64,000 nucleotides of DNA from an uncultured Gammaproteobacteria bacterium (GTDB taxonomy: Bacteria; Patescibacteriota; Microgenomatia; UBA10105; UBA927). The stretch is from positions 11,306 to 75,305 of the forward strand of contig CAZPNL010000001.1 of NCBI GenBank assembly GCA_964588145.1, in the 5' to 3' direction. The position numbers were made by a program, and so were the translations under genes. How positions within the stretch are numbered: the stretch's first letter is position 1; each line of letters opens with the position of its first letter. Of the stretch, positions 1-64,000 are shown piece by piece. The notes beneath the pieces were generated by a model. That model did no database searches. It saw nothing but the letters and a program-made list of their open reading frames with translations, and had not been told where the DNA came from.

Positions 1-716
1 GGCACAGCTTTTGGAGTCGTGCCTGTTGGTTTCCACGCAAGAGTGTCAACCATTTTTGCAAAAACTGCGGGCTCTACTAAGGAACTAGCCATCCAGATGA
101 CAAGTTCTGGTCGCTTTGGGACTTCGAAAAAATAGATATCATATGGGGTTTTGCCTAAACCGTCTATATATTTAACTTTATATCCCTTCATCCCTGTGCT
201 GTTTGTAAATTCTTGGATGTCGTTTACCCCTTTCCAGGTGTACTGTTTCCACCAAACGAGTGCGTAATCTTTTTTGGGTTTATTTATATATTGTTTCATG
301 TCATTTATTGTTGAGAGGTCTTCAACGCGTAAAAATATATTTTCATTTGCGTTTGTGTCTTTGTAAAAAATTGTAATTGGATCAAACGGATCACCAGGAA
401 ATACTCCCAATGCAAGATTTGATGGATAGGAAAATGTGTAAGGAAAGACATTGCCTTTTTGCTCTTGCCACTTCGCGTTGTTGTCGACGGGGATAGTGCC
501 AACAGGAGGAGATGATTTTGTGGCTTGATAGGATGGAGTTGAGCTTGGGCCAAGATAGGTTACACCGCCAGGGAGCACAGTAGTGCTGGGGCGACCCTTG
601 GCTTGGTTGTAGGCAAACAGAGTGATAGCAGTTAAAAATATGAATGCACCTATGGTAACTGCTAAGACTTGTTTGGTGTCTGTGTCTTTGGGAAGAAGGT
701 TTTTGAGGGCAACCAT
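1..716 (-). CDS. hypothetical membrane-anchored extracytoplasmic protein, C-terminally truncated by window edge (N-terminal signal-anchor TM, S/T/P-rich stalk, globular domain)
   Basis: Hand translation of minus strand: ATG at 716 with an in-frame TGA just upstream (720-722). No TTA/CTA/TCA triplet occurs in this frame down to position 1, giving >=238 codons (MVALKNLLPKDTDTKQVLAVTIGAFIFLTAITLFAYNQAKGRPSTTVLPGGVTYLGPSSTPSYQ...). Absent from the supplied ORF track because it runs off the edge. The track ORFs 391..735(-) and 305..553(-) are other frames. Confidence 0.6.
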   Translation of the reverse strand, partial: MVALKNLLPKDTDTKQVLAVTIGAFIFLTAITLFAYNQAKGRPSTTVLPGGVTYLGPSSTPSYQATKSSPPVGTIPVDNNAKWQEQKGNVFPYTFSYPSNLALGVFPGDPFDPITIFYKDTNANENIFLRVEDLSTINDMKQYINKPKKDYALVWWKQYTWKGVNDIQEFTNSTGMKGYKVKYIDGLGKTPYDIYFFEVPKRPELVIWMASSLVEPAVFAKMVDTLAWKPTGTTPKAV

Positions 717-763
717 ATGTCATAGAGACTATCAAAAATTATTATGATTCGTCAATCCTATCA

Positions 764-2461
764 CTATCTATCAATCTGCAGCGTAAAGTTTGTAATTGAG
801 CTTGGAACAGTAAATCTATATATACCTGTTTCCCACCTTTTTGTAGTGCCATCTGGTATGGAGGTTCCTTCAAATGTGATGAATTGCCCTGGGGGAGTTG
901 TCCGTAGTTTGAAGGTCTCAGGAATTTTTATAGAGATCAGTTGTGCAGAGTTGGCCACAGTACGGGCATGGGCTGAAATTTGAGTACACGCACCATCTTG
1001 GCAATCAAATTTATACCCAAGAGACCAGATTTTTGGGTACCTACTGGGTTGATAATTGGTGTTGAGGTAATCTAGGTCTGGTTGGGTAGGGAGCCAAAAT
1101 GATTTGCCACTTCGGTCCATAATGATGAATTTGGTTTGGGATTTTATGAGGCTTTCTGCAAGTGTTGGGAGAGGAATAGCGAGTCTTGATGCAAAAGTAC
1201 TGTATACATTGCAACAGATGTAGTATCCATCAGGACGGTACACATATGAACCAACCATGTCGTATATAGGTTCATTTGCGCTACTTATTTTATTTATATC
1301 GTGTAAAACTTGAACTTGTTCGGTATCCAGGTTTCCTGGGTCTATCCGATCTTTGTATTGTGCAAAGTATGAGAAACAGAGAATGCAAAGTAGTGGTAAC
1401 AGTGCGATCCACGACTGCTTGATAGGGATAATTGTGAATATTTTTTGTATGAGATTTCCTGCAGAAATAGCGAGAATATATCCTATTGGGATAAAATATT
1501 GTAGATATGGAGTTGGAAACACATAGAGCATGACACCTGCGCTTGCTAAAAAGATGAGGGTAAATAAGCTAACGTTTGTATATTTTTTTAGAAATACGAG
1601 TGCTCCCAGGATGCCGAATATCCAGGTGGCAGTGCTGATATACCAAGGGAGTGATGGGCCTTCCGCAGTCACATACACGAGTGCTAAGGGGGCAAATGGC
1701 TTCCAGAGTGCAAATGCGCCTTCACCTTCTTTGAGAACATGAGATCCGTGGATGATGTTTTCGTAGGCAAGTGGCAGTGTGCCCTGGATGAGTTGTTGGA
1801 GTATAAATAAGAAGATAGGGGTGCTAAATCCTAATACAAGATGCGGAATATTTCGCTTCGTTATAATTTTTTTATTCCACCAAAGAAAGGCTAATGCAGG
1901 AAGTGCATAAACAATTTTTAACAAAATGAGTACACTAAGTCCTGTGAGTAGACCGATACAATATATATGAAATCGTTTTTGTAGGTTAGGAATATATGTA
2001 AGTGTCGCGTACACAGCCCAAAGGTACATAAGAGTCATAAACATATCTGGACGTACTTCGAGTGATTTATCGATGACCATAGGAAAAACTGCTGCTACTG
2101 CAACGGCGAGTTTGGAAGCAAGCTCAGGGAGGGAAAATTTATGAGAAATTTTATATGTAAGAAGTAGTGAAAGTATCCACAATATAATATGTATGATTCT
2201 GGCAGCATGTAGCGAGTTGGGGCCATCGGGTAAAAGAAATGCGGGGTGAAGGATCCAATAATATACTGGAGTAAAGTTGATAAAAAAATCTTGATAGGGA
2301 AAGTGTCCGTGCAGTATGAGCCAATTCCAATGGAGATGTGCAAACTCGTCTTGATCAAAGTATCTCGTAAGTGCAAGATGGAGTCGCATGGCAACGATGA
2401 GCGCCAGATAAAGTGAAAATACAATATTGAGCGGCGTGATGAGATTCTTGATTTTTTGCAT
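764..2461 (-). CDS. polytopic membrane protein, GT-C-fold glycosyltransferase-like (ArnT/PMT-like first-loop D-Q-D-E motif) with C-terminal soluble domain
   Basis: 565-aa ORF with >=10 predicted TM helices. The first extracytoplasmic loop reads RYFDQDEFAHLHW. A ~190-aa hydrophilic C-terminal domain follows. Confidence 0.5.
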   Translation of the reverse strand: MQKIKNLITPLNIVFSLYLALIVAMRLHLALTRYFDQDEFAHLHWNWLILHGHFPYQDFFINFTPVYYWILHPAFLLPDGPNSLHAARIIHIILWILSLLLTYKISHKFSLPELASKLAVAVAAVFPMVIDKSLEVRPDMFMTLMYLWAVYATLTYIPNLQKRFHIYCIGLLTGLSVLILLKIVYALPALAFLWWNKKIITKRNIPHLVLGFSTPIFLFILQQLIQGTLPLAYENIIHGSHVLKEGEGAFALWKPFAPLALVYVTAEGPSLPWYISTATWIFGILGALVFLKKYTNVSLFTLIFLASAGVMLYVFPTPYLQYFIPIGYILAISAGNLIQKIFTIIPIKQSWIALLPLLCILCFSYFAQYKDRIDPGNLDTEQVQVLHDINKISSANEPIYDMVGSYVYRPDGYYICCNVYSTFASRLAIPLPTLAESLIKSQTKFIIMDRSGKSFWLPTQPDLDYLNTNYQPSRYPKIWSLGYKFDCQDGACTQISAHARTVANSAQLISIKIPETFKLRTTPPGQFITFEGTSIPDGTTKRWETGIYRFTVPSSITNFTLQIDR

Positions 2462-2506
2462 GTTAGGACAAATATACGGAGTAAAGTTCTCCGTGATTCT
2501 TATATC

Positions 2507-4102
2507 ATGAATAGCTATACTAGTGCCATGCTTCGAAAGTATGAAACTTTACTGGCTTTGCTAGTCTGTGTCGTAGTAGTTTTTGCGTCATTATTTCAGA
2601 CGTATGCGTTTGAAGGAGCAAAGCCTGCGGGATATATATCACCGCTTGTGCATGGTTATCAGCCAGACTATTATTATTATCTTTCGCTCATGCAGCAGGG
2701 GGCTGAAGGGAAAATATTAGTAACATCTCGGTATACATCAGAATATTTTGCACCACAGTTTGTCAATACGTTTTTTGTCCTTGCTGGTTTTTTGGGAAGT
2801 GGAGTATTAAGACTATGGATGCCACATGTTTACCTGTTACTTCGAGTGACATTTGGCATATTGGTTTTGTGGGGTGGTTACCGATTGGCAGGACAGCTTT
2901 TTTCTTCGGTATATGTGCGCCTTGGGGCATTTGCACTCATGATAGTAGGCGCTCCGTTTTGGGCAAAACAGGGGGCAATTTTTGTGACATCTGGATCATT
3001 TTGGGCTGAATTTGATCCTGTTGTGCGATTTGTATATTTGCCTCATCATATGGCGGCGATTGTACTCCTCATGTGGGCATTTTATTTGATTCAGACAGCC
3101 AAAACATTTCGAAATTATGTGCTTTCTGGAGTGCTTGGAGCATTGGGAGCATGGTGTAATCCTGCGGTTTTGTTTTTTTATGTTGGAGGGATAGGTATAT
3201 ATGGAGCAGCAAGCATTATTCAGCGCATGCAGCTGAAGATGATTATGCAAACGTTTTTTGTTTTGCTTTTTCCAAGCCTTGTAGTGATAGTCGCCTTTCA
3301 ATTGCTGCAAAATAGTGTATTTCCATGGACAGCGTTTCGAGATTGGGAAGCAGGGATGAGATATGAGCTGAATGGAGTAGGTTTTTTGAATGTTTTGGGC
3401 GTCGTGGGGTATATTGCTCTTCTTGGAATTGTGTTTTGTCTCGGTCAAAAGAATTCGCTTTGGTATTTAGTGATAGGATGGTTTGTCGTACCAATTGTAG
3501 TTTTGACTGTTCCATCCAACCTTTTGCCGCTTAGTAATGCCCGTTTTTTTCAAGGGTTTAGTCATATCCCAGCGGCGCTTTTAGCTGCTGTTGCGATTTC
3601 GAGAATAGTTCGAATTCTTTGGAAGGTGGGGGTGTCTGTGAATGTTTCCCTCATTATTTTTGGCAGTATTTTATCCATAAATGCAATTCCATCGTATATT
3701 GCAAGTTACCAACAGCAAATGGCAAGTGTTGAGCAAGATAGATGGAATATCGTTCAGTATATGTCGCCTGAGGTGTTTGCAACAATGGAAGCATTAACTC
3801 ATCTAGGAAATCATGATGATGTTGTTGTGGCGCCGGGGTGGTTATCTACAATGATTCCTGGAATTACTGACAAGCGAACGATTACAGGACATCCAACGTT
3901 TACTTATGATGGCAATACGAAGGGTGCACATTTGGCTGCCATTGAGCATCCTACGGATATTAGTATTGTTAATGATGTTGCCACAATAGAGCATGTGCGC
4001 TTTATATGGTGGGAAAAATTACAAAATGGTGAACCACTTTATGCCTCAATAGCACAAAAAGTTTATGAAAATGAGAGGTATGCGCTGTATCAATTGTATT
4101 GA
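2507..4102 (+). CDS. polytopic membrane protein, uncharacterised GT-C-like paralog family (member 1 of 5)
   Basis: The track ORF 2456..4102 would overlap the divergent upstream gene, so the in-frame ATG at 2507 is preferred. First-loop motif GYQPDYYYYLSLMQQGAEGKILVTSRYTSE is shared with 4109, 11572, 51988(-) and 53673(-). Many TM helices plus a conserved C-terminal periplasmic domain. Confidence 0.55.
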   Translation: MNSYTSAMLRKYETLLALLVCVVVVFASLFQTYAFEGAKPAGYISPLVHGYQPDYYYYLSLMQQGAEGKILVTSRYTSEYFAPQFVNTFFVLAGFLGSGVLRLWMPHVYLLLRVTFGILVLWGGYRLAGQLFSSVYVRLGAFALMIVGAPFWAKQGAIFVTSGSFWAEFDPVVRFVYLPHHMAAIVLLMWAFYLIQTAKTFRNYVLSGVLGALGAWCNPAVLFFYVGGIGIYGAASIIQRMQLKMIMQTFFVLLFPSLVVIVAFQLLQNSVFPWTAFRDWEAGMRYELNGVGFLNVLGVVGYIALLGIVFCLGQKNSLWYLVIGWFVVPIVVLTVPSNLLPLSNARFFQGFSHIPAALLAAVAISRIVRILWKVGVSVNVSLIIFGSILSINAIPSYIASYQQQMASVEQDRWNIVQYMSPEVFATMEALTHLGNHDDVVVAPGWLSTMIPGITDKRTITGHPTFTYDGNTKGAHLAAIEHPTDISIVNDVATIEHVRFIWWEKLQNGEPLYASIAQKVYENERYALYQLY

Positions 4103-4108
4103 TGGGTT

Positions 4109-5962
4109 TTGATCTACTTTCACATTCTGCAAATATTTCTTACAATGATCTTCATGGCGTCACGATGGCTTTGGATATTATTGTGCTTATTTTTTCTCCA
4201 GTTTTCTCTCTGGCCGATGATGTATGAGATTAATCAGCAAAGCACGCTCCGACCTGAGAGATATTTTGAGCTTGTACATAATTTTCCAACGGATTTTAAT
4301 TTTTATCTGTCGAGAATTCGTGAGGGGATTGAGGGGTCACCTACTGTTGTCGAAAAGTATACTTCTGAGCCGCACAATGGTTCTTATATACATATATTAT
4401 ATTTAGCATTAGGTTGGATAGGAGGATTTGTTCGTGTGCCGTGGCACCTATCCTCAGATGTGTATCATGTGGCACGCACTATATTTGGGTTTACACTTCT
4501 TGTGATGTTTGCAAAGTTTGCAAAACAATCTTTTGCGACGATACGATGGCAGGTATTTGCATTTTTGGTAGCAGTTACTGCTAGTTCGTGGCCAAAATTT
4601 CAGTGGATGGAGGACGGATCTCCCAGGCTAGGTGGCTATATGCCGTGGTGGAGCGTCATGGATAGTTTGCAACGTATTACCTTCATACCACATCTTGTGC
4701 TAGGTCAGGCCTTGATGATATTTTTAGTCCTCGGGTTTTGTAACGATACAGTTCGGACGAAATGGGGGAATTGGATATTTTTGGGTGTGATGGGGTTTGT
4801 TTTGGGAGTGTTTTTTCCTCCGGGGATCATTGTGGTGTGGTGCGTATACGGATTTTATGCGCTTATATCGGCGATATTCCAGCGACAGGGTAAACGGATA
4901 AATATTTTTTCGAAGTTTATAGAATTTGTAGTACCAATGGGTGTTAATGTCATGCTTTCTGTGCCTTCCCTAGTGTATCTAAGTCTCATGACGGGTTTTT
5001 ATCCATGGAAACGACTTGCTGAGTTAGATATTATTAAGCCTTTACCATTTCAATATCAGGAGTATTTTACAGCAGTAGGGCCAGTATTGCCTTTGGGTAT
5101 ATTAGGGCTTTTGTTGGTTATTTGGAAAAGAGAGACGCGACTGTATGTGGCAGTCGCTTGGGTGATGGCATGGGCGTTTTTGCTTGGTATATTTAATTTT
5201 ATCCCGCAGCAAAGCCCTTTGAGGTTTTCGGAAATGATCCCACATTTGCCTTTGGGATTATTGTCTGTTTATGTGATTTATACAGTATATGCATATCTCG
5301 TGCACGTGTTGCGTGTGCAAGGAGTCAGCGGAGTCGGTGTGTCTCGGGCGCACGCGCGGAAGATTACAAACTTTCTTTCTGCTCTTCCTATGACTCTCTT
5401 CGTGCCAATGAAAGAAGTTTCTACAAATGTGCGTCCGGTATTTCTCGCACTTTGGGCATTGTCAATATTATGCGTGATTTATATTGCGCTCTTTTTATTT
5501 TATATGTATTCGTCATATATGTGGCAACATGACTTTGTTGATCATAAGATACGTGCGACATATCCATTGGTTCCACAGGGGAGCTATGTGATGTATCCGT
5601 TGAAAGACTTTGTAAACGCTATTCGATTTATCCAAGACACCACAAAGCGTGAAGAAGTGGTTTTATCTGAGGTAAATACAGGAAATTATATCCCTGTCTA
5701 CAGCGGTAATACTGTATACATAGGACATGACAACACGGTGAAGCTTGAAGAAAAAAAGATGTTTACGAGAGCCTTTTATGCTGGGACCATGAAGCCAGCC
5801 GAAGCACAAGAATTTTTGCAAACAGAACGAATTAGTCGAATATTTTATGGCCCTCTCGAAAAAGAAGATGGGGGACATGCTGATATGTCCAAAGTATATC
5901 CATTTTTGGAAAAAGTGTATGAAAATAGTTATATCATGATTTATAAGCCAAAATTTAATTGA
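4109..5962 (+). CDS. polytopic membrane protein, uncharacterised GT-C-like paralog family (member 2 of 5)
   Basis: 617-aa ORF starting at TTG 4109, with an alternative ATG at 4145. First-loop motif PTDFNFYLSRIREGIEGSPTVVEKYTSEP. The C-terminus ...VYENSYIMIYKPKF aligns with ...VYENERYALYQLY of the upstream paralog. Confidence 0.55.
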   Translation: MIYFHILQIFLTMIFMASRWLWILLCLFFLQFSLWPMMYEINQQSTLRPERYFELVHNFPTDFNFYLSRIREGIEGSPTVVEKYTSEPHNGSYIHILYLALGWIGGFVRVPWHLSSDVYHVARTIFGFTLLVMFAKFAKQSFATIRWQVFAFLVAVTASSWPKFQWMEDGSPRLGGYMPWWSVMDSLQRITFIPHLVLGQALMIFLVLGFCNDTVRTKWGNWIFLGVMGFVLGVFFPPGIIVVWCVYGFYALISAIFQRQGKRINIFSKFIEFVVPMGVNVMLSVPSLVYLSLMTGFYPWKRLAELDIIKPLPFQYQEYFTAVGPVLPLGILGLLLVIWKRETRLYVAVAWVMAWAFLLGIFNFIPQQSPLRFSEMIPHLPLGLLSVYVIYTVYAYLVHVLRVQGVSGVGVSRAHARKITNFLSALPMTLFVPMKEVSTNVRPVFLALWALSILCVIYIALFLFYMYSSYMWQHDFVDHKIRATYPLVPQGSYVMYPLKDFVNAIRFIQDTTKREEVVLSEVNTGNYIPVYSGNTVYIGHDNTVKLEEKKMFTRAFYAGTMKPAEAQEFLQTERISRIFYGPLEKEDGGHADMSKVYPFLEKVYENSYIMIYKPKFN

Positions 5963-5994
5963 TAAATTCGTTGCTTCGTATATCCACTGTCTAA

Positions 5995-7269
5995 ATGTGT
6001 ATGAGAAAAAAACAGGCTATTGCCGAAATTTCTTTTGTGCTTTTTTGTTTTTTAGTAGGGATATGGTTTCGTCTCTGGCTTATTCATGGTAATCCTCAGC
6101 CGGTTTTGTATGACCAGGTGGAGTATGAGAACTATGCGAAACGGATGATTGAGGCACCGTTTATGCTTGCTCCTCATAGTTATCGAACGTATCCGTATCC
6201 GCTTTTTATTGTTCTTGTCTATTTGCAAGCAGGAATAGGAAATATTGATGCTGTTTATAATGCGCAAGCTGTTCTGGATAGTTTAAGTGGCGTATTAGTA
6301 TATGTGTTGGTGCGATACGGGTTTGGGCGTACAAAAGAATCACTTCTCTCGCTTGTACTGTACACGTTTAATCCCATAACATCTGGATATGTGGGTGTGT
6401 TACTTTCTGAAGTACTCTCTACTTTTTCGATCATTGCGACACTTGTCGTTGGGCTGTGGTTTTTGAAAAAACCTAATATATGGAGTGGGATTCTCTTTGG
6501 TCTTGTGGCTGGAATTGCAGCTGAGACGCGAAATGCAGCATTTATATGGGCAGGAATACCTATAGCTCTTACGTATTTTTGGATTCGAAAGTCTTTGCAA
6601 TGGATGGCTTATGGGGGCATTTTGCTAGGACTTGCAGCATCAGTGCTGTATCCACTTATCACAAATTATCAAAAATATAGAGAAATCAATATTACGACTG
6701 TTGATAGTTTTTATGCGAAGGAGTTTTATAACGGTGTTATGCTCCGTCAACTCGATCCTTTTACCACTGTGTATCCCCCTGAGACTGCAACAATGTTTTA
6801 TGAATATTATACAGAGCAAAACCCTGAGCGGACGCCTGCCGGACGGAAAGAAATGGCGGATAAATATTTTAAACGCGCGTGGGACTTGATAGTTAAAGAC
6901 CCTTGGGATTATGCCAAGATGCGTGTATTTAAAATGTGGTATATGTGGCAGAAAGAAAATATATTTTTTTATTACGAACCAGAATTTGTATGGAGGAGAT
7001 CCTGGATATATCTGGGAAATTTGCTGCTTTTGGGCATGACTATCGTAGGGCTTGTGCAAACAGTTCGCAGAACAACACATCTTTCTCGATGGACATGGTG
7101 GTCTACTCTAGGGTCTTTAGTTTATGCCACATTTGTATTTAGTTTTAGTCATGCTGAATATCGAATCACAGTGCCGTTTTATCCACTTCTGTTTGCTTTA
7201 GCTGGCATTGGGGTGGGGGCATGTTGGAAAGCTAGTACATATTTGTTTCACAAGCGAGGTATGCAATGA
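5995..7269 (+). CDS. ArnT/PMT-like GT-C glycosyltransferase (GT39/GT83-like)
   Basis: 424-aa polytopic membrane protein. The first loop DQVEYENYAKRMIEAP matches the DExRYAEIAREM signature of ArnT-family lipid-linked sugar transferases. Confidence 0.55.
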   Translation: MCMRKKQAIAEISFVLFCFLVGIWFRLWLIHGNPQPVLYDQVEYENYAKRMIEAPFMLAPHSYRTYPYPLFIVLVYLQAGIGNIDAVYNAQAVLDSLSGVLVYVLVRYGFGRTKESLLSLVLYTFNPITSGYVGVLLSEVLSTFSIIATLVVGLWFLKKPNIWSGILFGLVAGIAAETRNAAFIWAGIPIALTYFWIRKSLQWMAYGGILLGLAASVLYPLITNYQKYREINITTVDSFYAKEFYNGVMLRQLDPFTTVYPPETATMFYEYYTEQNPERTPAGRKEMADKYFKRAWDLIVKDPWDYAKMRVFKMWYMWQKENIFFYYEPEFVWRRSWIYLGNLLLLGMTIVGLVQTVRRTTHLSRWTWWSTLGSLVYATFVFSFSHAEYRITVPFYPLLFALAGIGVGACWKASTYLFHKRGMQ

Positions 7270-9431
7270 ATGTTATTAAATTATTACAAAGATATTTGAG
7301 ATTGCCAAAATTTTTTGTAACAATGATTCCTTTTATGTTATTTATACTCGTGACTGGCTATGTGCTCTGGCCAGGACTTGTGCCACCCAAAGGAATGATG
7401 CTGTTTGGTGATGATATAGATCGATTATCGTATTTTTGGATATCATTTTTTAATCAAGAGATTGCTCAGGGACATTTGCCATTTTGGAATCCATTTCAAT
7501 TTAGTGGACTGCCCTATACGCAAGCATTTCACTCTGGTATATGGTACTTGCCACATTGGATATTAAGCTTTGTGTCGCTCCAATATGCATTTGCGTGGTA
7601 TTTTGCGTTTCATATGTTTTTGGCAATGTGCACAATGTATATGCTTGTGCGTACATGGACCACAAAAGTGCCAGCGATGGTTGCTGCAATTGCGTATAGC
7701 TTGTCTGGGCCATTTGCGGCTCAGATATGGGCGGGGCATTTTGACGCTCTGGCAGCATTTGCCATGATGCCTGTTGTATTTCGAGTCTTTTTTTGGGCGA
7801 TAGAAAAAGTTTCCGCCATTCGTACTGTCGCTTTTGCGTTTGCTATCGCCCTTATGTTTGTATCAGGTTATCCTGTTATCACTCTTTTTGCGTTGGAAAT
7901 GTTGGGAATGGGGACGCTTTATTATGCCTTGTTACAACGATCAGTAAAGCCTCTCATAACATCTGGTGTGGCTGTCGCTTTGGCATTTGGACTTATATCT
8001 GTTCAGTATTTTCCTAACAGTGAATATGTGGGTAGGACTGTCCGAAGTTTTGACATTTCCTATGCCTGGCTTGCTATAGGAGCGCTAGAGCCAACACATC
8101 TGGTCGAATATATCATGCCGTTTATATATGGAGATCAATATACATACTTTGGTCCATGGCAGTTCTATCATGAGCGGATTGGGTATATAGGGGTGTTGCC
8201 ACTAGTTTTAGGGATTGTCATGATTTTCATTTCGTTTCTGAAATTGAGGAAAAATACTCATGCTTGGATTTTTATAGGAACAGCTATATTTGGCTTATGG
8301 GTTTCGTTTGCATATAACGCTCCATTTGATCTCAATAGATTTCTGTATGAGCATGTGCCTTTGTATCAGTCAATTCGAATACCTACACGACATGTGATTC
8401 TGTTTGTATTTGGCATGAGTGCTTTATCAGGATTTGCGTTGACATATCTTAAAAATAAATGGATACAATTTGGAATCTTGCTGGTAGTGATTGTGGATAT
8501 GACGCAATTTACCAAACATTTTGTGGGTTTAAAGGAGTTGCCTACTGTCCGACATGAGCCATATGTATTAGAACAGCTGCAAAAAGATTTTGATTTGGTG
8601 CGGTATGTACCAAATTTTAATCAAGGAGCTGTACCACGGGATGTCTTGGATTTTGCGGCACCTAGTTATTACGGAGTGTATTCGGTAACCGGATATGATC
8701 CGTCTATGCTTCGAAATTACTTTGAATTTATATCTGCGATGAATGGCATGAGTGAACCTTCTATCAGAGACTATGATGTACAAGTACCATACCTGGATCT
8801 ATTATCCCCATATGTAAATTTTTTGAATATTAAATATGTACTTGTGCCTCCTTGGCAGGATCCAATTGGGAGGGCGTATTCAGATTGGTATACAATGCTG
8901 CGCGAAGATGGACAGCGAATGTATAGGTTGTATCAAAATAACCGAGTGCTCCCAAGATTTTTCTTTACACGAGATTTACTTCCATTGGCTGATAGACAGG
9001 CGATTTATCAGGCTATCGTTTCCCGACAAATAAAGAATATATCAAACACTGTGCTAGTGGATCGTCATTTTGTGCCTCTTGGTACACCACTTTCCTCGGA
9101 TTGTCCGTTAGGAGCGTATCCAAAACTATCTCTTGTGTTGTATGAGGCAAATAAGATACTGCTCTCGTCAGATGGTGCGTGTGGGGCAATTTTAGCTACA
9201 AGTGAAGTATATTATCCTGGGTGGCATGCATATTTGGATGACAAAGAAACGCCCATAATTGAGGGAAACCTGGCTTTTCGTACGCTTTTTGTACCAAAAG
9301 GCGTAAAAAAAATAGAATTTGCTTATGTGCCAACGAGCATGTATCAAGGGGCAATAGTTTCCATTCTTAGTACAGCTTGTGCAATCGTTTGGGTAGTTCT
9401 GGAAAAATTATGGTCAAAAAAGCATTCTTAA
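7266..9431 (+). CDS. YfhO-family membrane glycosyltransferase-like protein
   Basis: 721 aa with many TM helices. C-terminal signature EVYYPGWHAYLDDKETPIIEGNLAFRTLFVPKGVKKIEFAYVP is typical of YfhO (Y-PGW-A-VDG ... F-Y-P). 4-bp ATGA overlap with the upstream gene. Confidence 0.65.
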   Translation: MNVIKLLQRYLRLPKFFVTMIPFMLFILVTGYVLWPGLVPPKGMMLFGDDIDRLSYFWISFFNQEIAQGHLPFWNPFQFSGLPYTQAFHSGIWYLPHWILSFVSLQYAFAWYFAFHMFLAMCTMYMLVRTWTTKVPAMVAAIAYSLSGPFAAQIWAGHFDALAAFAMMPVVFRVFFWAIEKVSAIRTVAFAFAIALMFVSGYPVITLFALEMLGMGTLYYALLQRSVKPLITSGVAVALAFGLISVQYFPNSEYVGRTVRSFDISYAWLAIGALEPTHLVEYIMPFIYGDQYTYFGPWQFYHERIGYIGVLPLVLGIVMIFISFLKLRKNTHAWIFIGTAIFGLWVSFAYNAPFDLNRFLYEHVPLYQSIRIPTRHVILFVFGMSALSGFALTYLKNKWIQFGILLVVIVDMTQFTKHFVGLKELPTVRHEPYVLEQLQKDFDLVRYVPNFNQGAVPRDVLDFAAPSYYGVYSVTGYDPSMLRNYFEFISAMNGMSEPSIRDYDVQVPYLDLLSPYVNFLNIKYVLVPPWQDPIGRAYSDWYTMLREDGQRMYRLYQNNRVLPRFFFTRDLLPLADRQAIYQAIVSRQIKNISNTVLVDRHFVPLGTPLSSDCPLGAYPKLSLVLYEANKILLSSDGACGAILATSEVYYPGWHAYLDDKETPIIEGNLAFRTLFVPKGVKKIEFAYVPTSMYQGAIVSILSTACAIVWVVLEKLWSKKHS

Positions 9432-11575
9432 TATTAATTCCTGTGATTTTGTACTCTGCGATACTGTTTGTCGTACTATTTTCCGTATTATTTTTGGATT
9501 CTCAACATCTATTATTTGGTGATGATATCCATAGGAATTATTATTTTTATCGAACATTTGTCAATCAAAGTCTGTCCGAAGGTAGGCTGCCTCTTTGGAA
9601 TCCTTATATATTTTCTGGTGTGCCCTTTATTGGGAATGCGATTGTAAATTTTTGGTATCCTCTCACGTGGTTGTATGTATTCTTGCCGTTACGTTTGGCT
9701 TTTTCGTGGCATGTGTATGCACACATCCTTTGGGCTATGTGTGGCATGTATGTGTTATTGCGTTCTAAGATGGCTTCCGTGCCTGCATTTATAGGTGGAA
9801 TTTTTTTTGGATTGTCTGGGTTTTTTATGTCTAGAATATGGGCGGGACATATGGATGTGATAGCAGCAGCATCGTATATCCCTTGGAGTTTTACTGCATT
9901 TGATGCTCTTATGCGTGCTGATCGGAAGCATGTACGATCATCGCTTGTGATAGCGAGCGTAGCATTTGCAGCTCAATTGTTTGCTGGGTATCAAACGATG
10001 GCATTTTTTACAGTAGAAGCACTCGGTATCTATATAGTTTGTACAAGTATTTCTTTGAAAAGCCTGCGCCCCTTCCTGCTTTGTGGCATGGCAGGGTTAC
10101 TGGCAATGGGGGCATCCAGTATACAAACTTATCCTGTGCAGGAATTTTTTCGTCAGGGTATACGAACATTTCAGTTTCCTTATGAGTGGATAACGTATGG
10201 ATCGATGACGCTTGAAAGTTTGTGGCAATTGTATGATCCGTTTCATTTTGGAGATCAACATACTTATGCAGGTCCACCACCAAATTATCATGAGCATGCG
10301 GCGTATTTTGGTAAAGTAGGTTTATTTTTCTTTTGCATGAGTCTTTTATGGTTAGTTGTGCAAACGGTTAGACGAAATTTAGGAATCAAAGATCATGTAA
10401 ATCATCGTGAAAAAGGAAATGTAGTATTTTTTGGGTCGATGGTTGCAGTTGCTTTTTTTACCATTTGGATCTCTCTAGGGTCAAATGCAATTGTTGATTT
10501 ACAAAAAATACTATGGCAAATCGTGCCTATGTATCATTATCTTCGATTTCCTCCGAGACATATGGTGCTTTTTGTTTTTTCCGGATCCGTACTGGCAGCA
10601 TATGGTGTATCTTTGCTTAAATATTTCAAAATACAGCTTGTAGTGTTGGTATTAATATTATATGAGTTAATCCCTTATGGGAGACATTTTATCGCAAGTC
10701 AGCTAGTGCCTGAAGATAGACATGATCCATATTTGGTGTCTCAGTTACAGCCCAAAAATGATGAACTCTTTCGTTACTTACCAAATTTTGGTGTATGGCT
10801 TGAGCCGCGCAATAGCATGGATCCTGATGCTGCTATGATGTATGGGCATTTTGATAGTACGGGGTATGATCCATCTATACTAAAATCGTATTACCAATTC
10901 GTTGATGCATCACTGGGGAATGCTACACCGAGCATACTTCAGCATGATGTACAGGTTCCATATATGAATTTAGGTAGCAGCTCTGTGGATTTTCTCAATA
11001 TTAAATACGTTTTATTGCCTACGTTTGCAGATACACTGCATGGTGTCGTATCAAAATATCGGCTTGTGAAAGAGGATTTGGAACGACAATATAGATTGTA
11101 TGAAAATACTCAGGTGCTCCCACGGTTTTATTTTGTTGATCAGGCACGTTACTTTTCTACGTCAGAAGCAGTGTATGCTGAAATCGCCTCAGGATTTTCC
11201 AAATATGCCCACGAAGTCCTCATTGAAGGAGCAGTTGAGCTTGTTAAGCCGTGCACAACTATCAGTCCGGGAAGCGTATCTATCATTTCGTATACAAATA
11301 ATGAGATTGTTCTTCAAACATCGAGAGAATGTCCTGGTTACTTAGTATCCAGTGAAGTATATTATCCTGGTTGGTCTGCTCGTATAGATGGAGTTCCAAC
11401 GAATATATACAAAAGTAATTTGTCGTTTCGAAGCGTATTGTTGCCACAAGGTACTCATAGAGTAGTCTTTTCCTATCAGCCAATCAGTGTATGGATTGGA
11501 GCTGCGGTCACAGGGATTACGATATTACTCCTATACTATCTGTGGAAACATCCAGAAAACACAGGATTACTATGA
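9410..11575 (+). CDS. YfhO-family membrane glycosyltransferase-like protein (tandem paralog)
   Basis: Start moved to ATG 9410 (MVKKAFLILIP...). Its N-terminus LLFGDDIHRNYYFYRTFVNQ aligns with the upstream paralog's MLFGDDIDRLSYFWISFFNQ. The C-terminus SEVYYPGWSARIDGVPTNIYKSNLSFRSVLLPQGTHRVVFSYQP carries the YfhO signature. Confidence 0.65.
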   Translation: MVKKAFLILIPVILYSAILFVVLFSVLFLDSQHLLFGDDIHRNYYFYRTFVNQSLSEGRLPLWNPYIFSGVPFIGNAIVNFWYPLTWLYVFLPLRLAFSWHVYAHILWAMCGMYVLLRSKMASVPAFIGGIFFGLSGFFMSRIWAGHMDVIAAASYIPWSFTAFDALMRADRKHVRSSLVIASVAFAAQLFAGYQTMAFFTVEALGIYIVCTSISLKSLRPFLLCGMAGLLAMGASSIQTYPVQEFFRQGIRTFQFPYEWITYGSMTLESLWQLYDPFHFGDQHTYAGPPPNYHEHAAYFGKVGLFFFCMSLLWLVVQTVRRNLGIKDHVNHREKGNVVFFGSMVAVAFFTIWISLGSNAIVDLQKILWQIVPMYHYLRFPPRHMVLFVFSGSVLAAYGVSLLKYFKIQLVVLVLILYELIPYGRHFIASQLVPEDRHDPYLVSQLQPKNDELFRYLPNFGVWLEPRNSMDPDAAMMYGHFDSTGYDPSILKSYYQFVDASLGNATPSILQHDVQVPYMNLGSSSVDFLNIKYVLLPTFADTLHGVVSKYRLVKEDLERQYRLYENTQVLPRFYFVDQARYFSTSEAVYAEIASGFSKYAHEVLIEGAVELVKPCTTISPGSVSIISYTNNEIVLQTSRECPGYLVSSEVYYPGWSARIDGVPTNIYKSNLSFRSVLLPQGTHRVVFSYQPISVWIGAAVTGITILLLYYLWKHPENTGLL

Positions 11576-13203
11576 ATCTTAGATTGCGACATATAGGAAG
11601 AAACATATTGGCAACACCTCGTAGTCTTTGGCTATTTACTTTTGTTGTCGTTGTTTTGGGGATGACGGGGACACTCGTGGAATGGTTTATGACTCCAGCT
11701 ACTCGAGTATACGGAGGATATCATGGATTTTCCCCTGATTATATAGGGTATGTATCTTATATTAAGCAGGGAAGCGTTGGGGGATGGTATATGACTTTTC
11801 GGTCTTACCCTCTGGATCAACCATTTACTTTTATCCATATTTTTTATACGTTCATGGGAAAAATTGGCGGTGTATTTACATTTTCTGCTCCACTAATCTA
11901 TCATTTGAGTAGAGCCATACTTGGAGTTGTGTTAATTTTTGTGACATACAGGTTTTATAAGATATTTTTGTCACACACAAATGCCATGATTGGTTTAGTA
12001 GGTGCATATGTGTTGACTCCCATAGGGTGGCTTGCTTCACAAAATGGTGTTTGGAATGTGCAACGACTAGCTGTTTTTCCTTTTGCTCAAAATTGGGTGG
12101 AGAGGATTACCACCAGGCCTCATTATATTGCTGGATCCATAGTGTTTATATTAATTTTTGAAGTAGTTCTTCGTATGCCATATAAATCGGGGCTATATAA
12201 AATAGGTGCTGTATTGGCACTTTTAGGAGCAAGCTTAAGTATAATCCACCCATCGTTTGGTATCTTGTGTGCAGTCGTACTTGTTGCGATCCTTAGTTTC
12301 AATACTTTGAGATTGAAAATAAAGCCTATTGTGCAGATGCATATCCTTTTTGGGCTTATTGGTGTGATAGTAGGTTTAGGACTCATATATTGGTCAATAC
12401 TGAGACAACAAGCCTACGGCATAAAGTGGCTTGATGCATATGTGTATACGGATATGTTCAATTTTGAAAGTATTAAAACAACTATATTGGCTATCGGACC
12501 GCTGCTATGGTTTGGATTTATAGGATTGATGTGGTCGATCAGGAAAAAAGATAGTAACTACGTGCATGTATGGCTTTGGATTGTCTTGCAGCTTGTGTTA
12601 TTTGTGTATGGATATAAATTTATCAACTCTGATAGAGTACGTTTTTTACAGGGGTTATATTTTGTTCCACTCGGTTTAGGATTTGCACTTTTTATTGAAA
12701 AGATTCGTCAAATTTTTCATCATCACGTGGCAGCTTTAGCCCTAGCTATTTGCATATTGTTGTCAGTGCCTTGCATTGTAGATGATTTAAAGCGAGGGAT
12801 AGGGGAGTATACGGATTTTGCTGACTTTAGTATTGCGACATTCCCTTCAAGATTTATGTATGACGCATACAAATATCTTAATGATCACTCACCTGTTGAA
12901 AGTGTGGTCATAGCTCGGTGGGAGGCAAGTAGTAATCTCATGCTTTTTAGTCACAATAGAGTGCTAGGAAATACGATCGCGTGGCCTGAAGAAGCAGGAA
13001 AAATTATGGATCACCAAAAAGATATTTTTTTTACAGCAACACTTTCTGAAGAAGATGCGCTAAAATATTTAGATTCTTATAATGTGCAATATATATATTA
13101 TGGATATCAAGAAAAATCATTAGGTGATATATCTCGGTATTCGTTTGTCCATCCAATATTTGAAAATCAAGATGCGACGATTTTTGAGGTAAAACGAAGC
13201 TGA
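11572..13203 (+). CDS. polytopic membrane protein, uncharacterised GT-C-like paralog family (member 3 of 5)
   Basis: Start at ATG 11572 overlaps the upstream stop (ATGA). First loop GFSPDYIGYVSYIKQGSVGGWYMTFRSYP. Conserved C-terminal domain. Confidence 0.55.
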   Translation: MNLRLRHIGRNILATPRSLWLFTFVVVVLGMTGTLVEWFMTPATRVYGGYHGFSPDYIGYVSYIKQGSVGGWYMTFRSYPLDQPFTFIHIFYTFMGKIGGVFTFSAPLIYHLSRAILGVVLIFVTYRFYKIFLSHTNAMIGLVGAYVLTPIGWLASQNGVWNVQRLAVFPFAQNWVERITTRPHYIAGSIVFILIFEVVLRMPYKSGLYKIGAVLALLGASLSIIHPSFGILCAVVLVAILSFNTLRLKIKPIVQMHILFGLIGVIVGLGLIYWSILRQQAYGIKWLDAYVYTDMFNFESIKTTILAIGPLLWFGFIGLMWSIRKKDSNYVHVWLWIVLQLVLFVYGYKFINSDRVRFLQGLYFVPLGLGFALFIEKIRQIFHHHVAALALAICILLSVPCIVDDLKRGIGEYTDFADFSIATFPSRFMYDAYKYLNDHSPVESVVIARWEASSNLMLFSHNRVLGNTIAWPEEAGKIMDHQKDIFFTATLSEEDALKYLDSYNVQYIYYGYQEKSLGDISRYSFVHPIFENQDATIFEVKRS

Positions 13204-13241
13204 TTTCTATGATATACTGATGCTCTTGGAGGAATTATTTT

Positions 13242-14231
13242 ATGAAATCTATCGTAACAGGAGGGTTAGGATTTATAGGCGGTCATTTGGTGGAACAGTT
13301 GGCGGCTCTGGGACATATGGTAGTCGCACTAGATTATATTCCTGCTGGTACAAAGAGAAAGATAGACAAGGTAAAACATAAAAATGTTTCCTATCATGAT
13401 GTTGATATTACTAAAGCAGAGCTTATAGATAATCCGATATTTAAAGATGTAGATTGGGTGTTTCATTTGGCTGGGAGAAGCGATATTGTTCCATCTATTA
13501 CTAATCCAGTTGCATATCACGCAGTAAATGTTACGGGTACAGTGCATGTGCTTGAAGCAGCTAGGAAAAATTGCGTCAAGCGTTTTGTCTATGCAGCATC
13601 TTCTTCTTGTTACGGATTTCCGGATGTGTTTCCAACTTCTGAGACAGCGCAAGTAAAGCCAGAGTACCCATATGCGTTGACCAAGTGGATGGGTGAACAG
13701 TATGTGCTCCATTGGGCACGTGTATATAAGCTTCCAACAATCAGTTTACGTTTTTTTAATGTATTTGGTCCCCGCTCACGTGTGTCAGATGATTATGGAC
13801 CAGTGTTTAGTACATTTATCCCACAATTATTAGCTAGCGCTCCATTTACCGTGGTGGGGGATGGGAGTCAGTCGCGTGACTTTACTTTTGTTACAGATGT
13901 TGCAGATGCATGTATTTCGGCTGCATCATCTGATGTGGTAGGTGAGGTGTTTAACGTAGGTAGCGGTGGAACTTATACTATCAATCATCTCGTCAAGTTG
14001 CTGGGTGGTGGGAATGTTGTCAATATGCCTAAGCGGCCTGGTGAACCTGACAAGACGCATGCAGATATAACAAAAATCAAGAAGATGTTGGGTTGGAAGC
14101 CAAAAATAAGTTTTGAAGAAGGTGTCAAAATAGTATTGTCTCAAAAGGAATATTGGAAAAATGCTCCTGTTTGGTCTGCTATCGATATACAAAAAGCAAC
14201 CAAAGATTGGTTCACATATCTTTCTAAATAA
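13242..14231 (+). CDS. NAD-dependent epimerase/dehydratase (extended SDR, GalE/UXS-like)
   Basis: N-terminal Rossmann motif TGGLGFIGGHL. Catalytic YALTK (YxxxK) and ASSSCYG motifs. GGAGG Shine-Dalgarno 9 nt upstream. Confidence 0.75.
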   Translation: MKSIVTGGLGFIGGHLVEQLAALGHMVVALDYIPAGTKRKIDKVKHKNVSYHDVDITKAELIDNPIFKDVDWVFHLAGRSDIVPSITNPVAYHAVNVTGTVHVLEAARKNCVKRFVYAASSSCYGFPDVFPTSETAQVKPEYPYALTKWMGEQYVLHWARVYKLPTISLRFFNVFGPRSRVSDDYGPVFSTFIPQLLASAPFTVVGDGSQSRDFTFVTDVADACISAASSDVVGEVFNVGSGGTYTINHLVKLLGGGNVVNMPKRPGEPDKTHADITKIKKMLGWKPKISFEEGVKIVLSQKEYWKNAPVWSAIDIQKATKDWFTYLSK

Positions 14232-14308
14232 GAATTTAGACATTTAGTTTTGTCTTCAAGTATGAAGTGTGTGTGTTGCTGTTGATTATTGGGAGAAATA
14301 GAATTTAT

Positions 14309-15052
14309 ATGAAATTATACGAACAAACACGTGAGGTCATTTATGATACACAAAATAAAGATCCATTTTTTTGGTATCTGACGCGTAAACTTTTTAGTTC
14401 TGTAGATGTACAGCGCGGCGGCGTTGTGTTAGATCTTGGATGTGGATCCGGAAGGAATACGTTTTATGCAGCTCAATTAGGGCTTACTGCTATAGGTGTG
14501 GATTATATGCAAAAGGCTGTTGAAAATGGTAATGCACATGCAAAGAGCGAGGGTGTTTCAAAACGAGTCAAGTTTGTACGGGCAGATTTAACAAAGCTTC
14601 GACCAAAACAATTTGGACTCGTAGATTATGTGATCCTCAATGAAGTAATTGAGCACATAGAGAATTATCAAAAAATTGTTGATTTTGCCTATGAGAGCTT
14701 AAGACCTGGTGGTAAATTATTGCTCACGACACCAAATGATCCTATATTTTGGACAATTTTAGATGATTATGCGCAGCATGTACGTCGATTTCGTATTTCT
14801 GAAATAGCGAGTGCGTTTCGTCAATTCTCATATGTAGAAATATCGACCGTGGGATTTCCGCTTCATAAACTTGTTATATATTTATATGACAAGTTCTCTG
14901 TGAAAAAGAGAGTGGGGCACAATCCGAAGACATTTCGAAGTAGTTCTATTGTTTCCAAAATGTATTATTTTATCGGTACTATCGTTATGAGTATCGACAA
15001 TTTGTTTCATACTCAAAAAGGTACCACTATTGTAGCGATTGGTACTAAATAG
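14309..15052 (+). CDS. class I SAM-dependent methyltransferase
   Basis: VLDLGCGSGRNTFYAA SAM-binding motif I. Motif-post-I region LLLTTPN. ATG 14309 preferred over the track start 14267 because of the GGGAG SD at 14291. Confidence 0.65.
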   Translation: MKLYEQTREVIYDTQNKDPFFWYLTRKLFSSVDVQRGGVVLDLGCGSGRNTFYAAQLGLTAIGVDYMQKAVENGNAHAKSEGVSKRVKFVRADLTKLRPKQFGLVDYVILNEVIEHIENYQKIVDFAYESLRPGGKLLLTTPNDPIFWTILDDYAQHVRRFRISEIASAFRQFSYVEISTVGFPLHKLVIYLYDKFSVKKRVGHNPKTFRSSSIVSKMYYFIGTIVMSIDNLFHTQKGTTIVAIGTK

Positions 15053-15199
15053 AGAGTATAGATGTTGCTTTTGCATTATTTATATTATCGTATTCAAGTA
15101 TAAATTCATAAAATTTATATGTTCGCAAAAACTTGTAAATCATGTATAGTATTCATAAATCACCTGCCTAAGTTGTCTATACTCGAGTTAAAATATTGG

Positions 15200-15208
15200 T
15201 GATATTAT
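15200..15208 (+). promoter_or_regulatory. extended -10-like element TGaTATTAT 8 nt upstream of ATG (possible leaderless transcript)
   Basis: tgatattat is followed by agattttATG at 15216. No SD is present. Located in a 163-bp AT-rich gap. Confidence 0.2.
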
Positions 15209-15215
15209 AGATTTT

Positions 15216-16754
15216 ATGGGCAGAATGAGTGATACAAAAATTTCAAAAATTAGTGTCCTTGCAAAAACGATTCGCAGGATTAAAAAGGAACACAAGAAGA
15301 TTGTCCTCTGTCATGGAGTTTTTGATCTCATACACCCAGGCCACATACGACATCTACAATCAGCTAAAGAATTTGGTGATATCCTTGTTGTCACAATAAT
15401 CGCAGATAAACATGTAAACAAAGGACCGGGGAGACCAATATTTCATGAAGATTTACGAGCAGAAGTGATTGCATCGCTAGAATTTGTTGATTATGTGGCC
15501 ATTGTTAATAGTGAAACAGCCAAACATGCAATTAATTTGCTTATCCCAGATGTGTATGTAAAAGGTGCGGAACATAAAAATCGGCGGACAAACCCACTTT
15601 CACAACAACAAGAGCTAGATGAAGAAAAAGCTATAAAGGCAGTTGATGGATTAGTTCAATATACAGATGATATTGTATACAGTTCTTCCCATTTAATTAA
15701 TCAATATTTGGCAGTATATCCTACACGGACAAAACAATTTTTAACTCAGTTTCGGAAAAAGTATTCAGATGCATTTGTCATAGAAAAGTTAGCAGCACTT
15801 CGTAAATTATCGGTGCTGGTTATAGGTGATGCGATTATAGATCAATATTATTATTCAAAACCAATGGGCAAGTCGACGAAAGAGCCGATTGCTGTGCACA
15901 AATATTTGTCAGAGGAGTCATTTGCGGGGGGTGCGCTTGCAGCTGCAAACCATGTAAGTGCACTATCTGAAAATGTAACACTTTTGACGCTTTTGGGAAA
16001 GAAAAAATCATTTGAAGGGTTTATACGTAAACATTTGCGTTCAGAAGTATCACCAAAGTTCTTTTATAAAAATAATAGCGGAACCATTATTAAACGTCGT
16101 TTTATAGATGAGCTTACGAAGCAAAAATTATTTCAAATCAGCTATATCAAAGATGAAGATGTGGATGAGAAGTTGGAATCGTCTGTAATAGATTGGTTAA
16201 AAGGCGAACTGCCTAAATATGATGTTGTAATTGTCAACGACTTTGGGCATGGATTTGTGACGAAAAGAATGATTAAGACTATTACAGCACTCGCGAAATT
16301 TTTGGCTGTCAATGTGCAGGCAAATAGTGCAAACTTTGGTTTTAATGTCGTGACCAAATATCCTCGGGCTGATTTTGTCTGTATTGATGATACCGAATTA
16401 CGGTTAGCTATGCACGACAGGTATGGAAATCTAAATTCGCTTGTGAAGCGGATTGGATCTAAATTGAAGTGTAAAGAAATACTCGTTACAAAAGGTCAAC
16501 ATGGATCAGTTGCATATTCAAAAAAGGATGGATATTTGGAAACGCCATCCTTGACTGACAAAGTAGTTGACAGAGTAGGAGCGGGAGATGCATTATTTGC
16601 TATATCATCGCCACTTGTGGCTATGGGGTTTGAGAGAGAGCTCGTAGGATTTGTGGGAAATGTAGCAGGAGCACTTCATGTGCAGACCGTTGGAAACAAG
16701 CGGACTATGCAGTTTGATGAAATGGCCAAATTTATCACGCGATTATTAAAGTGA
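15216..16754 (+). CDS. bifunctional sugar-phosphate nucleotidyltransferase / pfkB-family sugar kinase (HldE/RfaE-like with reversed domain order)
   Basis: The N-terminal 140 aa (CHGVFDLIHPGHIRHLQSAKEFGDILVV...RPIFHEDLRAEVIASLEFVDYV) match the cytidylyltransferase-like RfaE domain II with its HxGH motif. The C-terminal 330 aa (VLVIGDAIIDQYYYSKP ... DRVGAGDALFA) match RfaE domain I heptose-7-P kinase / pfkB kinases. Confidence 0.6.
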   Translation: MGRMSDTKISKISVLAKTIRRIKKEHKKIVLCHGVFDLIHPGHIRHLQSAKEFGDILVVTIIADKHVNKGPGRPIFHEDLRAEVIASLEFVDYVAIVNSETAKHAINLLIPDVYVKGAEHKNRRTNPLSQQQELDEEKAIKAVDGLVQYTDDIVYSSSHLINQYLAVYPTRTKQFLTQFRKKYSDAFVIEKLAALRKLSVLVIGDAIIDQYYYSKPMGKSTKEPIAVHKYLSEESFAGGALAAANHVSALSENVTLLTLLGKKKSFEGFIRKHLRSEVSPKFFYKNNSGTIIKRRFIDELTKQKLFQISYIKDEDVDEKLESSVIDWLKGELPKYDVVIVNDFGHGFVTKRMIKTITALAKFLAVNVQANSANFGFNVVTKYPRADFVCIDDTELRLAMHDRYGNLNSLVKRIGSKLKCKEILVTKGQHGSVAYSKKDGYLETPSLTDKVVDRVGAGDALFAISSPLVAMGFERELVGFVGNVAGALHVQTVGNKRTMQFDEMAKFITRLLK

Positions 16755-16776
16755 TTTAATGAGGAAAGGATATGCT

Positions 16777-17808
16777 ATGAAAAAAACTTCTAAGCAAGGA
16801 GATAAACAAATTCGTCATGTGCTTGTAACAGGTGGTGCAGGATATGTGGGTTCTTCATTAATTCCAAAACTTTTGGATAAGGGCTATGAAGTGACAGTAT
16901 ATGATTTGTATTTGTACGGAAAAGGAGAAGTGGTATTTCCTGCACATGTATCACATAAAAAATTACATCAAGTTCAAGGAGATTTGCGAAACCGAGCACT
17001 ATTGAAACAATCACTTACTGGTGTTGATGCAGTGATCCATTTGGCATGTATATCAAATGATCCAAGTTTTGAGTTGGATCCTGGTTTAGGAAAATCTATC
17101 AATTACGACGCGACTATAGCTCTTATTGATGATGCAAAAGAAGTGGGCGTGCAACGATTTATTTATGCTAGTAGCTCAAGTGTATATGGAGTCAAAGAAG
17201 AAAAGGAAGTGACTGAAGAGCTATCACTTGAGCCACTTACTGATTATTCAAAATTTAAAGCTCTTTGTGAGCCGTATCTTGTAGAAAAAGGTGATGATAT
17301 ATTTACTCCATTGGTACTACGACCAGCAACAGTCTGTGGATATGCACCAAGATTACGGCTTGATTTGACTGTGAATATTTTGACACTGAGTGCATTAGTC
17401 AAACATAAGATAACTGTTCATGGAGGGCAGCAGGAGAGGCCAAATATTCATATAGAGGATATGACAGATGCGTATCTATTTATGCTTGAGCAACCGAAGG
17501 AGAAAATTTTTGGCAAAATCTATAATGTCGGTTTTGACAATATGAAACTCATTGATATAGCAAAAATGGTCAAAAAAGTTATCGGGGACGATAGTATTGA
17601 AATTGAGATCACTCCTACAAATGATTTGCGTTCTTATAGAGTGTCATCCAATAAAGTGGCAAAAGAATTAGGGTTTGTTCCTAATCGTACAGTCGAGGAT
17701 GCTATTTCTGATCTCGTGAAGGCATATAGGGCAGGAAAAATTACTGATGCTTTTCATGATAATAGGTTTTTTAATATAAAAACCATGCAGCAAAAACAGT
17801 TGAAATAA
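16777..17808 (+). CDS. NAD-dependent epimerase/dehydratase (extended SDR)
   Basis: VLVTGGAGYVGSSL motif, YASSSSVYG and YSKFK (YxxxK). ATG 16777 is preferred because the SD GAGGAAAGG sits 7 nt upstream. The track start is 16759. Confidence 0.7.
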   Translation: MKKTSKQGDKQIRHVLVTGGAGYVGSSLIPKLLDKGYEVTVYDLYLYGKGEVVFPAHVSHKKLHQVQGDLRNRALLKQSLTGVDAVIHLACISNDPSFELDPGLGKSINYDATIALIDDAKEVGVQRFIYASSSSVYGVKEEKEVTEELSLEPLTDYSKFKALCEPYLVEKGDDIFTPLVLRPATVCGYAPRLRLDLTVNILTLSALVKHKITVHGGQQERPNIHIEDMTDAYLFMLEQPKEKIFGKIYNVGFDNMKLIDIAKMVKKVIGDDSIEIEITPTNDLRSYRVSSNKVAKELGFVPNRTVEDAISDLVKAYRAGKITDAFHDNRFFNIKTMQQKQLK

Positions 17809-17824
17809 ATTGGCTTAGGTATAC

Positions 17825-18793
17825 ATGACAAATAAAAAATTACGAGATTTATATACAAAACTCCTGTATATACGCAGGGTTGAAGAGCGTATATCGCACG
17901 AATATCAATTTCATGAGATTCGTTGTCCGACACATTTGGCAGTAGGACAAGAAGCGATTGCTGTCGGGATCTGTGACTATCTAAAAACTGAAGATATAGT
18001 TTTTTCTACACACAGGTCACATGCGCACTACTTGGCAAAAGGTGGCGACTTACCAGCGTTTATCGCAGAGCTCTATGGTAAGGCGACAGGATGTGCAAAG
18101 GGATTTGGTGGTTCACAGCATCTCCTTGACCAAAAAGTGAATTTTTGGGGATCCACTCCAATTGTTGCGAGTACTATTCCTGTGGCAGTGGGTGCAGCTT
18201 ATGGCGTTTTTCGGAAAAAAGAAAAGAAAGTAGTTGTGGTGTTTTTTGGTGATGCGGCTACTGAGGAAGGGGTATTTGCGGAAAGTGTGAATTTTGCAGC
18301 ACTCCATGCTCTTCCTGTCATATTTGTCTGTGAAAACAATAGATATTCAACTAACACTCCCATACGGGAAAGACAAATTGATCGGTTCATATTTCCTGTT
18401 GCGCAGGCGCTTGGTGCCAAGGCATTTCACTCTGATGGAAATGATATTGCAAAAGTACGTACCATAGCGAAAAAAGTAGTCAGTAATGCTCGAAGTGGCA
18501 AGGGGCCGCAATTTGTAGAGTTTGAAACATATCGTACCTTGCAACACTGCGGACCCAAGGAAGACCCTCCGGGTTACCGGTCAGAAGGTGAGAAAGAGCA
18601 GTGGAAAAGGAGAGATCCTCTTCTCTTGGCGCAAAAAATGATGAAACAGCAGGGGATGAAGGTTACTGATGAGATTTCAACTATTGAAAAAGACGTACAA
18701 CAATTAGTAGATGCTGCATTTATATTTGCCAAAGAAAGTGCATTGTCTCGTGTTGAGTTAACTGAAGAGTTAATGTATGCAAGTAGGCAATAG
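17825..18793 (+). CDS. thiamine-diphosphate-dependent dehydrogenase E1 component alpha subunit (PDH/acetoin-DH E1-alpha-like)
   Basis: HLAVGQEAIAVG and the ThDP motif FFGDAATEEGVFAESVNFAALHALPVIFVCENNRYS. Confidence 0.75.
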   Translation: MTNKKLRDLYTKLLYIRRVEERISHEYQFHEIRCPTHLAVGQEAIAVGICDYLKTEDIVFSTHRSHAHYLAKGGDLPAFIAELYGKATGCAKGFGGSQHLLDQKVNFWGSTPIVASTIPVAVGAAYGVFRKKEKKVVVVFFGDAATEEGVFAESVNFAALHALPVIFVCENNRYSTNTPIRERQIDRFIFPVAQALGAKAFHSDGNDIAKVRTIAKKVVSNARSGKGPQFVEFETYRTLQHCGPKEDPPGYRSEGEKEQWKRRDPLLLAQKMMKQQGMKVTDEISTIEKDVQQLVDAAFIFAKESALSRVELTEELMYASRQ

Positions 18794-18796
18794 GCT

Positions 18797-19897
18797 ATGA
18801 AAAATACCACACAAAAATTTGATGGAAAAACATGTGAAATGACATACGCAGATGCTATACGTGATGCACTTGATATAGCGCTTGCTCGGGATCCTCTTAC
18901 GTTTGCTATAGGTGAGGGAATTCCTGACCCTAAAGGAGCTTTTGGTACGACTACGGGACTGGCTGCTAAGCATGGTCCTTATCGCATCATGGATATGCCA
19001 GTAAGTGAAAATGGACTTACTGGAGTTGCTATAGGAGCCGCACTTGCGGGTATGCGGCCGATACTCACACACATGCGGATAGATTTTGCATTGCTATCAC
19101 TTGATCAAATTATTAATAATGCTGCCAAATGGTATTACATGTATGGGGGTCAAGTATCAGTGCCAATAGTCATACGGATGATTATTGGTCGCGGATGGGG
19201 TCAAGGGCCACAGCATTCACAGAGTTTGCAGGTGTTATTTGCTCACATTCCTGGTCTAAAGGTCGTGATGCCCGCAACTGCATCTGACGCAAAGGGATTG
19301 TTACTTTCAGCTATAGCCGATCCCAATCCTGTGATTTATATAGAGCACCGGTGGCTTCATAAAGTAACTGGACCTGTGCTCTCTGGATATGTTGAAACAC
19401 CTATTGGATCTGCACGAGTTATAGAAAAAGGCACTGATGTAACTATTGTGTCATCATCATACATGACAGTGGAGTGCTTGAAGGCGCATGGAATTCTCAA
19501 AAAGGCTGGAATACGTGCGGAAGTTGTAGATTTGCGATCGATCAAGCCAATTGACTGGACTACCCTAGAGGCGTCAGTGGGGAAAACGAAGCGACTACTT
19601 GTTGCTGATACGGGACACACGTCGTTTGGTGTATCTGCTGAAATACTCGCACATGTGGCAGAAAAAGGGATATCACTATTGGCTCCACCTGTACGTGTAG
19701 CATCACCAGATTTACCCGTGCCTACTGCTAAACAACTGGCTGAGGCATATTATCCAACTGCAAAAACAATAGTACTTAAAACGCTCCAATTGATGGGCTT
19801 GAGAAAAGAGCAGATAGATGGCATCATATGTGATATAAAAGATACGCCCAATGTGAGCTCAGATCAGCCTGACCCTACATTTACCGGGCCATTTTAA
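18797..19897 (+). CDS. thiamine-diphosphate-dependent dehydrogenase E1 component beta subunit
   Basis: MTYADAIRDALDIALARDPLTFAIGEGIP...RIMDMPVSENGLTGVAIGAALAGMRPI is a transketolase-like pyrimidine-binding domain with a C-terminal domain. No E2/E3 partner lies nearby. Confidence 0.75.
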   Translation: MKNTTQKFDGKTCEMTYADAIRDALDIALARDPLTFAIGEGIPDPKGAFGTTTGLAAKHGPYRIMDMPVSENGLTGVAIGAALAGMRPILTHMRIDFALLSLDQIINNAAKWYYMYGGQVSVPIVIRMIIGRGWGQGPQHSQSLQVLFAHIPGLKVVMPATASDAKGLLLSAIADPNPVIYIEHRWLHKVTGPVLSGYVETPIGSARVIEKGTDVTIVSSSYMTVECLKAHGILKKAGIRAEVVDLRSIKPIDWTTLEASVGKTKRLLVADTGHTSFGVSAEILAHVAEKGISLLAPPVRVASPDLPVPTAKQLAEAYYPTAKTIVLKTLQLMGLRKEQIDGIICDIKDTPNVSSDQPDPTFTGPF

Positions 19898-19903
19898 AAA
19901 TAT

Positions 19904-21109
19904 ATGGATTACAGTGTCATACCGTTTTCACAAAAAAGCACATGTTCTGTGTGTGGTGCCAAGCTTGGACGTACACTTATTGATTTACCACGACTTCCAC
20001 TGACTGAAATATTTGTCAAAAAAAAGCAGCCAAAGGGGATGGGGTTTGTAGATCAGCAGTTTTATGTTTGCGATACGTGTCATCATGGACAATTAGGCAC
20101 CATCGTCGATCCAAAATTTTTATACAATTCTGATGCCTATTTTTTCCGCACCGGAGAGAGTAAGACTGCTCCTGCCGCCAATGATTTTTTCCTCAATTTC
20201 ATCATGTCTCATGTACGCAGTGGCAGAATTGGCACCATCATTGATGTTGGATGTAGTGATCTGTATTTACTCAATGCTCTCCGTGGAAAAGCCAAGCGGT
20301 TAGTAGGAATTGATCCAGTGCTTAAAGGGCGAGAGGAAGAGCTGTCTGATGATCAGATGACGGTCATTGGTGATTTTCTCGAAAATATAGATATGACCAA
20401 GTACATGGGTGATGATACGCTTGTCATCAGTAGTCATACGATGGAGCATATAAAGGATCCGTCTAGTGTCATATCGCAGCTATTTGATGTAGCGACTGAT
20501 AAAACACAATTTATGTTTCAGTTTCCCAGTCTTGAACCGGTCCTGACAGACCGACGATTTGATCAGATTTTTCATCAGCATCTGCAGCTCTATTCTAAAG
20601 ATTCGTTTACGTATTTAGTTGAAAATCATGGAGGAGAGGTGGTAGATACAACTGTAAATTATTTTCATTGGGGCGCACTCCTCGTATCATTTCGTAAAAG
20701 TGCAAAGAAGTCTAAGCCTATAAAGATTTCTACTAACTCGCTCTTTGATCGTAGTAATATATTGGAAAGTTATGGTGATTATAAAGCTCGCATGTCTGTG
20801 GCAAATAGATATATTCAGTCTCTTTCGAATGAAAAAGTGTATGGATTTGGAGCAACACTCATGCTTCCTATATTGGCCTATCACTTAGGTAATGATTTGT
20901 CATCGTTTGAATCAATACTGGACGATGACCAGAGTAAGCATGGACATTTTTATCTTAATCTCCCAGTGGCGATAGCAAGTCCCGAGAGTGTTCGGGCTAT
21001 GGATGAGGCTACGGTGGTTGTGACTGCATACAATACTGCGAGATCTGTGATGCCGCGCGTCTTGCATCTGCGCCCCAAACGAATCGTTCTGCCTATGCAG
21101 ATGATGTAA
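19904..21109 (+). CDS. NDP-sugar C-methyltransferase-like (TylC3/NovU-like: Zn-ribbon + SAM MTase + C-terminal C-methyltransferase domain)
   Basis: N-terminal Cys4 zinc ribbon (CSVCGAKLG ... CDTCHHGQ), then a SAM fold (IIDVGCSDLYL), then a ~150-aa C-terminal domain. This architecture is typical of sugar C-3/C-5 methyltransferases. Confidence 0.6.
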   Translation: MDYSVIPFSQKSTCSVCGAKLGRTLIDLPRLPLTEIFVKKKQPKGMGFVDQQFYVCDTCHHGQLGTIVDPKFLYNSDAYFFRTGESKTAPAANDFFLNFIMSHVRSGRIGTIIDVGCSDLYLLNALRGKAKRLVGIDPVLKGREEELSDDQMTVIGDFLENIDMTKYMGDDTLVISSHTMEHIKDPSSVISQLFDVATDKTQFMFQFPSLEPVLTDRRFDQIFHQHLQLYSKDSFTYLVENHGGEVVDTTVNYFHWGALLVSFRKSAKKSKPIKISTNSLFDRSNILESYGDYKARMSVANRYIQSLSNEKVYGFGATLMLPILAYHLGNDLSSFESILDDDQSKHGHFYLNLPVAIASPESVRAMDEATVVVTAYNTARSVMPRVLHLRPKRIVLPMQMM

Positions 21110-21261
21110 GGCAATGGTAAATGGTAAAGGGAAAAAGGGAAATTTTTTACATAGTATTCCAGAAGTAGAGTTGGTTATATTATGTTATTGCGTGGCCTAG
21201 CTGTAGTGGAGCGAGTAGGTAATCTAAAAAAGCCATTTTATTGTTTGTAATAATGATTATT

Positions 21262-21294
21262 ATATTGTGAATTTGATATAGGATATTGTGAATT
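21262..21294. promoter_or_regulatory. 12-bp direct repeat atattgtgaatt x2, spaced 21 bp (two helical turns), immediately upstream of SDR gene start
   Basis: atattgtgaatt at 21262-21273 and at 21283-21294. The ATG is at 21306. Inside a 196-bp intergenic gap within an otherwise compact same-strand gene array. Confidence 0.35.
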
Positions 21295-21305
21295 GAACTT
21301 ACTGT

Positions 21306-22088
21306 ATGGACTTTAAGATACAAGGGAAAAAAGCACTTATTACTGGAGCAGGGCGGGGGCTGGGTGCATCCATCGTAGAGCATTTAGTGGCCGAAGGGGT
21401 ACATGTGGCAATTGTGTCTAGAGGTAAAGCTGCTCTTAAGGAATTGTTTGCATCTATAGGAGGAGCAAAAGCAGGGCATATCATGATGGCAGAGGACATG
21501 ACTGCCGAGGGTGTGCCTGTGAAAGTGTGTAAAGAGATTCAAAAAAAGTTTGGGTCTCCTGACATCATTGTAAATAATTTAGGAGATACGCTAGATATCA
21601 GAGATCCATATTGCACGATAGATGATTGGCGTAGGGTATTTCGTATCAATTTAGAAGTAGGGATTGAAATAAACAATTTTTTCATACCTGCCATGCAAAA
21701 AAACCAGTGGGGGAGGATTGTGCACATTACCTCTATTGCAGCTCTTGAAAATCAAGGCCCCGTGCCGTACTGTGCCGTAAAAGCAGCTGTGACAAGTTAT
21801 GTACGCAGTATGGGTCGGATACTTTCACCTGACAACATCATCATGACATCGGTACTTCCTGGAGCTGTGATGACAAAGGGTGGATATTGGGATATAGCCA
21901 GTGTTACTAAAAAAGATCATGTAAAGAAATATCTGGATGAGCGAATGGCTATTAAGCGCTTTGGGTCACCTGAAGAGATAGGATCTGTCGTCGCATTTTT
22001 GTGCTCCGAACATAGTTCATTTATGGTAGGATCGATGGTGCCTGTAGATGGTGGGCAGGGGAGAGTATTTTTTCGTCAAGATGTGTAA
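21306..22088 (+). CDS. short-chain dehydrogenase/reductase (classical SDR)
   Basis: KKALITGAGRGLGASI glycine-rich motif. YCAVKAA matches the YxxxK catalytic motif. Confidence 0.7.
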   Translation: MDFKIQGKKALITGAGRGLGASIVEHLVAEGVHVAIVSRGKAALKELFASIGGAKAGHIMMAEDMTAEGVPVKVCKEIQKKFGSPDIIVNNLGDTLDIRDPYCTIDDWRRVFRINLEVGIEINNFFIPAMQKNQWGRIVHITSIAALENQGPVPYCAVKAAVTSYVRSMGRILSPDNIIMTSVLPGAVMTKGGYWDIASVTKKDHVKKYLDERMAIKRFGSPEEIGSVVAFLCSEHSSFMVGSMVPVDGGQGRVFFRQDV

Positions 22089-22093
22089 TTTTT

Positions 22094-22903
22094 ATGAATA
22101 TTTCGAAATCAAGTTTTGATATAACCAAAAATAACCGTTTGCGCTATCAGATCGCTGAGATAGTCTATAACGCTCAAGATGGTCATATCCCAAGTGCTTA
22201 CTCCATCGTTGAAATACTTTCTGTACTTTTTGGATCGTTTCTTCGGTATGATGCCAATAATCCCAAATGGAATGAGCGTGATTTTTTTATCCTAAGTAAG
22301 GGTCACGGAAGTGTGGCTTTATATTTGATGCTTGAGAAATATGGATTTATTACAAAAAAAGACTTGGATAAAAAAGGTACGCTTCAGGGTATACTTGGTG
22401 GACATCCGGATAGAACTCGTATCCCTGGTATAGAGGCATCTACAGGGTCACTGGGGCATGGTTTTCCTATGAGTGTGGGGTTAGCATTAGGTCTCCGAAT
22501 ACAAAAACGAAATAATCGGGTTATCACAATTATAGGAGATGGAGAAAGTAATGAAGGAACCATATGGGAATCAGCTCTTTTGGCAGCACATCATATGCTT
22601 GGCAATTTGCTTGTGATTGTGGATAAAAATAAATCAACAGATGCACTGTTGTCCATCCCTGAAATGGCTAAAAAGTGGGATGCGTTTGGTTGGGAAGCAT
22701 ATGAGGTGGATGGGCATAACCAAGAAGAGTTTGCGCAGTTGCTTAATCAGTTGAAGTTTAACGATATGCGAAAACCGAAAGTAATAGTAGCACATACGAT
22801 TAAAGGAAAAGGTGTGTCATTTATTGAAAATGTAGGTTCTTGGCATTCGAAAGTCCCTAGCGCGGAAGAGTTAGATTTGATAAGGAAAGAGCTTAGAGTT
22901 TAG
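22094..22903 (+). CDS. transketolase, N-terminal (ThDP-binding) subunit
   Basis: HIPSAYSIVEIL...ILSKGHGSVALY...GSLGHGFPMSVGLALG...IGDGESNEGTIWE matches split-transketolase N-terminal sections. Confidence 0.75.
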   Translation: MNISKSSFDITKNNRLRYQIAEIVYNAQDGHIPSAYSIVEILSVLFGSFLRYDANNPKWNERDFFILSKGHGSVALYLMLEKYGFITKKDLDKKGTLQGILGGHPDRTRIPGIEASTGSLGHGFPMSVGLALGLRIQKRNNRVITIIGDGESNEGTIWESALLAAHHMLGNLLVIVDKNKSTDALLSIPEMAKKWDAFGWEAYEVDGHNQEEFAQLLNQLKFNDMRKPKVIVAHTIKGKGVSFIENVGSWHSKVPSAEELDLIRKELRV

Positions 22904-23107
22904 ATTGCGTCAGACATCACGCGTTAGGCGTCACACCAACTGAAGTATGATTTTGTCATTGCGAGGAATTGCATAGTTTTTAGCGAAGATGACGTGGCAA
23001 TCTTTTCAGGTTTCGAGTTTTGGAAGTTGAAAGTAACAATTGAACAATATAATAATTTAGCAATTTAGCTCAATTTCGACAAGGTTAATGGGGCAAGCAA
23101 TTTATTT

Positions 23108-24040
23108 ATGAGTGCATACGGAAATATACGACAAGCTTTTGCAGATACTGTATTGGAAGTTGGGAAAATTGACCCAAAACTTGTGGTGCTTGTCAGTGAT
23201 ATCACGCATTTTAAGCTTCAACCATTTGCACGGGCATGTCCAGGTAGATATTACAATTTGGGTGTTTGTGAGCAATCCATTCTATCAATGTCAGCTGGTA
23301 TGGCTATGCTTGGGTTGTATCCGGTGGTGCATACCATTACCCCGTTTCTCATTGAGCGTGGATATGAGCAAATTAAAGACGATTTTGGATATCAAAAGTT
23401 ACCTGTAAATATAATTACCGTCGGATCTTCTTTTGATTATGCACAGCTTGGTACGACACATCACTCATACGGTGATTTTGCACTGATGAAGACGATTGAA
23501 AATATGCAAATACTGTATCCTTCTACAACTCTTGAATTTAATGAACTGTTTAAGCAGTCATATAGCAATAAGATGCCAACTTATACGCGTATTCCTGGGG
23601 CTGAGCATGCAGAAATATTTCCAAAATCAAAAATAAAGTTAGGCAAGGGAATTCTTGTACGGCCAGGGAAAAAGGTAACCATTGTTGCTGTAGGAGTGCA
23701 GCTGAAGACTGTCATGGACGCCTTGAATTCGCTTTTACGGTTAAAAATAAATCCTGAGATTATTTATATACATACAGTACGACCACTGGATAGTCACATG
23801 ATCATAGAGAGCGTGAAGCGGACAAAACACTGCTTAGTTATTGAGGAACATTCTGCATATGGGGGCGTATCTGACGATGTCCTTAGAATAACGCGAAATA
23901 TGGGAAATATTCGCCATGCAAGTATCAATATTGGAGACAAATTTATTCATCATTATGGTACGTATGAGCAGATCTGTGAGCTACTTGGATTTACTCTAAA
24001 AAATGTGGTTGATACTGTCAAAAAACTTATTGAATTCTAA
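23108..24040 (+). CDS. transketolase, C-terminal (pyrimidine-binding + C-terminal domain) subunit
   Basis: Transketolase C-section architecture. Separated from the N-subunit gene by an atypical 204-bp spacer. Confidence 0.7.
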   Translation: MSAYGNIRQAFADTVLEVGKIDPKLVVLVSDITHFKLQPFARACPGRYYNLGVCEQSILSMSAGMAMLGLYPVVHTITPFLIERGYEQIKDDFGYQKLPVNIITVGSSFDYAQLGTTHHSYGDFALMKTIENMQILYPSTTLEFNELFKQSYSNKMPTYTRIPGAEHAEIFPKSKIKLGKGILVRPGKKVTIVAVGVQLKTVMDALNSLLRLKINPEIIYIHTVRPLDSHMIIESVKRTKHCLVIEEHSAYGGVSDDVLRITRNMGNIRHASINIGDKFIHHYGTYEQICELLGFTLKNVVDTVKKLIEF

Positions 24041-24043
24041 TGA

Positions 24044-26710
24044 TTATTCTTCGTGGACTCCCGCGTAAAATGCTCCTATTGGAATGAGTACTGCAGCTAT
24101 CATGGCTACAAACAACCCGAAACGTAATAGAGGATTTGGCCAGTATTCCAATGTTATGTGATGATTTCCTTTACCTATTGGGATACCCATAAATGCCTGA
24201 TTGACCTGATATATTAGTTGGTTATTTCCATCAAGAGTTAGTTTCCATTTTGTGTCGTAGGGATAATGAAAAACCAGCCAGCCACTGTTTGGTGCAGTAA
24301 ATGTAAAGGCAAATGTATCTGAGTTGTACTTTTGTATAGACTCGATATATGTCATGAAATTTTTTCTATAAGAAAATTTTAAGGTAGTGGGGAGTTGAGT
24401 ATCTGCGGGGAGCGCTATGGTAAGAGTTTGGGTTTGAATATTTCCTACGTCAAATGTTTGCGGAATAGAGAGGTTTCCTTGTGCTGGGGAATATTTTGTA
24501 TCTGTTGAAACGAGCGTAATTATATCTCGATCTCCTTCTATGAGGCTACTTGCTAGATAGTTGGGAAATGTATCCGGTAGGAGAATACTGCAAAGAATGA
24601 ATTCAGATTGAATTTTTGAATTTTCAGTATTGCAAATAACTGAAGAGGTATCAAAGGAGTCGACAATATTTTCTTTTGGTAACAAATTATTTATAGATTG
24701 GATGGAAGAAAAATAATTTGGGGCGGTTGATGGTATTTGTCCATCTACTGTGATTATCGAACGGTTTTGCTTGGTGGTGTTAATTGTATCGAATGCTTCA
24801 GGAGTGTAGGGAACTGCTGCTTGTGCAAAATATACGAGTCGATTGTCGTTTTGATTGAGATATGTTTGAAGTGAGGGATTTGAGAGTGCTTTATATGTAA
24901 TATGTTTTGTATAGTAGGGGTTGCCAGGAATTTCTAGTTGATCAAAATCTACGTAATGATAGTAGAACGTTTGTCCTTTTCTAGAATTATTTGTTGCTCC
25001 ATATGTGGGAATAAGTGTAATTTTTTGGGTGTTGTAATATTGCCGAAATGGGATGATTCCAGGGTTTTGAAAATCAACGATTGCTGGAGAAGTGTTTGGT
25101 GAAAAGATAAAGGGTTGCACTTGAAGATTTGTCATATCCACGTTCATAAATCGTTGTGCCCCAGCAAAGTCAATTGTATACATGAGGCATAGTATGGCAA
25201 CATATATTTTCTTTTTTGTTACGTAAGTGGGTATAGAGATATTTTTTATTATGAAAACCATGCTTATTAAAGTGATTTGAATCAATACGTACTTTTGTAC
25301 AAGCACATTCACATTAAGATAAGAATAGATTGAGTAAAAGCCAATAGTTAGTGTTATCAATATGTATTTAATAAGATATATTTTTGTTTTTTCTTGGTGT
25401 TGAAATATAGCTTTAATACCCAAAGAGATTGGAACCACTATTAAAAATGGGAGCATATGAGCAGCTCCTTTCATATCACGAACGATCAGATTGAAGGGAT
25501 TTGTGATTGCGTTTATCCAGTGGGGAATAGCTGTGAGTCCAAATGCTTCCCTTGGGCTATTGAGAAGCCATACAAATACAAGTGTGCCGATGATAATATA
25601 TCTTTTTGATCCTTTGCTCAAAATGGCGCCAATGCCAGCTAACAATATGCTAGTAAATCCGATGTAATGCCATGTGATGGTATTCCACCATTTTTGGCTA
25701 GGTCCATTGTCAAAATCTATGAGTCCAAATGATGTATCTGGTTTGAAATAGTCACCCACGCCGACACGGAAAAAATATGCATATGGATTAATGATACTTT
25801 GGAGATTTGAAAATCTGTTGGGTTCATCGCCAAAGTCGTAGTCTTTGTAAGAAGTAAGCAAATACATAAGGGGAGCAAGCATAAGTAGACAGAGGATCAA
25901 TGTGAGAAGTATTTTTGGAGTTATGTTTCGTATATAAAGTTTGAGATATTGTCGTTTAAAAATTTTTATTTCTTTGTAGTTTTTTATGATAAACCACACC
26001 AGCGTACAAAGTATAAAAATATGGATGCTTTGGTAGAAATATCCTAACGCAATAATCGGATATCCAATGATAGCGGCAGTCATGAGAAAGATAAAGATAT
26101 TAAGATATTTTATATTTTTGGTTTCAGCAAATTTGAGTATAAAGTGGACAACCATGGGATACATGCTGTACACAAACGCTGGTTCTGTGCCGTAGGCGAT
26201 ATAAAACGTTGGTATGAGGATAGTATTTCCTAACACCATCATCAGGAGTGTAATAAGAGTATTTTTTGTCCATCGCCCAATATGCAAATAAATGCCTGCA
26301 GAGCGCATAAACATTGAAGGTATGTGGTAGCAAATAGAGTAGATAATATACCAACCGCGAGCTTGATCAGACAATAGATGATGGAAGAACATATAGATAA
26401 AAGCTGTGAGTGTGTGATTGGGTTGAAAGTATCCTGCCCCGAGCACAAAGTACGTGTTAGGCATCTGTGCGTATGGATCCCAAAGTGCTATACCAGCCTG
26501 GAGGAGGTTTGAGAGGAGGTTAAACACTTGAAAAAATACAAATTCCTCATCTCCACTTTTTGAAAAACTGAAGGTAAAAAATAGAAACCTATCTGGCATG
26601 ATAAAACACATAAGAGTGTATGTGATGAGTACTGATATGAAGACAAGGAATGTCGCATTCAGGTATTTTTTGTAGTGAAATAAATGAATATATGTGTTTA
26701 TACTGTGCAT
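24044..26710 (-). CDS. YfhO-family-like large membrane glycosyltransferase (880-aa subtype)
   Basis: 888 aa and polytopic. C-terminal WLVFHYPYDTKWKLTLDGNNQLIYQVNQAFMGIPIGKGNHHITLEYWP is a YfhO-type signature. Paralog of 31864..34503. Confidence 0.55.
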   Translation of the reverse strand: MHSINTYIHLFHYKKYLNATFLVFISVLITYTLMCFIMPDRFLFFTFSFSKSGDEEFVFFQVFNLLSNLLQAGIALWDPYAQMPNTYFVLGAGYFQPNHTLTAFIYMFFHHLLSDQARGWYIIYSICYHIPSMFMRSAGIYLHIGRWTKNTLITLLMMVLGNTILIPTFYIAYGTEPAFVYSMYPMVVHFILKFAETKNIKYLNIFIFLMTAAIIGYPIIALGYFYQSIHIFILCTLVWFIIKNYKEIKIFKRQYLKLYIRNITPKILLTLILCLLMLAPLMYLLTSYKDYDFGDEPNRFSNLQSIINPYAYFFRVGVGDYFKPDTSFGLIDFDNGPSQKWWNTITWHYIGFTSILLAGIGAILSKGSKRYIIIGTLVFVWLLNSPREAFGLTAIPHWINAITNPFNLIVRDMKGAAHMLPFLIVVPISLGIKAIFQHQEKTKIYLIKYILITLTIGFYSIYSYLNVNVLVQKYVLIQITLISMVFIIKNISIPTYVTKKKIYVAILCLMYTIDFAGAQRFMNVDMTNLQVQPFIFSPNTSPAIVDFQNPGIIPFRQYYNTQKITLIPTYGATNNSRKGQTFYYHYVDFDQLEIPGNPYYTKHITYKALSNPSLQTYLNQNDNRLVYFAQAAVPYTPEAFDTINTTKQNRSIITVDGQIPSTAPNYFSSIQSINNLLPKENIVDSFDTSSVICNTENSKIQSEFILCSILLPDTFPNYLASSLIEGDRDIITLVSTDTKYSPAQGNLSIPQTFDVGNIQTQTLTIALPADTQLPTTLKFSYRKNFMTYIESIQKYNSDTFAFTFTAPNSGWLVFHYPYDTKWKLTLDGNNQLIYQVNQAFMGIPIGKGNHHITLEYWPNPLLRFGLFVAMIAAVLIPIGAFYAGVHEE

Positions 26711-26799
26711 TTGAGTTAGTAAATCGTTATTTATTAAGTATAGGGAATAAATTTATCTCGTCAACAAATACATAATTGAGGCTATAGTTTTGCTATGGT

Positions 26800-27780
26800 A
26801 TGATGCCTAGGTTGCCTATATATCGGCTTATGTCACTTGGTAATCATTCATCACTATTTTTAATTTGGGATACAAGTGTTCAGTCTATTTTTATAGGTGG
26901 GGTTCTTACCCTAATTCAAGAGGTGTCATTGCTACAAAAAGAATATGGGTATAGGCAGATTTCACTTTGTATTGTGGGTGATAACGCGGTATGTTCAGAG
27001 CATTTGACAGCTCAGGAAATTTTCAAGGCGTATCCATTTCTTCGACTACTATCCATGTATGATGTTTCGTTATCGTATATGTCTTTGGGTACATATAGGG
27101 AAGCCAGCAGTTGGGCCAAGCAGCATGATTATGAAGTGTGGCCAAAACAATCGCATATAGCCTATGAAATGTATGGAAACACCTTGTATATACAATCATA
27201 TTTTAAAAAACATCATAAAATTACCTGGGCTAGCATATCAAAGAAATATAAAGAGAAGGCGATGCGGTACTTTAGACAAAATTGTCAAGGTAAATATCCT
27301 ATTACGCTTCATATTAAAAATACTATTGGAGGGCGCCACTGTAGCAACGCCGATCAGGCAGTATGGTATAGTTTTCTCAAAATGTGTGAAGAGAAGTATT
27401 TAGATTGTGTATTTGTGCTAGTGAGTGAGGATCATGTTGATCAAAATATTGTTCGTCTCTCGAATGTACTACGTGTGCCAGACTATCCTGATAAATTAAT
27501 ACAGGATTTGGCTCTTGTACATCAATCAGCAGCCTTTATGGGTATGGCGTCGGGCCCTGCAAATATGGCAATTTTTAGTGATATTCCGTATTGTGTATTT
27601 AAGGATAAGGGGCAACATGTGCATGAAATGAAGCGTGAATTAGGTGAAAATGACAAGTATATTTTTGGTTATGAATATCAAAATATATATAGAGTTGATC
27701 ATGAGTTGCACAATCTTATTGATGCTTTTGTGCATATGTATCCTCAGATACAAAAAAATATGCATTATTTAGATTTGTGA
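26800..27780 (+). CDS. GT-B glycosyltransferase-like, GT9 (heptosyltransferase)-like C-terminal motif
   Basis: The C-terminal DKLIQDLALVHQSAAFMGMASGPANMAIFSDIPYCVF resembles the GT9 motif L-EL-ALI-A-L-IG-DSGP-HLAAA-G-P-V-LFG. The assignment is weak. Confidence 0.4.
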   Translation: MMPRLPIYRLMSLGNHSSLFLIWDTSVQSIFIGGVLTLIQEVSLLQKEYGYRQISLCIVGDNAVCSEHLTAQEIFKAYPFLRLLSMYDVSLSYMSLGTYREASSWAKQHDYEVWPKQSHIAYEMYGNTLYIQSYFKKHHKITWASISKKYKEKAMRYFRQNCQGKYPITLHIKNTIGGRHCSNADQAVWYSFLKMCEEKYLDCVFVLVSEDHVDQNIVRLSNVLRVPDYPDKLIQDLALVHQSAAFMGMASGPANMAIFSDIPYCVFKDKGQHVHEMKRELGENDKYIFGYEYQNIYRVDHELHNLIDAFVHMYPQIQKNMHYLDL

Positions 27781-27793
27781 TTATTTCAATTTC

Positions 27794-27833
27794 CGAATTA
27801 TAAAATTCGCTTCTTGTGGACTGCCTCATGAGG
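27794..27833 (+). terminator. two palindromes (cgaatt-ataa-aattcg; cctcatgagg) followed by T-rich tract downstream of GT9-like gene
   Basis: 6-bp stem and 4-nt loop at 27794-27809. A 10-bp perfect palindrome at 27824-27833, then ggtattttatcg. Confidence 0.25.
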
Positions 27834-27900
27834 TGGTATTTTATCGTATGATATATAAGTTAACTATTAATTTCATTATCGTAAAAATGAAAGGGGCTAT

Positions 27901-28587
27901 ATGAAAAATGTACAAAGTCTCGCAAAAGAGACACAGAACCAAAGAATTTTTGATTTGTATAAGTCTGACCCAATTACATTGGGACCATATTCTTCTTATA
28001 TGTGGAGACAAGATCCTCGTCATTTGGGATTTTTATTTGCACGGTATAAATTCGTTGCAAAGATGTTGCGTGGTCAAAAAACTGTATTAGAGGTAGGGTG
28101 TGGAGATGCTGTTGGTACACCGATTGTTGCTAAAGAGGTAGGAAGTGTGCATTGTCTTGATTTTGAACCATTATTGTTGGAGGATAATCGTGAAAGAATT
28201 TCCAAAAGATATCCAAATATTACTTTTGGTGTACACGATTTTACTGAAAAACCAGCAACACCTAAGAGCGATGCAGTATTTAGTTTGGATGTTATTGAAC
28301 ATATTAAACCAAATGAAGAATCAAAATTTATGGATAACATATCTGGATCATTGGGGTCGCATGGAATGTGTATTATAGGGACACCTAATATTACTGCTCA
28401 TGCGTACGCATCTTCAGTTAGTCAGCAAGGTCATATAAATCTCAAAGATTATGCATCACTTGAGCAACTCATGCGAAAATATTTTAATCAAGTTTTATTA
28501 TTTTCTATGAACGATGAAGTGGTTCATACTGGATTTTATCCTCTGGCGCATTATTTGATCGCAATAGGTATCAATCAATTAAAGTGA
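27901..28587 (+). CDS. class I SAM-dependent methyltransferase (paralog of 44603..45277)
   Basis: VLEVGCGDAVGTPIVAKE motif I. The C-terminus FSMNDEVVHTGFYPLAHYLIAIG is shared with the 44603 paralog. Confidence 0.65.
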   Translation: MKNVQSLAKETQNQRIFDLYKSDPITLGPYSSYMWRQDPRHLGFLFARYKFVAKMLRGQKTVLEVGCGDAVGTPIVAKEVGSVHCLDFEPLLLEDNRERISKRYPNITFGVHDFTEKPATPKSDAVFSLDVIEHIKPNEESKFMDNISGSLGSHGMCIIGTPNITAHAYASSVSQQGHINLKDYASLEQLMRKYFNQVLLFSMNDEVVHTGFYPLAHYLIAIGINQLK

Positions 28588-28589
28588 AT

Positions 28590-29387
28590 ATGAAAAGTCG
28601 AAATAAAAAAGTAGTTATTGTTACGGGTGGGGCTTCTGGAATAGGTAAAAATATTGCACGAGCTTTTTGTCGAGAAGATTCGTTGGTAGTAATTTGTGAT
28701 AGAGATAAAAAATTAGCACAATTAGCTGTGGAAGAACTTCAATCTATTTCACCTGATGTGACTAAGGTTATCGTAGATTTATCGGTAAAAAAAGGTTGTG
28801 ATGTACTTATAGATACTGTATATAAAAATTTTGGAGCTATTGATGTTGTGGTAAATAATGCTCGATCTGGGAAACGAGTGGGTTATTTAAATGAGACTGA
28901 ATCAACGTGGCAGGAAACCATGTCTGTGACTCTTAATGCTCCTTTTTTTATAACACAGGCTGCCATACGAGTCATGGGTGATCGTGGGGGAGTCATTATC
29001 AACGTTAGTTCAGTTGCTGCTCATGTAGTAGGGCATGATTCTCCGTCATATCATATTGCAAAAGCTGGTATAGAACAGATGACTAAATATTTTGCGGTGT
29101 ATGCGGGTGCGAAGCATATTCGCATTAATTGTGTCGCGCCTGGATTTATCATAAAAGATGAGCATATGTTCCGATTTAATCAAAAAGATAATTTTCAATA
29201 TAAGGAGATTGCAAATTTTTCTCAACCACTTGCACGCATAGGGACATCTGATGAAATAGCAAACGTGGTGACATTTTTAGCATCTTCAAAGGCATCATTT
29301 ATAACAGGGCAATGTATTGTTGTTGACGGTGGATTAACTATTCAGGACCAAAGTGGATTATTGTATAGATTTACTACAAAAGTATAA
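28590..29387 (+). CDS. short-chain dehydrogenase/reductase (classical SDR)
   Basis: KVVIVTGGASGIGKNIA and YHIAKAG (YxxxK). ATG 28590 is preferred over the GTG 28584 track start. Confidence 0.7.
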   Translation: MKSRNKKVVIVTGGASGIGKNIARAFCREDSLVVICDRDKKLAQLAVEELQSISPDVTKVIVDLSVKKGCDVLIDTVYKNFGAIDVVVNNARSGKRVGYLNETESTWQETMSVTLNAPFFITQAAIRVMGDRGGVIINVSSVAAHVVGHDSPSYHIAKAGIEQMTKYFAVYAGAKHIRINCVAPGFIIKDEHMFRFNQKDNFQYKEIANFSQPLARIGTSDEIANVVTFLASSKASFITGQCIVVDGGLTIQDQSGLLYRFTTKV

Positions 29388-29408
29388 AGTAATACTTAAA
29401 TTTTATTA

Positions 29409-30212
29409 ATGGAATTAGATTTTCGAAATACTGTCACACTTGTAACAGGGGCTGGTAGTGGCATTGGAAAAGCTATTAGTATAGAGTTGGCACATAAAAA
29501 GGGGACAGTAATACTTTGTGGAAGGACATTGGACAAATTAATGCATGTGCAGACTGAGCTAAAACATCAGGGGATAGTAGTTCAAATACATCAATGTGAT
29601 GTATCAAGTCAAATTGAAGTCAAGCAAATGGTATCACATATTGGAGCTCAATTTGGCAGAATAGACAATGTCGTTCACAGTGCGGGGGGTATAAATACTT
29701 TTGCAGATTTTGAACAATTGTCTCCACGTGATTGGGTAGATTCTTATGAAAATAATTTTCTTGGAGTTGTTTTTGTTATACAAGAGGCACTATCCTTGCT
29801 TCGTAAAAGTGCATATCCTTCGATAGTTATTATTGGATCAACCTCTGCATCTGAGCCTGGAAGTTATAATCCTCACTATACTACTGCGAAAGCAGCAGTA
29901 TTGAATTTGGCAAAATATTTAGCAAATCGGTATGCTAAAGAACATATTCGTGTTAATTCTATATGTGCAGGTCCAGTTCATTCAAATTTGTGGGATAATA
30001 ATGTTCAATTTGTAGCAACAAAATTTAACGTATCGCTTGATGAAACGAGGTCAAACTTTGAACATCAGGAGACGGTCAAGGTGCCATTGGGTAGGATTGG
30101 AGAGCCAGCCGATATTTCAGGAATAGTACTATTTTTATTATCAAAACAAGCAAGTTGGATAAGTGGTACAACTATTAAAGTTGATGGAAATAAGCATAGA
30201 AGTATGGATTGA
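29409..30212 (+). CDS. short-chain dehydrogenase/reductase (classical SDR)
   Basis: TVTLVTGAGSGIGKAIS and YTTAKAA (YxxxK). Confidence 0.7.
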   Translation: MELDFRNTVTLVTGAGSGIGKAISIELAHKKGTVILCGRTLDKLMHVQTELKHQGIVVQIHQCDVSSQIEVKQMVSHIGAQFGRIDNVVHSAGGINTFADFEQLSPRDWVDSYENNFLGVVFVIQEALSLLRKSAYPSIVIIGSTSASEPGSYNPHYTTAKAAVLNLAKYLANRYAKEHIRVNSICAGPVHSNLWDNNVQFVATKFNVSLDETRSNFEHQETVKVPLGRIGEPADISGIVLFLLSKQASWISGTTIKVDGNKHRSMD

Positions 30213-30253
30213 GTATAGACAATACTGCTTAAATTTGCATATAGTACAAAGCT

Positions 30254-30982
30254 ATGATTACTGTGATGATACCTGCATACAATGAGGAGAAGCGACTTGC
30301 TGGTACAATAGAAAATCTTATAGTTGCATCTAAGCGTTCAGGACGAGCAAAATTAGATATTATCATTGTGAATGATGCTAGTTGTGATAATACGCAGAAT
30401 GTCATAGATCAACTTGAAAAGAAATATTCATTTGTACGTCACATTCAACACGCGAGGAATGCTGGAGTGGGTAAGGGTATCAAAGAAGCAATTGCTATAG
30501 CAAAATATGAGAAATTTATCGTGATTCCTGGAGATAATGTTGTAGCACAGGATTTGATCACGCTCCTATTTCAAAATAGAAATAAAGCTGATGTGGTTGT
30601 GAGTTATTTTCTCAACAAAGAAATACGGAGTGTGAAGCGAAATTTTATATCAGGTCTCTATACGCTCATATATGACTGTACTTTTGGCGTATATGTACAG
30701 TATCTCAACGGTGTCACGATATACCAAACTGATTTTTTAAAGAAATTATACATTCGTTCAAATCGGTTTAGTGTCATTGCAGAACTTACGATCAAATCAA
30801 TTCTTAAGGGTGCGTCGTTTCATGAAGTTTCTGGAGTCTATGTAAAAGAGGGAATGGTGGATAGTACATCATTTTCCTTAAAAAGTTTACTTGAAGTGAT
30901 TTCTATGTACATATTGATGTTGTATGAAATTAAATTTAAGCGTAAGAGGGAGTATGCAGCTGTGCCGTTTCGAATACCATAG
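30254..30982 (+). CDS. GT2 glycosyltransferase, polyprenol-phosphate-sugar synthase-like (GtrB/DPM1/CsbB-like)
   Basis: 242 aa. IPAYNEEKRL ... DIIIVNDASCDNT is a GT-A DxD-type N-terminus. Size and architecture match lipid-phosphate sugar synthases. Confidence 0.65.
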   Translation: MITVMIPAYNEEKRLAGTIENLIVASKRSGRAKLDIIIVNDASCDNTQNVIDQLEKKYSFVRHIQHARNAGVGKGIKEAIAIAKYEKFIVIPGDNVVAQDLITLLFQNRNKADVVVSYFLNKEIRSVKRNFISGLYTLIYDCTFGVYVQYLNGVTIYQTDFLKKLYIRSNRFSVIAELTIKSILKGASFHEVSGVYVKEGMVDSTSFSLKSLLEVISMYILMLYEIKFKRKREYAAVPFRIP

Positions 30983-30992
30983 ATATTTATAA

Positions 30993-31745
30993 TTATATTT
31001 TTATAATTTTGAAACACATGCCATGCCAACAATAGTGAAAGAGAGGTTCTGTTTTGATATTGTGGTGTGAAGCGAGAAATTCTTTCCAAGCTTTTTTCTC
31101 TCCAAGGTTTTCATTATTGTTAAATGCATTCCAGTCGTCAAACATGATGATGCTATTTTTTTGTAATAGGGGATATATAAAATTTAGCACCGTTTTTGCT
31201 GATTCATATAAATCGCAATCGATATTTACAATGGCAATCTTAGGAAATTTTTGTTTTTTGTGTAAAGCGGGGGTGAGAATTTTGTCATAGAAGCCTTTAA
31301 TTAAATGAATATATTTCAAATTTCCTCCGTGTTTTTTGATACTGTCACTGACAGATTCAAGCGAGCAGGCATATTGACCTTGAAAAAATTCCCCAGTGTC
31401 ATCAACATGTTTTGGTTCGGGTAGACCGCTAAATGAGTCGAATCCGAAGAGTGTCGGTTTCTGAACATATTTTTTCATGCATTCTGCTGCGTACCAAAGC
31501 GAATAGCCTTTGTAGACACCAAATTCATAGTAGGCGCCTGTTCGTAGCGTATTTAGCTTGTGTGCTGTTACAAATATTTTTTTGAGCGTAACTGGGGTAC
31601 AGGGGGTGGCTGGGCTAAATGACCCTGAAATTATATCTCTCAAAGCATCGATATGTTTAACGATGTCTATTCGTAGAGATTTTGTCACAAATGTTTTGAT
31701 TTTTCCTGCAATGTGAAGTGACGTGCAAAATATATACTTATCCAT
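30993..31745 (-). CDS. TylF/MycF-family SAM-dependent O-methyltransferase-like
   Basis: YYEFGVYKGYSLWYAAE ... IAIVNIDCDLYESAKTVLNFIYPLLQKNSIIMFDDW are TylF-family motifs. Paralog of 36195..36956. Confidence 0.6.
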   Translation of the reverse strand: MDKYIFCTSLHIAGKIKTFVTKSLRIDIVKHIDALRDIISGSFSPATPCTPVTLKKIFVTAHKLNTLRTGAYYEFGVYKGYSLWYAAECMKKYVQKPTLFGFDSFSGLPEPKHVDDTGEFFQGQYACSLESVSDSIKKHGGNLKYIHLIKGFYDKILTPALHKKQKFPKIAIVNIDCDLYESAKTVLNFIYPLLQKNSIIMFDDWNAFNNNENLGEKKAWKEFLASHHNIKTEPLFHYCWHGMCFKIIKI

Positions 31746-31757
31746 ATTGCTTCCTAG

Positions 31758-31778
31758 TTGAAATGAGCTTCATTTGAA
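31758..31778. promoter_or_regulatory. imperfect palindrome TTGAAATGA-gct-TCATTTGAA in divergent promoter region (candidate operator)
   Basis: Lies between the minus-strand methyltransferase start (31745) and the plus-strand YfhO-like start (31864). A TATACT -10-like hexamer sits at 31781-31786. Confidence 0.25.
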
Positions 31779-31863
31779 CCTATACTGAGTATTATAATTT
31801 TTTGGTAGTGCTATTGCTTCTGCCGACGTACTCAATATTTATTTTTATTTGTAACTTTTCCTC

Positions 31864-34503
31864 ATGAATCATACCATGCGAAATGTGCAAAGAATATTAT
31901 CAAATTGTTGCTTTATAGTTATTTGTTCAATTGCTTCCTATATTGTCATGTGTTTTATTATGCCAGATCTCTTTGTCTGGCATACTGTTAGTTTTATGCG
32001 ATTAGGGGATGCTGCACACAACTATCTTTCAACTTTTATGCTTGTGCAAAATGCGTTTCGGGGGGGCGTTGGACTGTGGGATTACTTTGATCAGATGCCA
32101 TTTGCATATACGTATGTGGCAGGAGGAATACAATTTGCAAATATAGTAACTGCGATATCTTATATCTTACTTTCTCGTTTTTTCTTTACGCAGTCTCATG
32201 CGTATCACACATTGTATTCTAGTCTCTATTACCTACCTTCTATTTGTGTAAATACTGCAGGTATGTATCTATTACTTCATAGATTTGTGCGTGATCGTTT
32301 GGTGATGTTTATTTCGTTAGTAGTTTCGAGTTCTCTTTATATGCCGCAAATTTTTTTGGGCCTTAGTAGTGGAAGTTTATATGTTTTTTTTCCGCTTGTA
32401 ATGCATTTTTTCTTATCACTACTGGAATCAGGTTCGATGTATTATTTTCTATTATTTGTTGTTGCTTTGGCCTTGGGGTTTGGGATGAATTTTGAAGTAG
32501 CATCGGGATATTGGTACGGAGGGATACATTATTTTTTAACTTCTGCACTGGTTTGGTATGTTGTTACGAGACGACTTAAAATACTGCATCGTTTTGGTCG
32601 AATACGATTCGCATTACGTCGTAGGCAATTGATTTTTGTAGGTGCTGCGTTTATTTGTTGTTTTTTTCTCCTGTTGCCGCTTTTGGGGTGGGGGATAGTG
32701 CTAAAGAATGATTTTAATATTTCTGATACTACGGGTAGATTTGCAAATTCTATATTTTTAAATTTCGCAGGATATTTTAATCGTGTAGGGCAGAGCTTTG
32801 CACCACCTGGTGAATTTTTAATGCGTCTCGTCAATTTTTCAGATAATCATTGGGAGTCTTCGTATATGTATATCGGATTTACTGCGGTGTTTCTTAGTAT
32901 TTGTGCACTTGTGTTTTCGAAAGATTCAAAACGATGGATATTTGCTGCAACATTATTTTGTATTTGGTGGGTGAATAGTCCTCGAGAAATGACCGGATGG
33001 CAGGCTCCAATACATTGGTTTACTGCTGTAACAAATCCTCTCAACTTTATCATACGCTCTTTTCATATGATAGGTGCTTTTATGACACCATTTTTATTTG
33101 CGACAATTGTGGGCGTCGGACTACAGTCATTAAATGATTTCAATGCAGAAGGCATGAAGAAGATGTCTATACTTAAGCTGTCTTTAGCGATGGCTTTATT
33201 ACTCGCATTTTATAGTTATGTATCAGGGCAGGTGTCTTCTGAGGTTGTTATATATCTATATCTTGGTATTGGTGCTTCTTTGATATTATTAGTTCTTAGA
33301 CTAGTGCCACTCCCACATCATGTAAAAAAAATTGTACTTTTGGTGGGCATAATAGGTTTATTTGTACGAGATGGATATTATCAGGTGGGATACCTCAGGA
33401 TCTGGACTGATCGAATGCAGGTCATAACGCATCCAATTTCTACCTCAGAAAAGGAGATAGTACTTGATTATCAAAATCCATATATATTGCCGTTGCGAAC
33501 ATATACTGACCCGGTAAATTATTTCTTGATATCAGGTCCACTTAATGTGGATGCGGTCAATAATGATGGATTTTTTTATCGCTATGCAAATATGGCGAAG
33601 TTTTATGACATACCAGATGTATATAAACCGCGACATAAATCATATACAGAGCTATACACAGATTCAAACGTTCGTAAGTATTTGCAGGCGAATCCATATC
33701 TTATATCTGTTGCAGATTATGCGTATGTTGGGCCTAGACAAGCCTTAAGTGATATTGTACAAGGCAATTCAAGTAGGAGCGTGGTGTTGCTTGATGAGGC
33801 CTCAGATGCAAAATTTCTGACGCAAACTCTTCCTGCACAGGCTTCTTTGCAGGATCAAAGCATTGAGTATAATATATATGATTTTTCATTATCGGGCGCA
33901 GCCAAATCCGCTGAGAATGATATGGATTTGTACTTTATAAAACTTCCAAATGACTTTCCTGCATATCTAGCAACTGGTGTATTTACGAAGGATATTGGAC
34001 TTATAAGTGCAAAAGTTGGCGATAAAAGCTTACATCCTCTTCAAGGTGATCTACAAATTCCATATGCTTTTGATGTACAAAATATTAAAACTGGATATGT
34101 GACGATAAGCATGCCTAAGGGAAGTGTAGTAGAACATCAAGATTTAATTCTTCGAATTCCTAAACAGTACGCTCCAAATATTCAAAAAATAGTATCAAAC
34201 ACATCTGATACTTTTACGATTGAATATGTTTCTCAAAAACCGCAGTGGCTTGTATATCATTTTCCATATGATACAAAATGGCAAGCTATTGTGGATGGGA
34301 AAGTAGAGAAATTTTATAGAGTAAATGCCAGTTTCATAGGTTTACCTCTTGATGGGGGTACACATGTAGTATCATTGCAGTACTGGCCAGACAGCTGGAT
34401 GCGACCTGCGATATTTGTACAATTTGTCTTTATCATAATGACCCCTTTTGGTTTAATAGTTTTAGGTTTGTACTTGGGAGATAAAAAAGATACAAGTATA
34501 TGA
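31864..34503 (+). CDS. YfhO-family-like large membrane glycosyltransferase (880-aa subtype)
   Basis: 879 aa. The N-terminus aligns with the 24044(-) paralog. C-terminal QWLVYHFPYDTKWQAIVDGKVEKFYRVNASFIGLPLDGGTHVVSLQYWP. Followed by a GT2 gene with an ATGA overlap. Confidence 0.55.
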   Translation: MNHTMRNVQRILSNCCFIVICSIASYIVMCFIMPDLFVWHTVSFMRLGDAAHNYLSTFMLVQNAFRGGVGLWDYFDQMPFAYTYVAGGIQFANIVTAISYILLSRFFFTQSHAYHTLYSSLYYLPSICVNTAGMYLLLHRFVRDRLVMFISLVVSSSLYMPQIFLGLSSGSLYVFFPLVMHFFLSLLESGSMYYFLLFVVALALGFGMNFEVASGYWYGGIHYFLTSALVWYVVTRRLKILHRFGRIRFALRRRQLIFVGAAFICCFFLLLPLLGWGIVLKNDFNISDTTGRFANSIFLNFAGYFNRVGQSFAPPGEFLMRLVNFSDNHWESSYMYIGFTAVFLSICALVFSKDSKRWIFAATLFCIWWVNSPREMTGWQAPIHWFTAVTNPLNFIIRSFHMIGAFMTPFLFATIVGVGLQSLNDFNAEGMKKMSILKLSLAMALLLAFYSYVSGQVSSEVVIYLYLGIGASLILLVLRLVPLPHHVKKIVLLVGIIGLFVRDGYYQVGYLRIWTDRMQVITHPISTSEKEIVLDYQNPYILPLRTYTDPVNYFLISGPLNVDAVNNDGFFYRYANMAKFYDIPDVYKPRHKSYTELYTDSNVRKYLQANPYLISVADYAYVGPRQALSDIVQGNSSRSVVLLDEASDAKFLTQTLPAQASLQDQSIEYNIYDFSLSGAAKSAENDMDLYFIKLPNDFPAYLATGVFTKDIGLISAKVGDKSLHPLQGDLQIPYAFDVQNIKTGYVTISMPKGSVVEHQDLILRIPKQYAPNIQKIVSNTSDTFTIEYVSQKPQWLVYHFPYDTKWQAIVDGKVEKFYRVNASFIGLPLDGGTHVVSLQYWPDSWMRPAIFVQFVFIIMTPFGLIVLGLYLGDKKDTSI

Positions 34504-35219
34504 GTACCATCGGTAAAAAGAAAACAAAATCTTTGTCAGTGAGCATATTTGTTCCTGCATACAATGAGCAGGGCAATATCACAGAAGCATTACATACGAT
34601 AGAAAAGTATTCTCAAAGTCTAAAGGAATATGAAATTATCGTTATCGATGATGGGAGTACTGACAATACTTCACTGGAGCTTGCTAAGTATGCCAAAGGT
34701 AATAGGCGTATACGTATCATACGAAATACTACTAATTTAGGGATTGGCGCGGGACTGCGACTCGCATTATCTAAGGCTTGTTATGAATATTTTTCGGTAT
34801 TTCCTGGTGATAATGATATGGCAGGATGGTCACTTGAAGATCTTTTTGTAGGATATGGGAAAACTGATCTCATAGTTGCTTATCCTCGGGATGTATCGGT
34901 GCGAGGACTTGGACGGATGATCCTTTCTTCATTTTTTGTTTTACTAATGAATGTTTGCTCAGGAGTTACGTTGAAATATTATAATGGCCCTTTTGTTTGT
35001 AAAACTGGCGATCTATCACGCATTCGACTTGTGGCAAATGGATATCTGATATATGCAGAGCTAAAAGTTAAACTTATCCTACAGGGTGCAACTGTTACTG
35101 AAATACCATTTGATCACGTAGGAAGAAAATATGGAGTTTCAAAGGCAATAACATCTAAAACCGTATTGGAAACGTTGTCAGTATTTTTTCATTTGCTTCG
35201 TTATAGACTATGGAATTAG
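34500..35219 (+). CDS. GT2 glycosyltransferase, polyprenol-phosphate-sugar synthase-like
   Basis: SIFVPAYNEQGNI ... IIVIDDGSTDNT. 239 aa. Confidence 0.65.
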   Translation: MSTIGKKKTKSLSVSIFVPAYNEQGNITEALHTIEKYSQSLKEYEIIVIDDGSTDNTSLELAKYAKGNRRIRIIRNTTNLGIGAGLRLALSKACYEYFSVFPGDNDMAGWSLEDLFVGYGKTDLIVAYPRDVSVRGLGRMILSSFFVLLMNVCSGVTLKYYNGPFVCKTGDLSRIRLVANGYLIYAELKVKLILQGATVTEIPFDHVGRKYGVSKAITSKTVLETLSVFFHLLRYRLWN

Positions 35220-35689
35220 TACTCGTAGTGTTAATTTGGATTTGTACCGCTTTGCTTCATGTGCTGATTCATAAATGTATAAAGTCTTATTTTGGCACAA
35301 TACGTTTTGCTTCTATGGGAGTATATGTATTTGGCCTGGTGCTACTTTTTTTATTGCTAGATTTTTCTCAAATTAGATATTCATTGTCAGCTTTTTATAT
35401 ATTATTGACTATTATTTATGGCTTGTACTATACGGTGAGTATTAAAGATTATGGGAGCCCGACATCAAAAATAATGATGCTTCTACGATCACAACCTATG
35501 ACGTATGCAGAAATCAAGAAGCATTTTTCAGTCAAGGAGCTTCTTTTGGGAAGATTTGACGACTTATGCACCTCCCAACTTGTGTCTGTAAATAATGGAA
35601 AAGTGTATGTAAGCAATAGGGGACGATATGTAGTTTGGCTGATACGTATACACAGGAAAATAATGGGGATTACGGGGTATGGATCTTAA
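35210..35689 (+). CDS. small membrane protein: 3 TM helices + C-terminal winged-helix-like domain (paralog family, member 1 of 4)
   Basis: Three hydrophobic helices (residues ~3-21, 33-50, 59-76). These are followed by SKIMMLLRSQPMTYAEIKKHFSVKELLLGRFDDLCTSQLVSVNNGKVYVSNRG, a wHTH-like pattern. Confidence 0.55.
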   Translation: MELVLVVLIWICTALLHVLIHKCIKSYFGTIRFASMGVYVFGLVLLFLLLDFSQIRYSLSAFYILLTIIYGLYYTVSIKDYGSPTSKIMMLLRSQPMTYAEIKKHFSVKELLLGRFDDLCTSQLVSVNNGKVYVSNRGRYVVWLIRIHRKIMGITGYGS

Positions 35690-36179
35690 TATATTCCTTA
35701 GTTCATTTGTAGGTGTGATTATATTTTATGTATTTTTAATCGTGTTTATGCGTAACAGAGTTCCTATGTTACGCGCACTTATATTTTCAACGGTGATAAG
35801 TGAGATAGTGGGAGTATTTAGTTTGTATTTACTTTTATTTCAGATGTCATTGGTGCTTCAGAATATGATCGTTGCGTATATACTCGTATTTATGGTAATA
35901 GGTATGGGTGTTTTTGTATATGTTGTAGGGTTTTTTGGTATTATGACAACCTCTATACGATTAGAGTTGTTGATGCGATTATATGGGAAAGGCAGTTTAA
36001 ACTGTACTCAACGCGCCATAGAATCCATTTGTTCAGTAGATTGGCTTTTGCACTCCAGATTAAACACGCTTGTACAGTCAGGTGATATCAGTTTAGACAA
36101 TGGTACTTATAGAAATAATATAAAAGTAAATTTTTTTGTGATCAATGACATCCTTATACGTTTTTTTCGAACATTGTAG
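35679..36179 (+). CDS. small membrane protein: 3 TM helices + C-terminal winged-helix-like domain (member 2 of 4)
   Basis: Same architecture. The C-terminal part is TSIRLELLMRLYGKGSLNCTQRAIESICSVDWLLHSRLNTLVQSGDISLDNGTY. Overlaps the upstream paralog by 11 bp. Confidence 0.55.
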   Translation: MDLNIFLSSFVGVIIFYVFLIVFMRNRVPMLRALIFSTVISEIVGVFSLYLLLFQMSLVLQNMIVAYILVFMVIGMGVFVYVVGFFGIMTTSIRLELLMRLYGKGSLNCTQRAIESICSVDWLLHSRLNTLVQSGDISLDNGTYRNNIKVNFFVINDILIRFFRTL

Positions 36180-36194
36180 TGCTAGGGTATATTC

Positions 36195-36956
36195 TTAAAT
36201 CGTAAGCACTCTCATGGCTTGACCATGCCAGCAATATGTAAAGGCTATTTCATAGGTAAATGATTTATGCTTTTGTATAAATTCGTTGAAAGCACGTTTT
36301 TCGCCTCTGTTGTGGTCATTGCCAAATGAATTCCAGTCATCAAACAAGAGGAGCGTATTTTTTTTCAAAAGAGGTTTGATAAAATCTAGAACGAGGCTTG
36401 TTGACGTATATAAATCGCAATCAATATTTATGATTGCAGCTGGAGGGAGATGTAATGATTTATATAAAGTTTTAGTTAGAGTTGTATCATAATACCCTTC
36501 GATAAGATGAATATTTGATAAATTTCCTCCCTTTGAGAGAATATTTTCCCTTGTGGATTGTAACGATTGAGAAAATTGGCCTTCGTAAAATTCTCCATTG
36601 TCATCTGCTTTCGGTATTTTTGGTAGACCTTTAAAAGAGTCAAACCCGTAGAGTTGTGGATTTTTGTATCCTGACTTAAGTAATTGTTTATACATTTTCC
36701 AGATTGTATAGCCTTTATAAACTCCAAATTCATAATATGCGGCATTGTCCAGTGTTTGGTACTTGTTTGCATATGAAATGCTTTGGTTCACAATTGCTGG
36801 AGCACAAGGATTTGCTGGGCTAAATTTTGAAGATATTTTTTCTCTAACACTATCAAATATACGAATGCGTTGATCGTGAGGAAAAATACCAGTTTTTGAA
36901 ATAATTTTTGTTACTATTCCTAAATAATGGAGAACTGTGCAAAAAAAGTAATTCAT
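36195..36956 (-). CDS. TylF/MycF-family SAM-dependent O-methyltransferase-like
   Basis: YYEFGVYKGYTIWKMY ... AIINIDCDLYTSTSLVLDFIKPLLKKNTLLLFDDW. About 50% identical to 30993..31745(-). Confidence 0.6.
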   Translation of the reverse strand: MNYFFCTVLHYLGIVTKIISKTGIFPHDQRIRIFDSVREKISSKFSPANPCAPAIVNQSISYANKYQTLDNAAYYEFGVYKGYTIWKMYKQLLKSGYKNPQLYGFDSFKGLPKIPKADDNGEFYEGQFSQSLQSTRENILSKGGNLSNIHLIEGYYDTTLTKTLYKSLHLPPAAIINIDCDLYTSTSLVLDFIKPLLKKNTLLLFDDWNSFGNDHNRGEKRAFNEFIQKHKSFTYEIAFTYCWHGQAMRVLTI

Positions 36957-37198
36957 GAAAAGATGAGATGATAGAGAAGTTGTGATTGTCTAAATAAAGT
37001 TAAAAAGTATAATATTAATCAATTTTAAAATAATATCATATATTTAAATCTTTGGACTATGGAGAAAAAATATATCATCTGTAGTATAAATTATTGCCTA
37101 TTCATAAGATTTTACCTTGCTGGTTATATACCTAAATAGCATAATTTGATAGTATTAACTGATATTATTTTTGAATTTTAAAGAGTATCAACGATTAT

Positions 37199-37912
37199 AT
37201 GAAATCAGGTGGAATCAGTATTATTGTGCCAGCTTATAATGAGGAGCATAATATAGGGCATGCTCTAGAGCAGGTTTTGAAGACTGTCAAGTCGGTTAAA
37301 AGTGAAATAATTGTAGTTGACGATGGCAGTATAGATGGTACGGCAAAAGTAGCAAAAGAATATCAGAAAAAATATTCTCAGATAAAATATCTCAGAAATG
37401 ATACAAATCAAGGATTTGGTAAAACGTTTAAACATGGACTGACTGAAGCTAAAATGGAATATGTGACAGGATATCCAGCAGATGCAGATACAGATATTCA
37501 CCTGCTTGAGCAACTTATAGATTTGCGAAAAAAGGCCGATCTGGTAATAGGCGTGATGGATAGGAGAAAAAATCGCACTTTGGCGCGTGGATTATTATCA
37601 GGTTTATATATTGGTATCATGAATACTCTTTTTGGCATCCATTTATCCTATTACAACGGGTATTTTATTTGTAAAACAAAATTGTTACAAAGCACTCGAT
37701 TGGCAAGCGAGGGATTTACAATTTTTGCGGAGGCAAAAGTGCGACTCCTCCGTATGGGGAAAAGTTATATAGAAATTCCGTGTATTCATGTGGGTCGTGC
37801 ACATGGGAGCTCAAAGGCGCTCTCTCCAAAAAGTCTTGTGCAGGCTGTCAAAAATTTATTTGTTCTTATCTACGAGGTGCGCATACTGCCCCTGCTTGCT
37901 CCGAGGGTATGA
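37199..37912 (+). CDS. GT2 glycosyltransferase, polyprenol-phosphate-sugar synthase-like
   Basis: SIIVPAYNEEHNIGHAL ... IIVVDDGSIDGTAKVA. 237 aa. Confidence 0.65.
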   Translation: MKSGGISIIVPAYNEEHNIGHALEQVLKTVKSVKSEIIVVDDGSIDGTAKVAKEYQKKYSQIKYLRNDTNQGFGKTFKHGLTEAKMEYVTGYPADADTDIHLLEQLIDLRKKADLVIGVMDRRKNRTLARGLLSGLYIGIMNTLFGIHLSYYNGYFICKTKLLQSTRLASEGFTIFAEAKVRLLRMGKSYIEIPCIHVGRAHGSSKALSPKSLVQAVKNLFVLIYEVRILPLLAPRV

Positions 37913-38424
37913 GTATGTTTTATTGGTATGGTATAACGTCGCTATGGTGTGCATTGACGTTTATTTGTCATATATTTCTCTATCGTTATTTTTTGCATCA
38001 TAAGATTTCTGTCAGTTATTCCTATTTAATACTAGTAGGATGTTTTGTCGGATTTGGTGGTGTTTTGTGGTTGCTGTATATATTTTCCTTACCTCATGAA
38101 GATGTATATCCGCTTAGTTCAATATTGTTTTACATAGGCATTATTGCTTTTTATTTTATATATCTTCAGAGTGCACTTTTGGGAGAGGAGAGTCCGTCTG
38201 GGAAAATTATGGATTTTATATCGACTCATCCGAACACAACAAAAGAAAAAATTACCAGAATTTTTGAAGGGAGCACACTTACTGAATCTCGTTTGGAGCA
38301 ATTGCTCGATGGTGGATTTATACGAAATCAGAAAGCTCGATATATTATTACTTATAAAGGTGCCAAAATAGTATGGTTTTTTGAAGTATTTAAAAAAATA
38401 TTTGGGCTTACTGATGGTGGGTAA
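37909..38424 (+). CDS. small membrane protein: 3 TM helices + C-terminal winged-helix-like domain (member 3 of 4)
   Basis: ATG 37909 overlaps the GT2 stop (ATGA) and is in frame with the track ORF 37780..38424. The C-terminal part is GKIMDFISTHPNTTKEKITRIFEGSTLTESRLEQLLDGGFIRNQKARYIITYKG. Confidence 0.55.
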   Translation: MSMFYWYGITSLWCALTFICHIFLYRYFLHHKISVSYSYLILVGCFVGFGGVLWLLYIFSLPHEDVYPLSSILFYIGIIAFYFIYLQSALLGEESPSGKIMDFISTHPNTTKEKITRIFEGSTLTESRLEQLLDGGFIRNQKARYIITYKGAKIVWFFEVFKKIFGLTDGG

Positions 38425-38425
38425 T

Positions 38426-38947
38426 ATGGATGTATTTATTACTATTTTGACAATTAGTATCGTTATACTATTTTTATTGGTACAGCTGGTGGTGCACAGG
38501 GTATTTTCGCAGAAAAATGTCATTCGGCTGATACTAGTGTCATACTGCATAACTTTATTGGTTAGCATTTTCGTATGCGTTGGGTATATTTTGATGCGTT
38601 TTATTGAAATACAGAGTTTTAGCGTGTGGATGGCGATTGGAGTTTCATTCTTTTTGGGTTCACTTTGGATTCTTGACTATATTACCGGTTTTTTTGGATT
38701 ACCAATTTCTTCTCTTCGTATCAAATTACTGAGCGATATTGCCCGTGCCGGAGACAGAGGAATCTCTGATAAAAAGCTACTGTCAGGGTATAACAAAAAA
38801 GAAATTATTGCGGTACGGCTAGACAGGCTTGTGCGGGCGGGGGAGCTTGTGGAAAATAAGGGTTCGTATGTGTTAACACGTGGATATTCATATTTGCGTT
38901 TGCATGCATTCATGCACCGTGTACTTCGACGTGTATATAATGGGTAA
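38426..38947 (+). CDS. small membrane protein: 3 TM helices + C-terminal winged-helix-like domain (member 4 of 4)
   Basis: ATG 38426 lies 1 nt after the upstream stop. MDVFITILTISIVILFLL... The C-terminal part is LRIKLLSDIARAGDRGISDKKLLSGYNKKEIIAVRLDRLVRAGELVENKGSYVLTRG. Confidence 0.55.
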   Translation: MDVFITILTISIVILFLLVQLVVHRVFSQKNVIRLILVSYCITLLVSIFVCVGYILMRFIEIQSFSVWMAIGVSFFLGSLWILDYITGFFGLPISSLRIKLLSDIARAGDRGISDKKLLSGYNKKEIIAVRLDRLVRAGELVENKGSYVLTRGYSYLRLHAFMHRVLRRVYNG

Positions 38948-40583
38948 CACTGCCATGAGGCAATCACAAAATTCTATCCGTCATATAGGAATAGATCTGG
39001 ACAATACGATCATTTTTTATGACGCTGCATTTTGGCGCTATGGGAGGCTACTTTATGACATGCCTAAGGATGTGCCAGTTCAAAAATTAGCTATTCGTAC
39101 TTGGTTTCGTTCTCAGCCACAAGGTGAGGCAAAATGGACTGCCCTACAGGGGTATGTCTATACACAGGGTATATCAGCTGCAAACATAGCCCCTGGCGTC
39201 ATAGAATTTATAAAAGAGGCTCAAAAAAGAAACATACCTGTTTCTATCGTTAGTCATAAGACCATGTATCCTGCTGTTGGGTCACGGATAGATATGCGAC
39301 AGAAAGCAGTTGATTTTTTAGAAACCCAAGGCGTTTTGGAGGTGTTAGGTTCAGTAAGTGCTATATATTTTGCTGATAGTCGGACACAAAAAATTACAAC
39401 GATTAGAGATATTGGGTGTGATGTATTTATAGATGATTTGCCAGAAGTTTATAGCGAAAAGATTTTTCCAGTTTATATAAAAAAAATCCTGTTGTCAGGT
39501 CAGAAGATTTCGCAGGAAGGTGTCTCTGTTTGTGCAGATTGGCAAGAAGTGTATTCTGTAGTGTTTGGTAGCGAGCAAGATATGGCGCACGTTTCTCATA
39601 TATGTGTGCGTCAGTTGTCAGGTTTTTTGTATGCGAGGCCACTTACTCCAAGTTTAAATTGTCGGGTGTATGAAGCTATATGCGAATCTGGATCATATCT
39701 TGTAAAAAGGTATAACACCTATGAGGGTGACAAAAGAAATAGATTACATACTGAATACCAGGCATTAACGTTTTTGAAAAAGTGTGGTGAGCGTTGGGTG
39801 CCGGCTCCAGTAGCGCTTGATGCAGCTAATAATATAGGGATATATGAGTTTTTACATGGGGAAAATTTACGGGAAAAATCTGTAACAAATAAACAAGTTG
39901 ATTTGCTTTTGTCCTTTGTCACGCGACTTCGAGATTATTCAAAAGTTCCTGAGGCAAAAGATTTATCAAGTGCATCTGAAGCAAGTTTCTCCATAAAACA
40001 ATATATAAAGCAGGTGGAGAGGCGAATGAAAATCTTTAAAAACGTGCAAGCTGCTTCTACCTTAGAGGGCGAATTTATTCAGTTTGTTCAGCAAAAGTTG
40101 CAACCGTTGTGGTCTGAAATATTGGTATATGTATATGAAAAATGCAAAGAGCGTCATATTGTGATAGACGCGCAGTTTTCAAAAGAAGATTTATTATTAT
40201 CACCTTCGGATTTTGGGTTTCATAACTGTTTACAGACTAGCGATGGATTGTATTTTATTGATTATGAATATTTTGGTTGGGATGATTCTGTTAAGCTCAT
40301 TGCAGATCTACTTCTTCATCCTGCTATGAAGCTCACAAAGACTCAGAAAAAATTTATTCGATCGACGCTTCTGGCGAAATTTACTACAACAGAGGTGGAA
40401 CAGCGTTTTGACATGGTGTATCTGATGTTGTCGATCAAATGGATTTGTATTATGTTGAATTGTTTTACAAGGATGCATGTTGGTCAAGAGTCAGAAAATA
40501 TGTGTTCGCGTCAACTCAGGCTTGCTCAGTTGCATCTTGCCCGTACAGTGGTAGAATTTCAGAAGCTAGTTCAGGGTGCTTAA
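38940..40583 (+). CDS. HAD-superfamily hydrolase domain fused to APH/choline-kinase-like phosphotransferase domain
   Basis: N-terminal IGIDLDNTIIFYD is a HAD motif I (DxDxT). C-terminal SDFGFHNCL and IDYEYFGWDD match the HxDxxxxN and D-x-E catalytic and Mg-binding motifs of the aminoglycoside/choline kinase family. The start is ambiguous between ATG 38940 and 38955. Confidence 0.5.
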   Translation: MGNTAMRQSQNSIRHIGIDLDNTIIFYDAAFWRYGRLLYDMPKDVPVQKLAIRTWFRSQPQGEAKWTALQGYVYTQGISAANIAPGVIEFIKEAQKRNIPVSIVSHKTMYPAVGSRIDMRQKAVDFLETQGVLEVLGSVSAIYFADSRTQKITTIRDIGCDVFIDDLPEVYSEKIFPVYIKKILLSGQKISQEGVSVCADWQEVYSVVFGSEQDMAHVSHICVRQLSGFLYARPLTPSLNCRVYEAICESGSYLVKRYNTYEGDKRNRLHTEYQALTFLKKCGERWVPAPVALDAANNIGIYEFLHGENLREKSVTNKQVDLLLSFVTRLRDYSKVPEAKDLSSASEASFSIKQYIKQVERRMKIFKNVQAASTLEGEFIQFVQQKLQPLWSEILVYVYEKCKERHIVIDAQFSKEDLLLSPSDFGFHNCLQTSDGLYFIDYEYFGWDDSVKLIADLLLHPAMKLTKTQKKFIRSTLLAKFTTTEVEQRFDMVYLMLSIKWICIMLNCFTRMHVGQESENMCSRQLRLAQLHLARTVVEFQKLVQGA

Positions 40584-40589
40584 AATACA

Positions 40590-41432
40590 ATGAAATATCA
40601 AATAGGTGATGAACATCGGCAGGTATTAGATTCCGTTTCTTTGCAACTGCGTCAGGAAATTTTGCATGTAGTTGATAAATCTCGTCGTGGACACATTGCA
40701 TCTGCTTTTTCGCTCGTTGAGATTATGCGGGTATTGTATACAACAATACTTAATGTAGATCCCAAGAATTCTAAGTGGTCAGCACGTGATAGATTCATTC
40801 TCAGCAAAGGACATGGCTGTTTAGCCCAATATATCATGCTTGCAGAGCGTGGATTTATAACTCGCGAGCAACTCTATAATTTTTGTATGTTTGATTCAAT
40901 TTTGGGAGGGCATCCGGATGCTCGTAAAATTCCAGGTGTTGAGGCCAGTACGGGGGCTTTGGCACACGGTTTATCTATAGGTATGGGGTATGCTCTGTCT
41001 GCACGCATGGATGAGCGTGCATTTCGCACTTTTGTCATCATAAGTGATGGCGAATGCCACGAGGGTTCCACTTGGGAGGCTGCTTTATCGATCGCTAAAT
41101 ATAATCTAACAAATATTATTACGATCATGGACTACAATAAAATGCATAGTTATGGACAGGGGAGTCAAATTCTCAATATCGAGCCGCTTACAGATAAATG
41201 GAATAGTTTTGGTTTTGGCGTTACAGAAGTCAATGGTCATAGTGTAAAAGATTTAGAGAAGGCGTTTCGAAAAGCATTGGTTCGAAGAGATAAGCCGCAA
41301 ATTATTATTGCGCATACTGTAAAAGGGAAGGGTGTACACGGGGTAGAGGATAATCCAAAATGGCATCATAAAGCGAAAATTAGTGATGAAGAGATGAAGT
41401 TATTGGTTGAAGGCTTGGAGATTAGGTTATAG
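40590..41432 (+). CDS. transketolase, N-terminal (ThDP-binding) subunit (second copy)
   Basis: HIASAFSLVEIM ... ILSKGHGCLAQY ... GALAHGLSIGMGYAL ... ISDGECHEGSTWE. Confidence 0.75.
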   Translation: MKYQIGDEHRQVLDSVSLQLRQEILHVVDKSRRGHIASAFSLVEIMRVLYTTILNVDPKNSKWSARDRFILSKGHGCLAQYIMLAERGFITREQLYNFCMFDSILGGHPDARKIPGVEASTGALAHGLSIGMGYALSARMDERAFRTFVIISDGECHEGSTWEAALSIAKYNLTNIITIMDYNKMHSYGQGSQILNIEPLTDKWNSFGFGVTEVNGHSVKDLEKAFRKALVRRDKPQIIIAHTVKGKGVHGVEDNPKWHHKAKISDEEMKLLVEGLEIRL

Positions 41433-41532
41433 CCTGGTGGGCTGTAGCTCGTAGCCTGTAGGAAGATAGCCAGTAGCCAGTAAGAAAGTAGCCATTAGGA
41501 AGGTAGCTGGTTAGCATGTAGCGGGTAGCTGG
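41430..41532. repeat. degenerate 7-8-bp tandem repeat (TAGCNNG / TARGAAGN units, ~13 units, ~22-bp higher-order period) in the spacer between transketolase N and C subunit genes
   Basis: Read directly: tagcctgg tgggctg tagctcg tagcctg taggaaga tagccag tagccag taagaaag tagccat taggaagg tagctggt tagcatg tagcggg tagctgg. It begins at the TK-N stop codon. TAG recurs in all three plus-strand frames. Confidence 0.6.
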
Positions 41533-41664
41533 TGAAGGGCGAAGCGGAAGTAAACATTACTATATTTGAATGAGGCAGTAGGATTCTACTTATAAAGTGA
41601 TTTTACATATTTAAAGTTGGATTGAAAGTTTGCATTTTAATAGTTGCATGTTGCATTTCTAATT

Positions 41665-42642
41665 ATGCGTAAAACAGTACTGACTGAAACTTATAAATTA
41701 GCAAAAAAAGATAAACGTGTGGTGTTTGTTGGCTCAGACTTGGGAGCAGGGACACTTGACGAGTTTAAAAAAGAAATGCCTGAGCGGTTTTTTATGGAAG
41801 GCGTGTCCGAACAACACATCATTGGACAAATGGCTGGTATGGCTACCAATGGAAAAATTCCATTCTTTAATACCATCGCTGTTTTTTTGACACGTCGATG
41901 TCTCGAGCAAATTATTATTGATGTGGCTTTGCCAAATTTGCCTGTGCGACTTCTGGGAAGTGGTGGAGGACTTGTCTATGCACCGCTTGGGCCTACACAT
42001 CTAGCTATCGATGATATTTCCATAATGCGAGGGATACCAAATATGACCATACTGGTGCCTGCTGATGCTACGGAGATGGAACGGCTAATGCCACAAACAC
42101 TTGAGCATCGTGGACCAATTTATATTCGTATAGCTAAAGGGGGAGACCCAGTGGTAACCCCACCTGATATGCCTTGTATTATCGGGAGAGGAATGCCTAT
42201 GAAAAAAGGCGAAGATGTATTACTCATTAGTACAGGGACTACATTACAATTGGCGATTGAGGCAGCCTCAATATTAAAACTAGATAGTATCGATGCGGCA
42301 GTGCTCCATATGCCAACTATAAAACCTTTTGATCGAGAGCTTGTGGTAGATATGGCTGCCAAGGTGCGAGGGATTGTTACAATTGAAGAGGCATTTGTCC
42401 ATGGAGGATTAGGTTCTGTCGTAAGTGAAGTTGTGGCTGATGCGCGGTATAGTAAGCCAAAGCCAATACTGCGGATAGGGATTCCTGATGTATTCCCTGA
42501 TAAATATGGTTCGCAATCTCAACTTTTGGCATACTACGGCATAACGACAGAGAGAGTTGTTGATGCAGCCAAGAGACTTATAGGTAATGAAACGACTATG
42601 ATTGCGCGATCAAACGTAAGAAAAAAACCCATAAAGCGTTAA
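41665..42642 (+). CDS. transketolase, C-terminal subunit (second copy)
   Basis: MRKTVLTETYKLAKKDKRVVFVGSDLG aligns with the N-terminus of 23108..24040. ATG 41665 is preferred over the TTG 41644 track start. Confidence 0.7.
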   Translation: MRKTVLTETYKLAKKDKRVVFVGSDLGAGTLDEFKKEMPERFFMEGVSEQHIIGQMAGMATNGKIPFFNTIAVFLTRRCLEQIIIDVALPNLPVRLLGSGGGLVYAPLGPTHLAIDDISIMRGIPNMTILVPADATEMERLMPQTLEHRGPIYIRIAKGGDPVVTPPDMPCIIGRGMPMKKGEDVLLISTGTTLQLAIEAASILKLDSIDAAVLHMPTIKPFDRELVVDMAAKVRGIVTIEEAFVHGGLGSVVSEVVADARYSKPKPILRIGIPDVFPDKYGSQSQLLAYYGITTERVVDAAKRLIGNETTMIARSNVRKKPIKR

Positions 42643-42661
42643 TTTTTAAAGGAGGAACCAG

Positions 42662-43324
42662 ATGAATCAATTGCTCAATATTATTACGCCGCTTCACAAA
42701 AAGACCAAGCGTGACTACGTAGGTCGGATGATGAATGAAAAAGTTGCGTGTATGGAGAAAGCGCTTGAGTTTGAATTTGACTATTGGGATGGAGATCGTA
42801 AATACGGATTTGGGGGATACAAATATGATGGTCGGTGGAAGACGGTTGCCGAACAACTCATCGAGCTGTATAAGTTGCCAAAAAATGCCAAAATACTTGA
42901 TGTAGGCTGTGGGAAGGCGCATTTGATGTACGAGTTTAATAAATTGCTTCCAAAAGCTGAGCTCGTCGGATTTGATCCGTCTAAACATGCTTTGAAAACA
43001 GCACCTGAGGAGGTTAAGCCGTATATATTTGAGTATAAAGCGCAAGATCAATATCCATGGGGAGATCATTATTTTGATTTAGTAGTATCTCTTAACTCTC
43101 TCCATAATCTGCGAATTCATGAATTGGCAAGCGCACTAGGGGAAATTGAGCGGGTTGGAAAGAATAAGTATATTGTAGTTGAAGGCTATAGAAATTCTGA
43201 GGAGCTATTTAATCTGGAGTGTTGGGCACTAACTGCCAAAGCATTTTTTGATCCAGCTCAGTGGATCTGGATCTATAGACACTTTGGGTATACTGGGGAT
43301 TATGAGTTTATTTATTTTGAGTAA
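42662..43324 (+). CDS. class I SAM-dependent methyltransferase
   Basis: ILDVGCGKAHLMYEF motif I. DLVVSLNSLHNL. Confidence 0.6.
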   Translation: MNQLLNIITPLHKKTKRDYVGRMMNEKVACMEKALEFEFDYWDGDRKYGFGGYKYDGRWKTVAEQLIELYKLPKNAKILDVGCGKAHLMYEFNKLLPKAELVGFDPSKHALKTAPEEVKPYIFEYKAQDQYPWGDHYFDLVVSLNSLHNLRIHELASALGEIERVGKNKYIVVEGYRNSEELFNLECWALTAKAFFDPAQWIWIYRHFGYTGDYEFIYFE

Positions 43325-43332
43325 GAGATATT

Positions 43333-43363
43333 GTTCTTTCTTTGGTCACTCAAAAGAAAGAAC
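43333..43363. promoter_or_regulatory. perfect 11-bp inverted repeat (gttctttcttt / aaagaaagaac) with 9-nt loop
   Basis: gttctttctttGGTCACTCAaaagaaagaac sits 9 nt after the methyltransferase stop. No flanking U-tract on either strand. Confidence 0.4.
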
Positions 43364-43426
43364 CAAAGAAAAAGTGCCCGTGAAAGATTTTTGGATTTTC
43401 TAACTTCGGGTAATCGGGTGGACCCT

Positions 43427-43448
43427 CCCCGATACAATCGGGGTTTCC
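43427..43448 (+). terminator. GC-rich hairpin (ccccgat-aca-atcgggg) followed by TTTCC; candidate intrinsic terminator or structured RNA element
   Basis: 7-bp stem and 3-nt loop, then tttcc. Lies within a locally GC-rich 193-bp intergenic region upstream of the ADH gene. Confidence 0.35.
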
Positions 43449-43517
43449 ACACCTTTACCGCTCAGTAAGAAAATCTACAAAAAATCTTTCAAAGGGAAAG
43501 AGAAACGGAGTTTATGT

Positions 43518-44564
43518 ATGAAATTACCTATTAAAACAAAAGCAGCAATATTAGTCGAAAATCATGCACCGTTAGTCGTGGATGCTATTGAGCTTCCTAA
43601 GGAGCTACATTTTGGGCAAGTGATGGTACAAATTGCGTACAGTGGTATATGCGGAGCGCAGATAAATGAGATTGAAGCAGCAAAAGGGGCTGATAAGTAT
43701 TTGCCACATCTGTTGGGTCATGAAGCAAGTGGAGAAGTGCTGGCTATTGGTGAAGGAGTGACGAGTGTACAGCCTGGAAATAGTGTCGTACTGCACTGGC
43801 GACCAGGCAAAGGATATCAAGTGCCACCTGCAAAGTATGTGTGGGGTAAGCAAATTGTAAATGCGGGATGGGTAACGACGTTTCAACAATATACAGTAGT
43901 CAGTGAAAATCGGGTTACTCCAGTTCCTGCAAGTTTTGACAAAAAAATTGCACCTCTATTTGGGTGTGCGGTCACAACTGCGATGGGAGTTATCAATAAT
44001 GACGCGCAGGTCAAGATTGGGCAGTCAGTAGTAGTGATTGGTACTGGAGGAGTGGGGTTAAATATTGTACAGGCTGCACATTTAGTTTCTGCGTACCCTA
44101 TCATTGCAGTAGATATTGTGGACTGGAAACTAGAAGCTGGTAAAAAATTTGGAGCTTCACATGTAGTTAATTCTAAAAAGGATTCGTGGGTAGGGGATAT
44201 TAAAGAAATAGTAGGCAAAAGTGGGGCTGATGTGGTTATTGATACCACTGGAAATGGACGTATCATTGAAAAAGCATATGAGCTTACCCATGCAGATGGT
44301 AGAACGATATTGGTTGGTGTTCCCCGTAAGGGTGACAATGTGAGTATATATACGTTGCCTTTACACTTTAAAAAGGTTCTCAAAGGCTCACACGGGGGTT
44401 CTAGTGATCCTGCAGTAGAAATACCACGGTATATAAAACTTATTGAATCACACAGGCTTTCTCTTGACGGATTGATAACACACGAATTTCCATTGGAAAA
44501 AATAAATGATGCTATAGTTGCGCTTAAAGGTGGACAAACAGGAAGAATAGTATTGAAGATGTAG
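43518..44564 (+). CDS. zinc-dependent medium-chain alcohol/polyol dehydrogenase (MDR family)
   Basis: GICGAQINEIEAAKG and GHEASGEV (GHE zinc-ligand motif). A Rossmann motif VVIGTGGVGL mid-protein. GGAG SD 7 nt upstream. Confidence 0.7.
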   Translation: MKLPIKTKAAILVENHAPLVVDAIELPKELHFGQVMVQIAYSGICGAQINEIEAAKGADKYLPHLLGHEASGEVLAIGEGVTSVQPGNSVVLHWRPGKGYQVPPAKYVWGKQIVNAGWVTTFQQYTVVSENRVTPVPASFDKKIAPLFGCAVTTAMGVINNDAQVKIGQSVVVIGTGGVGLNIVQAAHLVSAYPIIAVDIVDWKLEAGKKFGASHVVNSKKDSWVGDIKEIVGKSGADVVIDTTGNGRIIEKAYELTHADGRTILVGVPRKGDNVSIYTLPLHFKKVLKGSHGGSSDPAVEIPRYIKLIESHRLSLDGLITHEFPLEKINDAIVALKGGQTGRIVLKM

Positions 44565-44602
44565 GGAAAGAATTTAATTATTTATTTTTAAGAAAGGTAT
44601 AT

Positions 44603-45277
44603 ATGAAAAAAAAACTTGTACAGCATGCGGTGTATGAAGAAGGAATTGAATACCAATTTGTGGAGCCTGTAAAGCTTGGTCCAATTATTTCGTACGGGTT
44701 ACAGCATGATCCTATTCATATGTCCTTTGTGCTCTCTCGGTATAAGTTTGTGGCACGAATGCTTGCTGGTAAAAAAAGAGCGCTTGAGATAGGATGTGCG
44801 GATGGATTTGGTACTCCAATTGTTGCTCAACATGTTGATGCACTAGTAGCAATAGATATCGATGATAGGCTTATACAGTCAGACCACGAACGCTTGACGT
44901 TTCTCAAAAATGTGACGTTTCAAACGATGGAATTTGGTAAAGAGTTGCCAAGGGGAAAGTTTGATGCAGCTTATTGTGTCGATGTATTCGAGCATTTAGA
45001 TCCTCCTATCGTCAAAGGATTTTTGGATGGTGTGGCAAAAGTACTTAGTCCTCAGGGAATATTTTTATTGGGAACGCCAAATGTTACTTCTGCTCCGTAT
45101 GCAAGCCCACAGAGCGCTGTGCAACATATAAACTTGCAAAGTCATAAAACACTTCGTGAGAATTTAGAAAAATATTTTCATAATGTTTTTATATTTTCTA
45201 TGAATGATGAAGTGGTTCATACTGGGTATTTTCCGATGGCACATTATCTATGGGGAATGGGAGTAGGGGTGAGATAG
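44603..45277 (+). CDS. class I SAM-dependent methyltransferase (paralog of 27901..28587)
   Basis: ALEIGCADGFGTPIVAQH. The C-terminus FSMNDEVVHTGYFPMAHYLWGMG. Confidence 0.65.
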   Translation: MKKKLVQHAVYEEGIEYQFVEPVKLGPIISYGLQHDPIHMSFVLSRYKFVARMLAGKKRALEIGCADGFGTPIVAQHVDALVAIDIDDRLIQSDHERLTFLKNVTFQTMEFGKELPRGKFDAAYCVDVFEHLDPPIVKGFLDGVAKVLSPQGIFLLGTPNVTSAPYASPQSAVQHINLQSHKTLRENLEKYFHNVFIFSMNDEVVHTGYFPMAHYLWGMGVGVR

Positions 45278-45395
45278 GTATTTCAGAGAATAGAGTATTT
45301 TGATTTGATTACCCACTTTTGAACCAATATATAGTTTTGTAATTTTTAGGATACTAGTATTAGAAATGTTGAGTTAATTTAGAGAAAGTAGACGC

Positions 45396-46304
45396 ATGAA
45401 AGTACTAATTACTGGAGGAGCAGGGTATATAGGGAGTTGGCTTGCTCATGAGTTGATAAAGCTGAGATATGACGTAGTCCTTATAGACAAATTTCATCGA
45501 GTGTCTCCGTCTCATCCTTGGTTGGTTAATAATCAGCGGTCAGTAACAGTCATACAGGCAGATCTACAAACATTGTCTGAAAATGATTTAGAGCATTTGC
45601 ACGGAGCCTCCTGGATATTTCATTGTGCTGGGCGAGGGAAGATTCCCCAGTCCTATGTTGATCCAGTGGGATATCATACTACCAATCTGACAGGAACTAT
45701 AGCAGCACTTGAGCTGGCAAGGATTTTGGGTATTCAGAGATTTATCTACCCTATGACAAGCGCTGGATTTTATACTCCTAAGAAAATTCCTATTGATGAA
45801 TCGGAGTCTATAGATTGTCCAGCGCCGTATACGCTTACAAAATATTTAGGCGAGCAGGCTGTGCTCCATTGGGCAAAAGTGTACGGTCTTGGGGGAGTTT
45901 CACTTCGACTTTTTCATGTGTATGGGCCGCCCTCGCCACTGGGTGTGGTTGCATATTCTCGGGTGTCTGCAGCATTACTGGCGAAAAAAAATAATACCCC
46001 GTTTGTGATTGACGGTGATGGTACATATACACAAGACCTTATTCATGTTCAAGACGTATGTCGAGCATTCATCAAAGCTGCGCAATCTACCGTGATTGGA
46101 GAAGTATTTCATATAGCAACGGGAGTGGAAACTAGTATTAATACTTTAGCGACATTGATAGGTGTTCAAACAGTTACAAATGGTGCTGTATATAAAAGTC
46201 CGTATCGGGGAGTTGCAAATATAAATAAAGCGAAAAAAGTATTAAAATGGAGACCGCTTATATCTTTGGCTTCTGGAATAAGTGAGCTGATGCAACTCAA
46301 TTGA
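45396..46304 (+). CDS. NAD-dependent epimerase/dehydratase (extended SDR)
   Basis: MKVLITGGAGYIGSWLAHEL and YTLTKYLGEQ (YxxxK). Confidence 0.7.
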   Translation: MKVLITGGAGYIGSWLAHELIKLRYDVVLIDKFHRVSPSHPWLVNNQRSVTVIQADLQTLSENDLEHLHGASWIFHCAGRGKIPQSYVDPVGYHTTNLTGTIAALELARILGIQRFIYPMTSAGFYTPKKIPIDESESIDCPAPYTLTKYLGEQAVLHWAKVYGLGGVSLRLFHVYGPPSPLGVVAYSRVSAALLAKKNNTPFVIDGDGTYTQDLIHVQDVCRAFIKAAQSTVIGEVFHIATGVETSINTLATLIGVQTVTNGAVYKSPYRGVANINKAKKVLKWRPLISLASGISELMQLN

Positions 46305-46707
46305 GATTGGGGATGACTTCCAGTGGTACGACATAATTTGAATTAATTCGAAGTTGTGTTTGTCCACTGTATCCGCTTGCCATACGTATGGTGTAGGCTC
46401 CTGTATTGACACGAAACTGAGCAGATCCTGAGCTATCGAGATATTGTCGTAGAAAAATTCTACTCCCATCTAAAACCACTTCTACGGAGCCTGATGTAAT
46501 GGGTTCTTGCGTTTTAATGTTTTTTACATTTACCGTGAGCGTATGTGGTGGCAATTGCAGCGAGCGACCGCGTGGCGAAGATACCAATAGTGCTGCGACA
46601 ACAAGGAGTGTTGTCGTTAGTACACTCAGTGTCATCACAACTGGTGTGCGATATTTTTGTATAAAATTATTTGAGGTATTGGGCAGGTTCATACCTATAC
46701 TTAGCAT
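46297..46707 (-). CDS. small signal-anchored/secreted protein with beta-sandwich-like domain
   Basis: 136 aa. An N-terminal hydrophobic segment VVMTLSVLTTTLLVVAALLVS, then alternating beta-strand-like sequence. Convergent with the epimerase, 8-bp overlap. Confidence 0.4.
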   Translation of the reverse strand: MLSIGMNLPNTSNNFIQKYRTPVVMTLSVLTTTLLVVAALLVSSPRGRSLQLPPHTLTVNVKNIKTQEPITSGSVEVVLDGSRIFLRQYLDSSGSAQFRVNTGAYTIRMASGYSGQTQLRINSNYVVPLEVIPNLN

Positions 46708-46765
46708 ATACTGCAGAGCGGTATTTAGGCAATGCAGTGAACAAAAATTGACTTAAGCTTTGATA

Positions 46766-48475
46766 TTAAAATTTCCAACTGCCTGTTCCTTTGGGGATAG
46801 GGCTATCCCAATACTTTCGTACGCATGTGCCTTCACCTGCCCACCATTCGTCTCTCCTGGGAAATGCACCTAGTGAGTTGTCAAAAACCCATGCCAATGG
46901 GACATCACCTACCTTTACTGTATATGCAGGTTTTCGTCTTAAAAAATACTCCCAAATAAATAGATATCTGTAGAAAAATGATTGTCTATTGAGTATTACT
47001 ACATAGTCAGAATTATCATAGCTAACGCTATTCATATTCTTTAGTAGGTCTGAGCGTAAGTATTTGCCTGCAGTATCTGGGGTCATGACAACATAGACGT
47101 GTGCATTTGGTTTTGCATGTTCATTGAGCCAATCCATAGCTTGTTTGTTTGATACCCCCCAGTAATCAAGATCAAATTTGCCCATGGCACCAGCTCGGCC
47201 ACCAGTAAGCTCATTAAAATAGGTTAATTGATATGGATGAGATGTTGCTATTTCAGCACTTAAATAAATACATATAATAAAACTTGTGAATAGTACAATG
47301 CGGTGTTTTAATTTTGTCGAAATTTTTGGAATTTTATACACTATTCTTACAAGTGCTCCAGCACCTATGCCTGCTATCGCCATGAGTGGAAATACTACTT
47401 CTTCAAAATGACGAATGCCATCGATAACGCCTATTTTGGGTGAAACATATTTGAGAAGCGGTATGAGAAACCAGAGAAAAAAAAGTGACATGACGGGAAC
47501 TTTACGTATGTTTCTTAATCCAACAAAGATGCCGATGATGACCGAAATAAGTACAGGTAGTGGTGTTACTATGGCAAGATATCCAAACGGATAGTGCCAC
47601 GGAGTATTTACAGCAGAGCAAAACCATTGACCAAAGTAGAGAACTTCAATGTTTTGTGTATTATCTTTAAAAAAATCTAATAAATAGGTAAATTCGCCTA
47701 TGGGATCAGACCAAAAAAAACTCCATATAGCAAAGGAAAAGCCTGCTGATAAGAGTGGGTAGAGGATGAAAAGCATAAAGTCTTTATGAGTGAATTTGTG
47801 TATGGGGTGTGCGAGTTTCTTGCGAAGCGAGGTAAGGAATGTAAAAGCAAGCCATATACCAGCTATGGGTGGAATAAGAAGAGCGTTTACTTTAAAGTTA
47901 AATGTAATAGCAAAAAATAATCCGGCAAGGAGTATATCGTTGAATTTTCGGTAGTTTGCGCCTCTCCAGAGCAACCATATAGCTATAGCGTACATGACTG
48001 CTGTGGGTATGTCCTTCACGTTGGTATGCATGTCGCCCCAATATCTGGGATAAAGTGCGAGAAAGGTGCTTCCCGCTACTGCTTCAGAAAAGCCTATGGC
48101 TTGCTTTAAAAAAAGAAATAATACGAGTACTCCAAATGACCCAATGATAACAGTAGGTAGACTAAATGCGGCATCAAAGGGTAATAGTTTTAGTAGTTCA
48201 TAAAAAAGTACATAAGATGCTGCTGGAAGCGTGGTTTGTAATGGGCCAAAGGGTGTATAGATCATGCGTCTTGGATCTGGCTCTATGAATTTGAGATCAT
48301 CAACCATATCATTGGTTACAGGGCGCCCAAGGTGATTGATTCCTGCAAAAAAGACATGGTGATAATCCCAATTGATGGTGTAATGGGTGAGAATACCCAT
48401 ATGAATACAGAAAAAAATAAGGAAGATGATGATGAGGGCGGGGTTTAGACTTTTGATACGTGGTAGGAATTTCAT
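46766..48475 (-). CDS. polytopic membrane GT-C-like protein with DYWG motif after last TM (possible STT3/PglB/AglB-like or PMT-like)
   Basis: 569 aa with many TM helices. First loop HYTINWDYHHVFFAGINH. FDLDYWGVSNKQAMDWL sits immediately after the last TM, the position of the WWDYG motif in oligosaccharyltransferases. The assignment is weak. Confidence 0.4.
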   Translation of the reverse strand: MKFLPRIKSLNPALIIIFLIFFCIHMGILTHYTINWDYHHVFFAGINHLGRPVTNDMVDDLKFIEPDPRRMIYTPFGPLQTTLPAASYVLFYELLKLLPFDAAFSLPTVIIGSFGVLVLFLFLKQAIGFSEAVAGSTFLALYPRYWGDMHTNVKDIPTAVMYAIAIWLLWRGANYRKFNDILLAGLFFAITFNFKVNALLIPPIAGIWLAFTFLTSLRKKLAHPIHKFTHKDFMLFILYPLLSAGFSFAIWSFFWSDPIGEFTYLLDFFKDNTQNIEVLYFGQWFCSAVNTPWHYPFGYLAIVTPLPVLISVIIGIFVGLRNIRKVPVMSLFFLWFLIPLLKYVSPKIGVIDGIRHFEEVVFPLMAIAGIGAGALVRIVYKIPKISTKLKHRIVLFTSFIICIYLSAEIATSHPYQLTYFNELTGGRAGAMGKFDLDYWGVSNKQAMDWLNEHAKPNAHVYVVMTPDTAGKYLRSDLLKNMNSVSYDNSDYVVILNRQSFFYRYLFIWEYFLRRKPAYTVKVGDVPLAWVFDNSLGAFPRRDEWWAGEGTCVRKYWDSPIPKGTGSWKF

Positions 48476-48495
48476 GAATGAGTATAATATAGCAT

Positions 48496-49293
48496 ATGAT
48501 TTGGATTATTTTGCCTGTGTATAATGAGGAAAAAAATTTGGTTGGGGTCCTTGACGCCATAGGAGTAACTCTCAAAGACGAGTCTCATCGTGTTGTTGTA
48601 GTCAACGACGGAAGCACTGACAGGACTGCATCGATATTGGCAAATATAAAGGATCGCAGAATATCTACCATAAGCTATCCATTAAATGGAAATATTGGTA
48701 CGGCTTTTTCTAACGGCATAGAATTTGTTCTGGCTCATGGTAAAAAAACAGATGTTGTTGTAATTATGGAATCAGACGGAACCAGTGATGTGTCGCTGTT
48801 ACGACAGTTTGTGACTACGCTACACACTACAAATGCAGATGTTTGTATCGCGTCGCGCTACCAGAAGGGCGGAAGATATGTCCATTTTCCATTTGGCCGC
48901 ATGCTTACCAGTGCTTTGGCAAATTATAGTTTGCGTACTCTTTTCCCTATAGCGGGTGTCAAAGACTATACGATTTTTTACCGTGCGTATAGAGTGGGTA
49001 TGTTGCACTATGCAACGACTGTTTTTAGTTCATATGGATTGATACGGGGTACGGGATTTGTGGCAAATGCGGAGCTGCTTGTAAAATTAGCATTTTTGGG
49101 GGCACATGTCTGCGAAATACCACTTGTATATGATTATGGAAACAAAAAAAGTAGAAGCAAGATGGGGGTAGTAAAAACAATCTTTGAATATTTATTTATC
49201 ATTATACATTTTTATGCTATACAAGAAGCTCTCGTCATAAGAAGTGTCGGCAATCAACTTCCTAAATATTTTGCCAAAAAAGTAGTAGAGTAG
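48496..49293 (+). CDS. GT2 glycosyltransferase, DPM1/polyprenol-phosphate-sugar synthase-like
   Basis: MIWIILPVYNEEKNLVGVLD ... VVVVNDGSTDRTASIL. 265 aa. Confidence 0.65.
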   Translation: MIWIILPVYNEEKNLVGVLDAIGVTLKDESHRVVVVNDGSTDRTASILANIKDRRISTISYPLNGNIGTAFSNGIEFVLAHGKKTDVVVIMESDGTSDVSLLRQFVTTLHTTNADVCIASRYQKGGRYVHFPFGRMLTSALANYSLRTLFPIAGVKDYTIFYRAYRVGMLHYATTVFSSYGLIRGTGFVANAELLVKLAFLGAHVCEIPLVYDYGNKKSRSKMGVVKTIFEYLFIIIHFYAIQEALVIRSVGNQLPKYFAKKVVE

Positions 49294-49300
49294 TGTAAGT

Positions 49301-50593
49301 ATGAGGGTACAAAGGTATATAAATTTTTCATCAAAATTTATACTTCTTTTATTGTTTTTTTTGGTCGTGGGAATTGCGCTCAGGCTGTTTATGCTTTTGT
49401 ATGCCACTACGGCACTCATGTGGGACAGTTGGATTAATAGTGATTATGCGGTGCAGCTGATGACTGGGCATGTAATCGCTGACCCACGCGATCGTAATTT
49501 GGGATATTCTGCTTTTTTAATGATCGTCTATGCATTTTTTGGTTATGAAAATATATACGCAGTACAGATCGTGCAGGTATTGCTCGACGTATATATTGGA
49601 ATTATTATTTTTACTACCACAGCTGGGATGTTTTCAAAAAAAATTGCGAGTTACTCATTTGCCTTGTACATGATCAATCCATACACAGCATCTTACACTG
49701 GGATGATATTTTCTGAGATTTTTACTATATTTTTATTTTGCTCTACTGCGTATGTCATTAGTCTTGAACAGTTTCGGTATCAAGTTCGCTTGTGGATACT
49801 ATACGGTTTTTTGTTGGGCTGGATAATATTTGTGCGACAGCAGTTTGTGTTTTTTTCTTTTTTTATATCATTTGTGATAGGTATTTTGGTAATACCCAAA
49901 AAGAAAATTATATTATTTCTTTTGTCAACCTATATTTCTCTTCTTGTGGCAAACAGCTATACGCTCTACTCGTATTGGTACAACTATAAACAGATTTCAT
50001 TATCGCCTCCGTATAATGTAAAAAATGCTGCACTGTATCTGATGTTTGAGATGTCTCGTCAAACGCCATCTCTGATAGACGATAAAAGTGGAACAGGTTA
50101 TTTTTCTCGTATGGACGATGCATATGTGCATATTGTAAATGAGTATTATGCTACTCCTCTTGAGCAGATGAGTGCATTTCAAGATAAATATACTACGTTA
50201 TTTATAGAAAGATTGCGTTTGGACTGGCAAGTATTTGTCACAAGGATTATTCGAAATGTGTTTTTGATTTGGGATAAATATTATCTGTGGTATTACGTTG
50301 ACGAGTGGTATCCGATAGACAAAATTCCTGTGCGATTGGGTAATATTGTGTATGTAGGAATTAGTTTTTTGGGACTTTTACGTATTTGGCTTTTTAATGT
50401 GAGATTGCGTCGTCATCCAGTCACGGTTTTTAGTTTAGGTATGGTGCTATATATGACGATTGTGTTTAGTCTCGTGTCATCGGAGCCTAGGCATACGCTC
50501 GCATATTATGGTATATGCGCAATTTGGCTTGGGTATCAGGTGCGCGAATTTGTGCAGCATTTGCCTCAGTGGGGGTTCAGGTCGAATGTGTAG
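49301..50593 (+). CDS. polytopic membrane GT-C-like protein (ArnT/PMT-like first loop)
   Basis: 430 aa with ~11 TM helices. First loop MWDSWINSDYAVQLMTGH resembles the DE-x-RYA-x-I-A-x-x-M pattern. Confidence 0.45.
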   Translation: MRVQRYINFSSKFILLLLFFLVVGIALRLFMLLYATTALMWDSWINSDYAVQLMTGHVIADPRDRNLGYSAFLMIVYAFFGYENIYAVQIVQVLLDVYIGIIIFTTTAGMFSKKIASYSFALYMINPYTASYTGMIFSEIFTIFLFCSTAYVISLEQFRYQVRLWILYGFLLGWIIFVRQQFVFFSFFISFVIGILVIPKKKIILFLLSTYISLLVANSYTLYSYWYNYKQISLSPPYNVKNAALYLMFEMSRQTPSLIDDKSGTGYFSRMDDAYVHIVNEYYATPLEQMSAFQDKYTTLFIERLRLDWQVFVTRIIRNVFLIWDKYYLWYYVDEWYPIDKIPVRLGNIVYVGISFLGLLRIWLFNVRLRRHPVTVFSLGMVLYMTIVFSLVSSEPRHTLAYYGICAIWLGYQVREFVQHLPQWGFRSNV

Positions 50594-51986
50594 CGTTTTG
50601 TGTTTTCTTTGTTGTAACGCGCCTAACTGTTCGTATCATAAACAATATTCCATTGACTGAAAGTAACACCATGATTGGATAAAATGGCATGATATATCGG
50701 GCATCAGGATAGGCAAACATCGCAATTGGGATTTTACCCAGTATGATAATGCCGCTTAGTAATCTCATATATACATTTCCAAAAACTATCCCTATCAAAA
50801 GGGACGGAAAAAAAATCCATACAGACCATATGGGAAAAATGTGTAAATTTATCCAATCGCTCAGTTGTAAATATGACTTCCATGTCGTATATGTGTGTGC
50901 AGTTTGAATCATGGGTGTGCACATGGTAAATTTTCCCAGTGGATCACAGTTAACTGGATATATATTGGATGGAGGATTTGCATCTTGAGTATACTGCAAA
51001 TTAGGCCACCAGGGACTGCCAGAGCGGTGTGATTGAAAAAAATTATATACTGTGAGCCGTGCGAAATCTATAGGGTATGTTTTGATAGCGGCAAGTCCCA
51101 CATTTCCTAATACTCTATCGATCGTATGCCAATCAAATCCAATTTTTTTAAAGAAATATGGCTCCATTTCCCAATATGGTTGATAGAGATCAACGCCAAT
51201 TGGTACGTATTTGCGAAGTTCGATCATAGAAGGATCAGTTTCGGGAGGAAGTCTTTTTGCAACCGAAACCATCTGTATATGATAGCGAACAGACTGTGTA
51301 CTGCTTAAGCCAAAAATCCCGGTAATATGGGTTTGAATTATGATCCATGCTCCTATGCTGGCTAGCCCTATGATAGGTAGTGCATATGATTTTGGGTGGA
51401 TTTTTGGTTTGTGCCAGAGAAACAGGGCAAGTGCTACTATGCCATATACGAGAAATGCATATTTCCACAAGCTACTTAGAAATCCAAACCATGTCAGGAG
51501 TGATAGATAATGTATTTTTTTGGTAACTGTCCAGAGATATAAAATAAAAATATAGACCGTGAGTACTAATTGAGCTGTAATGTCAGTCATCAGATATGAG
51601 ATGAATACCAGATTAGCCGGTAAGAGCGCATGTATGCAGCTTACGATAACTGCATACTCGTAGCCGATCATAGGTTTTAGTATTTTATATAAAAGTAACG
51701 TTGTTAGCCCTAGTGTGACTATTTGGATGAAGTGAAGTGAAATATCGGCGCGTGGGACATACTGTAGTAGCGCCAGAAGTACACTGTATAGCGGGGGTTC
51801 GCCTGTGGGTACAAAGCTGTAGGGATGTGCGCCATAATTTGGCACAAATTCTCCAGTCTTGAAATACCATGACAATACCCACGAGAACCAGCTATCAACA
51901 TTGCTATTTATCCACGCAAAAAAGAAATGAAAAAAACCTATAGCAATCGTGAAAATTATAGTAGTATGCGCAATATTTTTGAGCAT
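50577..51986 (-). CDS. polytopic membrane GT-C-like protein
   Basis: 469 aa with many TM helices. First loop NVDSWFSWVLSWYFKTGEFVPNYGAHPYSF. Confidence 0.45.
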   Translation of the reverse strand: MLKNIAHTTIIFTIAIGFFHFFFAWINSNVDSWFSWVLSWYFKTGEFVPNYGAHPYSFVPTGEPPLYSVLLALLQYVPRADISLHFIQIVTLGLTTLLLYKILKPMIGYEYAVIVSCIHALLPANLVFISYLMTDITAQLVLTVYIFILYLWTVTKKIHYLSLLTWFGFLSSLWKYAFLVYGIVALALFLWHKPKIHPKSYALPIIGLASIGAWIIIQTHITGIFGLSSTQSVRYHIQMVSVAKRLPPETDPSMIELRKYVPIGVDLYQPYWEMEPYFFKKIGFDWHTIDRVLGNVGLAAIKTYPIDFARLTVYNFFQSHRSGSPWWPNLQYTQDANPPSNIYPVNCDPLGKFTMCTPMIQTAHTYTTWKSYLQLSDWINLHIFPIWSVWIFFPSLLIGIVFGNVYMRLLSGIIILGKIPIAMFAYPDARYIMPFYPIMVLLSVNGILFMIRTVRRVTTKKTQNATHST

Positions 51987-51987
51987 A

Positions 51988-53676
51988 TTAATCCATCAAT
52001 TTATATATTCGGATTTTTTCGTTTTCATAGCCAATTGTCACATATTTCATTGCTGTAGTGGGAACGCGACTATTGGTTGGACTTGTGATAATATAGCCGA
52101 TTCTATGATTTGGAAAAAAAGACTGAATTTCGTCTTCGCTCATTGCATTAGTAAAAAATCTGTTTCGTAGACTCTCTTTTACATCTGGGTAAAGCGTGTG
52201 CAGTGGGTGTCCAAGGAAGGATATTTTTTCTGTAAATACTGGGATAAGAATTTCTACTCGCAACACATCGTCAGAGAGAACAACCTTTTTGTTTTCTGGC
52301 TCATTTTGATTTTTAAGCCAGGCAAATGCATCGATAAAATCATTTGGAACATGATTGTATTGGGTGTCCATCAACAACCAGTAATTCTCAAAAGGTGTTA
52401 TACGATTTGATATTTGTTTGTAATTGGCGGGTATTGTGTGCAAGAGATATATGCTAAATGCACTTAATAACGCTAATGTTTTTAGAAATCGCAATGTATG
52501 TAAAAATGGGATATTCAGTACAAGCTGGGGAATTTCAATAATACCAATTGCTGCTACAACTGAGAGAAATCCGTGGGAGATAGGGTGAAAAAATCGTATC
52601 GGAGACGCACCTATAAGGCTTGGTAGGGGAGAATAGTAGAGGCCAATAGCTGAAAGTGCATAGAGTGCAAAGGTTTTTGCAGTCGTATTTGCTTTATAAA
52701 AATATCGATATAAGCCAAATGGTATAAAGAGCATAATGGGGCCATGAGACTGAAAAAAGTGTGAAAATTCTCTGGGGACTTGCTGGTAAAGTTCCCATGT
52801 TTTTGCTGCAGCAAAAGGTGCTAGAGATAGCTCCACAGAAGTTATGTAAGCGACGGGGAGAGATATGATACCGGTGATTGTGATGGGAATAAGAAGTCGA
52901 AGATTATTATGACGAAGAGTTTGCCACAGTGATAGTATGCCTGCCCCTATCAAGAGCGCCATAGCTTGCATGGGGTAGGCTGACGTAATGATGATTGTTA
53001 ACAATATTTGTGTACTGTAGGTGCGCACATTTTGTTTTTCTAAAAGTTTGGCAAAAGAGATAATAAATAAAATGATAATTATAGATTGGAAAACTTGATG
53101 GGGTACACCTCCTAACCTCCAAAATGATGGTGTGGGGGAAAACCATAATTTATCAGGAAATCGTATGACCCCGTGATAAAAGAGGTTTTCTAGAGATATA
53201 AAAGGTGATGCAGTGAGAATAATAAAAAGACTAAGCAATCGCTTCGTTTTGGAAAGAGGAAAAATTTTTGTAAGGAGTATATGCCACATGGTAATGAGCG
53301 TTACAACAAGAAGCATGAGAGAGATGTTGTAGGAACCAAATGGATCTAGCCCTACCAGATGACCTAAAAATCCAATTGTGGCGTTTTGCCAATATAGCCA
53401 AGTAGTTCTTTGCGGTTCATTGGTAAATAAAAAATTTGTTAGTATTTTTCCTTCTGCGCCCTCCGCCATTTGATAGGTATAGAGAAAATAGTCAGCAAAA
53501 TAGTGGGTTATGGCAGTAAAATAGTAACCGGGTGGATTTGATACCCATTGGATAATAACTTGGAGTGAATTTAAGAATGTAAAAATAAGAGTTAGCGCAG
53601 TGACTATAAGTCGTTCATCATGTTTTTTGATACATGTCTTAATGCTCTGTAGATGCAATGGGTCAAACTGTTTCAT
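51988..53676 (-). CDS. polytopic membrane protein, uncharacterised GT-C-like paralog family (member 4 of 5)
   Basis: First loop YFADYFLYTYQMAEGAEGKILTNFLFTNEPQ. A C-terminal periplasmic domain is shared with the family. Confidence 0.55.
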   Translation of the reverse strand: MKQFDPLHLQSIKTCIKKHDERLIVTALTLIFTFLNSLQVIIQWVSNPPGYYFTAITHYFADYFLYTYQMAEGAEGKILTNFLFTNEPQRTTWLYWQNATIGFLGHLVGLDPFGSYNISLMLLVVTLITMWHILLTKIFPLSKTKRLLSLFIILTASPFISLENLFYHGVIRFPDKLWFSPTPSFWRLGGVPHQVFQSIIIILFIISFAKLLEKQNVRTYSTQILLTIIITSAYPMQAMALLIGAGILSLWQTLRHNNLRLLIPITITGIISLPVAYITSVELSLAPFAAAKTWELYQQVPREFSHFFQSHGPIMLFIPFGLYRYFYKANTTAKTFALYALSAIGLYYSPLPSLIGASPIRFFHPISHGFLSVVAAIGIIEIPQLVLNIPFLHTLRFLKTLALLSAFSIYLLHTIPANYKQISNRITPFENYWLLMDTQYNHVPNDFIDAFAWLKNQNEPENKKVVLSDDVLRVEILIPVFTEKISFLGHPLHTLYPDVKESLRNRFFTNAMSEDEIQSFFPNHRIGYIITSPTNSRVPTTAMKYVTIGYENEKIRIYKLMD

Positions 53677-55301
53677 AGTTTTACCTGATATAGAATAGCA
53701 GAAGGATTTTGATAATACACTTTGAGAAATGGATAGATACGCGTTAAATCAATTTGAGACTCATATTTTGTTTGCAAAATATACCTAATATGTTGGCTTT
53801 GTAAAAGTTCCAAGGTACTAGTAGGGTCTTTAGATCCTGCTAATATTTGTTCAGCGATAGGATTTTTTTGATACAGATCTGTTGTGGCGAGAAAATGACC
53901 TGTAAAGCTTGTGTGTCCACTGAGGGCGGGACCCAGTAGATCCATATGTGATGTGGGGGATGCAATGAATGCATTATTGTAATTGGTGTCTTTGGAAAGT
54001 TCGAGGAACGCGTTGTAAATATTTGAGTCTACATACATCAAGGGTTGTGCGTAGTTAGTTGTTTGTATTTTTTGTTGAACTTCCCAGATTAGTGTAGGTG
54101 CACTAAATATAATAAAAATAGCTGCAAATGTTGGATAAATCCACGCATGCCAACTGGGAAATCTATTGATAATAAATTGTTTTATCCATATATATGATTG
54201 TATGGAAAAATACCCTAAAAATATACTTGTTGCGGGGAATAGAAGTCGGAGATTTGAGAAGCCTAATGTTTTGGGTATTGGAGAGAGAAATGCTCCATAT
54301 GTGCATACAATAAGAACCATGCCAAATGTTTCAAACCACGTTTGTCCTTTTTTAAGAGTAAATACAAATGCAATGAGCGTGAGGTAGCTTGCAGGACCTA
54401 TGGAGAGTAGGAGGAAAGGCAGATCAGTATAGCCCTGTTGTGATGCTTCCCAAATTTTTGATTGGATATGTGGTTGTTGGCTCAGAAAATAAGAAGTGAG
54501 CGCAAAAGCAAATATACATCCGATTGTACTTCCGATCATGAGAGTATGCGAGAGGAATGACGGCCTACGCTTTAGTATTACAATTTGGATGATACCTGTT
54601 ACCCACATCGCGCCCATGTATACGCCTGCCTGTATTGGGTTTAAAGTTGTTAATAGTGCTAATGCAATGATGGCTAGGAGCCAATAGGATTTGTGTTGAT
54701 TTGATTTTATGAGACTTAATAAAAATATATGTGCAAATATGGTTTGTGTAAGTTGATGGGGGGCGCCACCGAGTCGGTCAAATGCAAAATGCGGCGTTCG
54801 CCATATTTGAAATGGCCAATAAACTATGCCTTTATCTGGAGTATGAATTCTGTTCATGATGGATGTTGAGCATGTGCTTATGATGAAAGCTAGGAGTATA
54901 AGTTTGGAATTGTGGGGAAGGAGTATGTGTAATACTTTTGCAGATAATAAGAGCATGATCCAGGCTAGGATAATAAGTGAGAGGTTGTATGATGCGAACT
55001 GATCTAGTCCCAATACGCCTCCAGTTTTGCCAAGGAGGACATTTGACCAATAGATAAAACTAGGAAGTGTTGGCTCTGTCGTATATTTATTGTGTGTGAG
55101 CCATCCTCCGTGTGCGCCTTGAAAAAAATGATTGAGGTAGAAAAAATAATCTTCATAATAATGTGTTGTTGCAAGAAACACTGTCTGTGGGGGCTGTTTT
55201 GAGATTGCTGTAAAAAAATGTGACACATTTAGAAGTGATACAACCGTACTCATGAGAATGATACTCATCCATATTTTTTTCATACGCATATGAGAGGCCA
55301 T
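53673..55301 (-). CDS. polytopic membrane protein, uncharacterised GT-C-like paralog family (member 5 of 5)
   Basis: First loop HYYEDYFFYLNHFFQGAHGGWLTHNKYTTEP. 4-bp overlap with the downstream paralog. Confidence 0.55.
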   Translation of the reverse strand: MASHMRMKKIWMSIILMSTVVSLLNVSHFFTAISKQPPQTVFLATTHYYEDYFFYLNHFFQGAHGGWLTHNKYTTEPTLPSFIYWSNVLLGKTGGVLGLDQFASYNLSLIILAWIMLLLSAKVLHILLPHNSKLILLAFIISTCSTSIMNRIHTPDKGIVYWPFQIWRTPHFAFDRLGGAPHQLTQTIFAHIFLLSLIKSNQHKSYWLLAIIALALLTTLNPIQAGVYMGAMWVTGIIQIVILKRRPSFLSHTLMIGSTIGCIFAFALTSYFLSQQPHIQSKIWEASQQGYTDLPFLLLSIGPASYLTLIAFVFTLKKGQTWFETFGMVLIVCTYGAFLSPIPKTLGFSNLRLLFPATSIFLGYFSIQSYIWIKQFIINRFPSWHAWIYPTFAAIFIIFSAPTLIWEVQQKIQTTNYAQPLMYVDSNIYNAFLELSKDTNYNNAFIASPTSHMDLLGPALSGHTSFTGHFLATTDLYQKNPIAEQILAGSKDPTSTLELLQSQHIRYILQTKYESQIDLTRIYPFLKVYYQNPSAILYQVKL

Positions 55302-55375
55302 GGTATTGTAGCCAATTGGTTTTGCTCTTGGGCGGGCATGTGTTGAGCTTGGAATTTATAGTACAATATGGCAAC

Positions 55376-56365
55376 ATGATACCAAGTTTTCAAAAGAAAA
55401 ACATACTGATCACTGGAGGATTGGGATTTATCGGAAGTAATTTGGCGATTGCTCTCACAAGACAGGGAGCAAGTGTTACAATTCTGGACAATCTTTGGCC
55501 AGGACTTGGTGGCAATAAAGCAAATATCTCCGAAATAAGCGATAGGGTAATTATAAATTATGGAGATGTCAGAGATCCGCTTGTCGTAGCACAGCTTGTA
55601 AAAGGACAAGAATATATTTTCCATCTCGCACGTCAGACTGATCACATAATCAGTCAAACAGATCCGTATCCGGATATAGATATAAACATTCGTGGCACTG
55701 CAGTACTGTTGGAAGCAATTAAAAAACACAATCCAACTGTGCGATTTATATATACAGGAACTCGTGGACAATATGGAAAAGCAGTAACGTTACCAGTAGC
55801 TGAGACAGCACCTACAAATCCACGTGGTGTTTATGAGTTAACGAATTTAGCTGCTGAAAAACTTGTGCAAATATATCATGATGTCCATCATATTTCATCT
55901 ATCATGCTTCGATTAACAAATATATATGGCCCTCGCGGTCAGATGCATCATAATCGCTACGGAATTGTCAATTGGTTTATACGGCAAGCTATGGATGGGG
56001 AACAAATTTCAGTGTTTGGTGATGGAATGTTGAAGCGTGACTTTATCTATATTGATGATGCAATCGATGCGATACTTAGATGTACGTTAACAGATGGTGC
56101 ATACGGTGAAATTATTAACATTGGAAGTCCACAAGCTGAAACATTTGTTGAGCTTGTGACTGCAATAGTTAAAGCTGCGGGATCTGGTGGGTATACGTTT
56201 ACACCTTTTAGTCCAGAGCGGGCTGCGCAAGAACCAGGAGATTTTACAAGTGATATAACAAAATTGACACAATTGACAGGTTGGAAACCTACCACATCTT
56301 TGAAAAAGGGTATTCAAAAAACTATTGCTTATTACAAGAATAATAAGCATGCTTATTGGTCATAA
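55376..56365 (+). CDS. NAD-dependent epimerase/dehydratase (extended SDR)
   Basis: MIPSFQKKNILITGGLGFIGSNL from the in-frame ATG 55376. The track used TTG 55316. YELTNLAAEK is the YxxxK motif. Confidence 0.7.
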   Translation: MIPSFQKKNILITGGLGFIGSNLAIALTRQGASVTILDNLWPGLGGNKANISEISDRVIINYGDVRDPLVVAQLVKGQEYIFHLARQTDHIISQTDPYPDIDINIRGTAVLLEAIKKHNPTVRFIYTGTRGQYGKAVTLPVAETAPTNPRGVYELTNLAAEKLVQIYHDVHHISSIMLRLTNIYGPRGQMHHNRYGIVNWFIRQAMDGEQISVFGDGMLKRDFIYIDDAIDAILRCTLTDGAYGEIINIGSPQAETFVELVTAIVKAAGSGGYTFTPFSPERAAQEPGDFTSDITKLTQLTGWKPTTSLKKGIQKTIAYYKNNKHAYWS

Positions 56366-56366
56366 T

Positions 56367-57770
56367 ATGACGTATTTAGTGACGCATTTTTTGCGTTTAT
56401 TTTGTAGATTTATATGGCTATATAAATGGGTGTTGATCGCATTCGGCCTATCAATACTTGCACGTATAGCATTTTATTTCATCTATCCGTATTACATTCC
56501 TACCGCAGATAGTGAAAGTTATTATATTCATGCGATGGTATCGACGCGTTTCCCTCTACATATTGAAAATTTTGTCAGCGTTTTTCGTACACCTGTATAT
56601 CCATTTTTTTTGGGACTGATATTGAGAGGTGCAGGAGTAGTGGATGAAAATTTTGTTTCCTCATCTACATTTTTGGGGGCTGTCCAGTGGATGATATTAT
56701 TACAATCATTATTAGGTGTTTTGAGCCTATTGGTTATCTATAAAACATCACGCCTCATGCATCTATCTCGATTTACTTCAAGTCTATTAGTACTGCTTAT
56801 TGGGTTAAATTCTAGTTTAATACTATGGGAGCATGCCATGATGAGTGAGGCGCTAGCGATATTTTGGATTTGTGTCATGGGGTATTTGTGTATTCGATAT
56901 GTAGCGTATTTTTATATGCGTGATTTGGTACTTCTTGGGTTGTGGTTTTCGGTGGGATATTTATTGCGACCTGCATTTTTGTTTTTGCCATTTGTTATGT
57001 TGTCCAGTTTGCTTTTTGTGCAGAGGAAATTTAAGTATATGATTGTAACTTTATTTATGCTTGTTTATTGTGGTTTAGTGCCGTATGGATATGCACAATT
57101 AAATAATCATTACAAGCATTTTGAAGGATTTAGCTGGACTACAGGGATAGGGATGCTTGCAAAAGTATTACAATACAAACTACCAACTGATGCAGGAAAA
57201 AAATATACATATATTTATGATTCTGTGGAATATTTTAAAACGCAATCTACATCTGTAGAGCCATTTCGATATTTAGAATTTTTTGGATACATGGATGCGC
57301 CTCGCTGGAAAGAGCTGGAGGAGTATGGTATAGCAATATTGCTTGCAAATTTACCAGCATATATATATTACAGCTTGCTAGATATCCCAAAAATATTTTT
57401 GGAACACCCAAATCTCTTACATGATACCGTTTATGGAAATGGCATACTCTATGAATTGTTTTATACAAATTACACTTTTTATTCTGGTATAAAAGCTATG
57501 CTTATCGGCATGATGCCAATATTTATTTTGCAGACCATACGATGGATGTTTAAAAAAAGTAGTGAAGATACAAAGATATTAATTTTTGGATTAAGCGGTA
57601 TGGTGCAAGTTCTCACTGTCGTTTTTTATAGCGCAAGCTATGATTATGGCATGTTAGAGAGATTTTCGCATATCATACAAATTCATATGACTCTGTATAT
57701 GTATTTTGTCTGTTACAAAATGATAAAGTATCTCAAACATAAAATTATCCATTTTCATTCTGTTGTATGA
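56367..57770 (+). CDS. polytopic membrane GT-C-like protein (tandem paralog A)
   Basis: ATG 56367 lies 1 nt after the upstream stop; an alternative ATG is at 56349. First loop ADSESYYIHAMVSTRFPLHIENFVSVFRTPVYP. The C-terminus is FYSASYDYGMLERFSHIIQIH. Confidence 0.5.
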   Translation: MTYLVTHFLRLFCRFIWLYKWVLIAFGLSILARIAFYFIYPYYIPTADSESYYIHAMVSTRFPLHIENFVSVFRTPVYPFFLGLILRGAGVVDENFVSSSTFLGAVQWMILLQSLLGVLSLLVIYKTSRLMHLSRFTSSLLVLLIGLNSSLILWEHAMMSEALAIFWICVMGYLCIRYVAYFYMRDLVLLGLWFSVGYLLRPAFLFLPFVMLSSLLFVQRKFKYMIVTLFMLVYCGLVPYGYAQLNNHYKHFEGFSWTTGIGMLAKVLQYKLPTDAGKKYTYIYDSVEYFKTQSTSVEPFRYLEFFGYMDAPRWKELEEYGIAILLANLPAYIYYSLLDIPKIFLEHPNLLHDTVYGNGILYELFYTNYTFYSGIKAMLIGMMPIFILQTIRWMFKKSSEDTKILIFGLSGMVQVLTVVFYSASYDYGMLERFSHIIQIHMTLYMYFVCYKMIKYLKHKIIHFHSVV

Positions 57771-59155
57771 GGCGGTTTTATACATTTTTTGTACATCTAT
57801 TGCAATTAATATTTAAGCATAAAGTTTTTGTGTTTAGTATGTTTTTTTCACTACTTTGTCGACTTTTATATTTTGCCATTTATCCGTATTATGTCGTTTT
57901 TGAAGATAGTGAAGGGTATTACACTTTTGCAATGACCGTCACTCGGTTTCCGCTTGCTATAGAAAATTTTGTGAGTGTTTTTCGCACCCCTGTATATCCA
58001 TTATTTTTAGGTATCATTTTGCGGTCTGCTGGGGTGACTAATCCAAACTTCGAAACATCTACAGTATTTGTAGATGGTGTTTGGCGCATGATGCTCGTGC
58101 AGACATTCATAGGGCTTGTTTCACTTTTTGTCTTGTATGTAACCCTTAGAAAGCTCTCCATATTACAAGGCGTAGCAGGATATATTGTATTTTTGTTGGG
58201 TATCAACCCCTCAATTTTTTTGTGGGAAAAGGCAATGATGACAGAATCACTGGCTACTTTTTGGTTGGCACTCCTTGGGTATGGATTTGTGTCATTTGCA
58301 CTTTTTGGAAAATTAAGACATGCGTTGATGTTAGGATTATTATTGTCGATTGGTTACTTGTTGCGACCAGCGTTTATGCTTATGCCGTACGGGATACTTG
58401 TGTTTCTTTTCTTTCTGCAGCGCAAAAAATTTATACGGTTTATTTTGATAAGTTTAGTTGTGTATTGTGTGATAGTTCCCATGGTGTATGCCTACTTGAA
58501 TGCACAATATAAAAAATTTGATGGTTTCGGGTGGGGTACTGGGATAGGGATGATAGCAAAGATTTTGCAATATAACCTTGATACCTCAGCGGGTAAAAAA
58601 TATACACGTATTTATCCTCTTTTAGAAAATTGGAAGCTGCAGACTACTTCGGCTAATACTTATAAATTTTTAGAAGCATATGACTATATGGATGCTGCAG
58701 CCTGGAAAGAGATGGAAGATTATGGAAAAACAGTGATACTAGCAAATATCCCACAGTTTATTTTGTATAGCATTATGGATATTCCTAAAGTATTTTTTGA
58801 GCACAAAAATTTTATTGAACGATTTTCTGTGGGTATGGGTCCTATGCATGTGTTTTTATATCGCCTTTATGATGTTTTTGCCTATATGAGAATGCTTCTT
58901 ATTTTTACAATTCCTTTGTCTATTGTGCATTTTGTGTCTTGGATACGAAAGAGATCTCACACAGATGGGGCAATACTGCTTTTTGCAATTAGTGGTTTGA
59001 CGCAGGTTTTTATGGTGTCTTTTTATAGTGCAAGTTATGATTATGGCATGCTTGAGCGTTTTGCACATTTAGCGCAAATTCATTTGTATATCTATTTGTG
59101 CATTATGATATATAAAACGTATGCATATTTGCGTATTGGTAGGTTTCAGCACTAG
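57767..59155 (+). CDS. polytopic membrane GT-C-like protein (tandem paralog B)
   Basis: EDSEGYYTFAMTVTRFPLAIENFVSVFRTPVYP and C-terminal FYSASYDYGMLERFAHLAQIH. ATGA overlap with paralog A. Confidence 0.5.
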   Translation: MRRFYTFFVHLLQLIFKHKVFVFSMFFSLLCRLLYFAIYPYYVVFEDSEGYYTFAMTVTRFPLAIENFVSVFRTPVYPLFLGIILRSAGVTNPNFETSTVFVDGVWRMMLVQTFIGLVSLFVLYVTLRKLSILQGVAGYIVFLLGINPSIFLWEKAMMTESLATFWLALLGYGFVSFALFGKLRHALMLGLLLSIGYLLRPAFMLMPYGILVFLFFLQRKKFIRFILISLVVYCVIVPMVYAYLNAQYKKFDGFGWGTGIGMIAKILQYNLDTSAGKKYTRIYPLLENWKLQTTSANTYKFLEAYDYMDAAAWKEMEDYGKTVILANIPQFILYSIMDIPKVFFEHKNFIERFSVGMGPMHVFLYRLYDVFAYMRMLLIFTIPLSIVHFVSWIRKRSHTDGAILLFAISGLTQVFMVSFYSASYDYGMLERFAHLAQIHLYIYLCIMIYKTYAYLRIGRFQH

Positions 59156-59188
59156 TGAGTAGGAAGGGGGACATGCTACTATATTTAT

Positions 59189-60784
59189 ATGTCTAACACT
59201 GCCACAAAAAAGTCTGCACAACAGTTGTCGGAGGTACAGCCTCAATTTGAACCAAAGGTGACATCTCTTGCATCTACACCTGTTGATGGTAGCGTTACTT
59301 CTAAAAAAGATGTGAGCACGCAATCGCCACCAACGAGCAATGAACAAGGTAAAAAAGATTCTACTCCTCATATAGACAAATTTCAGGAAATTGCAGCGTC
59401 TACTGCTCAAGTAGATCCACAGGCAGTAGCATCTGATACGGCTGAGCGTGCAAATATCACCAAATTGCCATTTTTTACAGCATTTATAGGGCTTGTGTTG
59501 GTTGTGAGTGCGGGAATTGGACTTTATTCGATGCGTGAAGAGATTGGTTTAAGTGCATTATTTGCCTCCAAACCAACGCCAACTCCAACATCGATACCTA
59601 GTGATCCTCAGGCAGATTGGAAAACGTATGCACTCAAGAGTGTGCCTTTTCGTTTTAAGCTTCCGCAGTCGGTAGAAGCAAGTGGATCTCAAATGGTTCG
59701 GAAATTAAAAACAGGAATTGAGGAGTGTTTTTTAGCAAAGTATACAGAGTCTCAAGCGTCAATTGATAGCGCAACAGAAAGTGCAAGCATGCGAGCGGAA
59801 AGAAATGAAATCTGCGGGCAGACGCAGGCTGACTTAGTCATTTCGATGCCTTCAGTTGATGTGCCTATGGCAAAAAAACCAACTTTTTTTGATATTCGTA
59901 GTTTTGAAGCAAGTGATGCTGCTGTTCGAGTAGTATACAAAGATGAGACTTCTGATACGGTACCTGCTGATAGGTATGAAATCGTAGCGAACAATACAAA
60001 AGTGAAAGCGCTTGTCCTGTATGGACCTGATGATACGCAAAATATAGATCAAAAAATAGAGGATCTCCCATCTTCTGTTGTGCCTATCAACTATATAGGA
60101 GCCGTAGTAGAAACACATATACCAGCATTTCCGGTAGTATATGTACTTTTAAAAGGTACTAAATCGAGTATGCGTACGACATTTGTTGATATTGTTTCAA
60201 CTTTTGAAATAGAACAACCAGAAGTGAAACGCAGTGGAAAACTTCTTGTTGATCCAAAAAGTGAGTTTGCATTTGGTAATCCGTATCCTTCCGAGATAAG
60301 TATGCTTAAAGATGAGGAGCTTGTGCAAATTTCCTGTTCGACTAAATATATGAAACAAATAGGTGGTATATATAGCGACTCGAGTGGTGAAGCTATAAGT
60401 AATGATACAGTAAATAATATATTTGAATCATATAACAAGGGAAAGACTGATGCTGATTGGATTGCAGCAGGATTTTTATGTACCTCGGAATCTACGACTG
60501 TTTTAGTGTATGAAATATGGAAAGGTGGAGGAGGACTTGAGAATGCTGCGTATGTTTCAAAAGTTGATGCGAAAGGAGTATTAACTTCTCCTATCAGGAT
60601 TGTGTCAAATGGCGCGCCATATTTTGGTTGCTCAGAGCCAATCGCTCTTACAAAAGATGATCAATTTTATCTCTCTTGTCTAGGCGGCGATGGTCAGTAT
60701 GGGAAGAAATCTTTGTATCAAGTTGACATGGGCGGTGCCAGTGTAAAAAAACTTATTGAGTACGAGAGTTCATCTTCACAGTAG
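59189..60784 (+). CDS. single-pass membrane-anchored surface protein with Pro/Thr-rich stalk and large extracytoplasmic domain
   Basis: S/T-rich low-complexity N-terminus. One TM helix (FFTAFIGLVLVVSAGIGLY). Then KPTPTPTSIPSDPQ and a ~380-aa C-terminal domain. Confidence 0.5.
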   Translation: MSNTATKKSAQQLSEVQPQFEPKVTSLASTPVDGSVTSKKDVSTQSPPTSNEQGKKDSTPHIDKFQEIAASTAQVDPQAVASDTAERANITKLPFFTAFIGLVLVVSAGIGLYSMREEIGLSALFASKPTPTPTSIPSDPQADWKTYALKSVPFRFKLPQSVEASGSQMVRKLKTGIEECFLAKYTESQASIDSATESASMRAERNEICGQTQADLVISMPSVDVPMAKKPTFFDIRSFEASDAAVRVVYKDETSDTVPADRYEIVANNTKVKALVLYGPDDTQNIDQKIEDLPSSVVPINYIGAVVETHIPAFPVVYVLLKGTKSSMRTTFVDIVSTFEIEQPEVKRSGKLLVDPKSEFAFGNPYPSEISMLKDEELVQISCSTKYMKQIGGIYSDSSGEAISNDTVNNIFESYNKGKTDADWIAAGFLCTSESTTVLVYEIWKGGGGLENAAYVSKVDAKGVLTSPIRIVSNGAPYFGCSEPIALTKDDQFYLSCLGGDGQYGKKSLYQVDMGGASVKKLIEYESSSSQ

Positions 60785-61606
60785 TCAAATTTTTGACTGA
60801 CAAGCTGATAATTTCCCTATTGCGCGGAGTACGAAAGATATAATTGGGTTTTTGAAATAATATTTATATGCCTGTCGGTATACGTCCATTTGCTTCATGC
60901 CAAATGTATATGCTTCAAAAGATTTTGCAATTTGTGCTTGCACTTGTGGGTGACTATGTATAGGTGACTGCATAGGCTGGATGATACAAAGTGACGAAGG
61001 CAACATGTAAGAAATGTATGGAATTTTTTGTTTTACTAATAATTGCGTACACGTATAGATACCCTCAAAAATCATATGTGCATCATGGAAGACAAATATA
61101 GAATTTGATTTTCTATGCTTTAGGCAAAAGGTAAAGTTTTGTATAACTGCAGTGTTTGTATGTTCCGCATCAATAAAAAATATGTCGGGTTTGTGCGTGA
61201 TACTTTTTGGATTTATGTCTTTTGTATCTGATTCTATAGTGGTTATTTTTGGGATGAGTGTGCCATAGTGTTTTATCAATGCATTTATCATCATGTGCGT
61301 AGAATTGGTTATGTAATAATTTGTTTCTCCTCGCTCATCGGGCTCTATGAGGACTCGTTTATCTATAGAGTATATATGCGTACAGCGAGGATCTTTAAGT
61401 GCAGGCTGGAGTGAGCCTCCTTTGTATGAGCCAATCTCTAGGTAAACATATTTTGTATGTTGTGTGCGCACAGCGGATAATAGAGCTAGGATTGAGCTCT
61501 GATCGCTTGGGGTGAGTATGGGTTTGATAGGACGAAAAAGGCTACGATCTCCCTGCGCAAATTGCTTGTCGATATCTGATAAATTTGGAGTTTTCCTGTA
61601 TTTCAT
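60785..61606 (-). CDS. class I SAM-dependent methyltransferase-like
   Basis: YLEIGSYKGGSL ... IFFIDAEHTNTAVIQNF ... IFVFHD is consistent with a TylF/WbbD-like MTase fold. Convergent with 59189..60784 with a zero-bp gap. Confidence 0.5.
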   Translation of the reverse strand: MKYRKTPNLSDIDKQFAQGDRSLFRPIKPILTPSDQSSILALLSAVRTQHTKYVYLEIGSYKGGSLQPALKDPRCTHIYSIDKRVLIEPDERGETNYYITNSTHMMINALIKHYGTLIPKITTIESDTKDINPKSITHKPDIFFIDAEHTNTAVIQNFTFCLKHRKSNSIFVFHDAHMIFEGIYTCTQLLVKQKIPYISYMLPSSLCIIQPMQSPIHSHPQVQAQIAKSFEAYTFGMKQMDVYRQAYKYYFKNPIISFVLRAIGKLSACQSKI

Positions 61607-61689
61607 GTGTGGCTCACATGCTACAGTATGATCATATTAAAGGTCAATATGAGCATATCTCCATAGTCTGTATATGAGGTAAGCAAGTT

Positions 61690-63240
61690 ATGCATAGATT
61701 GCGTAGCTTTAAACAATTACAATTAATGAATATTGATATGTTTACTCTAATGAACATTATTTGTTGTCGCCAAAAACATGTGAAATTGATAGGAACCGTA
61801 TGTACATTCGTTGTGTTTGGGGTACTGTTATATAGTGTTGTACTTTCGGGTATGCGCTATCAATATGATTATGATGAGTTGTCGCAGCTTCAGACTTTGT
61901 ATCTCATTTTTACTGGAAATATACCTTATAAAGATTTTTATTATATCTATGTGCCGTTTTTACACATCCTCGTGCTCCCTATATTTTATCTATGGGGAGC
62001 TAACTTTGAGACTGCATCGATATTAAGACTGATCATGATAGTGCTTTTCCTGACGAGAATTTTTATCGTTGGTCTAGCTATCAAGAAGATATTGAATTGG
62101 AAAATAGGCAGACTGTATGCATTTTTGAATCTATTTGATGCAATGACTATTTTTGCTGGGATGCAGATTCGTGTAGATAACCTCATGCTTTTTTTCTATA
62201 GTATTGCATTGTACTTTGCTGCCAGATGGGTGAATGAGCTTCGTTGTAAATGGTTGTATTGGGCTTCATTATTTTGGGGTCTATCAAGTCTTGCAAATAT
62301 AAAATTATTTCCTAGCTTTATCATAATTTATATAGCAATAGCTGTGTATTTGCTTATGCGTAAGTCATATAGAATATGGATTTTATCGCTTTTCATAAGC
62401 GCTCTGCCTTGGATTGTGTCGATGCTTATTATGGCTGCCTGCGGTGCGCTTCCAGATATGATTCAGCAGGTTTTTTTGGATCCGCAAAAATTTTTGTCTT
62501 CTGTGGATTATCCAACGCTCTACGGAGCTATGTATAGACCTGACAATGATTTGATGTGGGGCGCTTCAGGTGCGCCTATGTTGTGGCATTATACGCAATT
62601 TCTCCTTTGGGGTGGCATAGCCGGAGGAATGATAGTAATTATTGCTTTTGTTCGAAATACTATATTCACAAAATATCGTTGGCCGTTTCTTGTGTTAGCG
62701 CTCAGTGCTTTGGGTCAATGGTATGTGCTCACAACTATAAAGACAGCGTTTATACAGTATTATTTACCTCTTCACATATATGCAGCTTTGTTTAGTGCCT
62801 TGTTTTGCGGTTTTTTATTTTCATTACGCGTAAAAATTTTTCAAAGATTTTTTAGTGTGGGTATTGCGATTTTTGTTGTGTTTTTAACCTATGTGAGCTT
62901 TAACGCAAATGTCTATCGGTCATACGCGACATCAGATGAAATTTTCCGTAGAACTCAGCTCGTATGGGACGTAATCCCTGAAGGATCTAAAACGTTTCCA
63001 GATGTACTGTTTCGTCCAATAGCCTATCCTCTGACTGTTGGGTACTTTGTGGGTGTCCAAACGTCGGAATTACAATCTCGGTATCAGCCGATGGAATGGT
63101 ATTTAGAAAAATATCAGGTTCCCTATCTCGTACTGGATGAGTTTCGTATGGTATATTTGTCTCCACAGACAAAAGAATATATACAACGACACTATGCGTT
63201 GGTATCTGGAGAATTATGGATATATAAGCGAACTTTATGA
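61690..63240 (+). CDS. polytopic membrane GT-C-like protein
   Basis: 516 aa with many TM helices. First loop RYQYDYDELSQLQTLYLIFTGNIPYKDFYYIYVP. Followed by a GT2 gene with an ATGA overlap. Confidence 0.45.
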   Translation: MHRLRSFKQLQLMNIDMFTLMNIICCRQKHVKLIGTVCTFVVFGVLLYSVVLSGMRYQYDYDELSQLQTLYLIFTGNIPYKDFYYIYVPFLHILVLPIFYLWGANFETASILRLIMIVLFLTRIFIVGLAIKKILNWKIGRLYAFLNLFDAMTIFAGMQIRVDNLMLFFYSIALYFAARWVNELRCKWLYWASLFWGLSSLANIKLFPSFIIIYIAIAVYLLMRKSYRIWILSLFISALPWIVSMLIMAACGALPDMIQQVFLDPQKFLSSVDYPTLYGAMYRPDNDLMWGASGAPMLWHYTQFLLWGGIAGGMIVIIAFVRNTIFTKYRWPFLVLALSALGQWYVLTTIKTAFIQYYLPLHIYAALFSALFCGFLFSLRVKIFQRFFSVGIAIFVVFLTYVSFNANVYRSYATSDEIFRRTQLVWDVIPEGSKTFPDVLFRPIAYPLTVGYFVGVQTSELQSRYQPMEWYLEKYQVPYLVLDEFRMVYLSPQTKEYIQRHYALVSGELWIYKRTL

Positions 63241-63935
63241 AACTTTCGTCTTTATCAATTTTAATACCTTGTTTTAACGATGAGAAAACGATAGAGACTG
63301 CTGTAGATGAAGCTTTTGCGATAGGAAGACGTATCGTAAAAAAACATATCGAAGTCGTTGTTATAAATGATGGAAGTACCGATAGTTCTGGGCAAATTTT
63401 AGAGAAAATGTCCGAGAAATATGGACCGATGATGCGGTATATTTCGCATGCGCAAAATGTAGGGTATGGGGCGACAATACGTGAGCTTTATATGACGGGG
63501 CAGCATGACTGGCTGTATACATGTCCTGGAGACTATCAAGTGGGAGCCAGTGAAGTGGAAACGCTGCTTCCATATACAAGAGATTTTGATCTCGTTGTGG
63601 GATGGAGGAAACAGCGTCAGGATCCACCTAGACGAATAGTGCAATCTGCTTTTTATAATTATTTGACCAGGAAACTGTTGGGCATATCTGTGCATGATGT
63701 CAATTCTGTACGGCTTATGAAAAAGTCTATCTTGAAAAAAATAGAATTAAACTACATATCACCATTTGTAGATACTGAACTTTTAGTGAAGGCGACCAGA
63801 GCGGGATTTCGTGTAGGAGAGGCAGTTGTGCAGCATCGAGCTGATCCTGGTGTGGGTGGGGGAGGATCAATTTCCACAATTGTATCTACCTTCTCAGAAA
63901 TGATACGCTTTAAGAACCAGATTGATAAACTGTAA
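63237..63935 (+). CDS. GT2 glycosyltransferase, polyprenol-phosphate-sugar synthase-like
   Basis: LSILIPCFNDEKTIETAVDEA ... VVVINDGSTDSSGQILE. 232 aa. Confidence 0.65.
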   Translation: MKLSSLSILIPCFNDEKTIETAVDEAFAIGRRIVKKHIEVVVINDGSTDSSGQILEKMSEKYGPMMRYISHAQNVGYGATIRELYMTGQHDWLYTCPGDYQVGASEVETLLPYTRDFDLVVGWRKQRQDPPRRIVQSAFYNYLTRKLLGISVHDVNSVRLMKKSILKKIELNYISPFVDTELLVKATRAGFRVGEAVVQHRADPGVGGGGSISTIVSTFSEMIRFKNQIDKL

Positions 63936-64000
63936 GAGTATGCTTATAAACCGAATTCTGTCCCATGTTCGACTTGTGCATGTTCTGGTAGGTATAGCAA

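Follow-up and report, generated by a model that had tools for sequence, protein, structure and literature searches.

A nucleotidyltransferase–kinase fusion related to HldE, with reversed domain order and conserved partner genes

Bacteria use heptose nucleotide sugars as envelope building blocks, and three of these compounds (ADP-, CDP- and UDP-heptose) potently activate the innate immune receptor ALPK1. In canonical HldE, a kinase domain (domain I) is followed by an adenylyltransferase domain (domain II) within a single polypeptide, while HldA and HldC are separate proteins. An N-terminal nucleotidyltransferase (NT) combined with a C-terminal kinase that acts first is known from two other bifunctional enzymes: FAD synthetase RibF and FKP, the fucokinase/GDP-fucose pyrophosphorylase of Bacteroides. 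The HBEs/HENases of Tang et al. (2024), as presented in two commentaries (PMC11461863, PMC11573728), comprise mono-domain NTs, di-domain kinase/NT proteins and tri-domain isomerase/kinase/NT proteins, and these divergent heptose enzymes, which occur across kingdoms, still yield NDP-heptose.

We analyzed a gene within a 64-kb stretch of DNA (referred to below as the window), which had been predicted from the sequence alone to encode an HldE/RfaE-like bifunctional enzyme with an N-terminal NT and a C-terminal pfkB domain. This architecture was borne out by Pfam, the HldE models and BLASTP. In the Pfam annotation, PF01467 (CTP_transf_like; aa 32-123, E = 8e-12, 45.9 bits against a gathering threshold of 21) precedes PF00294 (PfkB; aa 199-493, E = 5e-14, 52.7 bits against a threshold of 25.8), and the four strings quoted in the original prediction are all present in the ORF (HPGH at aa 40-43, GRPIFHEDLRAEVIASLEFVDYV at aa 72-94, VLVIGDAIIDQYYYSKP at aa 200-216 and GAGDALFA at aa 455-462). 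Residues 336-436 of E. coli HldE align by BLASTP with residues 23-121 of the query (36% identity, E = 4e-19) and residues 5-300 with residues 192-494 (23% identity, E = 3e-15), which directly shows that the domain order is reversed. The AF2 model of the 512-aa protein (pLDDT 92.1, pTM 0.84) consists of two confidently predicted domains connected by a helical linker. The product of the ORF (Table 1) is therefore a genuine two-domain enzyme that is related to HldE but has its halves swapped.

Table 1. Location of the fusion gene, its domains and motifs, and neighbouring genes in the window
Feature	Position	Strand	Remarks
epimUp, upstream SDR epimerase/dehydratase-family gene	13242..14231	+	PF01370; conserved module partner
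Class I SAM methyltransferase, between epimUp and the fusion gene	14267..15052	+	
Reversed-order HldE-like NT–kinase fusion	15216..16754	+	ORF of 512 aa, ATG start, 0 internal stops
N-terminal nucleotidyltransferase domain, HldC/HldE-domain-II-like	15270..15710	+	aa ~19-165; TIGR02199, PDB, BLASTP
CHGVFD segment, in place of the canonical TNG motif (N346 to H33)	15309..15326	+	predicted sugar-1-P contact
HxGH motif H40-P-G-H43, nucleotide-binding signature	15333..15344	+	common to canonical HldC/HldE
SSS motif (aa 156-158), counterpart of (F/L)XXGXSTT	15681..15689	+	family alignment
Helical inter-domain linker	15711..15791	+	aa ~166-192; AF2 helices 170-182 and 185-197
C-terminal pfkB kinase domain, HldA/HldE-domain-I-like	15792..16733	+	aa ~193-506; TIGR02198, PDB, fold
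NVQANSANFGFN segment, family-specific (N366, Q368, N370, N373, G375)	16311..16346	+	replaces canonical DPKG (D177 to N370)
GAGD motif (aa 455-458), pfkB catalytic Asp458	16578..16589	+	conserved in reversed and canonical groups
epimDown, downstream SDR	16759..17808	+	PF01370; start 4 nt after the stop of the fusion gene
TPP-dependent pair, E1 alpha (17825-18793) and E1 beta (18797-19897)	17825..19897	+	accessory tailoring unit
HAD-like phosphatase domain + APH-family kinase fusion	38880..40583	+	conserved module partners
Split transketolase, N part (40590-41432) and C part (41644-42642)	40590..42642	+	conserved module partner

These data could be read as true functional orthology between the fusion and HldE. 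In favour of this reading, the HldE models are the best for both halves, and by model score, PDB match and fold each half is nearer to HldE (domain models and structures) than to other pfkB or cytidylyltransferase families. The N-terminal half scored 108.4 bits with TIGR02199 (rfaE_dom_II, aa 19-123) and at most 46 bits with models of other families, including 39.2 bits with that of glycerol-3-phosphate cytidylyltransferase (TIGR01518, cut-off 165). The C-terminal half scored 132.5 bits with TIGR02198 (rfaE_dom_I, aa 193-506) and approx. 29 bits with the ribokinase and 1-PFK models (ribokinase cut-off 300). The closest solved relatives are Burkholderia HldC (BpHldC, 5x9q; E = 1.6e-12) and HldA (4e84; E = 3e-14), at approx. 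24% identity, and in the fold comparison, too, HldA ranks first (E = 5e-25, TM 0.85; next family 4e-17), leading the remaining pfkB kinases by approx. 8 orders of magnitude.

However, all three equivalog cut-offs are missed by a wide margin (174.6 versus 521 bits for NF008454, 132.5 versus 345 for TIGR02198 and 108.4 versus 181.5 for TIGR02199), and the order of an HldE equivalog, with domain I first and domain II second, is inverted in the query. We then compared residues in 64-67 sequences of the reversed family and 19-57 sequences of canonical HldE, HldA and HldC. Both domains have kept their catalytic motifs (HxGH, the K/R phosphate ligands and the S of STT; GG and the GAGD Asp), which speaks for orthology, and the query shares HxGH, KG..RP, KG, the S of STT, GD..D, GG and GAGD with canonical HldE; in the reversed family H40 and G42 do not vary, and at least 90% of the sequences have H43. 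By contrast, several positions that are 100% conserved in the canonical group have switched to other, family-conserved residues, which argues against orthology. In the NT domain these are N346, replaced by H33 (N in 100% of 57 canonical sequences, H in 97% of 67 reversed ones), and N375, replaced by T/I62; in the kinase domain they are E35 (K222), N55 (A242), N59 (H246) and D177 (N370). The canonical-invariant D76, R118 and D120 have also been lost, and N195 is not kept (Asp occupies position 391 in only 50% of the family). The query matches the family-specific residues H33, H46, Y114, E136, K222, A242, H345 and N366/Q368/N370/N373, its sole deviation being Ile instead of Thr at position 62.

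The motifs TNG and NSD, predicted to bind heptose-1-P in HldC (PMC7993394), read CHG and IAD in the query, the family consensus for the latter being T-x-D; the role of TNG as a heptose-1-phosphate contact in HldC is based on docking (PMC7993394). The HldC stretch FEHDRSTT (PMC7993394) corresponds to ..VYSSS in the query, and the SSS of the query is the counterpart of (F/L)XXGXSTT, a motif of heptose nucleotidyltransferases (PMC11461863, PMC11573728, PMC7993394). Position 5 of this motif, where the STTR5 arginine stands, is Tyr155 in the query, with Phe as the family consensus. Since some of the replaced residues are predicted substrate contacts, D-glycero-D-manno-heptose phosphate may not be the substrate of the reversed-order enzyme at all.

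Comparable fusions are widespread. The 150 listed representatives of 50%-identity clusters all had E < 1e-88 and were mostly collinear with the query from end to end, and the best 120 homologues in another database were overwhelmingly full-length and collinear, with the two-domain architecture kept and most of them approx. 510 aa long. The carriers represent more than 10 phyla and include cultured Azospirillum (A. oryzae KACC 14407, protein WP_149200362.1), Solidesulfovibrio (S. carbinolicus DSM 3852, protein WP_129356083.1) and Bradyrhizobium (B. sacchari p9-20), as well as CPR bacteria, Omnitrophota, Lachnospiraceae and Dehalococcoidales. As with HldA and HldC, stand-alone kinases (P0142, P0227, P0248, P0256) and a stand-alone NT (L036) also occur in the family. 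NCBI names the reversed-order members only "PfkB family carbohydrate kinase" or "adenylyltransferase/cytidyltransferase family protein"; we found no curated model for a reversed-order NT–PfkB family, and our literature search yielded nothing on a reversed-order HldE or its gene module. As judged from the sequence comparisons, the reversed-order fusions are a large uncharacterised subfamily paralogous to HldE.

We surveyed the genomic context of the family in 21 loci with the reversed order, which span more than 10 phyla, and in 59 canonical loci. A GmhA-like gene is immediately adjacent to the fusion in 12 of the 21 loci and absent within 10 kb in the other nine. An SDR gene is present upstream in 15 loci and downstream in 14, the N and C parts of a split transketolase in 14 and 15, respectively, HAD-like and APH genes in 11, and a GmhB-like gene in only four. 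In some members the presumed partners are fused: P0122 is composed of GmhB-like, NT and kinase domains and P0182 of NT, kinase and GmhA-like domains, while the reversed-order fusion of L002 is directly preceded by an NT+GmhB-like gene. Two NT domains are found in L002 and in the proteins P0078, P0103 and P0117. The family thus resembles the HBEs/HENases in that it contains divergent HldE-like enzymes outside LPS-bearing bacteria and an isomerase fusion (P0182), and differs in having the NT first, since the orders given in the commentaries PMC11461863 and PMC11573728 run only from kinase to NT; relative to the types named there, GmhB–NT–kinase, NT–kinase–GmhA and NT–NT–kinase proteins are additional.

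The linkage and fusion of GmhA-like and GmhB-like genes or domains would suit an HldE orthologue, as would the ability of the divergent HBEs to yield NDP-heptose (Tang et al. 2024, according to the same commentaries). Several features of the context point the other way. All of the GmhA-like isomerases linked to the fusion (13/13) carry the substitutions E65D and Q172E at catalytic/Zn positions. The reversed-order family avoids the LPS-core context: neither GT9 nor E. coli-type HldD genes were found in any of the 21 loci, in contrast to 11/59 and 4/59 canonical loci, respectively. In addition, the hosts include CPR bacteria, Lachnospiraceae and Dehalococcoidales, which are generally considered to lack LPS. 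The scores far below the cut-offs and the systematic replacement of canonical-invariant residues indicate that the query is not an HldE equivalog or orthologue, and we regard true functional orthology as rather unlikely. The HldE-like homology on which the original prediction was built stands, but a paralogous, uncharacterised pathway should take the place of the canonical ADP-heptose route built around a permuted HldE.

Several of the expected neighbours were identified in the window. Both pairs of split transketolase genes (22094/23108 and 40590/41644) are present, and the latter is 57% identical to the L001 pair. The four epimerases are PF01370-type SDRs (starting at 13242, 16759, 45396 and 55316), but an HldD-like candidate could not be upheld among them: no SDR of the window is an HldD equivalog, and GalE-type models score above heptose_epim (for epimUp, 155 versus 113 bits, with a heptose_epim cut-off of 275; epimDown scored 81 bits with the latter model). 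The most constant immediate neighbour of the fusion is epimDown, which is 60% identical to its L001 counterpart; the E1 alpha/beta pair likewise lies 3′ of the SDR in L002, L007, L008 and the A. oryzae plasmid. Near position 38940 a HAD fusion had been suspected to be GmhB-like; a HAD-like/APH fusion does exist there, but NCBIfam does not assign it to GmhB. Its two parts are encoded by separate adjoining genes in most relatives. Catalytic motifs are conserved in both partners, and all four HAD motifs are present in the family alignment (the Pfam HAD match reaches only E = 0.05), while PDB profile matches are only remote (choline kinase, corramycin phosphotransferase, phosphoserine phosphatase). 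The gene at 26800, thought to be GT9-like, matched no Pfam family at E ≤ 1 and gave no BLAST match to E. coli WaaC or WaaF. In agreement with the original prediction, no GmhA gene was detected, either by Pfam scans of likely-gene ORFs of at least 100 aa or by tblastn with four GmhA-like queries, and tblastn with proteins of relatives revealed no hidden GmhA, GmhB or NT–GmhB. The window thus lacks GmhA, GmhB, HldD and a GT9 heptosyltransferase, the genomic association of an HldE equivalog. Taken together, a nucleotide-activated heptose route is supported indirectly, through linkage and fusions in relatives (GmhA-like, GmhB-like, split transketolase), while the HldD, GT9 and GmhB-like HAD genes proposed for the window are not. 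Small GT2 and GT-C (YfhO/PMT_2) genes are numerous in the window, and tRNA and Rfam scans found no RNA genes in it.

These observations make it reasonably probable that the protein is a bifunctional sugar-activating enzyme, an anomeric kinase and nucleotidyltransferase, of a parallel NDP-heptose(-like) pathway. The C-terminal pfkB domain (Asp458, GG 238-239, Lys293) would phosphorylate the anomeric O1 of an aldose phosphate, for which heptose 7-phosphate or a closely similar higher-sugar phosphate is the likeliest candidate; the distal phosphate would be removed by a HAD-family phosphatase; and the N-terminal NT (H40/H43, K69, R73, R81, S156) would transfer an NMP unit, taken from an NTP, to the resulting sugar 1-phosphate, so that an NDP-sugar is formed. 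In relatives, the aldose phosphate would be formed from a ketose phosphate by the GmhA-like isomerase of the distinct Asp65/Glu172 subtype, and the dedicated split transketolase is the probable supplier of the ketose phosphate. The NDP-sugar would then be tailored by the flanking SDRs, methyltransferases and E1-like TPP enzymes and, as the many small GT2 and GT-C genes suggest, passed on by a polyprenyl-phosphate carrier to a polymer or protein of the cell surface rather than to an LPS core. Several findings fit this scheme poorly: the window contains no GmhA-like or GmhB-like gene, and nine of the 21 loci have no GmhA within 10 kb; canonical-invariant residues, some of them predicted substrate contacts, are replaced; the loci and proteins with two NT domains are not explained by a simple four-step order; and the APH-like kinase partner is not accounted for.

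The first of these findings would be expected of a salvage-type enzyme resembling FKP, in which a free sugar is phosphorylated at C1 and activated directly by the NT, with neither isomerase nor phosphatase needed. The absence of a GmhA-like gene from nine of the 21 loci, the scarcity of GmhB-like genes (4/21), the loss of kinase residues E35, N55, N59, D76, R118, D120 and D177 (compatible with loss of a phosphate sub-site) and the NT-first, kinase-second order shared with FKP and RibF are all consistent with such an enzyme. The last is a functional analogy and not homology of the kinase domains, because the kinase folds of RibF and FKP (riboflavin kinase and GHMP, respectively) and their substrates are unrelated to those of the query. 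Salvage is nevertheless improbable, as GmhB-like and GmhA-like domains are fused to members of the same family, the isomerase gene is immediately adjacent to the fusion in 12 of the 21 loci, and the conserved transketolase and HAD phosphatase partners imply phosphorylated intermediates.

We consider it still less probable that the protein has no role in heptose metabolism, with the NT supplying a teichoic-acid-like polymer with a CDP-alcohol or CDP-alditol and the pfkB domain acting as a generic sugar/alditol kinase. PF01467 also contains TagD, ECT and CCT, which appeared as weaker PDB matches, the conserved APH-family neighbour is distantly similar to the choline kinase LicA, the Asn residues predicted to contact the sugar in HldC have given way to others, and the window is full of YfhO-type GT-C genes, which are known from teichoic-acid glycosylation. 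The model scores (39 versus 108 bits for glycerol-3-phosphate cytidylyltransferase, approx. 29 versus 132 bits for ribokinase/1-PFK), the clear lead of HldA among the fold matches, and the GmhA-like and GmhB-like identity of the partners found by fusion and linkage weigh against it. A TagD-like NT joined to a generic ribokinase, which the original prediction had named as its counter-case, was rejected on the model scores, rfaE_dom_II and rfaE_dom_I being the nearest for the two halves. The CDP-6-glucitol route of C. jejuni uses a PF01128 transferase and is therefore a conceptual rival only. An artefactual fusion of two adjacent genes through an assembly or frameshift error, also envisaged originally, is practically negligible, since the ORF is continuous, the best 120 homologues all share the two-domain layout, the 150 listed cluster representatives are mostly collinear with the query, the fusion is conserved in finished plasmids of cultured strains and in genomes of more than 10 phyla, and the AF2 model confidently shows two domains and a helical linker.

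Returning to the parallel NDP-heptose(-like) pathway, a large paralogue family that has its own conserved partner genes and is found in organisms without LPS, among them ultra-small CPR bacteria and gut Lachnospiraceae, would add to the nucleotide-sugar pathways known so far. The family also offers access to the scarcely known surface glycans of the CPR group. If its product were NDP-beta-manno-heptose, new producers of ALPK1 agonists would have been identified. More tentatively, and as a possibility we would not favour at present, the fusion might be the signature of an unrecognised pathway spread over many phyla, in which the split transketolase, the Asp65/Glu172 isomerase, the HAD phosphatase, the APH-like kinase and the two SDRs lead to a new NDP-activated higher-carbon sugar, chemically distinct from ADP-D/L-glycero-D-manno-heptose, for non-LPS surface glycosylation in CPR bacteria, Omnitrophota, Lachnospiraceae, Dehalococcoidales, Bradyrhizobium, Azospirillum and others. 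The members from cultured strains make the function directly testable, and the RefSeq-annotated plasmids of A. oryzae and S. carbinolicus show the same arrangement of the module.

The fusion gene encodes an ATG-started protein of 512 aa with no internal stops, in which all four peptide strings cited in the original prediction were located (aa 40-43, 72-94, 200-216 and 455-462). The predicted order, a nucleotidyltransferase (NT) domain followed by a pfkB kinase, was borne out by Pfam (CTP_transf_like, aa 32-123, E 8e-12; PfkB, aa 199-493, E 5e-14). In NCBIfam, each half is matched best by an HldE domain model, rfaE_dom_II for the first (aa 19-123, 108.4 bits) and rfaE_dom_I for the second (aa 193-506, 132.5 bits), and the full-length HldE model NF008454 matches two stretches of the protein (174.6 bits). 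The permutation is also seen by BLASTP against E. coli K-12 HldE, where residues 23-121 correspond to HldE 336-436 (36% identity) and residues 192-494 to HldE 5-300 (23%). For the alternative identity, a glycerol-3-phosphate cytidylyltransferase joined to a ribokinase, the cytidylyltransferase model reached 39 bits, and ribokinase or 1-phosphofructokinase approximately 29 bits (NCBIfam), well under the HldE models. By sequence, the closest solved structures are Burkholderia HldA (4e84) and HldC (5x9q). An AlphaFold2 model, computed from a 41-sequence family alignment, was confident (pLDDT 92.1, pTM 0.84), with helices connecting the two domains; its top PDB fold match was HldA (E 5e-25, TM 0.85 over the target), followed by other pfkB kinases (approx. 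E 4e-17).

The possibility that the ORF is an artefactual fusion of two genes was dispelled by the existence of a large family of the same two-domain proteins. All of the best 120 matches in a database of 5.8 billion sequences have the PF01467+PF00294 architecture, mostly with a length of about 510 aa and (the query's own 100% match aside) with 42-60% identity to the query; the named sources among them are Candidatus Gottesmanbacteria (CPR), whose loci are also closest to the window in gene order, and Omnitrophota. When 1.8 billion cluster representatives were searched exhaustively with HMMER, at least 150 gave matches at E<1e-88, most of those listed being collinear over their full length. 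Scanning GTDB (one genome per species) revealed collinear NT-then-kinase genes in Omnitrophota, Elusimicrobia, Neomarinimicrobiota, Planctomycetota, Verrucomicrobia, Alpha- and Gammaproteobacteria (including cultured Bradyrhizobium sacchari p9-20), cyanobacteria (Microcoleus), gut Lachnospiraceae and Dehalococcoidales. Two cultured strains, Solidesulfovibrio carbinolicus DSM 3852 and Azospirillum oryzae KACC 14407, carry full-length members on plasmids of finished sequence; RefSeq labels both proteins only as "PfkB family carbohydrate kinase". Neither a curated model (Pfam family level, NCBIfam) nor, in the literature searched, a paper was found that describes the reversed-order family or its gene module, and the architectures of Tang et al. 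2024, as related in commentaries, are only NT, kinase/NT and isomerase/kinase/NT (PMC11461863, PMC11573728). The system is coherent, occurs widely and can be tested in cultured strains.

Related genes were also observed elsewhere. In the enterobacterium Klebsiella sp. BIGb0407 (locus L036), a reversed-type NT stands alone (160 aa, scoring 100 bits against the NT domain of the query), with a window-16759-type SDR (273 bits) approximately 700 bp downstream; part of the module is present there in a split form that lacks the kinase. In cyanophages, cytidylyltransferase-like proteins (26-36% identity to the query NT domain) adjoin nucleotide-sugar epimerases (records H18 and H22-H25, the latter including P-TIM68 and S-SM2), in one case with a pfkB kinase also adjacent, in NT-then-kinase gene order.

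Judged by sequence, the fusion is homologous to HldE but would not be its orthologue, its scores falling far short of all three equivalog cut-offs (521 for NF008454, 345 and 181.5 for domains I and II). Alignments of NT domains (67 reversed-family, 57 canonical) and of kinase domains (64 and 19, respectively) revealed a catalytic core common to both groups (query numbering): G34, F36, D37, H40, G42, H43, K69, G70, R73, P74, R81, D92, K116, G117 and S156 in the NT, and G204, D209, G238, G239, T290, K293, R295, D342, E394, D452, G455-A-G-D458 and N482 in the kinase. At other sites, 84-100% conserved in canonical proteins, the reversed family has exchanged the residue for another that it conserves in turn (E. 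coli to query numbering): T345 to C32, N346 to H33, N375 to T62 (Ile in the query protein), Y359 to H46 and T464 to S157 in the NT, and R31 to G218, E35 to K222, N55 to A242, N59 to H246, Q115 to K304, D177 to N370 and T265 to A459 in the kinase. Invariance at D76, R118, D120 and N195 is likewise a property of the canonical kinases that the reversed family does not share. N346 and N375 belong to the TNG and NSD motifs, for which docking of B. pseudomallei HldC predicted contacts with heptose 1-phosphate (PMC7993394). In the fusion, ..VYSSS takes the place of the (F/L)XXGXSTT motif, which affects the choice of NTP (PMC11461863, PMC11573728), so that the nucleotide is not predictable. These switches suggest that the substrate or its mode of binding may differ in the reversed family.

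The neighborhoods (±10 kb) of 21 reversed-order genes, the window included, were compared with those of 59 canonical loci (HldE, HldA/HldC or HldC) from the same scan, using E. coli and window proteins as references.

Partner genes within 10 kb of reversed-order and canonical genes
Partner	Reversed (of 21)	Canonical (of 59)
GmhA-like isomerase	12	10
GmhB-like phosphatase	4	8
Window-13242-type SDR	15	0
Window-16759-type SDR	14	0
Split transketolase TKN / TKC	14 / 15	2 / 2
HAD-like protein	11	0
APH-family kinase	11	0
WbuC cupin	7	0
Zn-ADH	6	1
E1 alpha/beta pair	4	0
C-methyltransferase	4	0
GT9 heptosyltransferase	0	11
E. coli-type HldD	0	4

The module core is kept in the window as genes 13242 to 19904 and, after a gap of approximately 21 kb, a second block made up of the HAD-like+APH fusion, the split transketolase and a Zn-ADH. 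Locus L002 and the A. oryzae plasmid share the gene order fusion, SDR, E1 alpha, E1 beta, and the E1 pair and C-methyltransferase suggest two-carbon branching and C-methylation of the NDP-sugar. An SDR is followed by this E1 pair in L002, L007, L008 and the A. oryzae plasmid. As originally noted, nothing GmhA-like is present in the 64 kb, nor is a GmhB-like or NT-GmhB gene; the window is one of nine reversed loci (out of 21) with no isomerase within 10 kb. A second split transketolase pair in the window shares no more than 44% and 29% identity with the module pair.

The HAD-like phosphatase (motifs DxDxT, SHK, K, FIDD) and the APH-family kinase (K41, E57, D209..N214 loop, D226) are conserved as a pair, always adjoining a split transketolase; the window and a Bradyrhizobium MAG encode the two as a single fused protein. 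A PDB profile search revealed no close characterized relative of either, the best matches being choline kinase LicA and corramycin phosphotransferase (E approx. 1e-4).

Domain fusions link the family with the reactions of the four-step heptose route: (i) GmhB-like + NT + kinase (P0122, 699 aa), (ii) NT + kinase + GmhA-like (P0182, 764 aa), and (iii) an NT + GmhB-like protein gene immediately upstream of the NT-kinase fusion in L002. Three further proteins (P0078, P0103 and P0117, 668-692 aa) contain two tandem NT domains before the kinase. The family's linked or fused GmhA-like isomerases are a subtype of their own, with Glu65 changed to Asp and Gln172 to Glu in 13/13, and Thr120 to Ser, Gly or Ala; all three positions are invariant in canonical GmhAs (n=9). 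In GmhA, Glu65 serves as the catalytic base and His180 as the acid, and Zn is held by H61, E65, Q172 and H180 (PMC5387315).

Kinases of the HldA/HldE type are anomeric kinases. In the proposed pathway, the kinase domain would phosphorylate O1 of an aldose phosphate, a HAD phosphatase would take off the distal phosphate, the NT domain would make the NDP-sugar, and the SDRs, methyltransferases and TPP enzymes would tailor it. Most simply, the substrate would be a heptose 7-phosphate derived from transketolase-made sedoheptulose 7-phosphate; every module enzyme diverges systematically from its canonical counterpart, and therefore a different higher-carbon sugar is possible.

Coordinates of the features (window positions unless a locus is named)
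Feature	Position	Remark
SDR	13242	
Methyltransferase	14267	
NT-kinase fusion	15216..16754 (+)	
SDR	16759	starts 4 nt past fusion stop
E1 alpha / E1 beta, TPP-dependent	17825, 18797 (+)	directly after downstream SDR
C-methyltransferase, Methyltransf_13/14 zinc-ribbon type	19904 (+)	with E1 pair, 17825-21109
Second split transketolase pair	22094-24040 (+)	downstream of SDR 21306
HAD-like+APH fusion	38880-40583 (+)	
Module split transketolase	40590, 41644	
Zn-ADH	43518	
HAD-like + APH pairs	L001:14452-16048; L004:781-2338; L012:15758-17440 (-)	
GmhA-like isomerases	L001:12642-13340; L004:12531-13148; L006:11509-12108; L007:11535-12134; P0182 aa 600-764	
NT + GmhB-like	L002:8883-9959	
Klebsiella NT locus	L036:9932-12147	
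Synechococcus phage Sf-FS3 (H18)	PV340856.1: 101560-102356	
YfhO-like GT-C (n=4)	7266, 9377, 24044, 31864	
PMT_2-like GT-C (n=7)	764, 46766, 49301, 50577, 56325, 57767, 61690	
Regions dense in large GT-C-type proteins	764-13203, 24044-26710, 31864-34503, 46766-63240	
GT2 enzymes (~240 aa)	30254, 34500, 37199, 48496	interleaved with GT-C genes
Small membrane ORFs	35210, 35679, 38381	interleaved with GT-C genes

The other genes of the window are mostly glycan genes: GT-C membrane proteins (11 ORFs), small GT2 enzymes, small membrane proteins and methyltransferases. Several ORFs of 420-620 aa in the GT-C regions had no Pfam match. Together, the GT-C, GT2 and small membrane genes look like a large extracytoplasmic glycosylation hub, and from the Pfam families a polyprenyl-phosphate-sugar/GT-C surface-glycosylation hub would suit the window better than LPS assembly. 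The density of large GT-C-type membrane proteins is unusual. No tRNA or Rfam RNA genes were detected across the 64 kb, which has a GC content of 34-44%. Nearly all genes lie on the + strand, and the GC skew is positive throughout, with a monotonic rise in cumulative skew.

Follow-up and report, generated by a model that had tools for sequence, protein, structure and literature searches.

In the 64-kb window, by which we mean the whole stretch of DNA that was analysed, the gene for a large membrane protein resembling YfhO runs directly into the gene for a family-2 glycosyltransferase (GT2). Does this pair mirror the CsbB-YfhO and GtlA-type systems of Firmicutes and glycosylate teichoic acids, as the original prediction had it, or does it belong to another kind of glycosylation system? 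The prediction started from four ORFs for YfhO-family proteins, a tandem pair and two longer paralogs, and the ORFs were found as described. We call them A through D.

A, 7266..9431, plus strand: 721-aa YfhO-family GT-C glycosyltransferase of the A/B subtype, in tandem with B; Pfam score 29.9 bits.
B, 9410..11575 (start codon ATG), plus strand: 721-aa YfhO-family GT-C glycosyltransferase of the A/B subtype; Pfam score 31.4 bits.
C, 24044..26710, minus strand: 888-aa paralog of D; Pfam score 54.1 bits.
D, 31864..34503, plus strand: 879-aa YfhO-superfamily GT-C glycosyltransferase of the C/D subtype; Pfam score 43.6 bits.

All four proteins scored above the gathering cut-off of the Pfam YfhO profile (PF09586; 28.5 bits), only marginally so for A and B, and in each the match was limited to positions ~750-835 of the 835 in the profile, corresponding to the last 60-90 residues. 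This C-terminus carries the predicted YfhO signature in all four (Y-PGW / Y-D-TKW ... DG ... N-F ... G-H ... Y-P). The same cut-off was passed by all 50 aligned members of the C/D family. Over their full lengths, A and B were 36% identical and C and D were 29% identical; BLASTP found no significant similarity between A and D. The first 22 nt of B are shared with the end of A, and C is the sole minus-strand gene of its neighbourhood. The assignment of A-D to the YfhO superfamily of GT-C glycosyltransferases, in the two subtypes predicted, is thus supported.

Profile comparisons show that the homology to YfhO proteins extends over the full length of A-D, including the N-terminal polytopic domain. 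The reference set for hhalign consisted of YfhO proteins, including several whose match to PF09586 covers positions 4-598 and hence the N-terminal part of the profile. Against this set, the A/B family aligned with a probability of 100 (E = 9e-113, 646 columns) and the C/D family with a probability of 99.8 (E = 1.9e-27, 719 columns). Asp49, in the first loop of D, is at least 90% conserved in the C/D family and aligns with a conserved first-loop Asp of the YfhO set.

PDB sequence searches with C/D profiles found nothing, so that no solved relative of YfhO was detectable by sequence. The AlphaFold (AF2) model of D had a pLDDT of 91.3 and a pTM of 0.92. When it was compared with the PDB by Foldseek, the top matches were GT-C enzymes only (the best were EmbA/B, STT3, AglB, AftD and DPY19); the probability was ~1, but the E-value was weak (~2e-3) and the TM-score was ~0.25. 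Judged from this model, D has a GT-C fold. It consists of an N-terminal polytopic transmembrane (TM) domain, a beta-rich domain (~540-845) that is probably extracytoplasmic, and a last TM helix (846-878). The order of these parts, from the polytopic N-terminus through a large beta-rich domain in the C-terminal part to the closing TM helix, is also that of the GT-C enzymes of CsbB-GtcA-YfhO and Lmo2550-GtcA-Lmo1079. With no solved YfhO structure found, the high-confidence model also gives a look at how this architecture is built.

A word-index search with D returned only D itself, and an exhaustive profile search was therefore needed. In the latter, C was the second-best match to D, and the C/D branch comprised 127 cluster representatives among 1.84 billion. 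C/D is a rare, distinct and deep branch of YfhO, of which standard HMMs recognize the C-terminal domain only. A scan of species-representative genomes with an 11-sequence C/D alignment detected relatives in metagenome-assembled genomes (MAGs) of Omnitrophota and Planctomycetales and in one MAG labelled Gammaproteobacteria. The relatives of A/B were in Candidatus Gottesmanbacteria. No Firmicute was among the relatives found for either subtype. A plasmid search for an annotated Firmicute YfhO yielded mostly Bacteroidota entries named 'YfhO family protein', matching over the C-terminal third only, and no Firmicute. Going by these relatives, the host is probably not a Firmicute. To our knowledge, Omnitrophota, Planctomycetales and CPR are not lineages known to make teichoic acids.

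The partner of D belongs to a family of short GT2s with several members in the window.

GT2b, 34500..35219, plus strand: 239-aa family-2 glycosyltransferase lacking a membrane anchor, placed in the polyprenyl-phosphate glycosyltransferase clade; PF00535, E = 1.6e-21.
GT2c, 37199..37912, plus strand: 237-aa paralog of GT2b (41% identity), opening a second module made up of a GT2 and the small membrane proteins X and Y listed below.
GT2a, 30254..30982, plus strand: 242-aa third member of the family, located between C and D.
Further short GT2s, at 48496 and 63237.

GT2b had been predicted to be GtrB/CsbB-like, and this was borne out for its catalytic domain. In a comparison of the GT2 family profile with the PDB, the best matches were PfDPMS (2.8e-39, positions 3-227 of 235), ArnC (3e-29) and GtrB (3e-27). 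These three classes of polyprenyl-monophosphate glycosyltransferase were also the only full-length matches, and the match to PfDPMS takes in the region that forms the DPMS interface helices. Likewise, phmmer aligned residues 10-235 of GT2b with residues 21-249 of PfDPMS. In the alignment with DPMS, the invariant Asp104 of the family falls on the second Asp of the DAD motif; the first Asp of this motif and the D..SGF-type motif of DPMS are absent. These relationships place GT2b in the polyprenyl-phosphate glycosyltransferase clade, where it probably loads a sugar onto a lipid carrier.

The likeness does not extend to the membrane part. GtrB is anchored by two C-terminal TM helices, and no such helices were found in GT2b. 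When the family profile was aligned with E. coli GtrB (YfdH, 306 aa; probability 98.9), GtrB residues 2-171 alone were covered. GT2b ends where its alignment with PfDPMS reaches DPMS residue 248 of 374, at the beginning of the DPMS membrane helices, and therefore has no anchor. Its single hydrophobic stretch (140-158) lies within the part aligned with the catalytic/interface region of DPMS.

As predicted, D and GT2b are translationally coupled: the stop codon of D and the start codon of GT2b share the sequence ATGA at 34500-34503 (4-nt overlap). Tight translational coupling of a GT2 with a GT-C gene occurs at least twice in the window (D/GT2b and 61690/63237). A similar arrangement was seen elsewhere, with a short GT2 homolog within a few kb of a YfhO-like gene at ~14 of 20 informative related loci, and adjacent to it or overlapping it in L002 (Omnitrophota), L011, L015 and L021-L023. 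Nearly all the GT2s of these related loci had 229-269 aa and no C-terminal TM helix.

Anchorless GT2s could instead be ordinary cytoplasmic elongators of a pyrophosphate-linked repeat unit, with the YfhO-like proteins transferring entire glycans, as polymerases, ligases or oligosaccharyltransferases do, and not single sugars from a monophosphate carrier. Many soluble GT2s were among the PDB matches of the family profile, two oligosaccharyltransferases (STT3 and AglB) were among the top Foldseek matches of D, and an island with so many GT-C-like proteins could hold a full assembly line. We nevertheless consider this unlikely. In the PDB, the family found its best matches, and its only full-length ones, among polyprenyl-monophosphate glycosyltransferases, with the DPMS interface-helix region included in the match, and tight coupling of the kind described above is typical of pairs of a donor synthase and a GT-C enzyme (PMC8035078). 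In addition, the window showed no phosphoglycosyl transferase of the initiating kind (PF00953 or PF02397). Because the family profile matches polyprenyl-phosphate glycosyltransferases best and the gene is coupled to one for a GT-C enzyme, the general mechanism of the original prediction stands, with a lipid-phosphate-sugar made inside the cell and used outside.

Is the acceptor a teichoic acid? The window as a whole forms a single glycan island of 64 kb. It encodes at least 17 polytopic membrane proteins, most of them GT-C-like, five anchorless GT2s, and pathways for branched and methylated sugars, not polyol phosphates. Nearly all of its ORFs of at least 100 aa were scanned. Among these, there were no teichoic-acid genes (TagB/F, LtaS, TarO-type, glycerol/ribitol-phosphate) and no match to GtrA (PF04138); no Wzx-type flippase was recognized in the window. 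A CsbB-YfhO/GtlA-type system would add single sugars to wall or lipoteichoic acid (WTA or LTA), as in Firmicutes. The juxtaposition of genes for a GT2 of the polyprenyl-phosphate clade and a YfhO-type GT-C enzyme is what such a system would show, and the action of CsbB/YfhO on LTA or WTA is documented (PMC8035078). The gene content of the island, its sugars, the missing GtrA/GtcA flippase, the lack of CsbB/GtrB membrane helices in the GT2, and the relatives in Omnitrophota, Planctomycetales and CPR MAGs all argue against it, and we regard teichoic-acid glycosylation as extremely improbable here.

The parallel with Firmicutes therefore holds in part. In common with CsbB-GtcA-YfhO of B. subtilis and S. 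aureus and Lmo2550-GtcA-Lmo1079 of L. monocytogenes (LTA/WTA GlcNAc), the gene for a polyprenyl-phosphate-clade GT2 lies together with that for a YfhO-type GT-C enzyme, and the lipid-carrier mechanism is probably retained. The differences are that the GT2 has no membrane helices, that neither a GtrA-family flippase nor teichoic-acid genes were seen in the window, that the relatives are not from Firmicutes, and that the GT-C enzymes form separate, distant branches matching the YfhO HMM at the C-terminus only. The comparison with Listeria GtlB that came with the prediction had to be dropped, as GtlB is listed as a PMT_2-type or unassigned GT-C enzyme, not as YfhO (PMC8035078).

Two pairs of genes for small membrane proteins, X and Y, follow GT2b and GT2c.

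X1, 35210..35689, plus strand: 159-aa protein whose three TM helices are followed by a winged-helix-like domain at the C-terminus, from hydropathy and the family alignment.
Y1, 35679..36179, plus strand: 166-aa small membrane protein, paralog of X.
X2, 37909..38424, plus strand: 171-aa paralog of X1.
Y2, 38426..38947, plus strand: 173-aa paralog of Y1; AF2 model with pLDDT 76.7.

From D through GT2b and X1 to Y1, consecutive genes overlap by 4, 10 and 11 nt. The second module (GT2c-X2-Y2) lies 2 kb downstream of the first; in it the ATG of X2 overlaps the stop codon of GT2c (ATGA), and Y2 begins 2 nt past the stop codon of X2. X1 and X2 are 30% identical (2e-10). The AF2 model of Y2 shows three TM helices, in agreement with hydropathy, then a bundle of three helices accompanied by a beta-hairpin, and a helix at the end. 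Searches for known relatives gave little. X and Y belong to no Pfam family; for eight members of the X/Y family, a search at E-values up to 5 gave no match to DUF2304 and only weak or insignificant matches to other Pfam families. In 106 homologs there was neither a precomputed Pfam domain nor a fusion with a GT2, and comparisons with PDB sequences and folds found nothing significant. The family profile gave a probability of 0.3 against E. coli GtrA, and similarity to ArnE or ArnF was not detectable. Clustered at 90% identity, the family falls into more than 100 groups, each of them annotated as hypothetical. Tandem X-Y pairs recur beside a GT2 or beside large membrane proteins that stand in arrays and in several cases match YfhO (L007, L019, L026, L027, L029, L031 and L032).

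The C-terminal domain raises the question of whether X and Y might be membrane-tethered winged-helix regulators of transcription of the island and not partners of its enzymes. Its modelled helix bundle and hairpin, a weak match of X2 to HTH_45 (2e-4) and a weak similarity to ArsR/GntR-type winged helices are in line with this; the fold matches, with a best E of 0.5, are not significant. X and Y always form a tandem paralogous pair within biosynthetic operons, with overlaps of 4-11 nt with neighbouring enzyme genes, and elsewhere they lie directly upstream of genes for large YfhO-like or unassigned membrane proteins. We consider a regulatory role very unlikely.

As putative partners of an enzyme, X and Y have precedents. 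In eukaryotes, the catalytic GT2 subunit of DPM1-DPM2-DPM3, the dolichol-phosphate-mannose synthase, has no TM helix and relies on two small membrane subunits to stay at the membrane, an arrangement with which GT2b-X-Y may be compared by analogy only. Combinations of an anchorless GT2, a small membrane partner and a GT-C enzyme are found in GacI/GacJ/GacL and PpgS/Rv3632 (bioRxiv 10.1101/180810; PMC8035078). In these systems, a small protein with three TM helices encoded just downstream (GacJ, Rv3632) binds and stimulates the anchorless GT2, which makes a polyprenyl-phosphate-sugar, and the GT-C enzyme uses this donor outside (bioRxiv 10.1101/180810). As in GacI/GacJ/GacK/GacL of S. pyogenes and PpgS/Rv3632 of M. 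tuberculosis, an anchorless GT2 gene in GT2b-X1-Y1 and GT2c-X2-Y2 is directly 5′ of a gene for a small protein with three TM helices, and among systems studied experimentally, GacI/GacJ/GacL is the closest analog. In contrast to GacJ and Rv3632, which are single DUF2304 proteins of ~113 aa, there are two paralogs of 159-173 aa here, with an extra winged-helix-like domain and no match to DUF2304. Also, GacL is of the PMT_2 type and the GT-C enzyme here is of the YfhO type, and the window, unlike the Gac system, has no recognized Wzx-type flippase. ArnC-ArnE/ArnF-ArnT of E. coli likewise combines, in one operon, a polyprenyl-phosphate GT2, tandem small paralogous membrane proteins (a heterodimeric flippase in Arn) and a GT-C enzyme. 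ArnE and ArnF, however, have four TM helices, whereas X and Y have three and a cytoplasmic domain; ArnC has TM helices of its own and GT2b has none.

Taken together, D, GT2b, X1 and Y1 are likely to constitute a single operon, translationally coupled, whose products act as a multi-component module for transmembrane glycosylation. We infer the lipid acceptor and the sugar of GT2b, the role of X/Y and the final acceptor as follows. At the cytoplasmic face, GT2b would transfer a sugar from a nucleotide-sugar to polyprenyl phosphate. Since GT2b itself lacks membrane helices, its probable partner at the membrane is the X/Y pair, a predicted heterodimer of two proteins with three TM helices each and cytoplasmic winged-helix-like domains. 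This pair might either tether and activate GT2b or move the lipid-linked sugar across the membrane. D would then take the flipped lipid-phosphate-sugar and decorate an extracytoplasmic acceptor, probably a surface glycan or a glycoprotein, which the remainder of the island would build. A, B and C probably catalyze reactions of this type as well, on different donors or acceptors that would come from the remaining short GT2s (GT2a, GT2c and those at 48496 and 63237).

A purely anchoring role of X/Y was weakened by their genomic contexts: in five of seven further ones, the pair had no GT2 next to it and stood beside arrays of large membrane proteins, YfhO-like or unassigned. Their role as GT2 partner is therefore tentative. 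We tentatively propose, at less than even confidence, that X/Y are a new and fairly widespread class of heterodimeric accessory component of lipid-phosphate-sugar glycosylation, which replaces GtrA/Wzx flippases and/or a GacJ/DUF2304 activator and serves anchorless GT2s and YfhO-like GT-C arrays in uncultivated lineages (Omnitrophota, CPR). If so, these lineages would build unusually elaborate surface glycans of branched, methylated sugars. X/Y would be a concrete candidate for membrane recruitment of the synthase or for the flippase step, which is generally poorly understood. As far as we know, multi-component transmembrane glycosylation has been worked out almost solely in Firmicutes and enterobacteria; the locus suggests that uncultivated lineages follow this logic too, and on a far larger scale. 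The pairing of a GT2 with a YfhO-type enzyme was known, and what differs here is the deep, rare YfhO branch and the presence of two small membrane proteins that fall in no family described so far.

The acceptor could also be a protein, such as an S-layer protein or adhesin, in place of a polysaccharide. The Pgf system of S. mutans (PgfS, PgfM1, PgfE and PgfM2) comprises a GT2 (PgfS), two paralogous YfhO-like GT-C enzymes (PgfM1 and PgfM2) and an epimerase; it modifies the adhesins Cnm and WapA, so YfhO-like enzymes can act on proteins (bioRxiv 10.1101/2022.10.10.511621). In NCBIfam, B matched PgfM2 (4.6e-4) and GT2b matched PgfS (4.8e-11), both weakly and far below the cut-offs of 1500 and 500 bits. 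PgfS, moreover, is a GtrB-like membrane protein, and the window offered no candidate for an acceptor protein. We judge protein glycosylation to be unlikely; it concerns the acceptor only and is compatible with the mechanism proposed for D, GT2b, X1 and Y1.

Four YfhO-like ORFs in two subtypes (A and B; C and D) are present in the window, as the original prediction had stated:

7266-9431, YfhO-like ORF A (721 aa)
ATG at 9410, end at 11575, YfhO-like ORF B (721 aa)
24044-26710, minus strand, YfhO-like ORF C (888 aa)
31864-34503, YfhO-like ORF D (879 aa)

In a Pfam HMM search, they matched PF09586 (YfhO) with 29.9, 31.4, 54.1 and 43.6 bits, respectively, all above the gathering score of 28.5 bits. 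The matches were limited to profile positions ~750-835 of 835. They fell on the last 60-90 residues of each protein, the site of the expected C-terminal signature (Y-PGW / Y-D-TKW ... DG ... N-F ... G-H ... Y-P). A and B were 36% identical over their full length, and C and D 29% identical, while BLASTP found no similarity between A and D. The division into two subtypes was therefore correct, and the subtypes are very distant from each other. In the database, C (P0002, 851 aa) begins at an internal methionine, which would cost it the first transmembrane helix. Alignment of the 888-aa ORF with D begins at residue 17, and the longer form is therefore probably the right one. Next to it, 26800-27780 holds an ORF of 326 aa, divergent from C, that matched no Pfam family and had no counterpart in any fetched locus.

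Because an HMM match at the C-terminus only could represent an accessory domain shared with an unrelated membrane protein, the N-terminal part was examined in three ways. Four homologues of A (P0163, P0168, P0169 and P0199) matched the YfhO model across its polytopic region (profile positions 4-598), and we built the YfhO comparison alignment around these intermediate sequences. The A/B family matched this alignment with probability 100 (E 9e-113, 646 columns), and the C/D family matched it end to end (probability 99.8, E 1.9e-27, 719 columns). The two families matched each other over the first ~300 residues (probability 99.3). All 50 aligned full-length members of the C/D family matched YfhO; in D, the match was at the C-terminus only. 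At E<1e-30, an exhaustive profile search with C and D among 1.84 billion cluster representatives returned 127 proteins, which indicates a small, distinct family; at E<1e-3 it returned 2130.

The AlphaFold2 model of D, made from a 50-sequence alignment, was confident (pLDDT 91.3, pTM 0.92). Its polytopic helical domain reaches to ~518, residues ~540 to 845 form a beta-rich domain, and the last transmembrane helix is at 846-878. A sequence search of the PDB gave no solved YfhO relative. The top Foldseek matches of the model in the PDB were GT-C enzymes only (EmbA/EmbB, STT3, AglB, AftD and DPY19), with modest E-values (~2e-3) and probabilities of ~1. Asp49 of D, kept in at least 90% of the C/D family, aligned with the Asp that the YfhO set conserves in its first loop, at the position of the GT-C catalytic acidic residue. 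We conclude that A, B, C and D belong over their full length to the YfhO superfamily of GT-C glycosyltransferases, as divergent members.

The stop codon of D overlaps the start codon of the next gene as ATGA (34500-34503), and this gene encodes a family-2 glycosyltransferase, GT2b (PF00535, 1.6e-21), both as predicted. Two small membrane proteins, X1 and Y1, follow it, and a second paralogous GT2-X-Y module lies 2 kb downstream:

34500-35219, GT2b, 239 aa
35210-35689, X1, overlapping GT2b by 10 nt
35679-36179, Y1, overlapping X1 by 11 nt
37199-37912, GT2c, 41% identical to GT2b
37909-38424, X2, with an ATGA overlap with GT2c, 30% identical to X1
38426-38947, Y2, 28% identical to Y1

In a phmmer search, residues 10-235 of GT2b aligned with residues 21-249 of the dolichol-phosphate-mannose synthase of Pyrococcus furiosus (PfDPMS). 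A profile of 11 short GT2s from the window and related loci had PfDPMS as its best PDB match (E 2.8e-39, positions 3-227 of 235 against 22-248), followed by ArnC (3e-29) and GtrB (3e-27). Compared with E. coli GtrB (YfdH), it gave a probability of 98.9, covering only residues 2-171 of 306. These matches place the short GT2 family with the polyprenyl-monophosphate glycosyltransferases. The invariant Asp104 of the short GT2s aligned with the second Asp of the DAD motif of DPMS; the first Asp is replaced. GT2b stops at the end of the alignment, which reaches residue 248 of the 374 in the DPMS chain, and has one hydrophobic stretch (140-158), inside the region aligned to the catalytic/interface part of DPMS. 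A C-terminal transmembrane helix was absent from GT2b, its window paralogues and almost all homologues adjoining YfhO-like genes elsewhere (229-269 aa). The description of this enzyme as GtrB/CsbB-like thus held for its lipid-phosphate clade but not for its architecture.

A short GT2 homologue was found inside the fetched flanks of ~14 of 20 informative related loci. For example, L002 (Omnitrophota) has a 4-nt overlap between it and the YfhO-like gene, and in L011, L015 and L021 it adjoins one. Epimerase/dehydratase-GT2 fusions (581-589 aa) beside YfhO-like genes (L011 4213-5982, L022 1797-3542 and L023 1117-2868) tie the modification of nucleotide sugars to the step presumed to load the lipid carrier.

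The most novel element of the locus is the X/Y family rather than the YfhO proteins. It had no Pfam model and no PDB relative, and comparison with GtrA, ArnE and ArnF of E. coli showed no similarity; in public data it forms >100 clusters at 90% identity, all annotated as hypothetical. X and Y are distant paralogues, merged by iterated HMM searches, and each has three transmembrane helices followed by a soluble domain. In the AlphaFold model of Y2 (pLDDT 76.7), the helices (3-26, 29-58 and 65-89) precede a three-helix bundle with a beta-hairpin and then a terminal helix. The modelled soluble domain resembles a winged helix; fold matches to ArsR/GntR domains were not significant, and a weak HTH_45 match was seen in X2 only. 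From the Lys/Arg distribution we infer that this domain is cytoplasmic. Directly after Y2, the product of 38880-40583 (567 aa) has an APH/choline-kinase-like phosphotransferase domain and, at its N-terminus, a weak HAD-like match; it could add a phospho substituent to the glycan, for example a phosphocholine-type decoration.

The best-supported reading of D-GT2b-X1-Y1 is a multi-component transmembrane glycosylation module, of the kind reviewed in PMC8035078. On the inner face of the membrane, GT2b would attach a sugar to polyprenyl phosphate, the lipid-linked donor would be moved across, and D would pass the sugar to an extracytoplasmic acceptor. The beta-rich C-terminal domain of D may bind the acceptor, as suggested for S. 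aureus YfhO (PMC8035078). Among systems studied experimentally, the module is most like GacI/GacJ/GacL of S. pyogenes, where the GT2 GacI complexes with a neighbour-encoded 113-aa membrane protein that has three TM helices and its Vmax rises several-hundred-fold; in M. tuberculosis, PpgS/Rv3632 operates in a similar way (bioRxiv 10.1101/180810).

Two roles for X/Y are live. Operon coupling and the putative cytoplasmic domain suggest that X/Y may tether the anchorless GT2 to the membrane or activate it. In L007, an X-Y tandem pair is just ahead of a short GT2, and in L019 one 590-aa ORF lies between the pair and a YfhO-like gene. In L026, L027, L029, L031 and L032, X-Y pairs are directly upstream of membrane-protein arrays (700-870 aa). 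Several of these proteins match YfhO, and an adjacent GT2 is often absent. X/Y is therefore tied to the arrays at least as strongly as to GT2. This association with whole arrays suggests instead that X/Y is the missing flippase, as do the tandem paralogous pair, like ArnE/ArnF, His20/Arg25, conserved where TM1 ends on the cytoplasmic side, and the absence of other flippase candidates. The gene string conserved upstream of the arrays in L026 (3383-5528) and L031 (3381-5528) is a 72-73-aa ORF, Methyltransf_21, X and Y; in L029 (3481-5564) an SDR replaces Methyltransf_21.

The likeness to CsbB-YfhO systems of Firmicutes applied to the superfamilies and the general chemistry, but not to the CsbB architecture, teichoic acid or Firmicutes. 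Teichoic-acid, LtaS, GtrA, Wzx and phosphoglycosyl-transferase families had no match among the scanned window proteins. The acceptor is more likely a surface polysaccharide or glycoprotein than teichoic acid; the Pgf system of S. mutans shows that protein modification is possible for YfhO-like enzymes (bioRxiv 10.1101/2022.10.10.511621). C/D had relatives in 20 metagenome loci and in MAGs that carry the labels Omnitrophota (two), Planctomycetales and Gammaproteobacteria; for A, the nearest named relatives were in Candidatus Gottesmanbacteria (37% identity). There are two to three paralogues of the C/D type in each of L003 (556-10427), L009, L011, L015, L018 and L020, and further large membrane proteins (~740 aa) are usually encoded among or alongside them. 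Extensive duplication within a locus is thus typical of this GT-C type.

The whole 64 kb is a single glycan-biosynthesis island, with strongly positive GC skew throughout (0.10-0.25). It encodes at least 17 polytopic membrane proteins (424-888 aa), most apparently GT-C-like; seven had strong or weak PMT_2 matches and several others no family. There are five short anchorless GT2s, and many class-I methyltransferases, SDRs and epimerases. Further features are:

15216-16754, cytidylyltransferase-PfkB fusion, 512 aa
17825/18797, TPP-dependent E1 alpha/beta pair
19904-21109, TylCIII-like C-methyltransferase
22094/23108 and 40590/41644, split transketolase N/C pairs
30993-31745 and 36195-36956, both minus strand, TylF-type O-methyltransferases
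48496-49293, GT2, and after a 7-nt gap 49301-50593, GT-C-like (weak PMT_2)
61690-63240, GT-C-like (weak PMT_2), and with a 4-nt overlap 63237-63935, GT2

The last two pairs show that pairing of donor synthase and GT-C recurs with non-YfhO GT-C types. The three TPP-dependent two-gene sets (within 17825-24040 and 40590-42642), with the C-methyltransferase, SDRs and class-I methyltransferases near them, suggest synthesis of branched-chain, methylated sugars. The fusion, in which the cytidylyltransferase-like domain is N-terminal and the PfkB sugar kinase C-terminal, the reverse of the domain order in HldE, is probably a kinase/nucleotidyltransferase activating an unusual sugar. The TylF-type genes flank the D-GT2b-X1-Y1 operon on both sides, and L020 has a TylF homologue beside a short GT2. 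TK_N/TK_C, C-methyltransferase, SDR and ADH homologues recur beside YfhO-like genes in L002, L007, L008 and L019.

Follow-up and report, generated by a model that had tools for sequence, protein, structure and literature searches.

Paired three-helix membrane proteins with a winged-helix domain beside TM-less GT2 glycosyltransferases, a candidate membrane partner in bacterial surface glycosylation

Described membrane partners of polyprenyl-phosphate GT2s and the genes of the window

The DUF2304 proteins GacJ and Rv3632 are, like the A and B proteins described here, small proteins with three transmembrane (TM) helices encoded directly after a TM-less GT2 of ~230-240 aa, and the partner GT2 (GacI and PpgS, respectively) synthesises the polyprenyl-phosphate sugar that a GT-C uses. 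GacI forms a complex with GacJ, and GacI is stimulated by GacJ. PpgS is stimulated by Rv3632, and DUF2304-GT2 fusions are known (bioRxiv 10.1101/180810), whereas ~95 A/B loci yielded neither a GT2-A nor an A-B fusion. The TM helices of Rv3632 (4-21, 30-48 and 68-85) are spaced similarly to those of A and B (PMC6487176). However, GacJ and Rv3632 are single proteins of ~113 aa and lack a cytoplasmic domain; by comparison, the two paralogues A and B are longer (160-180 aa), and both carry a winged helix. The GacJ system also has a separate Wzx-like flippase, GacK. In eukaryotes, the TM-less DPM1 similarly relies on two separately encoded small membrane proteins, DPM2 and DPM3; DPM1 requires DPM3, the cytoplasmic C-terminal part of which tethers it (PMC5526996). 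In contrast to the 3-TM A/B proteins, DPM2 and DPM3 have 2 TM helices each, measure 80-90 aa and carry no winged helix.

The putative polyprenyl-phosphate sugar flippases GtrA/GtcA and ArnE/ArnF are, as A/B, small membrane proteins found with a GtrB/CsbB/ArnC-type GT2 and a GT-C (PMC7389260, PMC5836110, PMC8035078). However, GtrA, ArnE and ArnF consist of 3-4 TM helices in ~120 aa with no soluble domain, whereas the A/B proteins of 159-173 aa combine 3 TM helices with a winged helix of ~80 aa; the GT2 partners of the former have their own TM helices, whereas those of A/B mostly do not. In type III DPMS (5mlz), GtrB and ArnC, the membrane part comprises two pseudo-symmetric halves related in sequence, as seen in the TM hairpins of Pyrococcus furiosus DPMS (PfDPMS), and the TM domain of type III DPMS, which is dispensable for catalysis, may act as a flippase for the product (PMC5526996, PMC12992685). 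This domain is fused, GtrA-like and built of 2+2 helices, in contrast to the two separate 3-TM winged-helix proteins found here. The fold of the A/B C-terminal domain is shared with wHTH proteins (HTH_45 and MarR/PadR/ArsR-like folds) but, unlike the usual wHTH, the A/B domain is joined directly to a TM helix and occurs in obligate hetero-pairs beside enzymes.

The window, i.e. the whole stretch of 64,000 nucleotides that was analysed, contains two modules in the order GT2-A-B (Table 1). All four A/B ORFs listed by a sequence-only reading of this DNA are present where it placed them, and each pair directly follows a GT2 gene with an overlap, as it had stated: the GT2a stop codon (35217-35219) lies past the A1 start, with a 10-nt overlap, and GT2b and A2 share an ATGA (37909-37912). 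A1 and B1 overlap by 11 nt, and the B2 ATG lies just past the A2 stop (38424), with GGTGGG upstream; this start was preferred over longer TTG/ATG starts because the N-terminal 'MD' is conserved in the family. The stop codon of the YfhO-like GT-C gene, which encodes ~12 hydrophobic segments, overlaps the GT2a start, and its product is likely the periplasmic consumer of the lipid-linked sugar. The gene after module 2 is kinase-like and does not encode a GT-C. A minus-strand methyltransferase gene comes after GT2c; a TylF-like paralogue (30993-31745, minus strand) precedes module 1 and is 46% identical to the copy upstream of module 2.

Table 1 Genes of the two modules and their neighbours in the window
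Feature	Coordinates	Strand	Length	Characteristics
GT2c	30254..30982	+	242 aa	TM-less, DPMS-like; same clade as GT2a/GT2b; without own A/B pair
YfhO-like GT-C membrane glycosyltransferase	31864..34503	+	879 aa	~12 TM; Pfam YfhO E 1.8e-11
GT2a	34500..35219	+	239 aa	Pfam Glycos_transf_2 E 1.6e-21; DPMS/ArnC/GtrB-like, catalytic-domain-only
A1	35210..35689	+	159 aa	A-type; 3 TM + cytoplasmic winged helix
B1	35679..36179	+	166 aa	B-type; 3 TM + cytoplasmic winged helix; divergent member
TylF-like sugar O-methyltransferase	36195..36956	-		Pfam TylF + Methyltransf_24; divergent, upstream of module 2
GT2b	37199..37912	+	237 aa	Pfam Glycos_transf_2 E 4e-27; DPMS/ArnC/GtrB-like, TM-less
A2	37909..38424	+	171 aa	A-type; 3 TM + winged helix; C-terminal Gly-Gly
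B2	38426..38947	+	173 aa	B-type; 3 TM + winged helix; typical of B family

Two protein families and their architecture

The four ORFs form two distantly related families, A (A1 and A2) and B (B1 and B2). Identity is 28% both between A1 and A2 (E 1e-10) and between B1 and B2 (E 1e-8); A1 scores 184 bits on the A-family HMM vs. 7 on the B HMM, and B1 matches B proteins at other loci (E 1e-10 to 1e-18). The relationship between A and B is remote (hhalign probability 85%, E 6e-6), and the two are best read as anciently diverged paralogues. Thus, the paralogy proposed in the sequence-only reading holds in that the similarity exceeds chance, but the ORFs are not four equivalents; they are members of two families that occur as an obligate A-then-B pair.

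At E<=1e-3, a profile of the four ORFs matched 1082 cluster representatives (50% identity), almost all of them full-length (155-195 aa); 127 were matched at E<=1e-10. The family is represented in Omnitrophota, Patescibacteria and MAGs labelled Planctomycetales or Gammaproteobacteria. Across these 1082 clusters, there is neither a Pfam or NCBIfam model nor a name in the source. No Pfam match to GtrA (PF04138) or DUF2304 (PF10066) was found for the four ORFs at E<=1, for 60 family members at E<=0.01, or for the A/B consensus and the TM-only parts at E<=10, in agreement with the earlier remark that the proteins could not be tied to a described family. Neither the four ORFs nor the A/B consensus matched DPM2 or DPM3 in Pfam, and comparison with GtrA, SMR and MOP flippases revealed no similarity, a match to WzxE (E 0.13) being not significant.

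The proposed three TM helices plus winged helix were recovered in the AF2 models of A2 and B2. In B2 (pLDDT 90.4, pTM 0.72), helices 2-26, 29-57 and 64-111 are followed by a helix-helix-hairpin-helix; in A2 (pLDDT 86.7), helices 2-30, 35-60 and 69-90 precede the same winged-helix layout. The C-terminal 75-80 residues of A/B run H1-H2-H3-beta hairpin, then a PadR-like extra helix. The A-family C-domain consensus matches Pfam HTH_45 (PF14947; 31.7 bits, threshold 25.5), A2 itself scores 21.6 bits, under that threshold, and the B family matches no HTH model. The fold also resembles the protein-binding ScpB, RPA32C, APC2 and O-methyltransferase dimerisation domains. Loop charges place the winged-helix domains of both A and B in the cytoplasm, with A and B parallel. 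In the AF2 models, TM3 and the first winged-helix helix of B are one continuous helix, and in A a loop of only 5 residues separates TM3 from the winged helix; therefore, the winged-helix domain appears to be pinned to the membrane without a linker. The membrane core of A/B contains no conserved charged or polar residue; the conserved polar residues are at helix ends, with His/Arg/Ser/Lys where TM1 and TM3 meet the cytoplasm.

Gene neighbourhood and the GT2 partners

Among the 73 non-redundant loci with room for A, A is directly upstream of B in 71; B without A was found in two loci (L078 and L079), and in L079 it lies directly before a YfhO-like gene. Homologues elsewhere keep the association with glycosyltransferases on which the sequence-only reading hinged: a DPMS/ArnC-like, i.e. 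polyprenyl-phosphate-type, GT2 adjoins A-B in 33 of the 44 pairs whose flanks are available on both sides, and a polytopic gene of GT-C-like type lies within 3.5 kb of A-B in 38 of 50 loci. In about a quarter of the pairs, no GT2 is adjacent, and A-B lies ahead of a YfhO-like or another large polytopic protein instead. The orders GT2-A-B and A-B-GT2 are both found, so the trio is a conserved unit. A large polytopic, GT-C-like, often YfhO/PMT_2-like protein is encoded directly 3' of B in 26 of 50 loci; these downstream GT-Cs belong to different families (YfhO-like, ~870 aa; PMT_2-like, ~420 aa; unclassified, 700-750 aa), and YfhO-like homologues adjoin A-B pairs in L002, L025, L031, L064, L076 and L079. 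The distance matrices of GT2, A and B co-vary (Pearson r 0.87-0.90, Spearman only 0.45-0.52, Mantel p ~5e-4), shared phylogeny also contributing to this covariation. Each window module is closer to the modules of other organisms than to the other window module.

The sequence-only reading had likened the GT2s to GtrB/CsbB, a description that does not fit them in its ordinary sense: at 237-239 aa, GT2a and GT2b (41% identical) are catalytic domains only, without the C-terminal TM helices of the GtrB, ArnC or PfDPMS type. Past the end of the catalytic-domain model, GT2a extends by 0 aa and GT2b by at most 8 aa; no hydrophobic segment is present in GT2b, and the only one in GT2a (residues 140-159) is within the catalytic domain. 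Aligned with PfDPMS and ArnC, the window GT2s match the catalytic domain and end where the TM domain starts. The best PDB match of GT2b is PfDPMS (5mlz; residues 4-223 to 23-246 of 374), and GT2b stops before the point where the TM domain of 5mlz begins. A profile built from 21 module GT2s aligns over positions 3-226 with PfDPMS (E 7e-26), reaching residue 248 of 374, and over 3-217 with ArnC, reaching residue 221 of 322; alignment was end-to-end, the acceptor-side half of the catalytic domain included, only with polyprenyl-phosphate GT2s and covered just the first 105-140 positions with other GT2s.

The same holds across loci. Thirty of the 33 adjacent GT2s consist of the catalytic domain alone; in those whose C-terminus lies on the contig, no C-terminal TM segment is present. 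None of the 20 A/B-adjacent GT2s examined in genome-derived loci has a C-terminal TM segment, and the C-terminus extends beyond the catalytic model by at most 20 aa in 19 of them and by 42 aa in one; canonical GT2s of the same loci (313-328 aa) have two TM segments. The adjacent partners form one clade, and GT2c scores 162 bits with the module-GT2 HMM (31% identity to GT2a and GT2b). In three loci (L023, L045 and L087), A-B comes right after a full-length GtrB/ArnC-like GT2 with its own two TM helices, and the window contains GT2s with no adjacent A/B pair, namely, TM-less ones at 30254 and 63237 and a short one at 48496 (~2 predicted hydrophobic segments). Taken together, the two families, their widespread unannotated status and the A-B pairing beside a TM-less GT2 and a polytopic gene are new.

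Possible roles of the A/B pair

Because the order is always A then B, usually between an anchor-less GT2 and a GT-C, the pair is probably a membrane partner of a new kind, or a flippase, for bacterial surface glycosylation. We tentatively favour a reading in which an A/B heterodimer might supply the membrane subunit for a polyprenyl-phosphate sugar synthase that is split into separate proteins, comparable to GacJ/DUF2304 or DPM2/DPM3. A and B would lie side by side in the inner membrane, N-terminus out and C-terminus in, with 3+3 TM helices and the basic winged-helix domains on the cytoplasmic membrane surface. These domains, together with the C-terminal helices, would dock the soluble GT2 encoded just upstream; the TM bundle would hold or present the lipid-phosphate acceptor; and the product would be handed to a YfhO/PMT_2-like GT-C that would act outside the membrane, glycosylating a polymer or protein of the surface. 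The role of A/B would then be that of GacJ/DUF2304 for GacI, Rv3632 for PpgS, DPM2/DPM3 for DPM1, and the fused TM domain in PfDPMS, GtrB and ArnC. Strict A-B pairing, start/stop overlaps in both modules, GT2 adjacency and the lack of TM helices in the GT2s all argue for a split synthase, as do the topology, the match of the fold to protein-binding winged helices, the co-divergence and the precedents. Pairs without an adjacent GT2, TM-less window GT2s without a pair, the lack of fusions in ~95 loci and the lack of similarity to DUF2304, DPM2 or DPM3 count against it. Furthermore, anchoring cannot be the sole role of A/B because the GT2s of L023, L045 and L087 carry their own TM helices.

The main rival, which is compatible with a split synthase given that one complex could both dock and flip, a double role now suggested for the PfDPMS TM domain, is that the heterodimer is a polyprenyl-phosphate sugar flippase in place of GtrA/GtcA or ArnE/ArnF, with the winged helices coupling it to the synthase; we consider this possible but doubtful. 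The placement of A-B between a GT2 and a GT-C-like polytopic gene (directly 3' of B in 26/50), its occurrence beside TM-bearing GtrB-like GT2s that need no anchor and before YfhO-like genes without an adjacent GT2 are all consistent with flipping. ArnE/ArnF are likewise a tandem pair of small paralogues. The GtrA-like TM domain of PfDPMS binds flipped Dol-P-Man (PMC12992685). Moreover, no GtrA/Wzx Pfam match was obtained among 54 window proteins (a scan that left out four ORFs of at least 150 aa, at 14267, 16759, 17825 and 3-716 on the minus strand), although 5 DPMS-like GT2s and ~17 GT-C-like proteins are present; however, several polytopic window proteins have no Pfam match, and the flippase could be among them. 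The membrane core devoid of conserved charged or polar residues and the dissimilarity to GtrA, SMR and MOP flippases point away from translocation, a parallel dimer of six TM helices would be a small translocation unit, and flipping alone leaves the preference for TM-less GT2 partners unaccounted for. Given that the adjacent GT2s lack the GtrB/CsbB membrane domain, an anchor or activator role, as for GacJ or DPM2/DPM3, is no less likely than flipping. A more far-reaching proposal, rather unlikely in our estimate, is that A/B are a new class of translocator in which the winged helices clamp the soluble synthase, forming a channelled synthase-flippase complex that replaces GtrA/Wzx in Omnitrophota, Patescibacteria and their relatives; if so, polyprenyl-phosphate sugar synthesis and outer-leaflet delivery would occur within one complex.

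The sequence-only reading had also raised membrane-tethered regulators; in a specific version, these would be transcription factors through whose DNA-binding wHTH a signal from the membrane or the lipid carrier would control the glycosylation locus. The proteins are indeed strongly basic (median net charge +9 for B and +6 for A), and in both families helix 3 begins with an almost invariant Arg, but the genes are located mid-operon in translational coupling to an enzyme gene, the strictly kept pair is duplicated along with its GT2 within one locus, and the trio is retained across phyla whatever the surrounding genes. Winged helices often bind protein or RNA rather than DNA, the domain here is pinned to the membrane with no linker, the two upstream intergenic regions share no palindrome or operator, and promoter-like sites occur there at chance level. 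DNA-binding regulators are accordingly unlikely, and this specific version very improbable. It is also improbable that A/B are a scaffold that joins the cytoplasmic GT2 to the GT-C, or aids GT-C insertion or stability, with no direct role in catalysis or flipping: GT-C-like genes directly 3' in half of the loci, A-B-YfhO layouts without an adjacent GT2 and the solitary B genes, one directly before a YfhO-like gene, are compatible with such a scaffold, whereas the 3' GT-C partners come from different families and the GT2 partner from one clade, and no GT-C follows module 2.

Synthesis of polyprenyl-phosphate monosaccharides at the membrane and their transfer to the other side are poorly understood: the flippase role of GtrA/GtcA is inferred, not shown, and how GacJ/DUF2304 stimulates its enzyme is unknown. 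The A/B pair would add a structurally distinct new partner with a folded cytoplasmic domain that is a candidate for docking, and would give the winged-helix fold a further use, pinned to the membrane and probably binding protein. The family is large (>1000 clusters at 50% identity) and concentrated in the uncultivated Omnitrophota and Patescibacteria, the cell-surface chemistry of which is almost unknown. The succession of short GT2, A, B and GT-C is a simple marker by which modules for lipid-linked glycosylation can be recognised in genomes.

Two modules and their surroundings

Each of the two modules in the window consists of a short GT2 gene of the polyprenyl-phosphate type (GT2a, GT2b) followed by one member of each of two families of small proteins, A and B. 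Consecutive genes overlap by 10 nt (GT2a/A1), 11 nt (A1/B1) and 4 nt (GT2b/A2), in agreement with the sequence-only reading that the pairs directly follow a GT2 with start/stop overlaps, except that A2 and B2 are separated by a 1-nt gap, with GGTGGG ahead of the B2 start. The four small ORFs, which that reading took to be paralogous, are related unequally and form two classes: in pairwise comparison, A1 shares 28% identity with A2 (E = 1e-10) and B1 shares 28% with B2 (E = 1e-8), whereas A and B are only remotely related, with marginal pairwise similarity and a profile-profile (hhalign) probability of 85% (E = 6e-6). GT2a and GT2b share 41% identity, and the products of the minus-strand TylF-like methyltransferase genes that precede the two units are 46% identical. 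Judging from distance matrices, each module is less distant from modules found in other organisms than from its neighbor, which indicates that the two are old lineages, probably sugar-specific, and not the outcome of a recent duplication.

Coordinates of the module genes in the window and of genes at exceptional loci elsewhere
Gene	Location	Coordinates	Strand	Unit
GT2a	window	34500-35219	+	1
A1	window	35210-35689	+	1
B1	window	35679-36179	+	1
GT2b	window	37199-37912	+	2
A2	window	37909-38424	+	2
B2	window	38426-38947	+	2
Full-length GT2	L023	5688-6626	-	
Full-length GT2	L045	10014-11018	-	
Full-length GT2	L087	1860-2792	+	
B without A upstream	L078	4573-5196	-	
B without A upstream	L079	3581-4105	-	

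Directly 3' of B2 lies a gene for an APH-type phosphotransferase-domain protein of ~560 aa (38880-40583); the longest version of the ORF extends into the 3' end of B2, and the product may act in the pathway as a kinase for a sugar or a lipid. The entire window forms a glycosylation island, with ~17 large polytopic proteins, several of which match PMT_2 or YfhO (GT-C type membrane glycosyltransferases) and many of which have no Pfam match. It contains five short DPMS-like GT2 genes, namely those of the modules (34500 and 37199) and three with no adjoining A/B pair, of which the products of those at 30254 and 63237 have 0 predicted TM segments and the 265-aa product of that at 48496 has ~2. The gene at 48496 is followed by ORF 49301-50593 (430 aa, ~7 TM, no Pfam match), and the fifth GT2 (63237-63935, 232 aa) by an ORF that starts at ~63939 and is cut by the window end. 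Split transketolase-like genes are located in 18797-24040 and 40590-42642, with the N-terminal part at 22094 and 40590 and the pyrimidine-binding plus C-terminal part at 18797, 23108 and 41644; together with the adjacent C-methyltransferase-like genes, SDRs, epimerases and many SAM methyltransferases, they suggest that the region encodes synthesis of unusual branched or methylated sugars. Window genes are mostly on the plus strand, GC skew is positive in all 2-kb bins (0.10-0.25), GC content is ~34-44%, and the contig is also present in Logan run SRR16481182.

The A and B families

A profile of the four ORFs, searched exhaustively with HMMER against 1.84 billion cluster representatives, matched 1082 proteins at E ≤ 1e-3, of which 127 reach E ≤ 1e-10; almost all of them match end to end and are 155-195 aa long. 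The exhaustive search was required because word-indexed protein searches with A2, a 4-sequence alignment or a 60-sequence alignment returned essentially self matches only. When HMMs for A and B were built from known upstream and downstream partners, the best 150 HMMER matches divided cleanly into 18 A-type and 132 B-type proteins. The 1082 full-length relatives and the conserved synteny rule out spurious ORFs or mere hydrophobic similarity. None of 60 members has a meaningful match in Pfam or NCBIfam, PHROGs contains no match for the family, no source database consulted gives its members a name, and a literature search found no paper tying a winged helix to this type of glycosylation system. 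Ordinary GtrA or DUF2304 membership was rejected on the Pfam results; the sequence-only reading, too, could not tie the small proteins to a described family.

The motifs of A-type proteins are H..H(R/K) in TM1, an invariant Arg at the start of helix 3, LGEESPSxKI after TM3 and YRxxLGWxxGG at the C-terminus. The Gly-Gly end is found in 63 of the 71 non-redundant loci (89%), including A2 (window 38416-38421), and its last Gly is invariant in an 18-sequence alignment; A1, which terminates in GYGS, is an exception. B-type proteins almost universally start with Met-Asp and share HxxxFR in TM1, YN, RLxRLxxSGE, GxY and the motif YIL..FG...SSxRIRLL, which spans TM3 into the soluble domain. Single conserved positions include H21, H25, R128 and the S95-P96-S97 motif in A, and D2, R25, R98, R131 and R134 in B.

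The architecture proposed from sequence, three TM helices and a winged helix, is supported by predicted models. The B2 model (112-sequence alignment, pLDDT 90.4, pTM 0.72) has TM-part helices at residues 2-26, 29-57 and 64-111, with TM3 continuous with the first helix of the soluble domain, which comprises helices 115-121 and 125-137, strands 141-144 and 147-150, and helix 156-171. In the A2 model (18-sequence alignment, pLDDT 86.7), helices 2-30, 35-60 and 69-90 are followed by a short GEESPS loop and then by the same helix-helix-helix-hairpin-helix order as in B2. The best Foldseek matches are likewise all winged helices, though at E 0.1-1 and with no structural match at full length, and the consensus of the A-family C-domain scores 31.7 bits against Pfam HTH_45, above the gathering score of 25.5, compared to 21.6 bits for A2 on its own. 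In both families, loop charges place the acidic or uncharged N-terminus outside and the TM1-TM2 loop (2.4-3.0 Lys+Arg) and C-terminal domain inside, so that the winged helices of A and B are predicted to lie in the cytoplasm, with A and B oriented in parallel. The median net charge of the basic C-domains is +9 in B and +6 in A. Searches of PDB sequences with the family profiles gave insignificant matches only; the best for B, the TM region of the WzxE lipid III flippase (9g95, residues 280-371, vs. profile positions 24-108, E = 0.13), was rejected as evidence and serves as a lead only.

Gene neighborhoods and partner glycosyltransferases

All five metagenomic contexts first examined contain A followed by B, and the three contigs long enough (L002, L003, L004) have a short GT2 directly before A. 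Scanning genome and metagenome collections with a 43-bit degenerate DNA pattern of the B motif identified 29 loci in species-representative genomes, from Candidatus Omnitrophota (11), Gottesmanbacteria/Patescibacteria (4) and MAGs labeled uncultured Planctomycetales (7), Gammaproteobacteria (5) or 'uncultured bacterium' (2), and 64 loci in metagenomes. Among the 84 pooled, de-duplicated B genes, A lies directly 5' of B in 71 of the 73 loci with DNA available. The two exceptions, L078 and L079, may be B-only variants or cases of gene loss; in L079, B is preceded by a reading frame that does not resemble the A family and followed by a YfhO-like gene.

A DPMS-like GT2 adjoins 33 of the 44 pairs with at least 600 nt on both sides (28 upstream and 7 downstream, including 2 on both sides), and a C-terminal TM segment is absent in 20/20 adjoining GT2s examined from genome-derived loci. 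In about a quarter of the loci, there is no adjoining GT2; there, the gene directly 3' of A-B encodes a large membrane protein, YfhO-like or of another kind, and sugar-modifying genes lie on the 5' side. Among loci with at least 1.5 kb available, a polytopic ORF (≥380 aa, ≥6 TM) is located directly 3' of B in 26/50 and at most 3.5 kb from B in 38/50; the classifiable ones are YfhO-like (~860-880 aa) or PMT_2-like (~420 aa), the latter being homologues of window ORF 49301. The association with GT2 and GT-C-like genes extends to homologues elsewhere, but the pair does not always come after a GT2: some loci lack one, and in others it is only downstream. No GT2-A, A-B or B-GT-C fusions were seen in ~95 loci. 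The three distance matrices, one each for GT2, A and B, are correlated (Pearson r 0.87-0.90, Spearman 0.45-0.52, Mantel p ~5e-4), with shared phylogeny accounting for part of this. Homologues of ORF 49301 are directly 3' of B in L009, L016, L017, L022, L029 and L034, and the one in L004, elsewhere on its contig, matches PMT_2; this group is probably a small GT-C family poorly detected by Pfam.

In the PDB, GT2b matches P. furiosus dolichyl-phosphate mannose synthase best (PfDPMS; residues 4-223 vs. 23-246 of 374). For a profile built from 21 module GT2s, end-to-end alignment is confined to polyprenyl-phosphate GT2s (PfDPMS, ArnC, GtrB) and reaches residue 248 of 374 in PfDPMS (E = 7e-26) and 221 of 322 in ArnC; other GT2s match only in the nucleotide-binding part, over at most the first 140 positions. 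GT2a and GT2b stop where the TM domains of PfDPMS, ArnC and GtrB start; hydrophobic segments are absent from GT2b, and the only one in GT2a (residues 140-159) lies within the catalytic domain. We infer that the module GT2s are polyprenyl-phosphate sugar synthases; their description as GtrB/CsbB-like holds for homology but not for the C-terminal TM domain, which they lack.

Possible roles of the A/B pair

Small membrane partners of such synthases are known. GacI forms a complex with and is stimulated by GacJ (DUF2304, 3 TM, 113 aa), although without GacJ it is still active and membrane-associated (bioRxiv 10.1101/180810). Similarly, PpgS works with the small membrane protein Rv3632 (bioRxiv 10.1101/180810; TM positions in PMC6487176), and human DPM1 with DPM2 and DPM3 (PMC5526996). 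The fused TM domain of PfDPMS consists of two sequence-related halves, is dispensable for catalysis and may also carry the product across the membrane (PMC5526996, PMC12992685). Because the partner GT2 usually has no anchor, and in view of these precedents, the likeliest reading is that A/B serves as the membrane subunit of a polyprenyl-phosphate sugar synthase split over separate proteins, the usual partner being a synthase that would have lost precisely what holds GtrB, ArnC and PfDPMS in the membrane. Strict A-B pairing, tight junctions, parallel topology and remote paralogy suggest a pseudo-symmetric heterodimer with six TM helices and two winged-helix domains on the cytoplasmic face. Docking of the GT2 would fall to the winged helices and the C-terminal helices, and the lipid phosphate would be contacted by the conserved His/Arg/Ser/Lys cluster, located where TM1 and TM3 reach the cytoplasm.

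Anchoring cannot be the sole role of the pair, because in L023, L045 and L087 the GT2 directly 5' of A-B is a full-length GtrB/ArnC-like protein (311-335 aa) with two C-terminal TM helices of its own. These exceptional loci, along with the pairs without an adjoining GT2, the short window GT2s without a pair and the position of the pair between GT2 and GT-C, keep very much alive the alternative that A/B is a flippase for the polyprenyl-phosphate sugar, and a scan of 54 window proteins gave no GtrA or Wzx match; the membrane-subunit and flippase roles may coexist. The winged helices might instead point to DNA-binding regulators, but this is unlikely, given that the genes are translationally coupled to the enzyme gene within operons, the pair is duplicated along with its GT2 and the winged-helix domain is held at the membrane without a linker, although its fold and basic charge by themselves are compatible with DNA binding. 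Furthermore, the two upstream intergenic regions contain only AT-rich chance repeats and no common operator; promoter- and terminator-like sites are at the level expected from shuffled sequence.

The putative A/B system resembles three-component glycosylation by CsbB/GtrB, GtcA/GtrA and YfhO/GtrC (PMC5836110, PMC7389260, PMC8035078) as well as the GacI/GacJ and DPM1/2/3 complexes. By Pfam matches and architecture, however, A and B belong to none of the GtrA, DUF2304 and DPM2/3 families, and no description of a 3-TM plus winged-helix protein in an obligate hetero-pair was found in the libraries or literature searched. A/B is a new protein family pair that would take a type of slot already known from other systems. 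Its large size and its conservation in several candidate phyla add to its significance, as does its bearing on the handling and flipping of polyprenyl-phosphate sugars.
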